From positions 64,914,001 through 64,978,000 of the forward strand of contig NC_083413.1 of assembly GCF_020745735.1 (NCBI RefSeq): DNA of 64,000 bases, read 5' to 3'. The DNA is from Hemiscyllium ocellatum (lineage: Eukaryota). Shown piece by piece: positions 1-64,000 of the stretch. The position numbers and the translations under genes were made by a program. Numbering within the stretch: the first letter of the stretch is position 1; each line of letters starts with the position of its first letter. The notes beneath the pieces are model-generated. The model did no database searches. It was given only the letters and a program-made list of their open reading frames with translations, and had not been told where the DNA came from.

Positions 1-1262
1 TGGTCAATGGTAATCCCCCAGGATATTGATAGTGGGGGAGTCAGTGATGGCAAAGCCACTGAATGTCAGTGGGTTGCTTCTTAGATTATCTCTTGTAGGA
101 GAGGTTCATTACGTGGCATTTATGTAGCACAAACATTAATTGCCACTTATCAGTCTAAGCCTGTGTATTGTCCAGATCTTGGTGAATTTGGACAGGGACT
201 TTTCAGTAGCTGAGAAGTCACAAATGGTGCTGTACATTGTACAATCATCAGTGAACATCCCCACGTCTGACCTGATGATAGAGGGAACATCATTGTTGAA
301 GCAGCCGAAAATGGTTGGGCCTTGGCCATGACCCTGAGGAACTCCTGCAGAGATTCCTGGAGCTGAGATGACTGAACTCTAGCAACCACAACCATCCTCC
401 AATTTGTCAGGCGACCAACAGCATTATTTTGTTTCTGTTTCTTTTCTCAGTTTGAGCTGGAGATTTACGGGAAATGGGGGCTTGTTTGTTTATGAAAAAT
501 AATGGTTTTAACATCCTGTTTCACAATTCTACACTTCCTGTTAGAGATAGCTTATTTGACTAATTGCAGGTGTGAAAGGAACTTACAGTGGTGGATTCAT
601 TTCCTTTCTCATTTTCTACTCCGCATCCTCCTATTTCAAAGGCCGTAACCTTGAAGTGCAGCAGTAACACTTTTGAGATATGGTGAGATATGGGATGGTC
701 TGTTTCTGTCACTGAAAACTGGGAGAATGAAAACGAAGTCACACACCAAGCCCATAGCAAGAGCAGGAGGAAAGGCTGTTCTCAGTGTATTTCATTTTGA
801 TACGTAAAAACAGGTGAAAAGCGCTTTTTGGATGGGCATGGGAATAATCATCATTTGAAATTCCCCATCAGGTCACACACCATTTTGACTGGGACGTGAC
901 CCATTGTTTCTTCACCAACTCTGGACTGAAATTCTGCAACATTCTCCCCAACACTCTGTGGGATTACCTACACTGCAGAAACTGTTCAATAGAGAAGCTC
1001 CCCAGGAGCTTGCAGTTGGGGGCAGGGCAACAAATCAGGAATGAGGTGTTCTGGAAGGTTGGAGCACCATGGAAATTTGGTGCCTATTTTGGTTTCAGTT
1101 CAAAGATGGCAAGGTTTTTTTTGTGGTTCATATGGTTGTAAGGCCGCATTATAAACTTCAGCTTCAACTGGGCAGAGACAGGGAGTCAGCAACAGTGTAA
1201 ACTGAGGGCCAAGATTGGGGGATAGTGAGCCTAATGCATAGGAGCAGAGTGAATCTATTAGA

Positions 1263-1593
1263 GCATAGAATCATAGACTCCCCAGTGGGGAAGCAGGCCA
1301 CTTGGCCCATTGCATCCACACACACCCGTTGAAGAACATCTCACCCACACCCACTCCATTTCTGTGGCCCTGTATTTCCGACAGCTAATCCACTTAATTT
1401 GCACATCCCTGGACTTATGGGCAATTTAGCATTGCCAGACTGCCTAACCAGGACTGTGGAAGAAAACAGGAGTACCCAGAGGTAACCCATGCAGACATGG
1501 TGAGAATGTGTAAACTCCACAAGGCCAGAATTAAACCTGACTCTCTGGCTGTGTAAGGCAGCAGAGCTAACCACTGAGCCAGTATGCCACCCC
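1263..1593 (-). mobile_element. HE1-type tRNA-derived SINE, diverged (duplicated at 12526-12856)
   Basis: Minus-strand A-box GGCTCAGTGGTTAGC, HE1 core and CR1-like tail. Confidence 0.75.
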
Positions 1594-2547
1594 GAGTACA
1601 GTAAGGAGAGGTGACTTAGAAGGGTCCTCAAGTGAAGCCATATTGGTAGAACTTAAAATCCAAAAAGGACAGTCACATTGCTGGAAATATAACAAAGAAA
1701 GTCTAAGAGAAATGGAAGAACAGGTATGCAGGCAAATTTCAGAAAGGTGCAGAGGTAATTGAGTAGTGATAGTGGGGAATTTCAATTTCCTCAACATTAG
1801 CAGGGGTAGTCATAGTGTGAAATGTTTAGAGGGAGCAGAATTCTTAAAATGTATGGAAGAGAGATTGTAAGCCAGTATGTAGAATGCAACACAACAGAGG
1901 GGCAGACATTGACTTAATATCAGGGAATGAAGCAAGACGAGTTTTAATATTCACCAACTTTACAGGCAATGAGTTCCAGATTTTCACCAACCTCAGTGAA
2001 AAAAAAAATCATGTCCCCTTTAAACCTTCTACGAGCTACCTTAAATCTAAGCCCTCTGAACATTGACCTCCCCTGACTATTGGCTGTCATAATCTCAATC
2101 ATGTCTTGGTCTCCTCTGTTCCAAGGAAGACAACCACAGTCCACCCAATCTCTATTCATCATTAAAACTCTCCTTTCCGGTGTAACCACGTCTGACCTAT
2201 AACGTGGATTCCAAACTATACACAATATTCTAGCTTTGGCCTAATCAGTGTTTTATACAATTCCACCATAATATCTGCAGCTTCTTGACCATCTAGTGCT
2301 CTGACCCGTGACAAGTTGCCTGCTGCTCTCTGTGTGTTAATAAGCAATGCAAGCCACAGAGGCTGGCACATTCTCAGTACAAAATAAAAGACTGGTAAGA
2401 AAGAATGCTAAGATACATCCTGGAGATGCATGAGTGGATGCGTGAGTAGATGGATGTCCTTGCAGCAAAGTGACTTTGCAGAATGATGCAAGTCATAAGT
2501 GCCACTCAACACCAATGTCAAGTCCTGGAGGACTGAAGTGATTTGAA

Positions 2548-2642
2548 TTTTGGATTAGTGGTGCTGGAAGAGCACAGCAGTTCAGGCAGCATCCAAACAG
2601 CAGCAAAATCGACGTTTCGGGCAAAAGCCCTTCATCAGGAAT
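2548..2642 (-). mobile_element. 95-bp Penelope-type insertion with minimal hammerhead and 12-bp TSD (duplicated at ~13811-13905)
   Basis: Minus strand CCTGATGAAGGGCTTTTGCCCGAAACGTC (2611-2639). TSD aagtgatttgaa at 2536-2547 and 2643-2654. Confidence 0.8.
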
Positions 2643-3304
2643 AAGTGATTTGAAAGCAGGCATGATGATGTGGTGAGGCTAATGGCTTGGTGAGGTCAAC
2701 ATGCATGGATGGAGGATGGAGGAGAATGTTGTGCTTGGGGCCGCAGGGACATATTGGAGAAGACAGAGTAGTCTGGAGCCCAGGAGAAGCAAGCAGCGAG
2801 CTGATGCCATCCGTAACTGCTTTGACTTTCATGTTGGGAATTGGTCCTCTCTCATTTCTCAGGGAAGTGGAGAATTGGGAACTGCAAAGAATTGAATCAA
2901 GCTGAGCAAATAATAAAATGTAAATGCATGGAAATAAGGTAGTCACCACTCATTAATGAGACCATTGAGAACCTGATTTTTCCATTTGTTGTTGTAATTT
3001 ATCATCTTTCTCACCATTGCCCATGTGGTGGAAGGAGAGGAAAATTCAACCACATAAAAATCTATGCACACTAGATCGTATAGGTTTCTGAATCTTTGCC
3101 AAAAAATGATTTTGAAAAAGTTGCCTCCATCCGGTAATCCAAAAAAATTACTTCTTGAAACACCTTTGTACTCCCTGCGGTAAAGTCACTCAATGATACA
3201 CGATGAGGTCATTCAATATGATGTATTGATGTGCTCATCTGTCAATGGCTGAATATGCCAAAGCAGTGGGATGTGCACTCACTTTCACATAAGGAAGAAG
3301 TCAT

Positions 3305-3611
3305 GATTAGATTAGATTATTTACAGTGTGGAAACAGGCCCTTTGGCCCAACAAGTCCACAACGACCCGCAACCCACCCATACCCCTACATTTACCCCTT
3401 ACCTAACACTACGAGCAATTTAGCATGGCCAATTCACCTGACCCGCACATCTTTGGACTGTGGGAGGAAACCGGAGCACCCGGAGGAAACCCACGCATAC
3501 ACAGGGAGAACATGCAAACTCCCCACAGTCAGTCGCCTGAGTCAGGAATTGAACCCGGGTCTCAGGCGCTGTGAGGCAGCAGTGCTAACCACTGTGCCAC
3601 CGTGCCATCCA
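3305..3611 (-). mobile_element. HE1-type SINE (duplicated at 14568-14874)
   Basis: GGCACGGTGGCACAGTGGTTAGCACTGCTGCCTCACAG..GGTTCAATTCC A/B boxes; (tctaa)n tail. Confidence 0.92.
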
Positions 3612-3960
3612 CAATGATCTTTGTGTACCATTCAGGTTCCCTCCTTGAGAGATGTAGTCAGCAACTTAAACTGCAGCTCACAGCTATTAATAGGGATCAT
3701 TTCTCCTTTGTAAACTTGCCATTAAAAATGGGCTATTTTGTACATTTTTCCTTAGTGAGAAGATAGTATAATGATATGTTGCACCTGAAGAAAAGGGAAA
3801 GGAAACTCTTAAGGGAGTTAGAAACCATAAGTAAGAGCCATTTCTGGAGGTTTTTTGCCCAAGGAGATTGTGCTTGAGCTGTATTGGGTCATAAAGTCAA
3901 TAAGAACAACATTGCTCTTGTGCACCACAGGATCCACAAGGATGGCATGTTTCTCTGTGC

Positions 3961-4155
3961 GGAGAAAGTGAGGACTGCAGATGCTGGAGATCAGAGCTGA
4001 AAATGTGTTGCTGGAAAAGCGCAGCAGATCAGGCAGCATCCAAGGAGCAGGAGATTCAGGAATCCTGAAGAAGGGCTTATGCCCGAAACGTCGAATCTCC
4101 TGTTCCTTGAATGCTGCCTGACCTGCTGCGCTTTTCTAGCAACACATTTTCAGCT
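3961..4155. mobile_element. Palindromic Penelope-type mini-element with hammerhead core and 15-16 bp TSD (duplicated at ~15224-15445)
   Basis: Inverted arms gctggaaaagcgcagcag.. / ..ctgctgcgcttttctagc. CTGAAGA-AGGGCTTATGCCC-GAAACGTC at 4065-4092. TSD catgtttctctgtgc at 3946 and 4156. Confidence 0.8.
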
Positions 4156-4965
4156 CATGTTTCTCTGTGCGTCAAGATACAGAGCTGACACCTTGAAATA
4201 CTTGTTCTGCTTGCAAATCAGCAAATTAGTGATGAGCAAAAGATTTTTATGTTTTGAGGACATGGCATAATATTTGCAAAATCATCATTTCTGGGATGGT
4301 GTAAGTGTTTGCTACGTGCACCTATAGTTTTGGAACAATATTTCCCCGGAATGCCTATACTATGTCCTGAGTGCAGCTTTGTGAAAGTTGAAATTGTAGT
4401 CAGAAGGTACATTGTGGGTTTCCTAAATTGTGTGGCCCTCAACTAGATATCTTATAGAAGGCCAGGCTTTTGCAATATAAAGGAATGGTAACACTAAATG
4501 TCAAGGAAGGGCATCTAGTGGTGGATAATGGATGAGGAGGAAAAGATCTCCACATAGTACAGTTCTTTTCTGTAATGCTTAACTTCAAAAGATCAGCCAT
4601 GATTGTATTGAATGGTAGAGCAGGCTCAGGGGAGTGAATTGCTTACTCCTGGTCCTAGTTCTGATGTTTTTATGTGCCCTGTATGCTAACAATGATTGTA
4701 TGAGGAAGATGCATTTTAGGAGGAATAAAGCAGCTCTCCATTTCATTATCACACAATATCGTCCACATGAGTTTGTTTTATGGGGAAAAGTAAATGAAGA
4801 ACAATAACATCCATGCATCAATCTGTGGGTATAGTTCCGTTAACAGGCAAGTGTTTTTGTTCCAGCAAAATGAATGATTTCAGAGATATTGCATTGATGA
4901 TCATGCTGCTATCGTTGCAGCTTTTCCCTATTTTATTATCATTCTAGCTTGCTGTGTTACTCGGA

Positions 4966-5203
4966 GTGGCACGGTGGCACAGTGGTTAGCACTGCTGCCA
5001 CACAGCACAAGAGACCCAGGTTTGATTCCCACCTCAGGCAACTATCTGTGTGGAGTATGGACATTCTCCCCATGTCTGTGCGGGTTTCCTTTGGATGCTC
5101 CGGTTTCCTCCCACAATCCAAAATGTGCAGGTTAGGTGAACTGGCCATGCTAAATTGCCCGCAGTGTTAGGTGTAGGGAAATGGGTCTGGGTGGGTTGCT
5201 CTT
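4966..5203 (+). mobile_element. HE1-type SINE, 3' truncated (duplicated at 16256-16493)
   Basis: Same head and core as the other copies. Confidence 0.88.
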
Positions 5204-5367
5204 ACTTTAATCTACTTCCCTTCTGCGGAGAGCGAGCCAGTGCAGGGGACATTAAGAGCATGGGAAGAGCAAGCACAGTGCAGGGCATTAAGCCCACTGT
5301 GACTGTGTTAGAGGTATCCTGGCATCAGCGGCGGTGACCTGAGATCACCTGGCCTCTGAGGCAGGGA

Positions 5368-5583
5368 GTGTAGTGCTGGAAAAGCACAGCAGGTCAGGCA
5401 GCATCCGAGAAGCAGGAGAATCGACGTTTTGGGCATCAGCCTTTCATCATTCCTGATGAAGGGTTTGAGCCCGAAATGTCGATTCTCCTGCTCCTCGGAT
5501 GCAGCCTGACCTGCTGCCCTTTTCCAGCACCACATTCTCGAATCTGATCTCCAGCATCTGCAGTCCTCGCTTTCTCCTCTGCA
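5368..5583. mobile_element. Palindromic Penelope-type mini-element (duplicated at ~16659-16874)
   Basis: Inverted arms; CTGATGA-AGGGTTTGAGCCC-GAAA at 5453-5476; flanking gcagggag repeat. Confidence 0.75.
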
Positions 5584-7413
5584 GCAGGGAGAGCAAGTCC
5601 AACATGGAAGAGATCGAACCCTGTGTGGAGTACAAAGTTAAAAATTACACAACACCAGGTTATAGTCCAACAGGTTTATTTGGAATTACAAGCTTTTGGA
5701 GCACTGCTTCTTCATCAGGTAGCTAGTGGGGCAGAATCATAGGGCACAGAATTTATAGCAAAACATCATAGTGTCATCCAACTGATGTGATATATCGAAC
5801 AAACCACGATTGCTGTTAAGTCTCCACTTCCACACCTGTGGGGAATGCAAGCCCAGCATGGCTAAACTCTTAGGAAGGTCTGCAATATTGAACTTTTGAC
5901 TATGTTTCCTTATATTTCTCCTTTATACCTAATCACCCTTGTACCTAAGATGGCACTGGAAATGGTGATATTGTCCACTGTTGTATCATTGTACTTGGAT
6001 ACAGTGGCAATAAAAATTCAACTCTAATTCTAAGTCACAACCGATGACAGCTGAGCTCTCTCAGTATTTCAGGCATATAATTATTTCTGGTATGAGTTTT
6101 TGGTTCCTTAAGTAGCTTCAGATTAAAAAAATGGTTATTCTGGTTAGAGGACGGTAGACCCTGATTTACTTTTCTACCAGGTTCAATTGTTCTTTCTTTG
6201 AGAGTTTTCTAAACAGATCTATGGGAGCTTTTAATGAGAGAACAACAGAGCTTCAGTTTAATACCCTGTCTGAAGTATGTCCCCTCCAACAGAACATCTG
6301 TCTCCAAGTTCTGCACGAGATTGTCAGCCTAGATGTTTGCAGTCACATCTCCGGAATGGGCCTGGAACCCAGATCTTTTGATTTAGAAGATGAATGCTAT
6401 CAATTAACTGAGCCACTACAGATGCAACAGAAATAAAATGCCTCACAGGCAAAGTAGACCAACTGTAATTAATAGTGCCAGTTAAAGGTAGTATTCAACA
6501 AAAGGAGGAGATGCGTATGCTGTTTAACAGAATAGAATGCTTCAAGGCTTAGAACAATTTTAGAATTTAGTGAAAGGTGACCAAGAATTTGATAAAAAAG
6601 AAAGTATGCAAGAGACAAGTTGTCCGTGATATGTACAGGTGAAGAGTCTTAGTTTAAGCTGAGGAATGAAAAACAGTCCCTGAAGATGATTGTTGCACAA
6701 GACCTTCACCTTAAACTCCTCCTGCCTTTATAGACAGCTTGTTGTCATCCTTTTTCCCCTCTGTAAAAATCTGTGAAAGCCATAACTGTGGGAAAAAGGT
6801 CTGACCAGAATCCTTGAATTCCAAACCAAAGTTGTCACCATTTGCAACACTATCCCATATCAACTTTGCCAACTTTAAATAGCACAAGAAACCTCAGTAA
6901 TTCCACAGACTCAGGGATCATGAAGGATTTATTGCACAACTAAATTAACATAGTTGATGATCTCTTTAAGTAAATTGTTGGGGAAAGGGGATGGTATCAG
7001 AAGAAGGCTAACAAGCTGTTGAAAGCACATTTTTAGTTGGATATGTTGAAGAGAGCATGTTAGTTGAAGGAATGAAGTTCAAAATGGTAGCAAGAGTATC
7101 AATTCAACCTTACATACTGATTGATAATCTGCCTCCAGTGTGCATTTCATACAGTACACTCTTACAGTTCTTTCTCAACACTTCAAACATTGGTGTCCAG
7201 CATGCAACAGATGGAAGTGTTTGTGTGTTTAGTGTGATTGCCATTTTGTTCCCAAAAGGCACCCTTAATATTAAAACTATCGATGCATTAGACTTGAATT
7301 TTGCGGTCTTAAAAATGATTGGGCTTTACCAGAACCATGTATGGATTGTTATCTGCAGTTGAGGTCTCTTCATCCAGTGGGATTGAAAGAAATTTCTGTT
7401 AATTAAATTTGAC

Positions 7414-8195
7414 GTGCTGCATTTTGGAAAGGCAAATCAGGACATGACTTATACACTTAATGATAAAACCCTGGGGAGTGTTGCTGAACAAAGAGACCTT
7501 GGAGTGCAGGCTCATAATTCCTTGAAAGTGAAGTTGCAGGTAGATAGGATAGTGAAGAAGGCGTTTGGTATGTTTTCCATTTTTGGTCAGACCATTGAGT
7601 ACAGGAGTTGGGAAGTTGTATTGCAGCTGTACAGGACATTGGCGAAGCTACTTTCAGAATATTGCATGCAATTCTGGTCTCCCTCCTGTCGGAAGGATGT
7701 TGTGAAACTTGAAAGGGTTCAGAAAAGATTTATGAAGATGTTGCCAGGGTTGGAGGATTTGAGCTATGGGAAAGACCAAATAGACTGGAGCTGTTTTCCT
7801 GGAGTGTTGGGGGCTGAGGGGTGTTCTTATTGAGGTTTATCAAATCATGAGAGACATGGATAGGGTAAATAGACAAGGTCTTTTCCCTGGGGTGGGAGTG
7901 TCCTGAACTAGAGGGCATAGCTTTATGGTGAGAGGGGAAAAATTTAAAAGGGACCTAAGGGGCAACTTTTTCACACAATGGGTGGTGCGTTTGTCGAATG
8001 AGCTGCCAGAGGAAGTGGTGGAGACTGGTATAATTACAACATTTAAAAGGTATCTGGATGAGTATATGAATAAGAAAGGATCAGAGGATATGGACCAAGT
8101 GCTGGCAAATAGGACTAGATTAGGTTAGGATATCTGGTCGGCATGCACGAGTTGGAGTGAAGGGTCTGTTTCCCTGTTGTACATCTCTATGACCC
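7414..8195 (+). mobile_element. CR1 3' fragment
   Basis: LHFGKANQ..RDLGVQ..LYRTL..LERVQKRF..LRGNFFTQ motifs and a CR1 3'UTR ending tctctatgac. Confidence 0.9.
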
Positions 8196-9824
8196 TCACA
8201 CACTAAGAATGGACTTGCTTCACTTCCTTCCTAAAGCATGGTATCCAGATTGTAATGCAACTTGAGCTGAAATAGTCATTTATAAAGGCTTCGCACAACT
8301 TCCTAGCTTTGTATTCTGGGCCTCTATTTATAAATCCAAAATCCCATTTCTTTTATTGACTCCTTTGTTGAACTTTGCGCCTTATAACATTTGTGTGCAT
8401 AATTTGTATGTCTCCCTTGTTTTGCACCCTCTTCAAGATTGGGCCATGTAGTATATATTGCCTCACTTCATTCTTCTGGCCTATATACACACTAGCCCAT
8501 ACTTCTGTGCCTCATTTCAGTTGCCATATATTGCGCATTCAACCAAACTATGTGCCTTCACCTGAATAGCAATTAACCTTCCTATATCTTATATTACATA
8601 TCATTAATAATACTGGACCTGCTGCTAAACCTTCTAGAACCTTCTCCCTGTGTGGCTGTTCAACCTGAAAAATAACCATGTATCCACCAGCCCCTAACCA
8701 ATTTTATACACATGCTGCTAGATTCTCCTTTAACCTTAGGCTTCACTTTTGCTTACAAGTCGAACATCTCACACTCTATCAACTGTCCTTTGAAAGTTTT
8801 AGATGTGAGTAATTTTTTGACGTTATCACTTTTATTCATCAGCATTTCACATAACTTTGGAGAAACTTATCATAAAACGATTGTATTTTGATAGTTAACC
8901 ATCTTATTTTAAAATATGTGTTCTATACCCTAACAACTCGGTGTGTGAAAAAGTTTTTTTTCCTGACATCTCTTTTGCTTATTGTACCCTTCGATCTTGT
9001 TCCTCTAATGAAGGGAACAGTTTTTCCCCATTTACACTATCCAACCCATTCATGATTTTGAAAGTCTATTGATTTTCCTCTCAGTTTTCTTCGCTCCGAG
9101 GAGAACAGCCCAATTGATTATTTCTACTTCCGTTTCTCCTGTGAAATCACAAAGTTTCAACTCTTAGTCTCCTTATGGTTGAAAAATGTAGAGAAAGACA
9201 AAGGAAGGAGTATTTCCCACTCCTTGTCACCAAACTCGATTTTCAACTGAATCGCTGTGCTCTCACCCCATAATCAAGGTACTCTATGTCAATGGACTTA
9301 ACCTGCCTGCAGGAAGAGGAACCTGGCAAAAGGATGCAAGTTCTATCTGTAGCTTGGTTCTAAATTGAAGATCTAAAGTAGTGTGAGAGGTGGTCTGAAA
9401 AGCCATGATGATGTGGTGAGGTAGTTTCGCAATGTCCACTTACATGAATGATAGGTGGAAAATAACAGTATCCATGGACATGCAGTGGCACGGTTGAATC
9501 TAGAGTCATCTGAAATCCTGGAGAAATAAATAGTTAGTTAACCATTCTGATGTTTTGGTCAGGAATTGCATAAAAAGGAGCAACAAAAGGAGCATTGAGA
9601 ACTGCATAGAAATGGGGTGAGTTTAGTTCATATTGAGATGTAAATGCTGAGAAATAAAGTAGTCTTTGCACATTCGTGAGACTGAGAACTCGAGACTTAA
9701 AACCTCATGAGAAAAACTGCATTTTTTTTGTTTTGTCATTTTCGCTACATTTTTCCAACATTTTTGCCATTGCACACTTCGCTTGAGGGAGTCGAAAATT
9801 CCATCTCTCCCATACCCATCTTTC

Positions 9825-10480
9825 CTTTTGAATACTACCTCGTGATCAAGGGAGAAGAAGATAGTAAATAGACCAGTTGTCCAAGAAAGGTGAACAATTT
9901 CCCAGACTGAAGGGGATGATACTGTGGATACTCCATTTCTTGACAGTGTGGTACTAGTTCAGGTAGATCATATGCTTCAGTGTGGTGCCAAGGTGAGACA
10001 ACATAGCCCTGGCAAAGATTCAATAATCCATTCTGAATAGTTAGATTGGATGCCAGTTTTTCCAAAAGGAGAGATCCTATATCAGAGGCAACAGGACAAT
10101 GACGGCGCTGCCCCACAAGATGGGAATCTCTCTGGTTGTGAAACATTCCTGCAGGAACCATGGGTAGTACTTCCCCGGATTGTCCCAGAATGCCTTATAA
10201 AATTCCACAGCCAACCTGCCCAGCTGAGAAAATGTGTCCCTTCAGAGCTCGTTGAGGGCCCCAGTTGGCTGTGCCAAGCTGAGCTGAGCATTAAGTTTTT
10301 CAACAGGCCTCAGACTGACCTGAGACAGGTCCTCTAGCAGAACTCTGCAAGCATTCTCACTGGAAAAATAGAACACAAATAGGTTCCAATCTTAGCTCCG
10401 ATTCTCTCTCTGCCTCCAAGAGGAAGGCTATTTTGTTGGCCTCCTGTGTAAATACCTGTTTACAGAATCCATGCCATTTT
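9825..10480 (-). mobile_element. Degenerate Tx1/L1-clade RT fragment
   Basis: Minus-strand translation with stops: LAVEFYKAFWD...SAVIVLLP..DL..WKNWHPI*L..MDY*IFARAM..L...LKHMI...FFSLDHE..F, matching Tx1-type RT domains 0-3. Confidence 0.8.
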
Positions 10481-10649
10481 TTTCCCCAGTGAATAGAAAG
10501 GGTAGCTGCAGTCCCAGAGGAATTGAATTTGCAAACTCTTGTACACAGTTTAGGACCCAAGGAATTCAAGGCTTCTCAGCACAGCCTTCCCTTTATATTA
10601 CTTCAGCAGGATCAGGTCTACAATGGCCTGGAATGAGACTTTTTTTTAA

Positions 10650-11675
10650 CATATTTTTGCTGGGGTGTGAGCATCTTTGACTGGCCAGCTTTTAGTGTCC
10701 ATATCTAGCTGTCCTTGCGAAAGGCTTGGTGAGCTGCCTTCTTGAAGTGCTGCAGTGTCTGTGCTGTAAGTAGACCCACAATATGTTTAAGGAGGAAATT
10801 CCAGCATTTTCACCCACCAACAGTGAAGGAATGGGGATATATTTCCAAGTCAGGATGATGAGTGGTTTGGAAGAGAATTTGTATATGCTGGTATTTGCTG
10901 CCTTGACCTTCCAAATAAAAGTAGTTGTGGGTTTGAAAGATTCTAAGGATCTTGACAAATTCCTGCAGTGGGTCTTGTGCATAGTAGCCACTGCTGATAG
11001 TGAGTGTCAGTGGTGGAGGAAGTGAATGAAAGTGCCAATCAAGCAGACTGCTTTATCCCAGATGGTGACAAGCTTCTTGAATATTGTTGGAGATACACGC
11101 ATCCAGGTAGTTGGGGAGTATCCATCACACTCCTGACTGGTGCCTTGTTGATGGTAGACAGGCTTTGGGGAATCAGGAGGTGAGTTACTCAGCATAAAGT
11201 ATTTCTAACCTCTGAGCTGCTTTTGGAGCTGCTGTATGAATGTGGCAAGTCCAGTTGAGCTTCTGGTCAATGGTAATCCCCCAGGATATTGATAGTGGGG
11301 GAGTCAGTGATGGCAAAGCCACTGAATGTCAGTGGGTTGCTTCTTAGATTATCTCTTGTAGGAGAGGTTCATTACGTGGCATTTATGTAGCACAAACATT
11401 AATTGCCACTTATCAGTCTAAGCCTGTGTATTGTCCAGATCTTGGTGAATTTGGACAGGGACTTTTCAGTAGCTGAGAAGTCACAAATGGTGCTGTACAT
11501 TGTACAATCATCAGTGAACATCCCCACGTCTGACCTGATGATAGAGGGAACATCATTGTTGAAGCAGCCGAAAATGGTTGGGCCTTGGCCATGACCCTGA
11601 GGAACTCCTGCAGAGATTCCTGGAGCTGAGATGACTGAACTCTAGCAACCACAACCATCCTCCAATTTGTCAGGC
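10650..11675 (-). mobile_element. Degenerate CR1/L2-like LINE 3' fragment (its right part is duplicated at 1-410)
   Basis: Minus-strand RT remnants (the ...ISAGVPQG... motif corresponds to plus ccctgaggaactcctgcagagat) followed by a 3'UTR-like tail that recurs elsewhere in the window (51760-52050). Confidence 0.6.
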
Positions 11676-14600
11676 GACCAACAGCATTATTTTGTTTCTG
11701 TTTCTTTTCTCAGTTTGAGCTGGAGATTTACGGGAAATGGGGGCTTGTTTGTTTATGAAAAATAATGGTTTTAACATCCTGTTTCACAATTCTACACTTC
11801 CTGTTAGAGATAGCTTATTTGACTAATTGCAGGTGTGAAAGGAACTTACAGTGGTGGATTCATTTCCTTTCTCATTTTCTACTCCGCATCCTCCTATTTC
11901 AAAGGCCGTAACCTTGAAGTGCAGCAGTAACACTTTTGAGATATGGTGAGATATGGGATGGTCCGTTTCTGTCACTGAAAACTGGGAGAATGAAAACGAA
12001 GTCACACACCAAGCCCATAGCAAGAGCAGGAGGAAAGGCTGTTCTCAGTGTATTTCATTTTGATACGTAAAAACAGGTGAAAAGCGCTTTTTGGATGGGC
12101 ATGGGAATAATCATCATTTGAAATTCCCCATCAGGTCACACACCATTTTGACTGGGACGTGACCCATTGTTTCTTCACCAACTCTGGACTGAAATTCTGC
12201 AACATTCTCCCCAACACTCTGTGGAATTACCTACACTGCAGAAACTGTTCAATAGAGAAGCTCCCCAGGAGCTTGCAGTTGGGGGCAGGGCAACAAATCA
12301 GGAATGAGGTGTTCTGGAAGTTTGGAGCACCATGGAAATTTGGTGCCTATTTTGGTTTCAGTTCAAAGATGGCAAGGTTTTTTTTGTGGTTCATATGGTT
12401 GTAAGGCCGCATTATAAACTTCAGCTTCAACTGGGCAGAGACAGGGAGTCAGCAACAGTGTAAACTGAGGGCCAAGATTGGGGGATAGTGAGCCTAATGC
12501 ATAGGAGCAGAGTGAATCTATTAGAGCATAGAATCATAGACTCCCCAGTGGGGAAGCAGGCCACTTGGCCCATTGCATCCACACACACCCGTTGAAGAAC
12601 ATCTCACCCACACCCACTCCATTTCTGTGGCCCTGTATTTCCGACAGCTAATCCACTTAATTTGCACATCCCTGGACTTATGGGCAATTTAGCATTGCCA
12701 GACTGCCTAACCAGGACTGTGGAAGAAAACAGGAGTACCCAGAGGTAACCCATGCAGACATGGTGAGAATGTGTAAACTCCACAAGGCCAGAATTAAACC
12801 TGACTCTCTGGCTGTGTAAGGCAGCAGAGCTAACCACTGAGCCAGTATGCCACCCCGAGTACAGTAAGGAGAGGTGACTTAGAAGGGTCCTCAAGTGAAG
12901 CCATATTGGTAGAACTTAAAATCCAAAAAGGACAGTCACATTGCTGGAAATATAACAAAGAAAGTCTAAGAGAAATGGAAGAACAGGTATGCAGGCAAAT
13001 TTCAGAAAGGTGCAGAGGTAATTGAGTAGTGATAGTGGGGAATTTCAATTTCCTCAACATTAGCAGGGGTAGTCATAGTGTGAAATGTTTAGAGGGAGCA
13101 GAATTCTTAAAATGTATGGAAGAGAGATTGTAAGCCAGTATGTAGAATGCAACACAACAGAGGGGCAGACATTGACTTAATATCAGGGAATGAAGCAAGA
13201 CGAGTTTTAATATTCACCAACTTTACAGGCAATGAGTTCCAGATTTTCACCAACCTCAGTGAAAAAAAAAATCATGTCCCCTTTAAACCTTCTACGAGCT
13301 ACCTTAAATCTAAGCCCTCTGAACATTGACCTCCCCTGACTATTGGCTGTCATAATCTCAATCATGTCTTGGTCTCCTCTGTTCCAAGGAAGACAACCAC
13401 AGTCCACCCAATCTCTATTCATCATTAAAACTCTCCTTTCCGGTGTAACCACGTCTGACCTATAACGTGGATTCCAAACTATACACAATATTCTAGCTTT
13501 GGCCTAATCAGTGTTTTATACAATTCCACCATAATATCTGCAGCTTCTTGACCATCTAGTGCTCTGACCCGTGACAAGTTGCCTGCTGCTCTCTGTGTGT
13601 TAATAAGCAATGCAAGCCACAGAGGTTGGCACATTCTCAGTACAAAATAAAAGACTGGTAAGAAAGAATGCTAAGATACATCCTGGAGATGCATGAGTGG
13701 ATGCGTGAGTAGATGGATGTCCTTGCAGCAAAGTGACTTTGCAGAATGATGCAAGTCATAAGTGCCACTCAACACCAATGTCAAGTCCTGGAGGACTGAA
13801 GTGATTTGAATTTTGGATTAGTGGTGCTGGAAGAGCACAGCAGTTCAGGCAGCATCCAAACAGCAGCAAAATCGACGTTTCGGGCAAAAGCCCTTCATCA
13901 GGAATAAGTGATTTGAAAGCAGGCATGATGATGTGGTGAGGCTAATGGCTTGGTGAGGTCAACATGCATGGATGGAGGATGGAGGAGAATGTTGTGCTTG
14001 GGGCCGCAGGGACATATTGGAGAAGACAGAGTAGTCTGGAGCCCAGGAGAAGCAAGCAGCAAACTGATGCCATCCGTAACTGCTTTGACTTTCATGTTGG
14101 GAATTGGTCCTCTCTCATTTCTCAGGGAAGTGGAGAATTGGGAACTACAAAAAATTGAATCAAGCTGAGCAAATAATAAAATGTAAATGCATAGAAATAA
14201 GGTAGTCACCACTCATTAATGAGACCATTGAGAACCTGATTTTTCCATTTGTTGTTGTAATTTATCATCTTTCTCACCATTGCCCATGTGGTGGAAGGAG
14301 AGGAAAATTCAACCACATAAAAATCTATGCACACTAGATCGTATAGGTTTCTGAATCTTTGCCAAAAAAAGATTTTGAAAAAGTTGCCTCCATCTGGTAA
14401 TCCAAAAAAATTACTTCTTGAAACACCTTTGTACTCCCTGCGGTACAGTCACTCAATGATACACGATGAGGTCATTCAATATGATGTATTGATGTGCTCA
14501 TCTGTCAATGGCTGAATATGCCAAAGCAGTGGGATGTGCACTCACTTTCACATAAGGAAGAAGTCATGATTAGATTAGATTATTTACAGTGTGGAAACAG

Positions 14601-17600
14601 GCCCTTTGGCCCAACAAGTCCACACTGACCCGCAACCCACCCATACCCCTACATTTACCCCTTACCTAACACTACGAGCAATTTAGCATGGCCAATTCAC
14701 CTGACCCGCACATCTTTGGACTGTGGGAGGAAAACGGAGCACCCGGAGGAAACCCACGCAGACACAGGGAGAACGTGCAAACTCCCCACAGTCAGTCGCC
14801 TGAGTCGGGAATTGAACCTGGGTCTCAGGCGCTGTGAGGCAGCAGTGCTAACCACTGTGCCACCGTGCCATCCACAATGATCTTTGTGTACCATTCAGGT
14901 TCCCTCCTTGAGAGATGTAGTTAGCAACTTAAACTGCAGCTCACAGCTATTAATAGGGATCATTTCTCCTTTGTAAACTTGCCATTAAAAATGGGCTATT
15001 TTGTACATTTTTCCTTAGTGAGAAGATAGTATAATGATATGTTGCACCTGAAGAAAAGTGAAGGGAAACTCTTAAGGGAGTTAGAAACCATAAGTAAGAG
15101 CCATTACTGGAGGTTTTTTGCCCAAGGAGATTGTGCTTGAGCTGTATTGGGTCATAAAGTCAATAAGAACAACATTGCTCTTGTGCACCACAGGATCCAC
15201 AAGGATGGCATGTTTCTCTGTGCAGAGAAAGTGAGGACTGCAGATGCTGGAGATCAGAGCTGAAAATGTGTTGCTGGAAAAGCGCAGCAGATCAGGCAGC
15301 ATCCAAGGAGCAGGAGATTCGACGTTTTGGGCATAAGTCCTTTTTCAGGAATCCTGAAGAAGGGCTTATGCCCGAAACGTCGAATCTCCTGTTCCTCGAA
15401 TGCTGCCTGACCTGCTGCGCTTTTCTAGCAACACATTTTCAGCTCATGTTTCTCTGTGCGTCAAGATACAGAACTGACACCTTGAAATACTTGTTCTGCT
15501 TGCAAATCAGCAAATTAGTGATGAGCAAAAGATTTTTATGTTTTGAGGACATGGCATAATATTTGCAAAATCATCATTTCTGGGATGGTGTAAGTGCTTG
15601 CTACGTGCACCTATAGTTTTGGAACAATATTTCCCCGGAATGCCTATACTATGTCCTGAGGGCAGCTTTGTGAAAGTTGAAATTGGAGACAGAAGGTACA
15701 TTGTGGGTTTCCTAAAGTGTGTGGCCCTCAACTAGATATCTTATAGATGGCCAGGCTTTTGCAATATAAAGGAATGGTAACACTAAATGTCAAGGAAGGG
15801 CATCTAGTGGTGGATAATGGATGAGGAGGAAAAGATCTCCACATAGTACAGTTCTTTTCTGTAATGCTTAACTTCAAATGATCAGCCATGACTGTATTGA
15901 ATGGTAGAGCAGGCTCAGGGGAGTGAATTGCTTACTCCTGGTCCTCGTTCTGATGTTTTTATGTGCCCTGTATGCTAACAATGATTGTATGAGGAAGATG
16001 CATTTTAGGAGGAATAAAGCAGCTCTCCATTTCATTATCACACAATATCGTCCACATGAGTTTGTTTTATGGGGAAAAGTAAATGAAGAACAATAACATC
16101 CATGCATCAATCTGTGGGTATAGTTCCGTTAACAGGCAAGTGTTTTTGTTCCAGCAAAATGAATGATTTCAGAGATATTACAGCTGATGATCATGCTGCT
16201 ATCGTTGCAGCTTTTCCCTATTTTATTATCATTCTAGCTTGCTGTGTTACTCGGAGTGGCACGGTGGCACAGTGGTTAGCACTGCTGCCACACAGCACAA
16301 GAGACCCAGGTTTGATTCCCACCTCAGGCAACTATCTGTGTGGAATATGGACATTCTCCCCATGTCTGTGCGGGTTTCCTTTGGATGCTCCGGTTTCCTC
16401 CCACAATCCAAAATGTGCAGGTTAGGTGAACTGGCCATGCTAAATTGCCCGCAGTGTTAGGTGTAGGGAAATGGGTCTGGGTGGGTTGCTCTTACTTTAA
16501 TCTACTTCCCTTCTGCGGAGAGCGAGCCAGTGCAGGGGACATTAAGAGCATGGGGAAGAGCAAGCACAATGCAGGGCATTGAGCCCACTGTGACTGTGTT
16601 AGAGGTATCCTGGCATCAGTGGCGGTGACCTGAGATCACCTGGCCTCTGAGGCAGGGAGTGTGGTGCTGGAAAAGCACAGCAGGTCAGGCAGCATCTGAG
16701 AAGCAGGAGAATTGACGTTTTGGGCATCAGCCTTTCATCATTCCTGATGAAGGGTTTGAGCCCGAAATGTCGATTCTCCTGCTCCTCGGATGCAGCCTGA
16801 CCTGCTGCCCTTTTCCAGCACCACATTCTCGAATCTGATCTCCAGCATCTGCAGTCCTCGCTTTCTCCTCCGCAGCAGGGAGAGCAAGTCCAACATGGAA
16901 GAGATCGAACCCTGTGTGGAGTACAAAGTTAAAAATTACACAACACCAGGTTATAGTCCAACAGGTGTATTTGGAAATACAAGCTTTGGGAGCACTGCTT
17001 CTTCATCAGGTAGCTAGTGGGGCAGAATCATAGGCCACAGAATTTATAGCAAAACATCATCGTGTCATCCAACTGATGCGATATATCGAACAAACCACGA
17101 TTGCTATTAAGTCTCCACCTCCACACCTGTGGGGAATGCAAGCCCAGCATGGCTAAACTCTTAGGAAGGTCTGCAATATTGAACTTTTGACTATGTTTCC
17201 TTATATTTATACTTTATACCTAATCACCCTTGTACCTAAGATGACACTGGAAATGCTGATATTGTCCCCTTTTGTATCATTGTACTTGGATACAGTGGCA
17301 ATAAAAATCCAACTCTAATTCCAAGTCACAACCGATGACAGCTGAGCTCTCTCAGTATTTCAGGCATAAAATTATTTCTGGTATGAATTTTTGGTTCCTT
17401 AAGTAGCTTCAGATAAAAAAAATGGCTATTCTGGTTAGAGGACGGTAGACCATGGTTTACTTTTCTACCAGGTTCAATTGTTCTTTCTTTGAGAGTTTTC
17501 TAAACAGATCTATGGGAGCTTTTAATGAGAGAGCAACAGAGCTTCAGTTTAATACCCTGTCTGAAGTATGTCCCCTCCAACAGAACATCTGTCTCCAAGT

Positions 17601-18704
17601 TCTGCATGAGACTGTCAGCCTAGATGTTTGCAGTCACATCTCCGGAATGGGCCTGGAACCCAGATCTTTTGATTTAGAAGATGAATGCTATCAATTAACT
17701 GAGCCACTACAGATGCAACAGAAATAAAATGCCTCACAGGCAAAGTAGATCAACTGTAATTAATAGTGCCAGTTAAAGGTAGTATTCAACAAAAGGAGGA
17801 GATGCGTATGCTGTTTAACAGAATAGAAAGCTTCAAGGCTTAGAACAATTTTAGAATTTAGCGAAAGGTGACCAAGAATTTGTTCAAAAAGAAAGTATGC
17901 AAGAGACAAGTTGTATGTGATATGTACAGGTGAAGAGTCTTAGTTTAAGCTGAGGAATGAAAAACAGTCCCTGAAGACGATTGTTGCACAAGACCCTCAC
18001 CTTAAATTTCTCCTACCTTTATAGACAGCTTGTTATCATCCTTTTTCCCCTCTGTAAAAATCTGTGAAAGCCATAACTGTGGGCAAATGGTCTGACCAGA
18101 ATCCTTGAATTCAGAACCAAAGTTGTCACCATTTGCAACACTATCCCATATCAACTTTGCCGACTTTAAATAGCACAAGAAACCTCAGTAATTCCACAGA
18201 CTCAGGGATCATGAAGGATTTATTGCACAACTAAATTAACATAGTTGATGATCTCTTTAAGTAAATTGTTGGGGAAAGGGGATGGTATCAGAAGAAGGCT
18301 AATTTGCTGTTGAAAGCACATCTTTAGTTGGATATGTTGAACAGAGCATGTTAGTTGAAGGAATGAAGTTCAAAATGGTAGCAAGAGTCTTAATTCAACC
18401 TTACATACTGATTGATAATCTGCCTCCATTGTGCATTTCATGCAGTACACTCTTACAGTTCTTTCTCAACACTTCAAACATTGGTGTCCAGCATGCAACA
18501 GGTGGAAGTGTTTGTGTGTTTAGTGCGATTGCCATTTTGTTCCCAAAAGGCACCCTTAATATTCAAACTATCGATGCATTAGACTTGAATTTTGCGGTCT
18601 TAAAAATTATTGGGCTTTACCAGAACCATGTCTGGATTGTTATCTGCAGTTGAGGTCTCTTCATCCAGTGGGATTGACAGAAATTTCTGTTAATTAAATT
18701 TGAC
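11264..18704 (+). repeat. Segmental/tandem duplication copy B
   Basis: Near-identical to 1-7413. It carries 26 extra nt in the Penelope hairpin (~15320-15345) and diverges after ...aaatttgac 18704. Confidence 0.97.
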
Positions 18705-19834
18705 CTTAAAGAATCAAACTGTACTTAGTAAGTTATTGCACCATGTTCATTTATTTGATTATAAGCAGACAGTTTATAGTAAAATTGCAGGTAAAGATAC
18801 CCGCATTTGGTTTAAAGATTCCAGTTCCTTCATCCAGCTTCTAGTTTAACATAAATGACTGAGGAAAATCTCTCTTCTATTTAAATGTTAATCGCTCACA
18901 TTCCCACATGCTTTGAAATGTAAGGTTCAGCAATTACTTCAAGCCATTATTATTCAATTAATCTTTCCAGGCAAGCATAATCAAATATTCCACCACATAT
19001 GCTAGCTTGTATTTCATCAATGTTCCATGTAATTTCCAGAAAAGTGGATTCACTCTTGAAGTTCATCTGTTTGATCAATGAAGTCTCCACTTTGGTATTG
19101 AGAATAATTACGGAGGGACTACTCAAAGTCAGGATTGTGATCTCAAAGAGGTTGAGAGCTGAACCTTTGTGGTCATGGGCTCCAAAGCAGTAATGGCAGT
19201 CATAAGGCTTTGAATGATTTTTAACAGGTGTCAGGCCTGCGTTTTCAGAGGCTCTTCTGGCTACTGTGCTCTGTAGGGTCTCCCCATCACCTCTACCCCA
19301 CCTCCCTGGCTCTCAGAGTCCTCATCGAAGAGCTGTGACAATTTTGAAGCCTCTTTCTAGTCCCCTCCCTCTTTCCCTAACCTCTCTCACTTTTTAACAT
19401 TAGCCTTGCCCTCAACAGGCATAGCTTGCCAATTAGCTACATGGGTGTATTCTTGGGGTGGTGGGAAAAAATGTTAATAAACCCTTTTTATAAAGCTGTC
19501 TTCATTTGCTGTCTCACTGTAAAATATAAAAATAATCACAGGTGATTTTGGGGAAAAAAATACATAGATTCTAGGCAGGCCCGGAATAGACAACTGTTAT
19601 GGGCTGGGTGCGTTTGTGGTGCACAATAGTGTCCCAATTCTGGAAAAAGAAAGAGAAGGCTGTCCATAGGCCTTCCCTGAGGGATTGTAGTGAAAGTTCA
19701 AAGTTTAAGGGTACTCATCTGGTGACTTCACACCTGATTGAAAATCCCTGCCAACGGACTCATTGAGGGGAGGAAATTAAATTCAGCCCATTAAATCCTG
19801 TGTTATCTTATTGTGAACATCACTAGTAATACAA

Positions 19835-22800
19835 CTAATGAGAACCTCTTTGTTTCCAGACTGGTATTGAATTTTGCCTTGGTGCCATCGCTTTTGCACA
19901 ATAACTATACCATGACTCTTGTCTGGTGGCCTGGCACGTCGCCGTCAGCTCAAGGCAGACAAAGCAAAATTCGACAAAACACCTACTGCATCTAATATTT
20001 TTACAACCCGATTGGTTGTGCTCAAGCAGCCTGCCACAAGTAGGGCAGGCCCGAATAGAAGGGCAATTTGTCACAACAGTATCTGGGAGGTTAATTAATG
20101 GGCAGGTACGCAGTGTATCCAATTCTATGTTGGTGCATCCTTCATTGTCACATCGATCAGAACGTGGCCCAGGTCCTTTCCATGGCTTCAGGCATTGCCA
20201 GCAGAATTCAAAAACACTCCGTTTCTCAGCAGTACAGATAATGCAGCGGACACTTAGGTTATCCAGGTCTTTGCGTTCAACAAATGTGCTGCATCCTGGA
20301 CACTAGTGGTAAAAATAAGGCCAAATATTTAGTGACATGAATATATACACATTGATAACCCAGACTGCAACCATGAAAGGTGCAAACCCCCAGAAGTTGC
20401 TGATGTTTCTGTTATCAATGATGATGTGTTAACAGTTTAACCATCACTCCTCTGATAAAATCAAGACCCTAAATCCACTCCTCACAACACCCCAGGATTG
20501 CTACACTCCTACAATGAACAAAAGGAAGCAAAAGAAATAAATTAGAGTATGAGGGGAAGCTAGCTAGGAATGTAAAACCAGACAGCAAGTGCTTCATTTA
20601 GGAATCTGAAAGGTAAAATAATAAGTAAAAGGAGTAATGGACCTCTAGAGCATGAGAATGGGGAATTAAGAGTAGATAATAAAGTAATATTGGATGAGAT
20701 AACATCTTCACCATAGAGCATATTTTTAAAATTGCCAATAACAGCTATAAACCAGGAATGGAAGGGAGAGAGGAACATAATGAGATCACAATCATGTGGA
20801 AATCTGTATTAAACAAACTGCTGGACCTAGAGGCTGACAAGTCTCTGGCTCCAGATGAATTTCATTCCAGAGACTTGAAAGAGGTGGCAATTAAAGAAGT
20901 AATTGCATTTGTCGAAATTTTCCAAACTTCCTTTGAATCAAGAAAGATTCTACTGGACTATGCAAGAAAGCCAAAATAACTAATCTATTTATGAAGGAAA
21001 GTGTGCACATAATAGGAAACTGCAGGCAAGTTCACTTGATGTCTGGTGTGAGAAAGCTTGAAGAATCAATTATTGAAGTGATTACAGTGCACACTTAGAA
21101 AAATTCAAGGTAATTGGTAAGGGTCAAGATGGTTGTGTTGAAGGGAAATCATTTTTAACCAATTTATTAGAGTATTTTGAAAGAGTAACTTGTACTAAGG
21201 ATAAAGGGGAACCAGCAGACATACTCTACTCAGATTTCCAGATACATTTGAGGAGTTGCTGCATCAAAGGTTATTGTACAAAGTGGAAGTTCACAGAGTA
21301 ACGGGTAATAATCAAGCATAGATGGAAGATTTGCCAGCTGACAAAAAAACAGGGAATATGTGTAAATTGATGATGTGCTGTTGAAATCTGTATTGGGGCT
21401 CAAACTTTGGACAGTTTACTTCAATGACGTAAATCCTCAACATTTAATTACATCAATATGTGACGTGACAGTTAACTTGCATTGTTATTTCTGTAGAAAA
21501 CTTACTGATTGGTATTCACAGTACTCAGCTGCAGCCAACACAGCAACAGTTTCCTCAAAATATTGCTGCTCTTCTGCGGTCAGAACTGCCAGCTTGCGAA
21601 CTTCATCATAGGGCCATTCATGTCCACATTTCTCTGTCGTTCCCTCCTTTAGTGCTGGGCAGAAGAACTTATACTGACCCTATGGTTCCAAAGTTAAATG
21701 CAAATGAAAGCTTCAAACTTCAATTCAGTGAGCATCATGTGTGTGGCAGAGTAGTATATCATTCAGTTACAATTCACTAACTGAGTTCCCAACTCACTCA
21801 GGTAGATTCAATGTAATAAAAGTGATAAATAAGTTGCAGATTTTTATTTTAAATTGTTGAAGATAGAACTAAATATTATAATACTAATAAAATACCAAAT
21901 TTGAAATAAATAGATGACAAGAACCAAAGTCACATCATACAGTACAATGTGCAGTAATTTATTTTGATGTACAATAAGTAGTGGTATTGTTCACAAAGCC
22001 CACATATTCAGAATATAATTTTTAACAAGTGTTATGTACTCCAGACTACCTGAAACTTCTCCTTAGGGAGATTGTGGTCTAGCAAAGTTTGACATGTTCA
22101 CTGCAGTACATTTTATTGCATGAGAAACTAGGGACAAGAATGATTCAATTATATTAATAAAATTCAAATTTGGAAAAAAAAACATAAAAAGCATCACTGC
22201 AGGTGGAATAAAGCATTGTTGTATTTTTACACATTTATACAGTTTCTTTAAATTTGACAGACTCAATTTAAAAGCCAAAAATGCTTACCTGATCTAGGAG
22301 ACTTCGACACCAACCGGTCAGTGAATTTGGATCAACTGCATGTTTGCAGGACATTTCTGCTCGCAAAATATTAGGATCATCATCTCCTGAAATGGCAAGG
22401 AACACAGTCACTTTTGAAAGGATGCTATTTGGGAATCAGCAAATGTGAATTACCAATAACAGAAGGGCCAGTTTAAACATTGACCTTGGACTAATATTTG
22501 ATGAACATCTTAACATGATGATGGATTTTTGCAAGGTTTGTGAAGGTTTGTAGCTCAGGGTGAGGTTTGCTCACTGAGCTGTAGGCTTGATATCCAGATG
22601 TTTCATTACCTGGCTAGGTAACATCATCAGTGGCGACCTCCAAGTGAAGCGAAGCTGTTTCTCCTGCTTTCTATTTATATCTTTCTCCTGAATGGGGTTC
22701 CTGGGGTTTGTGGTGATGTCACTTCCTGTTTGTTTTCTGAGGGGTTGATAGATGGCATCTAGGTCTATGTGTTTGTTTATGGTGTTGTGGTTGGAGTGCC

Positions 22801-25382
22801 AGGCCTCTAGGAATTCTCTTGGCATGTCTTTGCTTAGCCTGTCCCAGGATAGATGTGTGGTCCCAGTCGAAATGGTGGTTTATTTCATCTGTGTGTAGGG
22901 CTACGAGGGAGAGAGGGTCGTATCTTTTTGTGGCTAGCTGGTGTTCATGTATCCTGGTGGCTAACTTTCTTCCTGTTTGTCCTATATAGTTTTGTGGCAG
23001 TCCTTGCATGAATTTTGTAGATGATGTTGGTTTTGTCCATGGGTTGTACTGTATCTTTTAAGTTTGTTAGTTTTTGTTTGAGAGTTTTGGTGGATTTGTG
23101 TGCTACTAGGATTCCGAGGGGTCTCAGTAGTCTGGCTGCCATTTCAGAAATGGGGCTTTAGTTTGAGAGGAAGTAATTGAAGTTGAGCTGGCATAACTCA
23201 AAATGGCCATTAAAATTCCTGGAACCTGAAAGTTGCTGAGCTCAACAGGAATTTATAAAGAAGTGACGAAATAACAAGGCAAAGCAACTATTGTTATATG
23301 TAAATTTCTGAAAGGGAACACCACTTTGAAACTGAAAATGTGATCCAAGAGGTTTAATTATCCAGTCATTAATATTCATTAACTGGAATATAGATCTCAC
23401 ACAGATTAGATTAGATTACTTACAGTGTGGAAACAGGCCCTTCGGCCCAACAAGTCCACACCGACCCGCCGAAACGCAACCCACCCATACCCATACCCCT
23501 ACATTTACCCCTTACCTAACACTACGGGCAATTTAGCATGGCCAATTCACCTGACCCGCACATCTTTGGACTGTGGGAGGAAACCGGAGCACCCGGGGGA
23601 AACCCACGCAGACACAGGGAGAACGTGCAAACTCCACACAGTCAGTCGTCTGAGGCAGGAATTGAACCCAGGTCTTAGATTAGATTACTTAGATTTGTAA
23701 ACTTAGATTACTTACAGTGTGGAAACAGGCCCTTCGGCCCAACAAGTCCACACCGACCCGCCGAAGCGCAACCCACCCATACCCCTACATATACCCCTTA
23801 CCTAACACTACGGGCAATTTTAGCATGGCCAATTCACCTGACCCGCACATCTTGGGACTGTGGGAGGAAACCGGAGCACCCGGAGGAAACCCACGCAGAC
23901 ACGGGGAGAACGTGCAAACTCCACACAGTCAGTCGCCTGAGGCGGGAATTGAACCCAGGTCTCTGGCGCTGTGAGGCAGCAATGCTAACCACTGTGCCAC
24001 CGTGCCGCCCTAGGACCTTCACATTTTCTATGAGGAAGTGGCATTTGCACTACAGTTATAGCTGGAACAAAGATCATCTTCCAAATTTCATTTTGTCGTT
24101 TTTAAGTCACCTTGCGCTGGCATGTTATAACACACCTCTGGAGGAGGTGGGATTTAAACCTGGCTGTCCTGGCACAGAGATAGGGACATTACTACTGTAC
24201 GTCAAGAGCCCCCAAATGAGGTAGATTGAAACCTTCCCCACCTCACCATCCATATACAGGGCGACCCCGGTAACTACAGAATCATTTTCCGCACTTTCAG
24301 TTACCCGCAGATTACTGCGGCCCAAACATATTATCGGGAACCAGGGGTCAGGAGGTTGCCTGGAAGGTACATTTCCCATTGAAGTGATTGGGTTCGCTCC
24401 TATCCGCGGTTTCCGGCTTCCGTGGTAGATCCTGGAACGCATCCCCCGGGGTATGTGGGGACTACTGGATGTAAAAGGATATCTGGGGAGCTCTGACAAT
24501 GATCACCAAAATTTGACTGGATGGCTAATTTGTGATTGAAAGTGATGACAACAGCGTGGATTCCATTCCTTCATCAGCTGAGCTAAAAATCACACAACAC
24601 CAGGTTATAGTCCAACAGGTTTGATTTGGAAGCACTAGCTTTCAGAGCGACGCTCCTTCATCAGGTGATTGTCAGGAGCGACGCTCCGAAAGCTAGTGTG
24701 CTTCCAATTAAACCAGTTGGACTATAACCTGGTGTTGTGTGATTTTTAACTTTGTACACCCCAGTCCAACACCGGCATCTCCAAATCATTCATCTGCTGA
24801 AGTCACTATGAAGGAGTTGCCTTCTCAACCTGTTCCCTCATCTAAGGCATGGTGACTGTAGGGTAAAATCATGACTGAATTGTTATTCTTTAATTAGAGA
24901 TTGGGACAATGACGATTTTACTTTCACTTCTCACTATCTGGGAATGTGAACATGAATACACCATAATTCTACTGGCAAAGTAAATAAGCTTCAACCGTGA
25001 TCATTTATATACAAGACAAAGCATCGAAATGTTTAGTGTATATTTCAGTGTAATAGTAACATCATTTTATTTGCACTTAAATCAGCTCTTAACCAGTTGA
25101 AGTCACACCGCCTTGATCTGAAAGGACGTGGTCATCTCGAAGAAAAATCAAAAGACGTTTAAAGGCCTTTGAAAAAATAATTTATCATGTTAATCGATTA
25201 TCACGAATTTGCGAATAAAAATTCTAAAACTAAATTCTTGTTGCTGGTTCAAAACTTGACATGCAGATAACAGAAAGCATATATTTTACTTTACCTGTGA
25301 TCTCATCCTTCCTTTTCACAAACTTCAGCGTACGGTCGTCTGGATCGTAACGCTTTTCTATTTGTTGTTGTAGCGTTGTCAT
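19835..25382 (-). CDS. Minimal RBR-type (RING1-IBR-RING2) E3 ligase, 4 coding exons: 25295-25382, 22289-22386, 21506-21679, 19835-20302; 275 aa
   Basis: Manual splicing gives GT-AG introns with compatible phases (1,0,0) and one open frame: [176 protein letters not shown]...RACPTCGRLLEHNQSGCKNIRCSRCFVEFCFVCL...VWKQRGSH*. IBR-like (CPGC..CIIC..FCWQC) and RING2/Rcat-like (CPTC..GC..CSRC..FCFVC) Cys patterns are present. Confidence 0.92.
20510..21410 (+). mobile_element. Old degenerate CR1 fragment in RBR intron 3
   Basis: L.ADKSLAPDEFHSRDLKEVA tether/RT motifs with stops and frameshifts. Confidence 0.8.
22530..23150 (-). mobile_element. Penelope-like element 3' fragment (GIY-YIG endonuclease + pLTR)
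   Basis: Frameshifted NIIYKI..NYIGQTGRKLATRIHEH..HHFDWDHTSILGQAKQ..REFLEAWHS. Confidence 0.88.
23404..24010 (-). mobile_element. Two tandem HE1-type SINEs (23404-23675 lacking the head; 23702-24010 full length)
   Basis: Two near-identical bodies, each with a (tctaa)n tail. Confidence 0.92.
24257..24467. mobile_element. Tigger/pogo-type MITE resembling MER44
   Basis: Left end TA|CAG..., right end ...GGGGACTACTG. Internal tttcagttacccgcag..gcggcccaaacatatta and ggttcgctcctatccgcggtttccggcttcc..ggaacgcatccccc resemble my recollection of the MER44/Tigger7 consensus ends. Confidence 0.6.
24585..24790. mobile_element. Second family of palindromic hammerhead-bearing mini-element (related copies at 44280-44458, 54828-54996, 5627-5725)
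   Basis: Arms aaaaatcacacaacaccaggttatagtccaac / gttggactataacctggtgttgtgtgattttt. Minus-strand CAC-CTGATGA-AGGAGCGTCGCTCT-GAAA-GCTA-GTG at 24633-24667. Confidence 0.75.
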
Positions 25383-25436
25383 CTCCCAGCTGTATAATGT
25401 GATCTTTGTACAGAAACACTGAATATAAATTGGACT

Positions 25437-25446
25437 GGAAAGTCCC
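25437..25446 (-). promoter_or_regulatory. Canonical NF-kB (kappaB) site GGGACTTTCC upstream of the RBR gene
   Basis: Plus strand GGAAAGTCCC is the exact reverse complement of GGGACTTTCC. It lies 55 bp upstream of the RBR ATG and is followed by a TATA-like TTTATAT (25423-25429). Confidence 0.65.
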
Positions 25447-25979
25447 TTCCACAAGTCAGCACAGGAAGCTGGCAGCATTCACTGCGACTTAAATGATAAT
25501 ACACAACGCAGTTCTCGCCGTATTTTGCCGGTGATAAGCCGACCTCGATGTAAGTCACACATTGTTTCTTTATATGCAATGTTACCATGTATTAGCTAGC
25601 AGCAGATTAAAGGTGACAAATTATTTTTAGCATAACCGCTGTTGCAGACAATGCTGAACACTTAAGCACAGGAAATACCTTTTTGACTTTTTTTATATTA
25701 GACATTGGGTTGCTGACAAAACTACCAAAATGAGTTTATTATGTATCACCAGTCACACTAAGAATTTGGTGATTATGGGCTTTCTTAATCTGCTGCATTC
25801 CTTAACAGGTTGGTGCTCCCAGAATGTTGTTAAATTCCAGCATAGTGGCCCATGATATTAAAGAAATGTTCACATATGCCTATATCCGTGTTGTGAAAAA
25901 CTTGGAGCTGATGGTGACTCCACATATAACCTGCCTGTGTCTTTCTGAACAGTAGGGTTTACTAGTGAGGATAATTTGG

Positions 25980-26273
25980 TTGGCACCTTGGCTCAGTGGT
26001 TAGCACTGCTGCCTCATAGTGCCAGGGACCTGGGTTCAATTCCTGCCTTTGGTGATTGTCTGTGTGGAGTTTGCACACTGTCTGTGTCTGTATGGGTTTC
26101 CTCCCACAATTCAAAGATGTACAGGCTAGGTGAATTGACCATGCTAAATTGTCCCATAGCATTAGGTGCGTTAATCAGGGTAGGGGAATGGGTATGGGTG
26201 AGTTACTCTTCAGAGGGTCGGTGTGGATGTATTGGGCCGAAAGGCCTGTTTCCATATGGTAGGTAATCTAATC
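25980..26273 (+). mobile_element. HE1-type SINE
   Basis: A/B boxes, core and tail. Confidence 0.88.
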
Positions 26274-26739
26274 CTTTCTATGTTATTTGAGTGAATTGTT
26301 GCAATGGGCTCTATCATTCCATTACGGTCATGAAATGTTTTAATTCAGGAATTACTTTTTCTGCTTTGTCGTAGAGGTAACAATTAAATAAACGTTTGTG
26401 ACAATTATGGTGTGGAATTTGAGAGTGTTGCAACAGCCACATCCATCTCCATCCCATAGCTTCTCCCCATCCTCTTAACTTGAGCTTTCTGAGTATCAGA
26501 AAGGCTTCAAGGAGTCAGGGTAGGAATCATTCATTACAGAGCTCTCAGTTTCTGTCCTACCTTTGGAGCCACAGTTTTAATACAGCAGGTCCAGTTAAGT
26601 TTCATTCAGTGATGACTGCCAACATATTGATGGAAGGAGATTCAGTCATCTTGTTGTTGTTTCTTGGTAGTCAAAATTGACATTGGCTTCAATAGATTGG
26701 CATCAAATCAGTAAAAAAAACCTAGAGGAGGAATTCCTG

Positions 26740-27290
26740 GATAGTGTACAGATGTTTTCTGGATTAATGTGTACAGGAACCAATTGGAAATCAAGGATGG
26801 GAGAGTGAACTTTGAGGAGGATGTGGAGATGCTTCAGTGCAATATGGATAAGTTGAGTGAGTGACCAAATGCATGGCAGATGAAGTGCAATGTTGATAAA
26901 TGTAAAGTTATCAACTTTGGTAGCAACAACAGTAAGGCAGTTTACTATCTGAATGACAATAGATTGGAAAAGGGGGTGGCACAATGTTCTTGTACACCTG
27001 TCACGGAAGATAAGCATGCAGGTACAGCAGAAGGAGAAGAAGCAAATAGTAGACAGGCTTTCACAATGAGAGGATTTGAGTCCAGATCCAGGAGACATAA
27101 TTTAAGGATTTGGGGTGGGTCAATTAGTACAGAGATGAGGAGAACTTCCTTCACGAACAGCTCCTGTGGGAGTCTGTGCTCCAGAATGCTGTTCAAGCCA
27201 AAAATATTGAATATTTTCAAGGAAGGCTTAGATATAGAAATAGTCAGTGTTCCAAGAAAATGAGCAGAGTTGGTGAAGTGCAGCCATGTC
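26740..27290 (+). mobile_element. Degenerate CR1 fragments
   Basis: WQMKCNVDKCKVINFG motif; TEMRRTSFT. Confidence 0.7.
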
Positions 27291-27460
27291 AGCCATCAGA
27301 GAATTTAATCTCATTTAAGGAAGAGAAAAAAAGTGTTCGACTTGCCAAACGTAAGTATGAGATTAAGCATCACATTAGTCAATTCAGTACTGATAGCAAA
27401 TGCCATGTTAAGTAAGCTAAAGAACCCCCTATCACACATGACATGGCAGACATTTTTTTT

Positions 27461-27771
27461 TAGATTAGACTTACAGTGTGGAAACAGGCCCTTCAGCCCA
27501 ACAAGTCCACACCGACCCGCCGAAGCGCAACCCACCCATACCCCTACATTTACCCCTTACCTAACACTACGGGCAATTTTAGCTTGGCCAATTCACCTGA
27601 CCCGCACATCTTTGGACTGTGGGAGGAAACCGGAGCACCCGGAGGAAACCCACGCAGACACGGGGAGAATGTGCAAACTCCACACAGTCAGTCGCCTGAG
27701 TCAGGAATTGAACCCGGGTCTACAGGCGCTGTGAGGCAGCAGTGCTAACCACCGTGCCACCGTGCCGCCCA
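27461..27771 (-). mobile_element. HE1-type SINE (young, CpG retained)
   Basis: Near-consensus copy. Confidence 0.92.
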
Positions 27772-28209
27772 CAAATTATCATGGGTGAAGCTGGGAGTGG
27801 TCTTGCTCACGCCTGCAGGAACTGATTATCTTCTAAAAATTAGTTAATATTCTGAATGCTGGGAATTGGACTAGTAAGATCATAAAATGTCTAAAAGAAT
27901 ACTTTGGTCAGTACAACATTCCAGATATTGTAGTGAGTGGCAAGGTTAAATTAAGCATTTAGCTGTTCCCTAAAAGACTGGGAAATTCAACACTGCATCA
28001 TCTCTGTTCTATCTCTGGTCAAATCAAAAGTCTAAAATGGCAATGAAATTCCTCCAGGATCATGATGAAATCAAGCAAATACAGCATAGACTTGTGCAAG
28101 GCAATTAAATGGAGAAAGTCATCTAATGTATGTATGGAAAGTAGTCCATTCCAAAGACTCCCTCAAGCTACACTTCCTATCATTAAAAACTGCTGAAACT
28201 AGAAGTATT

Positions 28210-29545
28210 AATGGGCATGAGTGACAAAATCAGCAAAATGACAGAAAGCCAAGTCTTACTTTGATAAACTGAGTGCAAATTGAGGGCATTCTGGCAAAGT
28301 TTGCAGATGATACAAAGATAGGTAGAGGGACAGATAGTATTGAGGAGGTGGGGAGGCTGCAGAAGGATTTGGACAGATTAGGAGAATGGGCAAAGAAGTG
28401 GCAAATGGAGTACAACGTGAGAAAGTGGGAGGGAAGAAGAGTAGAAGCATGGACTACTTTGTAAATGGGGAGAAAATTCAGAAGTCCAAAGGCATTTGGT
28501 ATGCTTTCATTTATTGGTCAGTATAGGAGTTGGAAGGTCATGCTGCATCTGTACAGGACATTGGTTAGGCTACTTTTGAAATATTGTTTGCAATTCTGGT
28601 CTCACTCCTATTGAAAGGATGTTGTGAAACTTGAACAGGTTCAGAAAAGATTTACAAAGATGCTGCCAGGGTTGGAGGGTTTCATCTATAGGGAGAGACA
28701 AAATAGGTTGGGGGTGTTTTCCCTGGAGTGTCGTAGGCTTAGGGGTGACCTTGTACAGGTTTATAAAATCAGGAGGGTCATTGATAACTTAAGTAGACAA
28801 GGTCTTTTCCCTGGGAGGGGTGAGTATAGAACTCGAGGGCATAGGGTTAGGGTGAGAGGGGAAAAATTTAAAGGGGACCTAAGGGGTAACTTTTTCATGT
28901 AGAGGGTGGTGATTGTGTGGAATGAGCTGCCAGAGGAAGTGATGGATGCTGGTACAATTACAACATTTAAAAAGCATTTGGATTGGTAAATGAATAGGAA
29001 GGGTTTAGAGGGATATGGGCCAAATGCTGGCTAATGGGACTAGATTATGTTAGGATATCTGATGGGCAGAGAAGAGTTGGACCAAAGGATCTGTTTCCAT
29101 TCTATACGTCTCTATGACTCTTAGTCTATACTTGATGGGGTTTGGAAGAAGGAGGGTGGATCTAGTTGAAACTTACAGAACACTGAATGGCCCGGACAGA
29201 GTGGATGTTGGGAAGATGTTTCTGTAGGTAGGAGAGACTAGGACACGAGGGCATAGCCTTAGAGTAAAAGGAAGACCTTTTAGAATGAAGATAAGAAGAA
29301 ACTTCTTCAACCAGAGAGCGGTGAATCGATGGTATTCTCTGCTACAGAAGGCTGTAGAGGCCAGGTCATTGAATGGATTTAAGATGGAGATAGATAGGTT
29401 CTTATTGTCAAGGGGATCAAGGGTTATGGGGAGAAAGCAGGAAAATGGGATTGAGAAACTTATCAGCCATGATTGAATGGCAGAGCAGACTCAATAGGCT
29501 GTATGGTTTAATTTCTGCTCCTATTTCTTCTGGTTTTATGGTCTA
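28210..29545 (+). mobile_element. Two adjacent CR1 3' fragments (28210-29120; 29130-29545)
   Basis: AKFADDTKIG, LEQVQKRFTKMLPGL and RRNFFNQRAVN motifs; two separate CR1 3'UTR tails. Confidence 0.85.
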
Positions 29546-32500
29546 AAAATGCCAAATCATTGCCCAACCTGAGCATTAGTGAGGCAATCAGAGTGTACAT
29601 AGGGTTTGGTTTGCAACTTGGTGATGCAAAATGATACCAACAACATCGGTTCAAATCCCACACCAGATAAAGTTACCATGAAAGTTGCGCCTTCTCCACC
29701 TCTCCCCTCACCTGTGGTGTGATAACCCTCAGGTTAAACCATCACCAGTCATCTTTCTCAATGAAGGAGAAGCCTTATGAGGCTATGATAATTTTTACTG
29801 AATAAACTTGCAAACCTCTCAACAATAAGCAGACCAGATGGCAACTTATGATCATTTTGTTTCGTTGTCACTTCAAGCATATATATGAAATAATTGTGAA
29901 AGACCAGATATATCCTTGCAACTGAGGGCATCTATCCACAACTAAAGAAGCTGTGCCATCAATGTAGTCAACTTACCAGGAAGGCTTTATCACACCACTT
30001 ACACCGAGTACAGAACAACAATCAATCTCAGAGGTCCATCATTCCCCAGCAGCAGAGCTGGATCACCAGCCCCACTTACCATGGCAACAATACTTCCACG
30101 GCCCAGCAATGGCACACTCCCCTAGTACTGAGAAGTTGTTAACAGGTGAACAGCAAACAACAGTGTGCTCCATTTGGATTTAAATCACCTGTGTGATCTA
30201 AGGACTACACCTGTAATACATGTGCAGAGACCAGGGAATGGAGTAGACAAGTGTTAATACACAGTCTGATTAAGGAATTATAATTTTCTTTATGGCCATT
30301 TATAATAGTTATTTTGAATGATTTGATAATTATAAATAATCATGCGTGTAAAACCCTTTACATTTATGAAAAGGTAGATGATCAGAGAAGTGCATTTTTA
30401 CTTGGTGTTTGGCTGGCTTTCTGTAATCATGTGACCTCAACCTCTGCTGTACTTGTGTATGTGTGCACCCTGTGCCATTCATTAAACAGACACTCATGTT
30501 ATGAAGCTTCATAATATCTAAGAATTTGGAGTCTAAAATGGAGGGAAATGGATTTTTGATTCCAGTTTTGTGAAGATCTGACTTTTTACAAAACGTTCAG
30601 CAAATCAAAAACATTGATTTCAAAACAGTATCAGCAAGAGGTCATGTGATTTTAGTTAAATGACTAACAAGCCAGCTTGCAGCTAATTGTTCATGTTTTT
30701 CCTCACTTTAATTTTACCTGCACCAGTGGGAGAGAGAAGTGACTGAAAGCAGTTTCATGCAGCAGAAAGAAACATATCAACATAGATGCTCCTATTAGCA
30801 GTCCCCATGCAGTCAGGGCTGGGGAGCACTTAATCGTCAGTTAGAAGGGAGTTCCTGAAGCAGAAGGCTCTGGCCACGTCAGAGATGAAGACATGATAGG
30901 GGTTGTTGAAGTCCTGAGTTTTGGAAACGCACATTAAATAATAGTGAGCTGAGTTAGCAGTTTATGTAAGAGTCACGCGAAGAGACATTATCTAAGAAAA
31001 TGGTGAATTTGCAGAAACTTGCTGCTTGGAAAACAAGTACAGCTCTGCCAGCTGAGCAAAAAGGTTTAGCAAACAATAAGAGTAGTTTTTCATTGAGGAT
31101 GGAGTTTCTGTTAGGGTATTACTGACATAAAAGAGATGAGATCATTCCAATTGCTCCTGTCTAGAGTAATGCAATTTATGTTTTTTTTGTATACTGTAAC
31201 AGTGTTTATGTTCTCTTTCTAAAAGTACATTGGCTTTTCCTTGTGAATATGCTCAGAAATGAAAAATTAAAAGTAAAAATGAAACTTATGATTAATGCCA
31301 GTGCTTCCTTTTGAGAGCTGACTTGTGCAAAGTTACTATCATCTGGGATTACAATATTTGAAATAGAATTCTTATATTTTTGTTTTGTTTTTCAGTAAGA
31401 GGTTGGGATTATAGGAATTGGGGATTGTTTGATATGAAGGTAATTCCCCGAAAACATTTGTTCTCTTTTTCTCTTCTTCCTGATTTCAAAGTTCACTTCA
31501 CTCAAGGGAAGAAGTTAAAATATGTTGACTGATACATTTCCTCCTCATTTTGTTTTATAATGGCAGTAACTTAGAAATTCAGCAGCAATACTTTTAGAAT
31601 CATGGTGAGTTAGAAGATGGCCCATATTGTTGCTCCTTGCAGTACATTGATATATAACCTGTGTGTTGTTACAATGCCGAGAGTGTGGTGCTGGAAAATA
31701 CAGCAGGTCAGGCAACATCTCAGGACCAGGATAATCGATGTTTTGGGCAAGAGCCTTTCATCAGGAATTAGGCTACAATGCATCAAACCCTGCAGAGAGT
31801 GCAAAAGAAACTGTGCTATGGACAACAATTGCAGCAGTCATTGTACAAGTGAGGATGAATAGAAATAGTAGGGCCAGGGAAATATAAAGATTGAGATGGG
31901 AGTTATTCTCAATCCATTCCATTTATAAATAACAGGAGAATAGCCTTTTCTGGACTGGTGTAGGTATGTTCATGACCTGAAATTCCTCTCCAAGTTACAT
32001 TATGTTCTGATTTGGACATAAATAATTGTTTCTTTGTCTACTCTTGGTTGAAGTCCTTTGAAACTCTCCCTAACAGCTTTGCAAACTTACCTTCACCACA
32101 GAAGCTGTTCAACAGCGAAGCTCACCAGAACATTTTAAATTTAGTGTGTGTGTGTGTGTCAGGGTGGGTTTAATAAAAGTTGGTGTTTCTAGTGACATTT
32201 ACATCCTTAAAGTGAATAAATTTAGCCAGCTCTTCCATGAGGTGAGGAATTTAAGGGTATTTAAGAGAATTTAAGGGTACTTAAATAGTTCCCTTCTGAG
32301 GAAGAAACAAACATTTATTTTGGGTTTAATAGAAGCAGAAAGTAAGGTGGAGAGCAACCAACCCGCTCCCTGGAAGCAAGTTGTCATTGAAATAATGAAG
32401 CTATGATCACATGGTAATTTCATTTGCAGATTGAATCCTGGCCAATCAAGTTCTCTTGACCTTGGAAAGCAAGGAAAGGCTTGGGGAGGAGATAACTGAT

Positions 32501-33499
32501 TTTACAGCATACCAGCAGGTGAGCCCTCTTGGTGCTCTAAATTACTTGCTTCCCTGGTATAGAACCTACTTCCTCCTTCCCATTCTGAAATACCCCATCC
32601 AAAACACCTCCCCAACCCAATGGTTGCGCCCACCTTTTGGTCACAATTCAGACAACTCAGTCCTTTGATCTGTCTCATTACAATGTTGAGCACTACCCTA
32701 ACCCCCACCGTCAAGGAGGGTTGGGCCCGGGAACACCAGCATTAGCTCTAGCCTGCTTCAGACCGGCCCTCTATGCTGACATTTGGGTTGGCATCCGATT
32801 AAGAGAAAAGTGTGCCATCAAATTGACTAAAATTCCAAACCTCTGCTCAGGAAACAGAGCTTTGTCAGTATCATAGCCAAAGCTTTGAAAGTAAAAAAAG
32901 ACAAAGGTGACAGAAACACTCATCAGATCCGAGAGCAGTAATTGATAAACCATGATTGGTCAGTTGATAAAATTATTATAAGCAATGATGATTTTTTTTT
33001 CTCTTATATATTACCCTGTGTACTATATACCACAAATAGGCAGATTCTGTTGAGCGAGATATCTTGAAGTTTATTTACAATGTTATCTTTTCACAGGCTA
33101 TAATATCACAGACATGCAAATATATCTGAGTTCTGTGTTTACTGATGTTACTGCATAATACACACATCACCAAATCCCTACCATGACTCCATTATACAGA
33201 AAACGTGTGTGAAAGAGATGACTGCATTTCTACCTCAGAACAGACAGGCAGGAGGCTGGAAGAACACAACAAGCCAAGCAGCATCGGGAGATGCAGACGT
33301 CACTTGCTGTGTTCTTTCAGCCTCCTGCCTGTCTACTTTGAATTCCAGCATCCGCAGTTTTTTGTTTCTACCTCAGAAAGACATATATGATGTTATATAA
33401 TTATCTTAATGAATCAGAGCTGTCAGCTCTGAAATCTATTCCAGAGATGATGGTAAAAGGGGAGGTGGGGGTTTGGGGGGTAGTATTACTGCAGCTGAG

Positions 33500-36400
33500 A
33501 GAACGTTTAAGGACTCATCCACCGACGTAATTTGGGTTGAGGTTAGAAACAGGAAAGGAGAGGTCACTCTGTTGGGAGTTTTCTGTAGGCCTCTGAATTG
33601 TTCCAGGGATATAGAGGAAAGGATAGCAAAGATGATTCGCGATAGGAGCTAGAGTAACAGGGTAGTTGTTATGAGGGATTTTAACTTCCCCAATATTGGG
33701 GTAAGGGATAAGATTTATGAACATCTGGGTAGGAATAACGTGATCAGGGATAGCCAGCATGGTTTTGTGAAGGGCAGGTCGTGCCTCACAAACCTTATTG
33801 AGTTCTTTGAGAAGGTGACCAAGGAAGTGGATGAGGGTAAAGCAGTAGATGTTGTGTATATGGATTTTAGTAAGGCGTTCGATAAGGTTCCCCATGGTAG
33901 GCTAATGCTAAAACTTCGGAGGTATGGCATTGAGGATACATTAGAGGTTTGGATTAGGAATTGGCTGGCTGGAAGGAGACAGAGGGTAGTAGTTGATGGA
34001 TTATGTTCATCTTGGAGCGCAGTTACTAGCGGTGTACCACAAGGATCTGTTTTGGGACCATTGCTTTTTGTTATCTTTATAAATGATCTAGAGGAAGGAC
34101 TTGAAAGCTGGGTAAGCAAGTTTGCGGATGACACAAAAGTCGGTGGAGTTGTGGATAGTGAGGAAGGAAGTGGTAGGTTACAGCGGGATATAGATAAGTT
34201 GCAGAGCTGGGCGGAAATGTGGCAAATGGAATTCAATGTAGCTAAGTGCGAAGTCGTTCACTTTGGTAGGAATAACAAGATGATGGATTACTGGGCTAAT
34301 GGTAGGCTACTTGGTAGTGTGGATGAGCAGAGGGATCTTGGTGTCCATGTACACAGATCTCTGAAAGTTGCCACCCAGGTAAATAGTGCTGTGAGGAAGG
34401 CATATGGTGTACTGGGCTTTATTGGCAGAGGAATTGAGTTCCGGAGTCCTGAGGTCATGTTGCAGTTGTATAAGACTCTGGTGCGGCCTCATCTGGAGTA
34501 TTGTGTGCAGTTTTGGTCGCCATACTATAGGAAGGATGTGGAAGCTTTAGAACGAGTGCAGAGGAGGTTTACCAGGATGTTGCCTGGAATGGTAGGAAAA
34601 TCTTATGAGGAAAGGCTGAGGCACTTGGGGCTGTTCTCATTGGAGAAGAGAAGGTTTAGGGGAGATCTGATAGAAGTGTATAAGATGATTAGGGGTTTAG
34701 ATAGGGTAGATACTAAGAACCTTTTACCGCTAATGGAGTCAGGTGTTACTAGGGGACATAGCTTTAAATTAAGGGGTGGTAGGTATAGGACAGATGTTAG
34801 GGGTAGATTCTTCACACAGCGGGTTGTGAGTTCATGGAACGCCCTGCCCGTATCAGTGGTGAACTCTCCTTCTTTATGGTCATTTAAGCGGGCACTGGAT
34901 AGGCATTTGGAAGTTATTGGGCTAGTATAGGTTAGGTAGGATTCGGTCGGCGCAACATCGAGGGCCGAAGGGCCTGTACTGCGCTGTATCCTTCTATGTT
35001 CTATGTTCTATTGACTGGGATTACTATAATTCAAGTAGTTTAGATATGTCAGTTTTTGTTCAATGTGTGCAGGAGGGTTTTCTGACACAGTATGTAGACA
35101 GGCCAACAAAGGGCGATGCATGTTGGATTTGGTACTGGGAAATGAATCCGGCCAGGTGTTAGATGTGGAGGTAGGTAAGCACTTTGGTGATAGTGACCAT
35201 AATTTGGTTATATTTACAATAGCAATGGGCAGGGATAGGTATATACTGCAAGGAAAGAGGAATAGCTTGGGGAAAGGCAATTATGATGCAGTTAGGCAAG
35301 ATTTAGGATGCAAAGGATGGGGAAGGAAACTGCAGGTGATGGACACACTTGAAATGTGGAGCTCATTCAAGAAACAGCTACTGTGGGTCCTTGATAAGTA
35401 CATATCTATCAAGCAGGGAGATAGTTTTTGAGAGAGGCAGCCATAGCTTAAAGAAGTTGAAGCTCTTGTCAAGAGGAAGAAGAAGGCTTGTGAGGATGGG
35501 GTGTGAAGGCATAGGTCGGGGGCTTGAAAGTTATAAGTTAGCCAGAAAGAATCTAAAGAGATGGCTAAGAAGAGCCAGAAAGAGACATGAGAAGTTGTTG
35601 GTGGATAGGATCAAGGAAAACCTTAAGGCCTTCTATAGGTATATCAGGAATAATAGAATGACGAGAGTAAGATTTGGACCAATTAAAGATAGTAGTGGAA
35701 AGTTGTGTGTGGAATCTGAGGATATAGGGGAAATGCTTAATATTTATCGTCGGTATTCACATTGGAAAAGGGCAATGTTAGTGAGAATACAGAGATACAG
35801 GCTACAAGATTAGATGGGATTGAGGTTGACAAAGAGGTTGACAATTTTGGAAGATCTGAAAATAGATAAGACCCCTTGGCCAGATGGGATTTATCCTTGA
35901 TTCTTTGGGAAAACAGGAAGGAGATTGCAGAGCCTTTGACTTCGATATTTATGTTATCATTATTGACAGGAGCAGTGCCAGAAGACTGGAGGATAGCAAA
36001 TGTTGTTCCCTTGTTTAAGAAGGGGAGTTAGGACAACCCTGGTAATTATAGACCAGTGAGCCTTACTTCGGTTATGGTTAAAGGGTTGGAAAAGGTAATA
36101 AGAGATAGGATTAATAATCATCTGGAAAGGGATAGTCAACATGGTTTTGTGAAGAGTAGCTTATGCTGAACTAACCTTATTGAGTTCTTTGAGAAGGTGA
36201 CAAAACAGGTGGATGAAGGTAAAATGGTAAATGTGCTGTATATGGACTTAAGTAAGGCGTTTGATAAGGTTCCACATGGTAGGCTATTGCACAAAATACA
36301 GAATTTCGGGATTGAAGGTGATTTAGTATTTTGGTCAGAAATTTTTCCTGAAAAATGACAGAGGGTGATGATTGATGGGAAATGTTCATCCTGAAGCTCA

Positions 36401-37290
36401 GTTGCCAGTGTTGTGCCACAAGGATCTGTTTTGGGGTCACTGCTGCGGGTTACAGAGGGACATAAATAAGATGCAGAGCTGGACTGAGAAGTGGCAAATG
36501 GAGTTTAATCCGGAAAAGTGCGAGTAGTTCACTTCGGAAGAAATAACAGGAATGCAGAGTACTGGCTAATGATAAAATTCTTGGCAGTGTAGATGAACAG
36601 AGAGATTTCTGGTGTCCTGGTGCATAAATCCCTGAAAGTTGCCACCAGGTTAATATGGTTGTTAAGAAAGCATATGGTGTGTTGACATTTATTGGTAGGG
36701 AGATTGAGTTTCGGAGCTACGAGGTCATGCTTCAGCTGTACAAGACACTGGTAAGGCTGCACCTGAAGTATTGCATGCAGTTCTGGTCATCACATTATAG
36801 GAAGCATGTGAAAGCTTTGGAAAGGGTTCAGAAGAGATTTACTAGGATGTTGCCTGGTATGAAAGGAAAGTCTTACGAGGAAAGGCTGAGAGGAACTGAG
36901 GCTGTTTTCATTGGAGAAAAGAAGGTTGAGAGGTGACTTAATCGAGACATATAAGGTAATCAGAGGGTTAGATAGGGTGGACAGTGAGAGCTTTTTTCCT
37001 CAGATGGTGAAGGCAAGCACGAGGGATATAGCTTTAAATTGACGAGTGATAGATTTAGAACAGAGTTAGGGGTAGTTTCCTCACTCAGAGATTAGTAGGC
37101 GTGCGGAACGGCCTGCCTGCAACAGTAGTAGACTCACCAACGTTAAGGGCATTTAAATGGACATTGGACACACAAATGGATAATAATGGAACTGTGTAGG
37201 TTAGATGAGCATTAGATTATTTTCACAGGTCGGTACAACATCGAGGGCTGAAGGGCCTGTACTGCTCTATAATGTTCTATGTTCTATGTA
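33500..37290 (+). mobile_element. Older degenerate CR1 ORF2 (EN-RT-3'UTR), interrupted by the young copy
   Basis: EN motifs (EVRNRKGEVTLLGVF, DFNFPNI|DW, SDHN) continue across the insertion. The RT is frameshifted, and the tail ttctatgttctatg lies at ~37280. Confidence 0.9.
33700..35010 (+). mobile_element. 5'-truncated young CR1 (RT C-terminal half + 3'UTR + ctatgtt tail) nested in an older CR1
   Basis: 33700-34655 appears identical to 63045-64000 (antisense ORF-track entries are identical at offset 29345). The RT ORF is intact to 34930. It is flanked by a tattg duplication (33694-33698 / 35009-35013). Confidence 0.95.
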
Positions 37291-37514
37291 ATGCAGCAAG
37301 CAGTGCATTGTATTTGAAATATCAGCTGGTCTATTTTCTTAGCAGATGCAGTTTGAACCATTGACTGTCTCCATTGTTTGTGTTTCTTCTTCAGCTATCC
37401 ATCAGTTGCAGCATTTGGCTTTAGATCTCCAACCTAAACCTTTCTTCAGAAGAAAATGGGCAACAATTTCTCTTGTTCAGAATTGCAACTTTAATGTCTA
37501 TTCATTAATCAGTG

Positions 37515-37833
37515 TGCACGGTGGCTCAGTGGTCAGCACTGCTGCCTCGCAGGAATCCTGGTTCGATTCCAGCCTCGGGCAATTGTATGTGTGGAGTTTG
37601 CACATTCTCCTCATGTCTGCGTGGGTTTCCTCCTGGTGCTCCGGTTTTGATCCACGGTCCAAAGATGTACAGGTCAGGTGAATTGGCCATGCTAAATTGT
37701 CCATAGTGATAGGTGCATTAGTAGGGAGGAGGGGAATGGATCTGGGTGGGTTACTCTTCGGAGGGTCAGTGTGAACTTGCTGGGCTGAAGGGCCTGTTTC
37801 CACACTGTAAGGAATCTAATTTAATCTAATCTA
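37515..37833 (+). mobile_element. HE1-type SINE
   Basis: Head, core and (tctaa)n tail. Confidence 0.88.
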
Positions 37834-38149
37834 ATAGCAAAAATTGTCCATCTTAAAGATACATAATAGAAAATTCAACTTGAAAACCTCAGAACATCCC
37901 AAAGGATCTGGTGATGAAGTGTAAGCATGGTAGGAAATGTAGCTGCTAATTTATACGCAATGAAGTTCGACATACAACAATATGATAATGATCAGGTAGT
38001 CTTATTTAATGCTGTAGATTTGGAGATAAATATTGTGATAACACCTAAATGACAAGTGAAGGAACTTTCTGCCCATTTAATGTTTTTCATTGATGATGTC
38101 AGAATGATAAATCTCTAAGCTCACCTATTTCACCCATTCTAGCATTACT

Positions 38150-38730
38150 GACATCTCCAATCAGTTACACTGATCCTTGAATCACACCTTGAGACTTCAA
38201 CTCATCTACCTTGTCCCCTCCAACCCCCAAAATACTCACTTACCCTCCAACCATCCTCCAAATATCCCAACTGCCCTTGACTGTCAGACTAGCCCTGCAC
38301 CTTCATCTAATCCCAAATTTAAATCCCAACCATGTATCTTGACATTGCAACAACACCCCCAACCCAACTACACCTACCACCAACTACCCATGCCCCAAAT
38401 AAGCCCCCACCCAACCTAACTACAATCTCCAACCTCCAGATTACTCCCTTAAAATACTTGGAGAAGTACCATCTACTATCTGCACGACTGCGCTCCCCCC
38501 ACCCCCAACAACCTGGCTTGACTAGCCCTCGATCTGACTCTCCCTCCCAAACTGACACAACTACTCGCTCCACCTACCTAATACCTCATCCATCTGCCTA
38601 CCTAGCCACTATCATTCTACCTAACCACTTAATTCACCCATCCTCCCAGTTAACCACTTACCAGACTCATTTATCCATCCTACCACCTTATGTATTGATG
38701 CATTTATCCTCTCACCCATTCATTGCATTC
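38150..38730. repeat. C/A-rich low-complexity tract
   Basis: Strongly G-poor plus strand with degenerate cacc/cacct/ctacc units. Confidence 0.6.
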
Positions 38731-38747
38731 AAACCAGTTGGACAGGA

Positions 38748-39072
38748 TGGCATGGTGGCTCATGGGGTAGCACGGCTGCTCAGTGGTCGGCATCGATGCT
38801 TCATAGCACTGGGGAACTGGGTTCAATTCTACCTTCGGGCAACTCTCTGTGTGGAGTTTACACATTCTGCCTGTGTCTACATGGGTTTCCTCTGGGTGCT
38901 CCAGCTTCCTCCCACAGTCCAAAGATGTGAAGGTTAGCTGGGTTGGCCATGCTAACTTGTCCATAATGTCCAGGGGTGTGCAGGCTAGTTGCCTAGCCAT
39001 GGGAAATGCAGGGTTGGATTGAAAGGTGAGTGTGGACTCGATGGGCCAAATGGTCTGCTTCCACACTGTAGA
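38748..39072 (+). mobile_element. HE1-type SINE, diverged subfamily
   Basis: Core gtggagtttacacattct..cccacagtccaaagatgtg..ggccatgct; tail. Confidence 0.78.
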
Positions 39073-39832
39073 GATTTTATTATATGAAGAGCTCATTTTC
39101 GCAATGGTGACCATAAAACTATCAATTGTTGTAAACAAAAGGCCATCTCTTTCAGTCAGCATTGAGGATGGGAAATTGGCTGTCCTTACATATGACTCCA
39201 GAATCCGATAAATTAGATTGATTCTTAACTGACCCTCCAAAATGGCCTGGCAAACCACTGAGTTGTGGACTTTCTTAAAGGTAATCAGATTGGGCAATAA
39301 ACCTCATCCTGGCCAGAGATGTTCATGTTCCATAGACGCTAACACTGAACTTTAATATTACTACAGCGCTCTGGAGCCATTTAATTTCTGACGTCGCTCT
39401 GTGGTCTATTAAATACACAATCCGTATTAATAATGCTAGCATAAAATAAAGTTACTGCCAAGGAGCATATCAGTTAAATATAATGCAATACGTACTTTAA
39501 TTAGTTAAAACTAAAAAAAAGTACAATTGGTTTCATTTACTAATCATTGTAAAGCTAAAACAAGTTTTATAGCAATTATAGACTATAACAGATCACTTAA
39601 GACGGCAGACCAAACAAATACGCTCTTCTGCGTGCTAAATATTAAAATACAACTTGTAGTTTATCACACCACATCAGTATAAATGCTATGAAAGTTATTT
39701 ATAAAGTAAGAAATACATAGTGGTGTTAACATCTCTGAATAACAGAGTAATTTCGCGTTATCAGAACTCAATCCGAGGGATCCATCAGGCCATTGGAAGA
39801 TTTTGTTTTCGCGGTGTGATGAGCCCTTCTCT

Positions 39833-40411
39833 CTAGACCCCTCCACCAGGCAGGCGTAACACCAAGAGGATTGTTGATTTGTCCGTGATGCTGTATTCAG
39901 AGAATTTTTTGTTATCCTCCAATTCTTTGTTGGCAAAAAGAAGGCGCAGATCTGCAGTGGCTAATCCACCAAAAGAAACAAACGGAGAAAAATGAATAAA
40001 CGTAAAAAAAACCTCAAGAACATCCTAAATACTATGGTTAGTTATTCCAATTTTAACCTTAAAAGGATTTAGACCCCGCATCCCTTTGGTAGTTAAATTC
40101 TAAAGTTTGGGATAAGCGCTTTAAAACCCAAAGATTTGAATCGGTATCATGTAGTTTAATTCTCATTTTGTACCACCAGGTCTTATGATTGTCCACTCAA
40201 TTCTTTAACTGATTACTGCTATCACTTTCAAAAGCCCACTCTCATGCTCTGTTATTGCTCACGTACCTGCTTCTCCCGGCATTTTCTTCAACAACAATTC
40301 CTTAAACTTGAGAACGGGAATCCTGTTAAATTCTGCCTCAGTGTGTGAAACATCAATAGTCATTTTTTCCCCTTTCAACCCTACGACAAACACTTGAAAG
40401 ATTTTCCCCAT
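39833..40411 (-). CDS. Single-domain ubiquitin-like protein with C-terminal di-glycine (LRLPGG-GV*), 2 exons: 40267-40411 and 39833-39960; 90 aa
   Basis: Spliced translation: MGKIFQVFVVGLKGEKMTIDVSHTEAEFNRIPVLKFKELLLKKMPGEA/ATADLRLLFANKELEDNKKFSEYSITDKSTILLVLRLPGGGV*. It aligns by eye with ubiquitin ([52 protein letters not shown]). Phase-1 intron CAG|GTACGT...TTAG|CC; an alternative in-frame CAG acceptor 9 nt downstream is possible. Confidence 0.92.
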
Positions 40412-40498
40412 TGTACTGTCTGCGGCAAAGGATTTGGAAGTTGCTGTTTATCTCGTGCGTAGTTTTCAAGATCAATTGCAAATGAAATAAATACATTC

Positions 40499-40516
40499 AG
40501 TTTCACTTTTAATTTC
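40499..40516 (-). promoter_or_regulatory. ISRE/IRF-E-like element upstream of the UBL gene
   Basis: Plus strand AGTTTCACTTTTAATTTC (minus GAAATTAAAAGTGAAACT), ~90 bp upstream of the UBL ATG. A GAS-like TTCCTGAAA lies at 40567-40575. Confidence 0.55.
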
Positions 40517-40959
40517 AGTATGATGTAAGCACTGAACAATCTCAATAGGATGTAACTGGAAACAACTTCCTGAAATTGCTCCGTGTCAAATATCCATAAT
40601 AAATTAAGAAGTGTTTTACTACATTAAGGCCATCTCACAACACACCTTCTTAAGGGACTGACAATAAAGTTGGCCCAGCCAGTGACTTCCACTGCCTATA
40701 CGTGAACAAAAGGTCATCTGTACTTTCCATACTGTAACCATGGGTTGAGGGTTAGTGGTGATTATTTACATTTTGTTTGGATTGGGATTGATTTGGAGCT
40801 GCTAAAATTGGAAAAGCCTATGACTGCATAGGAGACCGGTATGGCCAATTGGTATTTGTAAATCAATCACAACAATGGTTACCTACTTTTTAAATTTTCT
40901 TGTTGCTGACTTGTATGTATTTTCATGCTTTGATATGATGTGGCATTGAAACTAGAAAC

Positions 40960-41290
40960 ACTTGACCCATCTAGCCTGCTCAGCCATTTAATATGATCAC
41001 TGAGCTCAGTACCATAATCCCACTCCATCCCCCATATAACTTGATCCCCTTAACCCGCCACCTTCTTTAAAATTCAATGTTTTGGCCTCAACCACTTTCT
41101 GTGTCAGTGAATTCCACAGGCTTACCACGCTCCAGGAGAAGAAATGTCTCCTCATCTCAGTTCTAAAAAGTTTGCAACTTACTATTGAACTCTGATTTCT
41201 AGTTCTGGACTGTCCCACAACAGGGAGTGCCTTTCCTGCAACTAAATTGTTTTGCCCTGTTGGAATGTTATCAGTGCCTGAGATTCCCTT
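40960..41290 (-). mobile_element. CR1 3' fragment
   Basis: RTEMRRHFFS..VVSLWNSL.QKVVEAKTLN on the minus strand. Confidence 0.75.
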
Positions 41291-41999
41291 TCTTTTATCT
41301 CAAGGCCAGCTACTTTCTTCTATTCATTGATGGAATATGGTATCACTGAGCCCTAATTGCTCAAAGGGCAGTTAAGTGTTAACCACGTAGCTGTGGGTCT
41401 GGAGTCACAAATAGGCCTGACCAGGTAAGAATAGCAGAATTCCTTCCCTAAAGGGCACAATGAGCCAAATGAGTTTTTAATGACAATTGACAATGATCAC
41501 ACGTTTGTCCCATTGACCTCACTTTATTTTTGTTTCATAACTTAAGTTTCATCATCTGCCCTGGGAGATTCGAACCTAGATCCCCAGAACTTTAGCTTGA
41601 TATTCAGGATTACTTGTCCAGTGGTTTTACCATTAGATCACAACATCCCCCGGCACCACATCCACAAACATTTACTCCATACACCACAGATCCATAGTGG
41701 TAACAGTATATACAATCTATAAGATGAATTGTAACAACTTCTGAAGGCTTTTTAGGCAGCATCTTCCAAACACATGAGGACTACCATCCAGAAGGACAAG
41801 AGAGCAGGTGAGCATGCAGATGGAAAAATAACCATTGATGAAATTCTTGGAACTCTCCTAATGGCACAGTGTAGTTTTTTTTTCATCTACCTGTTCAGAA
41901 TTGGTATTACACACATCTGATAGAGATGGGACTTGAACCCAGCTCACCTGGGTATGGACATTACCGCTGTACCACAACAGTCCTACTGGCATTATGGAT

Positions 42000-43415
42000 G
42001 CATATACAAAAAATAAAGTTAGATCATATGGAACACAGGGATAGTAACCACTTGGATACATAACTGGCTCGAAGTTAGGGGACAGAGTGTAGTGGTGGAG
42101 GGTTACTTTTTGGGCTGGAGGCCTGTGACCAGTGATGTGCCTGAAGGATTAGTGGTTGGTCCACTGCCTTTTGCCAATTATGTAAATGATTTGGAAGTGA
42201 ATTTGAAAGGTATGCTTAGTAAGTTTGCAGATCACAGCAAAATTGATGGTGTAATGGACAGCAAAGAAGGTTAGAAGAAAGTGAGGACTGCAGATGCTAG
42301 AGAGTTGAAAAGCGTGATGCTGGAAAAGCACAGCAGGGCAGGCAGCATCCAAGGAGCAGGATAATTGACATTTCAGGCATAAGCTTTTCATCAGGAATGA
42401 GGAGGGGGAAGGGGTTGAGAGATAAATGAGAGGTGAGGATGGGGCTGGAGGAAGGTAGCTGAGAAGGTGATAGGTGGATGCAGGTGGTGGGGATAATTGT
42501 GATAGGTTGATGGGAAGGGTGGAGCGGATAGGTGGGAAGAAAGATGGACAGATAGGACAAGTCAAGAGAGTGGTGCTGAGTTGGAAGGTTGGGTCTGGGA
42601 TGAGGTGGGGGGACAGGAGAGTTGGAAACAGGGTACAACTGGATTTTAATCTGATGGGCCAATAGGCCAAACAGTGACAGATAGAGTTTAATTTAGATAA
42701 ATGTGTGGTGCTGCATTTTGGAAAGGCCAATCAGGGCAGGACTTTATACACTTAAATGTAAGGTCCTGGGGAGTGTTGCTGAAAATAAAGAGCTTGGAGT
42801 GCAGGTTCATAGTTCCGTGAAAGTGGAGTTGCAGGTAGACAGGACAGTGAAGAAGATGTTTGGTACATTTGCCTTTTTTGGTCAATGCATTTAATATAGG
42901 AGTTGGGAGGTCATGTTGCGGCTGTACAGGACATTGGTTAGGCCACTTCTGCGATACTGTATTCAGTTCTGGTCTCCCTGCTACAGGAAAAATGTTGCCA
43001 AACTTGAAAGGGTTCAGAAAAGATTTACAGATGTTGCCAGGGTTGCAGGTTTGAGCTATAGGCAAGGGTAGTTTTCTTAAACTCCTGAGGGGTATGGATA
43101 GGGTGAACAACCAAGGTCTTTTCCCAGAATCGCAGAGTCCAGACTAGAGGGAATAGGTTTAAATTGAGAAGGACCTAAGAGGCGAGGTTTTCACACAGAA
43201 GGTGATGTGTGTGTGGAACCAGCTGCCAGAGGAAGTGGGTAGAGGCGGGTACAGTTGCAACATTTAAAAGGCATCTGGATGGGTGCATGAATAGGAAGGA
43301 CTTAGCGATATGGGCTAAATGCTGGCAAATGGGACTAGATTAGTTTAGGATATCTAGTCGGCATGGACGAGTTGGACCGAAGGGTCTGTTTTCATGCTCT
43401 GCAGCTCTCTGACTC
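42000..43415 (+). mobile_element. Degenerate CR1 RT/3'UTR fragment between the UBL and USP genes
   Basis: WRPVTSDVPEG..GPL...SKFADH; LHFGKAN; CR1 3'UTR. Confidence 0.85.
42275..42628 (-). mobile_element. Penelope-like 3' fragment nested in CR1
   Basis: Shares the pLTR (gtgaggactgcagatgct..ggaaaagcacagc..ttcatcagg) with the other Penelope copies and interrupts CR1 RT sequence. Confidence 0.75.
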
Positions 43416-43725
43416 GATGGGTCTGTGTGAACTTTATCAACCTGAAAAACCATGAGAAAGTCTGTAAATAAAATAACTATGTGGTTCATATTGTTCTCTG
43501 AACTGCATTTCATATATCATCCAACAGCAAAATAAGCAGCTAGTCCAACAACACTAATTTCGTTAATCTTAGCTTGAAATCTTGTCCTGTTTGCGAAGAA
43601 TTTTTTTACGCGGATAAAAAAATCTAGTAGCCGGAAATCTGACATTAAGCAAATCAGTGAATGTTGTACATTTCTGGGCGTTCCATTTAGTGTTGCTAAG
43701 CTTCAGTTGTGCTAAGTAACAGGGG

Positions 43726-43739
43726 AGTTTCGCTTTCTC
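43726..43739 (+). promoter_or_regulatory. Consensus ISRE upstream of the USP18-like gene
   Basis: AGTTTCGCTTTCTC matches the ISRE consensus AGTTTCNNTTTCY; its start lies 89 bp upstream of ATG 43815. Confidence 0.7.
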
Positions 43740-43814
43740 TCCCTCGTTTTCAAATGGTGTGATGAAGACAGCACCTTCTGCAAATACCGTCTGTAGGGTA
43801 TCAGAGCTGCAGTT

Positions 43815-56898: not shown

Positions 56899-58959
56899 AT
56901 ATGCTGCTAGACCTGCTGAGTTTTAGTTTTAGTTTCTGATTTACAACATTCAAAGTTCTTTTGGTTTTCATAATGGAACACCGAAACTGGACTACAGAGG
57001 GAGATATTAGGCAGATGGCAAAATGGTCAATCAAAGTGATTTGACAAGGAATATCTTATAAAGTGAAAGGTAGGCAGAGAGTTTAAGAGTGCAAATTTCA
57101 TAACTTAGACCCGTGGCAGCTGGAACAATGCTGAGGGATGTCTCATATTGGCCTAGAGGAAATTTCAGAAATGTGGACGAAGAAGGACAAGAAGGGAATT
57201 GAAACTAAGCATGAGTATTTAGTCAGTGTAATCAATGAGCACAGGAGTGATAGGTGAACAGGATTTGGTGTGAACTATAAATTCACAAAGTGTCCTTAGA
57301 CAGCATGTTCAAAACTCAGTCCTGCTACCGTTTAAGAATGACAAAGGCAGCAGTTACATGGTAAACAAGTCATATTTCCTTCACTGTTAGATCAAAATTC
57401 TGGAACTCCATCCCTAACAATACTGTGGTTCTACCGACACCAAATGAAATTCAACAGGTCAAGAAGAATTTATTTGGCAGAAATTTCTGCCCAACACCAC
57501 TTTCTGAAAGGCAATTCGGGATAGACAATAAATGCTGGCCCGGCCAGTGACCCCGACAACCCATGAATGAATAAAAATAGGTCTTGGGCACCGATGTTTT
57601 TGAAAGACCCTGAATTTGCCAAGGGTAAAATGGAGGAGATTAGTTTGGAGTACACAGAATAGTCCTGTCTAGAGGAACATAGTTAAAAGTCACACAACAT
57701 CCAGTAATAGTCCAACTGGTTTATGATTGAAATGTCAATTCGCCTGCTCCTTGGATGCTGCCTGATCGGCTGTGCTTTTCCTGCACCACATTCTTCAACT
57801 CTAATCTCCACCATCTGCAGTCCTCAGTTTCTCCTTTGTCCACCCCAGACCAACACCAGCTGCTTCACATCATAGAGAAACATAGACATGAGCAAGGATT
57901 TCAGATGCAGAGGAGCTGAAGGATGGGCGAAGGCAAGCGATGTTACATTGATGGAAATAAGCCGTCACCCTAGTGATGGCACAGATATATGGATAAAAAC
58001 TTATTTTAGGGTTAAATTTGACACCAAGTTCATGGACAGATTGGTTCAGTCTCAGACAGTTGTCAGCCGAAGTGATGGGGTAAGTAGCGAAGGAGCAGAG
58101 TTTGAAAACAGTTTAAAAACAGTTTCTGTACAGTGACAGAGGCAGCAACTAATTTGGAAGGATTCAAAAATGAAGTTCAAGGGTACAAATTTGGGACAGT
58201 GGGGAAAATTGAAAAGTTTGCAAGGATTGTGCTGTAAAAGGTTGGTTTTTTGAGCAGAGGAATAATAATATGACATTTAAAGGAAAGAAGGACAACATCT
58301 GAAGAACGATTCATTTACAGTATTGGCCAACAGAAGGGGATGTCGAGTGTCAAAAGGTTAGGTGGAACAAATCAAAGAAGCAGGATGTGTGTTTCAAGAA
58401 CAATGTGAACTCAGAGAATATGAGGAGAGCTAGGACATAAACAATAAAAAAAACTATTTGAATTCAGGGCTAGAACATGGCGGAGCTTTAAAGAAAGTTA
58501 GCCTTAGTGGGCTAGTGAAAGAGAGGGAAACAGTAAAGGCAACAGATTGTGTGGACTCAATTTTAGCGATAAATATATCCAGGAGTTCCTTGCACATGTT
58601 GTTTCAAGTGAATGTGAAGGAGATGGGAGAGAGTTTTAAGAAAATGGTTTATTGTAGAGAAAAGAAGCTTGAGATTATTTTGTCATTCCAGGGCAATCAC
58701 AGAATAGTAAGCAGTTCGAATGGACAAAAACAGAATGCAATATTGCTTTATGTATTCAACAAGACCTGGCAGTGAACAACGAAACCTGCCATATCCATTC
58801 ATATAGGAGTCTTCAGTAACCAAAGCTGTACTGGCGAATGGTCACAATAATTTTAATGGGGACTAGGGCATTAAAATGTGGAAATGAGACTAAAGTTTGA
58901 CTAATTAGTAGCTGCAGAAATGTTGAAGTAAAGGGGGAAACCAGATGTTATATGGTTTA

Positions 58960-60444
58960 AAGTGCTTACAGGATGTTTTCTGGATCACTGTGTTGAGCAA
59001 CCAACTAGAGAAGAGGCCATCCTATACTTGGTATTGTGCAGTAAGAAAGGAATAATTGGCAATCCAGTAGTATGAGGCCCCTTGGGGAAGACTGACTATA
59101 ATATAATAGAATTCTTTCACTGAAATGGAGAGTGATGGAGTTGATTCTGAGATTAGGGTCCTCGAACTAAATAAAGGAAACTGTGATGTTATGAGGCACA
59201 TGATAACGATGATAGATTGGGAACATCACTTTGGAAAAAAAGACATGATGGTGCATAGGCAATAGCAAGCATTTAATGTAAGCAATTGCATAGAGCAACT
59301 GCCACAATTGTTTATTCCTGTCTGGCACAAAAATACAATGAGAAAGGTGGCTTGACCATAGCTAAATAGGGAAATTAGGGATAGTAATTATTTCCATGGA
59401 AGGGACATACAAATTGGCCAAAAAAGAAGCAAACTTGGGGTTTGGCAGCGGTGAGATTTCAGCAAAGAAGGAAAAAAGGGTTGGTTATGGGTGGAACAAT
59501 AGAAAATAAGGGTAAACTTACAGGATATATGCAAACTGATTGTAAAAACTTCTACAGATATATGAAGAGAAAAGGATTAGTGGAGACAAATGTAAGTCTC
59601 TTGCATTCAGAGACAGGGGAAGTTATGATGGGGAACAGAGAGATGGCAGACTGGCTAAATACATGTCTTGTTTTTGTCTTCAAAAGTGATGGACACAAAT
59701 AACATCCCAAAAATGGTGAGGAACTTAACAAGAGGGAGGTGCTGAAGGATATCAGTATTAGTAAGGAAATGGTGTTGGGGAAATTGATGAAAGTAAAGGC
59801 TGATAAATCTCTAGGGACTGACTATCTAGATCCCAGAGTACTTAAGAAAGTGGCCCTGGAAATGGTGATGTATTGGTGGTCACCTTTCTGTAGATGGCCT
59901 ACAAAGTCTGGATTGTAGGGTAGCTAATGTAACCCCATTAATTAGAAAGGAGGTAGAGCAAAAACAGGAAATTATAGAGTTATGAAGAGTTTACTAGACT
60001 GATTCTTGGGTGGGTAGGACTGATCTATGAAGAGAGACTTGACCAATTATGACTATATTAACCAGAGTTTCGAAGACTGAAGGAGAATTTCTGTAAAATA
60101 ATGACAGGGATAGACAGGGCAGATGCAGGAAGGATGTTCCAATGACCATGGAGTCTAGAACAAATGATCACGGTTTCAGGGGTGAGTGAGATGAGGAGAA
60201 ATTACTTCACCCAAAGAGTGGTGAGCTTGTGGAATTCTCTGCAACACAAAATGGTTGAAGCCAAAGCATTGAATGTTTTCAAGAAGGAGGTAGATCCAGT
60301 TCTTTGGACTAAAGGGATCAAAGGGCATGGGGATAAAGCAGGAACAAGGTACTGAGTTGGATGATCATATTGAATGGCAGAGCAGGCTTGAAGGGCTGAA
60401 TGGCCTACTCCTCTTTCATTTTCTATGTTTCTATGGATCTATGG
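58960..60444 (+). mobile_element. Old degenerate CR1 (EN/tether + 3' end)
   Basis: CKNFYRYMKRK, KADKS.G...PRVLKKVA and MRRNYFTQRVVSLWNSL motifs; tail ttctatgtttctatgg. Confidence 0.8.
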
Positions 60445-60463
60445 AAAGCTTACTTTTAGAGGG

Positions 60464-61390
60464 ATGGCAGTGCAGAGAGGGCAATGTTCCTCTTGCAACA
60501 TGTATGAGGTGAGGGAAGCCATTAGCCTCCCTGCTGAGTACACTTGCAAGAAGTGCACCCATCTCCAGCTCCTCCAAACCCGTGTTAGGGAACTGGAGCT
60601 GGAGTTGGATGAACTGCGGATCATTCGGGAGGCAGAGGAGGTCATAGATCGGAGCTATAGGCAAGTAGTTACTCCGAAAGTTCAAGATAGATGGGTGACA
60701 GTGAGGGGGAGTGGGAGGAGGAAGACAGTGCAGGGACCCCCTGCGGTCATTCCCCTCAAGAACAAGTATACCGTTTTGGATACTTGTGGGGGGGATGACT
60801 TACCAGGGGTAAGCAACGAGGTTCAGGCCTCTGGCACGGAGCCTGGCCCCGTTGCTCAGAAGGGTAGGGTGGAGAAAGGTAGAGCAATTGTTCTTGGGGA
60901 CTCGATAGTGAGGGGTACAGACAGACGGTTTTGTGGGGGCGACAGGGACTCACGTTTGGTATGTTGCCTCCCAGGTGCAAGGGTACGTGATGTCGCTGAT
61001 CGTGTTTTCCGGGTCCTTAAGGGGGAGGGGGAGCAGCCCCAGATCGTGGTCCACGTTGGCACCAACGATATAGGTAGGAAGAAGGGTGAGGATGTAAGGC
61101 AGGCTTTCAGGGAGCTAGGTTGGAAGCTCAGAGTTAGAACAAACAGAGTTGTAGTCTCTGGTTTGTTACCCGTGCCACGTGATAGAGAGTCGAGGAACAG
61201 GGAGAGAGAGCAGTTAAATGCGTGGCTACAGGGATGGTGCAGGAGGGAGGGATTCCGGTTTCTGGATAACTGGGGTCCTTTCTGGGGAAGGTGGGACCTC
61301 TATAAAAAGGATGGTCTACACTTGAACCTGAGGGGCACCAGTATCCTTGGGGGGAGGTTTGCTAGTGCTCTTTGGGAGGGTTTAAACTAA
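60464..61390 (+). CDS. CR1 ORF1 (Zn-finger + coiled coil + SGNH/GDSL esterase)
   Basis: CxxC...CxxC, then LELELDEL coiled coil, GDS, GTND and DGLH motifs. ATG 60464 is preferred because the track's ATG at 60425 lies in the microsatellite tail of the preceding element. Confidence 0.9.
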   Translation: MAVQRGQCSSCNMYEVREAISLPAEYTCKKCTHLQLLQTRVRELELELDELRIIREAEEVIDRSYRQVVTPKVQDRWVTVRGSGRRKTVQGPPAVIPLKNKYTVLDTCGGDDLPGVSNEVQASGTEPGPVAQKGRVEKGRAIVLGDSIVRGTDRRFCGGDRDSRLVCCLPGARVRDVADRVFRVLKGEGEQPQIVVHVGTNDIGRKKGEDVRQAFRELGWKLRVRTNRVVVSGLLPVPRDRESRNREREQLNAWLQGWCRREGFRFLDNWGPFWGRWDLYKKDGLHLNLRGTSILGGRFASALWEGLN

Positions 61391-64000
61391 CTCCGCGGGG
61401 GCATGGGAACCAGGACTGTAGCTTTAGGGTACAGGACCTTGAGTGTAGGGAGGTTAGGAATAATGCAGTGATCTCTAAGGAGGGTGCCTGTAACCAGAAA
61501 GGTGGATTGAAGTGTGTATACTTCAATGCCAGAAGTATAAGGAATAAGGTAGGTGAACTTGCAGCGTGGGTTGGTACCTGGGACTTCGATGTTGTGGCCA
61601 TTACAGAGACGTGGGTAGAACAGGGACAAGAATGGCTGTTGCACGTTCCAGGGTTCAAATGTTTTAGTAGGATCAGACATGGGGGTAAAAAAGGGGGAGG
61701 CGTGGCATTACTTGTCAAAGACAGTATCACAGCAGTGGAATGGACGATGGAAGAGGACTTGCCATCTGAGGTAGTTTGGGCTGAGGTTAGAAATAGGAAA
61801 GGTGAGGTCACCCTGTTAGGTGTTTTCTACAGGCCTCCTAATAGTCCTAGAGAAGTAGAGGATAATATTGCGAGGATGATTCAGGAAAAGAGTGAAGGTA
61901 GCAGGGTGGTTGTTATGGGGGACTTTAACTTCCCAGATATTGACTGGGAGAGCTATAGCTCGAGTTCATTAGATGGGTCGGTGTTTGTCCAATGTGTGCA
62001 GGAGGGTTTCCTGACACAATATGTCGACAGGCCAACAAGAGGGGAGGCTATATTGGATTTGGTTCTAGGTAATGAACCAGGCCAGGTGTTAGACTTGGAG
62101 GTAGGTGAGCACTTCGGGGACAGTGACCACAATTCGGTGACTTTTACTTTAGTGATGGAGAGGGATAATCGTGTGCCGCAGGGCAAGAGCTATAGCTGGG
62201 GGCAGGGAAATTATGATGCAGTGAGGCATGACTTAGGATGTGTGGATTGGAAAAACAGGCTTCAAGGGAAGAACACTAATGAGATGTGGGGAGTGTTCAA
62301 GGAGCAGCTACTGCGTGTCCTCGATAGGTATGTACCAGTCAGGCATGGTGTAAAGGGCCTTGTGAGGCAGCCGTGGTTTAGTAAGGAATTGGAGTCCCTT
62401 GTGAAAGGGAAGAAGGCGGCATATGTAAAGATGAGGCGTGAAGGTTCAGTAGGGGCGATTGAGTGTTATAAGGTAGCCAGGAAGGAGCTAAAGAGGGAGC
62501 TAAGAGAAGCGAGAAGGGGACATGAAAAGTCTTTAGCTGGTAGGATTAGGGAAAACCCAAAGGCTTTCTATAGATATGTCAAGAATAAAAGGATGACTAG
62601 GGTAGGTATCGGTCCAGTCAAGGATAGTAGTGGGAAGTTGTGTGTGGAGGCGGAGGAGATTGGAGAGACATTAAATCAGTACTTTTCCTCAGTATTCACT
62701 CAGGAACAGGACACTGTTGCTGATGTGAATATGGAATCACAAATAATTAGAATGGATGCCCTGGAAATATGCAGGGAAGAGGTTTTGGGAATATTGGAAA
62801 GGATGAATATAGATAAGTCTCCTGGGCCTGATGGCATTTACCCCAGGATCCTATGGGAAGCTAGGGAGGAGATAGCAGAGCCATTGGCCTGGATTTTTAT
62901 GTCGTCGTTGTCAACAGGAATAGTACCAGAGGACTGGAGGATAGCGAATGTGGTCCCATTGTTCAAGAAAGGGAGTAGGGATAGCCCTAGCAACTATAGG
63001 CCAGTGAGTCTGACTTCAGTGGTGGGCAAAGTCTTAGAGAGAATGGTAAGGGATAAGATTTATGAACATCTGGGTAGGAATAACGTGATCAGGGATAGCC
63101 AGCATGGTTTTGTGAAGGGCAGGTCGTGCCTCACAAACCTTATTGAGTTCTTTGAGAAGGTGACCAAGGAAGTGGATGAGGGTAAAGCAGTAGATGTTGT
63201 GTATATGGATTTTAGTAAGGCGTTCGATAAGGTTCCCCATGGTAGGCTAATGCTAAAACTTCGGAGGTATGGCATTGAGGATACATTAGAGGTTTGGATT
63301 AGGAATTGGCTGGCTGGAAGGAGACAGAGGGTAGTAGTTGATGGATTATGTTCATCTTGGAGCGCAGTTACTAGCGGTGTACCACAAGGATCTGTTTTGG
63401 GACCATTGCTTTTTGTTATCTTTATAAATGATCTAGAGGAAGGACTTGAAAGCTGGGTAAGCAAGTTTGCGGATGACACAAAAGTCGGTGGAGTTGTGGA
63501 TAGTGAGGAAGGAAGTGGTAGGTTACAGCGGGATATAGATAAGTTGCAGAGCTGGGCGGAAATGTGGCAAATGGAATTCAATGTAGCTAAGTGCGAAGTC
63601 GTTCACTTTGGTAGGAATAACAAGATGATGGATTACTGGGCTAATGGTAGGCTACTTGGTAGTGTGGATGAGCAGAGGGATCTTGGTGTCCATGTACACA
63701 GATCTCTGAAAGTTGCCACCCAGGTAAATAGTGCTGTGAGGAAGGCATATGGTGTACTGGGCTTTATTGGCAGAGGAATTGAGTTCCGGAGTCCTGAGGT
63801 CATGTTGCAGTTGTATAAGACTCTGGTGCGGCCTCATCTGGAGTATTGTGTGCAGTTTTGGTCGCCATACTATAGGAAGGATGTGGAAGCTTTAGAACGA
63901 GTGCAGAGGAGGTTTACCAGGATGTTGCCTGGAATGGTAGGAAAATCTTATGAGGAAAGGCTGAGGCACTTGGGGCTGTTCTCATTGGAGAAGAGAAGGT
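61366..64000 (+). CDS. CR1 ORF2 (APE endonuclease + reverse transcriptase), 3' partial, no initiator ATG before the endonuclease domain
   Basis: Frame-1 ORF opens after TAG 61363-61365. It is in frame with EN motifs at 61501+ and RT motifs near the window end. The first in-frame ATG is at 61747, inside the EN domain. Confidence 0.88.

Follow-up and report, generated by a model that had tools for sequence, protein, structure and literature searches.

Known RBR ligases and related systems

The RBR ligases, of which humans have 14, form a small class that has been studied intensively. A catalytic His two residues after the RING2 catalytic Cys (Cys+2) is a feature of Parkin, HHARI and HOIP and is not universal in RBRs. 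In Parkin, a ubiquitin-like domain (UBL) without a GG end is permanently fused to the ligase, which also has RING0, REP, a full RING1 and His433 at Cys+2. HOIL-1 and RNF216 are activated by ubiquitin at RING1-IBR; ARIH1, an RBR that handles ISG15, is activated by the UBL NEDD8. RNF144 is an active RBR. Outside this class, the U-box has a RING-like fold in which polar or charged residues have taken the place of zinc ligands and E2 binding is kept. In UBA52, RPS27A and FAU a UBL with an internal GG is directly joined to another protein, which implies cleavage after the GG.

The ARIT family was named in 2025 from salmon, where ARIT.1 and ARIT.2 are induced with log2FC >11 by rIFNg and >4 by ISAV (Front Immunol 2025, PMC12234341). 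The published tree places ARIT outside the RNF144 clade; the paper speaks of a ‘typical RBR domain structure’, its data being on expression only, and makes no mention of a lost zinc site I, a relocated His, linkage to UBL and USP18-like genes or invertebrate UBL fusions (PMC12234341). Literature searches with the zebrafish gene name ch211-212k18.15 or with DDB_G0292642 returned nothing, and ARIT was mentioned by this one paper only. ARIT is an extra, almost unstudied branch of the RBR class and in salmon is among the most strongly interferon-induced genes. Automatic annotation frequently labels its members ‘RNF144A-like’.

Gene structure and family membership

The window analysed here is the whole 64,000-nt stretch of Hemiscyllium ocellatum DNA, and all coordinates refer to it. 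On its minus strand, at 25382..19835, lies the ARIT orthologue of the epaulette shark. ARIT is an RBR-type E3 of ∼270 aa that stands alone, made up of RING1-like, IBR and RING2 modules without flanking domains. The gene model derived from the sequence has four exons and a product of 275 aa. Coding exon 1 (25295..25382, minus strand) encodes aa 1–29 plus 1 nt and is followed by the donor GTAAAG; it encodes a conserved peptide at the N-terminus, EKRYDPDDRTLKFV, as well as D26-E-I28-T in the place of C1-x-I-C2 of RING1. Coding exon 2 (22289..22386, minus strand; aa 30–62) contains an acidic DDD run, C43-x-H45 of RING1 site II, D48 and S51 at the former C5/C6 positions, W55 and a lone C56. Coding exon 3 (21506..21679, minus strand; aa 63–120) supplies C69-P70 and C80 of site II and the RING1-IBR helices (aa 86–115) with conserved Y86, E99, F103 and E104. 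The last coding exon (19835..20302, minus strand) encodes aa 121–275 (19838..20302) followed by TAG (19837..19835) and carries the IBR, RING2/Rcat and a conserved C-terminal tail. The tail motif A260-P-R-Q-N-S-I-P-V-W269 (19856..19885, minus strand; family consensus VAPRQTSIPVW) has a pLDDT of ∼90 in the structural model.

The spliced product is 100% identical over residues 1–275 to P0202 (RefSeq ‘uncharacterized protein LOC132821587 [Hemiscyllium ocellatum]’), and the RefSeq-annotated gene span of 5548 bp is the same as 19835..25382. The start Met is common to the shark protein and its orthologues, whose lengths are ∼265–275 aa, and the four-exon structure is kept in gar and elephant shark. 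The shark gene is an intact, correctly annotated orthologue of an already named family; the initial annotation had overlooked both the name ARIT (PMC12234341) and the presence of the family in tetrapods, including some mammals. No second ARIT copy was found in the window. Positions 23598–23646, in intron 1, fall inside an interspersed repeat of family D2.

Features of salmon ARIT that recur in the shark are the N-terminus (EKRYDP..LKFV..D-ITGD), MSCGH, the IBR, CK-N of RING2 and the VAPRQTSIP tail, as well as an RBR-only architecture of ∼250–275 aa with no transmembrane segment (PMC12234341). At 275 aa the shark protein belongs to the ARIT subfamily, a group separate from RNF144 and Ariadne, being RBR only and having N- and C-terminal motifs as in the published alignment (PMC12234341). 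Pfam matched IBR/IBR_1 (E 7e-9) and IBR_2, all in the last exon; exons 1–3 had no Pfam match, and no UBL, Ariadne or other extra domain was found by Pfam in the shark protein, as expected from the initial description of 275 aa without Ariadne or UBL domains.

The last exon matches 591 representative clusters at E ≤ 1e-3 and the family profile matches 839 proteins at E ≤ 1e-10; the RBR family match of the shark protein is therefore far above chance. Profile matches span chondrichthyans, ray-finned fishes, coelacanth, lungfish, amphibians and mammals. Vertebrate ARIT forms a single clade (SH-aLRT 95) that contains the shark sequence together with teleost, caecilian and mammalian members, and the non-vertebrate branches of the same tree are all UBL-ARIT fusions. 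Shark ARIT is 60–70% identical to teleost members.

Loss of zinc site I in RING1

The shark RING1 has ligands for zinc site II only (C43, H45, C69 and C80) and thus falls short of the eight ligands of a full C3HC4 RING. Site I positions are occupied by D26, T29, D48 and S51, along with the lone C56. This D/T/S replacement is family-wide, as seen in 305 family members and also in a 113-sequence ARIT family alignment, from which the residue counts out of 113 given here were taken. C43, H45, C69, C80, C220 and every Cys of IBR and RING2 are kept in at least 111 of the 113 sequences each, except for C243 (96/113). The distant relatives P0130 and P0117 retain a canonical RING1 (C-x2-C...C-x-H-x2-C-x2-C...C-x2-C), so site I has been lost in ARIT. 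Presumed E2-contact positions are kept: I28 (I or L in 108/113), W55 and P70. The loss of site I could weaken E2 binding.

The U-box offers an analogy for the altered site; U-box domains lack both zinc sites and lie outside the RBR class, whereas ARIT keeps site II. RNF144A/B resemble ARIT in consisting of little more than an RBR core and in lacking a Cys+2 His; RNF144 differs in its complete C3HC4 RING1 and in a transmembrane helix at the C-terminus.

The RING1 remnants listed in the initial annotation are all present: C-x-H (MSCKH, 41–45), WC (55–56) and the final CP...C (FCPA, 67–70; KCGHEW, 79–84). DEITGD, named there as standing in for the first Cys pair, is found within DEITGDD at aa 26–32. 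The odd RING1 might be an annotation artefact, with the Cys pair supplied by an unrecognised upstream exon; in its favour, a sequence that could act as splice acceptor (TTATACAG) is located 7 nt before the ATG, and upstream of the ATG the frame is open for 32 codons. This open frame is not conserved, though, and the horn shark, lungfish and gar orthologues align from residue 1 at about equal length. Moreover, the RefSeq model is identical, and the D-x-I-T replacement lies inside conserved coding sequence throughout the family, including intronless sponge genes. A truncated gene model was rejected on these grounds, and we consider such an artefact highly improbable. As judged from sequence comparison, the absent first Cys pair is a family-wide trait that reflects neither a missing exon nor an error of the gene model. 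The earlier proposal of a remodelled zinc site on the E2 side of RING1 is thus upheld by the shared start Met and length, the conserved exons and the family-wide D/T/S residues.

IBR, RING2 and a candidate catalytic His

The IBR (20135..20302, minus strand; aa 121–176) has all eight Cys ligands of its two zinc sites (C121, C124, C140, C143, C154, C157, C171 and C176), each invariant or nearly so in the family. RING2/Rcat (19898..20065, minus strand; aa 200–255), with a Pfam IBR match at aa 77–118 of the exon, has zinc ligands C206, C209, C225 and C228 plus C233, C236, C243 and C255. Its pattern C206-x2-C209-x10-C220-x4-C225-x2-C228-x4-C233-x2-C236 aligns to the ARIH1 catalytic domain. The codon of the presumed catalytic Cys220 is TGT at 20003..20005 (minus strand), followed by K221 and N222; C220 is present in 112 of 113 family sequences and K221 in 108.

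RING2 indeed reads SGCKNIRC (218–225), as first noted, with the catalytic Cys kept and Asn in place of His: N222 occupies the canonical position of the catalytic His, and the family has N in 64, Y in 16, F in 9 and H in 7 of 113 sequences there. The lack of this His is not as unusual as had been suggested: RNF144A/B likewise lack it (GC-A-Q-MMC in the alignment of the PMC12234341 supplement), and ARIT has a conserved candidate substitute, His215 (codon CAC at 20018..20020, minus strand). H215 is nearly invariant: 331 of the 347 distinct RING2 segments contain it. A His at Cys+2 occurs in 9 of the 16 segments that lack H215 and in 31 of the 331 that have it (Fisher p 9e-6, with phylogeny ignored). 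This distribution suggests that H215 probably takes over the role of the lost Cys+2 His.

Predicted fold

The AF2 model of shark ARIT used here is alignment-based (pLDDT 92.3, pTM 0.76; pLDDT 93–98 over residues 11–110); a single-sequence AF2 model (pLDDT 32) was discarded. The alignment-based model shows a RING1 fold followed by RING1-IBR helices, and its top structural matches in PDB are RBRs without exception. The structure prediction and RBR alignment proposed with the initial annotation thus gave a full-length match to RBR ligases only.

The best structural matches are HOIL-1 (RBCK1) and RNF216, whose E2-Ub/Ub transthiolation complexes matched over all three domains: HOIL-1 at Z 9.1 (7yui) and at Z 8.5 (8eaz; 209 residues aligned, model 14–257), and RNF216 at Z 7.8 (8eb0). 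These ligases are 18–20% identical to ARIT and differ from it in their complete RING1 and additional domains (in HOIL-1, a UBL and an NZF). ARIH1 matched at Z 8.0, and RNF144A RING1 (1wim) matched model residues 23–118 at Z 7.2. Model residues 18–177 align to RING1-IBR of HOIL-1, Parkin, HOIP and ARIH1/2 at Z 5–9, with Parkin RING1-IBR structures at Z 6–7. ARIH1/HHARI was the sole sequence-level PDB match (RING2 and IBR, E ∼1e-3); its complete RING1, His359 at Cys+2, UBA-like domain and autoinhibitory Ariadne domain set it apart from ARIT.

Linkage to and fusion with a ubiquitin-like protein

A two-exon UBL gene (39836..40411, minus strand), the proposed partner of ARIT, lies 14.4 kb upstream of it on the same strand; its product ends in LRLPGG plus GV. 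Head-to-head with the UBL gene is the 5′ part of a USP18-like protease gene (43815..54350, plus strand), verified at the Cys-box exon (∼54264–54350); this exon has a weak Pfam UCH match (profile positions 3–30) and matches the elephant shark USP exon. The UBL orthologue is 3–4 kb from ARIT in elephant shark and gar, in fugu UBL exon 1 is 555 bp from ARIT, and the USP gene adjoins in elephant shark and fugu. The linked sets are USP, UBL, ARIT and a second ARIT in elephant shark, UBL and ARIT in gar, USP, UBL exon 1 and ARIT in fugu, and ARIT, UBL and USP in the epaulette shark window; linkage is held in all four species despite local inversions.

UBL-ARIT fusions were found in sponges (Ephydatia, Halichondria), corals (Acropora) and a brachiopod (Lingula), in addition to one loach model. 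The sponge fusion is a single ORF on a genomic contig; the coral fusion is on 2-kb contigs that are probably transcripts. The initial annotation had suggested looking for such fusions in other fish; they turned up in sponges, corals and a brachiopod, with the loach model as the fish case. R-x-x-GG at the UBL end is kept in 97 of 102 fusions. ARIT fusions and Parkin have in common the combination of a UBL with an RBR, and in Parkin the UBL and phospho-ubiquitin regulate the ligase via the RING1/RING1-IBR surface; the fusions keep a cleavable-looking R-x-x-GG, in contrast to the Parkin UBL without GG. UBA52, RPS27A and FAU are an analogy for the invertebrate UBL-ARIT proteins, in which the fusion partner is the putative ligase itself.

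In comparisons with fused UBLs, the shark UBL reaches as much as 48.9 bits, compared with 33.6 bits for ubiquitin; some of them (e.g. the UBL of P0034) match it no better than ubiquitin does. A fusion made by splicing shark UBL exon 1 to the acceptor before the ARIT ATG was considered and rejected, as it is out of frame and reaches a stop. ARIT persists in mammals, and no UBL was found within 10 kb of slow loris ARIT; therefore, ARIT is probably able to work without this UBL.

Predicted UBL-ARIT complex

Complex prediction for the coral UBL with its own ARIT module gave an ipSAE of 0.73 (best of three controls, 0.00), a value that refers to the coral protein, not to the shark pair, and may reflect model memory of solved RBR-ubiquitin complexes. 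The ipSAE mark is reached by 51 of 78 solved complexes and by 2 of 108 mismatched pairs. Contact agreement between runs was at least 93% and partner pLDDT at least 87. The predicted interface maps to shark Y86–A112 and C124–I142, i.e. to the RING1-IBR helix/IBR surface, an allosteric-type site, with the shark strand S125–D132 predicted to pair with the UBL tail. Conservation is not in excess at the predicted interface (0.52 versus 0.56 for the rest of the protein and 0.61 within residues 84–160). The link to a free UBL proposed in the initial annotation thus gains support from the fusions, from UBL-ARIT adjacency in three other fish lineages and from the complex prediction.

Proposed function and alternatives

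We favour the explanation that ARIT is an RBR-type ligase using a Cys220 relay and coupled to the neighbouring UBL, and put it at roughly 60%. An E2 charged with a ubiquitin-like modifier would dock on the RING1-like domain, which is predicted to retain a RING fold together with zinc site II and the residues that usually contact E2 (I28, W55, P70), with polar, U-box-like residues (D26, T29, D48, S51 and the lone C56) taking the place of zinc site I. The modifier would pass to a thioester on RING2 Cys220 and then to the substrate, with His215 probably substituting for the Cys+2 His. ARIT would be functionally coupled to the adjacent small UBL ending in LRLPGG, which may bind the RING1-IBR helix/IBR surface, where other RBRs have their allosteric-activator site. 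This UBL would probably also be cargo, and the adjacent USP18-like protease may be the enzyme for its processing and deconjugation. That ARIT is an active Cys-relay ligase appears quite probable; functional coupling to the UBL is reasonably well favoured, and the role of a dedicated E3 conjugating the neighbouring UBL is proposed tentatively.

ARIT could instead be an ordinary interferon-induced E3 for ubiquitin or ISG15, its UBL/USP18-like neighbourhood reflecting shared regulation in an immune cluster and no shared pathway. Salmon ARIT is co-induced with ISG15, HERC7/9 and USP18, and its authors raise ISG15 specificity as a possibility by analogy with ARIH1 (PMC12234341). The survival of ARIT in mammals, with the slow loris gene lacking a UBL nearby, fits such an enzyme, as does the ubiquitin-like character of the fused UBLs (about 27–37 bits against ubiquitin). 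Co-regulation alone, however, leaves unexplained both the UBL-ligase fusions of sponges, corals and a brachiopod, with their retained GG, and a linkage that has outlasted local inversions in four fishes; the complex prediction also suggests direct UBL-ARIT contact. We regard an ordinary E3 as rather unlikely. ARIT may also be a pseudo-RBR, i.e. a UBL-binding adaptor or regulator (for example, sequestering or presenting the UBL) and no E2-dependent ligase, as could be argued from the family-wide loss of three of the four site I ligands, the loss of the Cys+2 His in most vertebrate members and the predicted docking of the UBL on the non-catalytic RING1-IBR surface. Yet C220, K221, H215 and the zinc ligands of RING2 and IBR are strongly constrained, the E2-contact positions are kept, RNF144 is active with no Cys+2 His and U-box domains are generally known to bind E2 with no zinc; a role as a pseudo-RBR is improbable.

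For the favoured UBL-coupled ligase, a broader scenario can be outlined, which we consider speculative and doubtful as a whole. ARIT, the LRLPGG UBL and the USP18-like protease would form a self-contained ubiquitin-like tagging system that would predate ISG15 and extend back to sponges and corals, where a single precursor would contain both tag and E3 and be cut after the GG; the system would later have been divided among neighbouring immune-induced genes in jawed vertebrates. RING1 would have become a one-zinc half-U-box, the catalytic His would have moved from Cys+2 to Cys−5, and the tag would switch the ligase on via RING1-IBR in a feed-forward manner.

Three features of ARIT lend themselves to tests: the traceable loss of a RING1 zinc site, the alternative conserved His and the tie to a GG-ended UBL, by fusion or adjacency, from sponges to fishes. 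ARIT is a candidate E3, either dedicated to or activated by the UBL, of a second antiviral tagging system beside ISG15, and offers a natural test of how complete the RING1 of an RBR has to be.

Promoters and transcripts

Scanning the 1.2 kb that precede the ATG of shark ARIT revealed no ISRE or GAS, in contrast to the promoters of the UBL and USP genes. Two possible Hemiscyllium ocellatum RNA runs hold ∼0.24 of the words of the region, which is compatible with spliced mRNA.

The ARIT gene model

Four open segments with canonical splice sites form one minus-strand reading frame: exon 1 (25382..25295, donor GTAAAG), exon 2 (22386..22289, acceptor TTTCAG, donor GTAAGC), exon 3 (21679..21506, donor GTAAGT) and exon 4 (20302..19838), followed by TAG at 19837..19835. 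The product of 275 aa is 100% identical over residues 1 to 275 to P0202 (RefSeq 'uncharacterized protein LOC132821587 [Hemiscyllium ocellatum]'), and the sequence-derived model has the same span (5548 bp) as the annotated LOC132821587 gene. The coordinates and length proposed in the initial annotation were thus exact, and all motifs quoted there are found in the protein, which contains DEITGDD, MSCKH, WC, FCPA, KCGHEW and SGCKNIRC. Pfam detects IBR-type domains alone, and these in the last exon only.

The degenerate appearance of RING1 could have been produced by a missed upstream exon. ARIT orthologues are 265–275 aa long and can be aligned from their first residues in horn shark (82% identity), elephant shark, lungfish, coelacanth, gar and bichir; gar ARIT and both elephant shark copies are likewise split into four exons, with junctions close to residues 29/30, 62 and 120; and sponge relatives without introns have the same sequence at the disputed place in RING1. 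By these comparisons the gene model is complete, and the RING1 degeneracy is not explained by an upstream exon that would restore the domain.

A possible 3′ splice acceptor (TTATACAG) lies at window positions 25383-25395 (minus strand), 7 nt upstream of the ARIT ATG, an indication of a non-coding 5′ exon and of a promoter lying farther upstream. Family D2, an interspersed repeat of 253 nt, has five copies (23423-23675, 23710-23962, 27469-27721, 3310-3562 and 14573-14825), two of them within ARIT intron 1. In the slow loris Nycticebus coucang (locus L006, 11611-12483), residues 35-272 of ARIT are encoded in one block and the fish introns are absent.

Membership in the ARIT family

The last exon matches 591 representative clusters (E<=1e-3), and the family profile collects 839 proteins at E<=1e-10 under varied automatic names (RNF144A-like, ARI5/7, DDB_G0292642-like, si:ch211-212k18.15). 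Hosts include cartilaginous fishes, ray-finned fishes, coelacanth and lungfish, as well as caecilian, newt, elephant and slow loris. The clade was named ARIT in 2025 from Atlantic salmon, as RBR-only proteins without a transmembrane segment that stand apart from RNF144 and Ariadne proteins; salmon ARIT.1/2 are induced by IFN-gamma (log2FC >11) and by ISAV (log2FC >4) (PMC12234341). The N-terminal ITGD and MSCGH motifs also appear in the supplementary ARIT alignment of that work (PMC12234341). In our tree, vertebrate ARIT sequences, mammals included, form one clade (SH-aLRT 95). Since its motifs match the published alignment and it falls in the vertebrate clade, the shark gene adds, by sequence, one member to a family that has a name but is functionally unstudied, and it is not a new kind.

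The epaulette shark window has a single ARIT copy. In the elephant shark Callorhinchus milii, a second paralogue is located in tandem (locus L005, 18190-22850), 5 kb downstream of the first. Residue 44 of P0202 (window 22345-22347, minus strand) falls in MSCKH, the form seen in Hemiscyllium and Heterodontus; 104 of 113 family members have MSCGH.

RING1 and its lost zinc site

Residue statistics were obtained from an alignment of 113 diverse ARIT members, numbered on the shark protein. The ligands of RING1 zinc site II (C43, H45, C69 and C80) are kept in 111–112 members. Site I positions are occupied by D26 (98/113), T or D at 29, T or D at 48 and S51 (87/113), and C56 (104/113) is the sole Cys left nearby. 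The resulting pattern, D-[D/T]-C-H-[S/T]-C-C-C, covers almost all of a wider set of 305 members. The proposal of a remodelled zinc site is therefore borne out in both sets, with site II retained and site I replaced.

Intermediate states are found in the UBL-fused sister clade. Proteins P0130 and P0117 have a textbook RING1 (C-x2-C ... C-x-H-x2-C-x2-C ... C-x2-C), P0150 has four Cys (positions 26, 29, 51 and 56) and in most others of this clade only those at 26 and 56 remain. Given these canonical, four-Cys and two-Cys states, the ARIT domain is a genuine RING1 that lost one zinc site stepwise. AlphaFold predicts the region with high confidence (pLDDT 93-98, residues 11-110), and structural matches to the modelled region include solved RING1-IBR units as well as the RING1 of RNF144A. 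Residues usually in contact with E2 are retained: I28 (the hydrophobic residue after the first ligand), W55 (the helix aromatic) and P70 (the Pro after the seventh ligand). The domain may be read as a half-U-box RING1 that would still bind an E2.

RING2 and the catalytic His

RING2 retains its ligand pattern, and Cys220, the presumed catalytic residue, is in place. The loss of His after this Cys, pointed out in the initial annotation, is real in the shark, which has Asn at Cys+2, but it is not unique: RNF144A/B likewise lack this His (PMC12234341 supplementary alignment), and only 7 of 113 ARIT members have it. Because CKHM is present in coral and many sister-clade members, His at Cys+2 looks ancestral and lost in vertebrates.

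Another His, His215, lies in E-H, where other RBRs have E-K/R; of 347 distinct RING2 segments, 331 carry it. His at Cys+2 occurs in 9 of the 16 segments without His215 and in 31 of the 331 with it (Fisher p 9e-6); since those nine form one clade, the association is a hint, not proof, that His215 compensates as a candidate relocated His. Strong conservation in the 113-member alignment extends to Lys221 and to the C-terminal tail VAPRQTSIPVW.

Predicted fold

The AlphaFold model of shark ARIT, built with the 113-sequence alignment, has pLDDT 92.3 and pTM 0.76; its significant PDB matches are exclusively RBR ligases. Over all three domains the model fits best to structures in an active or transfer state: HOIL-1/E2-Ub/Ub (Z 8.5 over 209 aligned residues), ARIH1 in the SCF super-assembly (Z 8.0) and RNF216/E2-Ub/Ub (Z 7.8), whereas autoinhibited Parkin and HHARI match over RING1-IBR only. 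The predicted conformation agrees with the absence of an autoinhibitory domain and is in itself no evidence of regulation.

The UBL neighbour and UBL-ARIT fusions

A two-exon UBL gene ending in LRLPGG-GV is located at 40411..39836, 14.4 kb upstream of ARIT and, like it, on the minus strand. The spacing is 3 kb in elephant shark, where the order is USP, UBL, ARIT, second ARIT; the larger distance here is probably due to repeat insertions. A LINE reverse-transcriptase fragment lies between the two genes, with its ORF at 33671-34927 (plus strand; RVT_1, E 4e-28). In gar, UBL and ARIT are head-to-head, 4 kb apart; in fugu, USP is followed by UBL exon 1 just 555 bp from ARIT. Linkage thus persists although gene orientation varies between lineages.

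Fugu has a further UBL-like C-terminal exon (..VVQRLRGGG; locus L003, 13527-13640, minus strand) downstream of ARIT, distinct from UBL exon 1 at 9300-9446, and it may belong to a second UBL gene flanking ARIT. In the shark window, a USP Cys-box (..NNCCVNALLQ..) at 54174-54350 (plus strand) falls at the very end of the USP18-like gene range 43815-54349. Its match to the Pfam UCH profile is confined to the first 30 positions; the remaining catalytic domain must be located downstream, perhaps past the window end, and the gene model accordingly looks 3′-incomplete.

A Rosetta-stone search for UBL-RBR fusion homologues succeeded mostly outside fishes. A UBL is fused in front of the ARIT module in the sponges Ephydatia and Halichondria, four Acropora corals and the brachiopod Lingula; the sponge fusion occupies one ORF within a genomic contig of 381 kb, and the coral ones are on 2-kb contigs, probably transcripts. 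A loach model (P0055) is a fusion without GG, possibly a product of merged annotation. The UBL terminates in R-x-x-G-G in 97 of 102 fusions, at precisely the end position of ubiquitin, an ending that recalls ubiquitin-fusion precursors, which are cut after GG. The UBLs of Parkin and HOIL-1 have no such end, and a merely structural UBL domain does not need it. Against fused UBLs the shark UBL reaches as much as 48.9 bits, compared with 33.6 bits for ubiquitin, with some fused UBLs falling below ubiquitin. Because all non-vertebrate branches of the tree (midpoint root only) are fusions, the simplest history would be an ancestral fusion split into two neighbouring genes in vertebrates.

Complex prediction was carried out on a coral protein cut at GG (UBL 1-82, ARIT module 88-341) and not on the shark pair. 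The ipSAE was 0.73, against 0.00 for the best of three controls; among solved complexes 51 of 78 attain the mark used, and among mismatched pairs 2 of 108 do. Contact agreement between runs is at least 93%, with partner pLDDT of at least 87. The UBL hydrophobic-patch region and C-terminal tail are placed on the RING1-IBR helices and an IBR strand (Y86-A112 and C124-I142 in shark numbering, including conserved F103, E104, V128, E129, R130 and D132). In other RBRs the same surface binds activating ubiquitin, phospho-ubiquitin or NEDD8, and the top structural match to the ARIT model is 7yui, HOIL-1 RING1-IBR bound to ubiquitin chains. Because such complexes are already solved, the predicted docking may reflect the prediction model's memory of them; interface residues are no better conserved than those elsewhere in the protein.

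Several observations speak against close coupling of ARIT and the UBL in one pathway: mammals have kept ARIT, no UBL was found within 10 kb of slow loris ARIT, and no ISRE or GAS was found within 1.2 kb upstream of the shark ARIT ATG. ISRE-like sites are present at the UBL and USP starts (40499-40510 and 43726-43737). Overall, the initial observation is confirmed and its interpretation supported in part. The remodelled RING1 holds, with site I replaced family-wide, and so does the UBL connection, with an adjacent UBL in elephant shark, gar and fugu and with the invertebrate fusions; altered E2 choice and altered acceptor chemistry are possible. Apparently unreported so far are the loss of zinc site I in traceable steps, the candidate for a relocated His, the UBL fusion with its GG end and ancient origin, and the conservation of the UBL/USP/ARIT neighbourhood. 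In combination they provide a testable argument for a dedicated tagging module.

Other elements in the window

Positions 1-7000 and 11264-18300 are tandem copies, 98-100% identical and spaced at a period of about 11.26-11.29 kb (families D4-D7); they result from a recent segmental duplication or else from an artefact of the assembly. A long CR1-type element (60392-63999, plus strand) reaches the window end; its ORF1, with a GDSL-esterase-like domain, is followed by an ORF2 of at least 878 codons.

Follow-up and report, generated by a model that had tools for sequence, protein, structure and literature searches.

A 64,000-nucleotide stretch of Hemiscyllium ocellatum DNA (hereafter the window) encodes a 90-aa single-domain ubiquitin-like protein (UBL) in two exons on the minus strand. 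That this is a real, conserved and interferon-linked UBL gene we regard as close to certain. We propose that the locus is a functional UBL gene of an uncharacterised interferon-induced family and that its product is most likely a conjugatable tag. In this whole statement, conjugation included, we have moderate confidence.

Gene structure and fold of the shark UBL

The gene is laid out as follows:

40267 to 40411, minus strand: UBL coding exon 1, with the ATG at 40411; 145 nt (48 codons plus 1 base), donor CAG/GTACGT
39961 to 40266, minus strand: UBL intron, phase 1, with GT at 40266-40265 and AG at 39962-39961; the spliced product is P0001
39833 to 39960, minus strand: UBL coding exon 2, 128 nt, encoding the C-terminal half of the ubiquitin fold, LRLPGG, a GV tail and a TAG stop at 39835-39833

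A polypyrimidine tract lies 5' of the acceptor AG of exon 2. The spliced CDS of 273 nt encodes 90 aa, with LRLPGG-GV-stop at the C-terminus, and the translation matches P0001, the RefSeq model "polyubiquitin [Hemiscyllium ocellatum]", at every residue. The RefSeq name is wrong because the UBL has one domain only. The gene is single-copy in the window, which contains no N. A preliminary description of this DNA had placed a spliced gene at 39833-40411; both coordinates and structure were exact, and the CDS is that of the RefSeq model. The same description had called the gene hidden. It is indeed absent as a whole from the prokaryote-style ORF list, but it is already annotated in RefSeq and was therefore hidden from that list only. 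Nor did the ORF track miss the gene altogether: each half appears in it as a short ORF of its own.

A second in-frame acceptor (CAG) is present 9 nt into exon 2 (window 39952-39962, minus strand). Its use would shorten the loop before the R42-equivalent, which is precisely where orthologues differ in length, by three residues (ATA).

A HMMER search against Pfam PF00240, suggested as a check in the preliminary description, matched the full UBL at 38.9 bits (E 7.1e-10; curated gathering cut-off 25.4 bits), with residues 9-85 on model positions 3-71. Exon 2 alone also matches PF00240 (E 5.8e-8) and aligns gap-free to ubiquitin 41-76, its GG falling on G75-G76. Exon 1 alone has no match in Pfam or PDB, and the fold is therefore identifiable only from the full-length protein or exon 2. 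The AlphaFold2 model, with a 77-sequence family alignment as input, has a pLDDT of 82.8 and a beta-grasp fold with an additional short helix at residues 25-30. The best Foldseek matches of this model among Swiss-Prot models and the PDB were all ubiquitin (probability 1.00, TM 0.7-0.88, 30-37% identity), with UBL residues 6-88 on ubiquitin 2-76. The UBL belongs to the ubiquitin family PF00240 and has the beta-grasp fold.

Ubiquitin shares this fold and is the best match of the UBL in both structure and sequence. The UBL retains equivalents of L8, R42, the I44 position (hydrophobic), V70, L71, R72, L73, G75 and G76, and the ubiquitin precursor likewise continues for some residues beyond GG. Alignment of exon 2 to ubiquitin confirmed the equivalents of R42, S65, R72 and G75-G76 and the substitutions R74>P, H68>L, I44>L and G47>N that had been read from the sequence at the outset. 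A K48 equivalent, also proposed, is present in the Hemiscyllium UBL but varies even among sharks, and across the family no lysine is conserved at the K48 or K63 positions. The proposed insertion before helix 1 was confirmed as well; since residues 9-85 align to 69 Pfam model positions, it measures about 8 residues.

The differences from ubiquitin are nevertheless substantial. The UBL is only 34-40% identical, runs to 88 residues up to GG rather than 76, and ends in LRLPGG instead of LRLRGG, with Pro for R74 and Leu for H68. It adds a 4-residue N-terminal extension, MGKI, to the roughly 8 residues before helix 1, and its K48 and K63 positions are not conserved. Whereas ubiquitin is near-invariant, the UBL evolves at a dN/dS of ~0.2-0.4, and unlike ubiquitin it is the product of a single-copy, two-exon, interferon-induced gene. 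The original reading as a stand-alone, spliced, single-domain UBL other than ubiquitin is supported.

The zgc:194655 family and its interferon induction

The UBL is the shark orthologue of zebrafish zgc:194655. It matches family members with E values of 1e-30 to 1e-47, and NCBI gives the name zgc:194655 to the Heterodontus orthologue. The hallmarks of the family are all present: similarity over the full length, an MGK(I/F)(Y/F)QV start, an R-[LM]-P-G-G end and the same intron position. Word-indexed and exhaustive searches recovered ~90-aa orthologues with an invariant LRLPGG in ten sharks, and further orthologues in skates, chimaera and teleosts; the exhaustive representative search was dominated by polyubiquitins and yielded seven usable single-domain relatives. 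A profile search returned 136 proteins, many labelled "uncharacterized protein zgc:194655" by NCBI. Among the matches listed, the family occurs in cartilaginous fishes (sharks, rays, sawfish, chimaera), in ray-finned fishes (bichir, sturgeon, bowfin, eels, bonytongues, herrings, milkfish, carps, characins, catfishes, knifefishes and a few euteleosts) and in the lobe-finned coelacanth and lungfish. No tetrapod member was among the matches listed, which are the best 120 of the 136, and land vertebrates appear to lack the family. The sequences place its origin before the split of cartilaginous and bony fishes. In a maximum-likelihood tree (95 columns, ubiquitin as outgroup), members cluster broadly by taxon, the ubiquitin branch is long (1.14) and deep nodes are unresolved.

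Comparison across the family bears out the early reading of the C-terminus. The GG (G87, G88) is invariant in 77 of 77 aligned sequences, as is M1. The Pro before it, P86, is conserved in at least 90%, together with G2, Q6, G11, G14, E15, D20, E25, K37, P45, R54, L62, D64, S77 and R84. The residues after GG, which had been taken for a propeptide, are variable: they are 1-44 long and unrelated among orthologues (GV, GD, VV, MEQ, ER, GRRC, SAL, R and others). The motif has exceptions: the R72-position Arg gives way to K, L, S, Q or M in some members, and the tail Pro to His in two clupeids.

Epaulette shark, whale shark, skate and chimaera all share a first exon of 145 nt. The Nei-Gojobori dN/dS against whale shark is 0.39 at a dS of 0.32, and deeper, saturated pairs give 0.13-0.28. 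These ratios, which the preliminary description had also proposed to examine, stay below 0.4 and indicate purifying selection, much looser than that on ubiquitin.

We considered N-myristoylation of the conserved Met-Gly start and rejected it. The PROSITE rule disfavours Lys directly after Gly and Gln at the fifth position after Gly, and the UBL has both.

Catsharks and houndsharks (Scyliorhinus, Mustelus; P0080, P0120, P0172) have, on the same chromosome, an extra UBL paralogue whose tail motif has diverged to LRLAGG, LRLRGG or LPLPGG and is followed by a long, conserved, acidic, Cys-containing extension after GG; this paralogue may be an uncleaved or differently processed form. Separately, the multi-domain ubiquitin-like proteins P0234 and P0214 (34-38% identity) contain LRLPGGGV or RLPGGGV. 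They lie outside the zgc:194655 family, and the Pro at the R74 position therefore arose more than once.

The family is interferon-induced, as measured by RNA-seq for the zebrafish orthologue; for shark and skate, it is suggested by the conserved ISRE-like element. In zebrafish, zgc:194655 (ENSDARG00000100942) is among 360 IFNphi1-induced genes, with a fold change of 18.1 (padj 0.015; Levraud et al., Tables S1/S3, bioRxiv 10.1101/693333), and among the CHIKV-induced genes, with a fold change of 12.0 (padj 1.4e-5; RNA-seq, bioRxiv 10.1101/693333). The same tables enter no human orthologue for it, while isg15, usp18 and uba7 are separate zebrafish genes, 1-to-1 with human (bioRxiv 10.1101/693333). 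Because these three are listed apart from zgc:194655, the latter is not the fish ISG15. The zebrafish RNA-seq measurements also establish that the family has transcripts, the lack of which had been named at the outset as a ground for refuting the reading.

Two promoter elements in the window are relevant here:

40494 to 40516, minus strand: ISRE/IRF-E-like element of the UBL, composed of three overlapping matches to GAAANNGAAAS with one mismatch each, ~85-105 bp upstream of the ATG
43727 to 43737, minus strand: perfect ISRE core GAAAGCGAAAC, 78-88 bp upstream of the USP start codon

The UBL element contains a block of ~22 nt, GAAATT-N-A-N-AGTGAAACTGAA, that is near-invariant among epaulette shark, whale shark (Rhincodon) and skate (Rhinoraja), with diverging flanks; its skate copy is a perfect GAAAGTGAAACT. 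ISRE-like elements occur at most ~100 bp from the UBL ATG in every locus read, including chimaera and both teleosts. The perfect ISRE core has 6 matches in the window versus 2.2 expected. In the 500 bp upstream of the start of the neighbouring RBR gene, we found no ISRE-like match with up to one mismatch in either shark (window 25383-25900) or skate (locus L003, 18000-18480). In teleosts, RBR and UBL have a common short bidirectional promoter region.

These data bear on whether the locus could be a decayed ubiquitin copy (a pseudogene or retrocopy) or a chance UBL-like annotation artefact. The RefSeq name "polyubiquitin" and the ubiquitin identity of only ~34-40% would fit such an origin. However, the reading frame is intact, dN/dS is below 0.4, syntenic orthologues span roughly 450 million years and the zebrafish orthologue is transcribed and induced. 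The intron is conserved, and the UBL is therefore not a retrocopy. Intron, dN/dS and synteny rule out the pseudogene, retrocopy and chance-ORF readings, and we give this explanation a negligible probability.

The family is already known from RefSeq annotation and from one table of interferon-stimulated genes and is otherwise uncharacterised. Full-text literature searches found no mention of zgc:194655 or of the motif (LRLPGG, RLPGG), and no functional study of zgc:194655 was found; the one literature record that came up is in the supplementary tables of bioRxiv 10.1101/693333.

Linked USP and RBR genes

The UBL is flanked by a candidate protease gene and a candidate ligase gene:

43815 to 44192, plus strand: USP first coding ORF, low-complexity N-terminus, head-to-head with the UBL and 3.4 kb away; a 467-aa UCH model starts here
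54174 to 54350, plus strand: open frame containing the USP Cys-box exon, motif NNCCVNALLQ
19838 to 25478, minus strand: RBR ligase gene, downstream of the UBL, with conserved exons within 25478-25233, 22435-22271, 21679-21488 and 20302-19838

The USP that had been noted beside the UBL is a consistent neighbour, linked to it in sharks, skate and two teleosts; an orthologous first exon is found in the whale shark locus L005 at 6270-5830. Its exons resemble USP47 or generic USPs and do not specifically support the presumed USP18-like identity. The Cys-box exons of shark and teleost USPs have USP47 as their best PDB match, followed by USP28 or USP7, and USP18 is not among their PDB matches up to E 10. 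A second teleost USP exon again gives USP47 as best match. For the His-box exon, a generic one, USP15 and USP8 rank highest; USP18 follows at E 1e-3 and USP47 at E 6e-3. Since USP47 and USP18 are described as a diverged ohnologue pair (PMC5381560), the neighbouring USP possibly adds a third member to this lineage. One short exon (34% identity over 29 residues) and common best matches indicate that the shark and teleost USPs are orthologous. Teleost USP exons used as queries found no further shark USP exons in the window, and the shark subfamily assignment therefore rests on a single exon.

The whale shark locus has a 258-aa UCH model (L005 1-5842, plus strand) on the strand opposite to the head-to-head USP (5830-6270, minus strand). 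It sits where the first USP intron is expected, in a locus with a masked N run. No counterpart of this second UCH model was found in the Hemiscyllium window.

The last exon of the RBR gene (20302-19838) encodes an IBR and an Rcat domain; the Rcat keeps a Cys at the catalytic position and aligns best to ARIH2 and ARIH1. The order USP, UBL, RBR is found in Hemiscyllium, Rhincodon and Rhinoraja. Partial clusters are present in Chiloscyllium, with USP and UBL head-to-head, and in Heterodontus, with the RBR downstream. In the teleosts Salminus and Cirrhinus the order is RBR, UBL, USP: the UBL is head-to-head with a 265-269-aa gene lacking any Pfam record, and a ~347-aa USP follows. The 265-269-aa gene is the RBR orthologue, matching exon by exon (tblastn; last exon E 1e-55). 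Within 10 kb of the UBL, chimaera and bichir have neither USP nor RBR. The three-gene cluster proposed in the preliminary description holds under cross-species synteny, and the shared linkage in shark, skate and teleost indicates that the three genes have stayed together, with rearrangement, since the cartilaginous and bony fishes split.

Other elements surround the cluster. In teleosts (L004 14155-16207, L002 18953-20309), it lies amid immune-type genes, namely a GIMAP/AIG1-like GTPase ORF, a B30.2 (PRY/SPRY) gene and a caspase-domain gene. The Hemiscyllium window contains a transposon ORF with reverse transcriptase RVT_1 at 33671-34927 (plus strand, E 4e-28), a transposon ORF with a GDSL-esterase domain at 60425-61387 (plus strand) and, at the window end, a long CR1-like ORF adjoining other transposon ORFs.

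A UBL next to an RBR gene could also belong to a parkin-like UBL-RBR ligase as its N-terminal domain, if transcripts read through or are alternatively spliced into the RBR 14 kb downstream. The same strand and order in sharks and skate would permit this. A protein atlas contains a 117-member cluster of ~92-aa chordate UBLs auto-named "Probable E3 ubiquitin-protein ligase ARI8", and this Ariadne ligase name may reflect fused models; the label was probably carried over from gene models that join the UBL to the neighbouring RBR. However, a stop follows GG by two codons within exon 2, and ~90-aa models have been called independently in dozens of species. The teleost RBR lies on the opposite strand, head-to-head with the UBL, and no fusion is therefore possible there. 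Likewise, the concern that exon 2 might splice onward into a larger protein is not supported: the exon ends in its stop, and the teleost neighbours are separate models on the other strand or downstream. We consider a UBL-RBR fusion very improbable.

A putative conjugatable tag

The family has the hallmark of conjugatable (type I) modifiers, a conserved GG at the ubiquitin 75-76 position followed by a variable tail. The same combination also typifies precursors in which trimming exposes the GG. We propose tag processing because GG is invariant while the tails that follow vary in length and sequence. In the proposed mechanism, the precursor would be trimmed after the invariant Gly-Gly, shedding its short variable tail (GV in Hemiscyllium). 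The exposed LPGG end, in which Arg at the R72 position is usually kept, would then be activated by an E1. The tag would be passed to its targets, plausibly by the neighbouring Ariadne-type RBR ligase, and removed, perhaps also first matured, by the neighbouring USP. By virtue of its conserved Pro at the R74 position (P3), the tag would stay separate from the proteases of ubiquitin and ISG15. We infer processing, conjugation, the choice of enzymes and the role of the Pro from sequence and linkage. Several findings count against a tag: the Arg at the R72 position is not universal, two clupeids have His for the Pro, no chain lysine is conserved, and chimaera and bichir have no linked USP or RBR within 10 kb.

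The closest functional parallel is ISG15, whose conjugation system consists of UBA7, UBE2L6, HERC5 and USP18. Both ISG15 and the UBL are interferon-induced with an ISRE promoter (UBL induction being taken from the zebrafish orthologue only), evolve fairly fast, have a C-terminal extension in the precursor and are paired with a USP. However, ISG15 consists of two tandem UBL domains, whereas the shark UBL and all its orthologues have one, in 90 aa. ISG15 ends in LRLRGG and the UBL in LRLPGG, with the Pro at least 90% conserved. The ISGylation ligase HERC5 is of HECT type, in contrast to the UBL-linked RBR. The ISG15 protease is USP18; the Cys-box exons of the UBL-linked USP are closest to USP47, USP28 and USP7, and its His-box exon is generic. 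NEDD8 differs at another position: its Ala72 selects the NEDD8 E1, whereas the UBL has Arg there (R84, at least 90% conserved).

A Pro near the scissile GG has an engineered precedent in L73P ubiquitin and NEDD8, which likewise carry Pro in the C-terminal tail (PMC5419743). These variants are still conjugated, yet resist many proteases (PMC5419743). The engineered Pro is artificial and at P4, whereas that of the UBL is natural, conserved and at P3 (the R74 position).

The main rival to a conjugated tag is an interferon-induced UBL that acts unconjugated, either as a free partner or allosteric regulator of the linked RBR or USP, or as a decoy for viral or host proteases that recognise ubiquitin tails. 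Precedents are the activation of other RBR ligases by ubiquitin-like proteins and the stabilisation of USP18 by free ISG15. In the pairs of NEDD8 with Ariadne RBRs and of phospho-ubiquitin with parkin, as in the shark cluster, a UBL is paired with an RBR, and the shark Rcat is closest to ARIH2 and ARIH1. In those pairs, however, the UBL acts as an allosteric activator of a ligase that transfers ubiquitin, whereas the shark pairing is known from genomic linkage alone. Linkage to an RBR and a USP suits a regulator as well as a substrate, and the R72-position Arg, which is not universal, and the lack of conserved chain lysines fit this reading too. A tail Pro can moreover block proteases (PMC5419743). 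Against this, an invariant GG at the ubiquitin cleavage position with freely varying tails behind it would serve no obvious purpose in a pure binder. The precursor-like tail pattern argues against an unconjugated regulator or decoy, which we consider unlikely.

If the UBL is a conjugated tag, a broader proposal, which we put forward tentatively, is that jawed fishes have a second complete interferon-induced tagging system parallel to ISG15. It would comprise an LPGG tag, a dedicated RBR "writer" and a dedicated USP "eraser", clustered since before the divergence of cartilaginous and bony fishes and later lost in land vertebrates. The tail Pro would insulate it from ubiquitin and ISG15 proteases, viral ones included.

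To our knowledge, new conjugatable ubiquitin-like tags are rare in vertebrates, and ISG15 is treated as the sole interferon-specific one. The tag proposed here would have its own conserved tail motif and linkage to a candidate ligase and a candidate protease for roughly 450 million years, and its natural Pro beside the cleavage site is relevant to tag evasion of proteases, whether host or viral. Zebrafish carries the whole family and is therefore a tractable test system. Were the UBL not conjugated, it would still be an unstudied, ancient interferon-stimulated gene with conserved partners. Fishes may possess a second antiviral protein-tagging system, and a second interferon-induced tag, if true, would change the view of how antiviral tagging originated.
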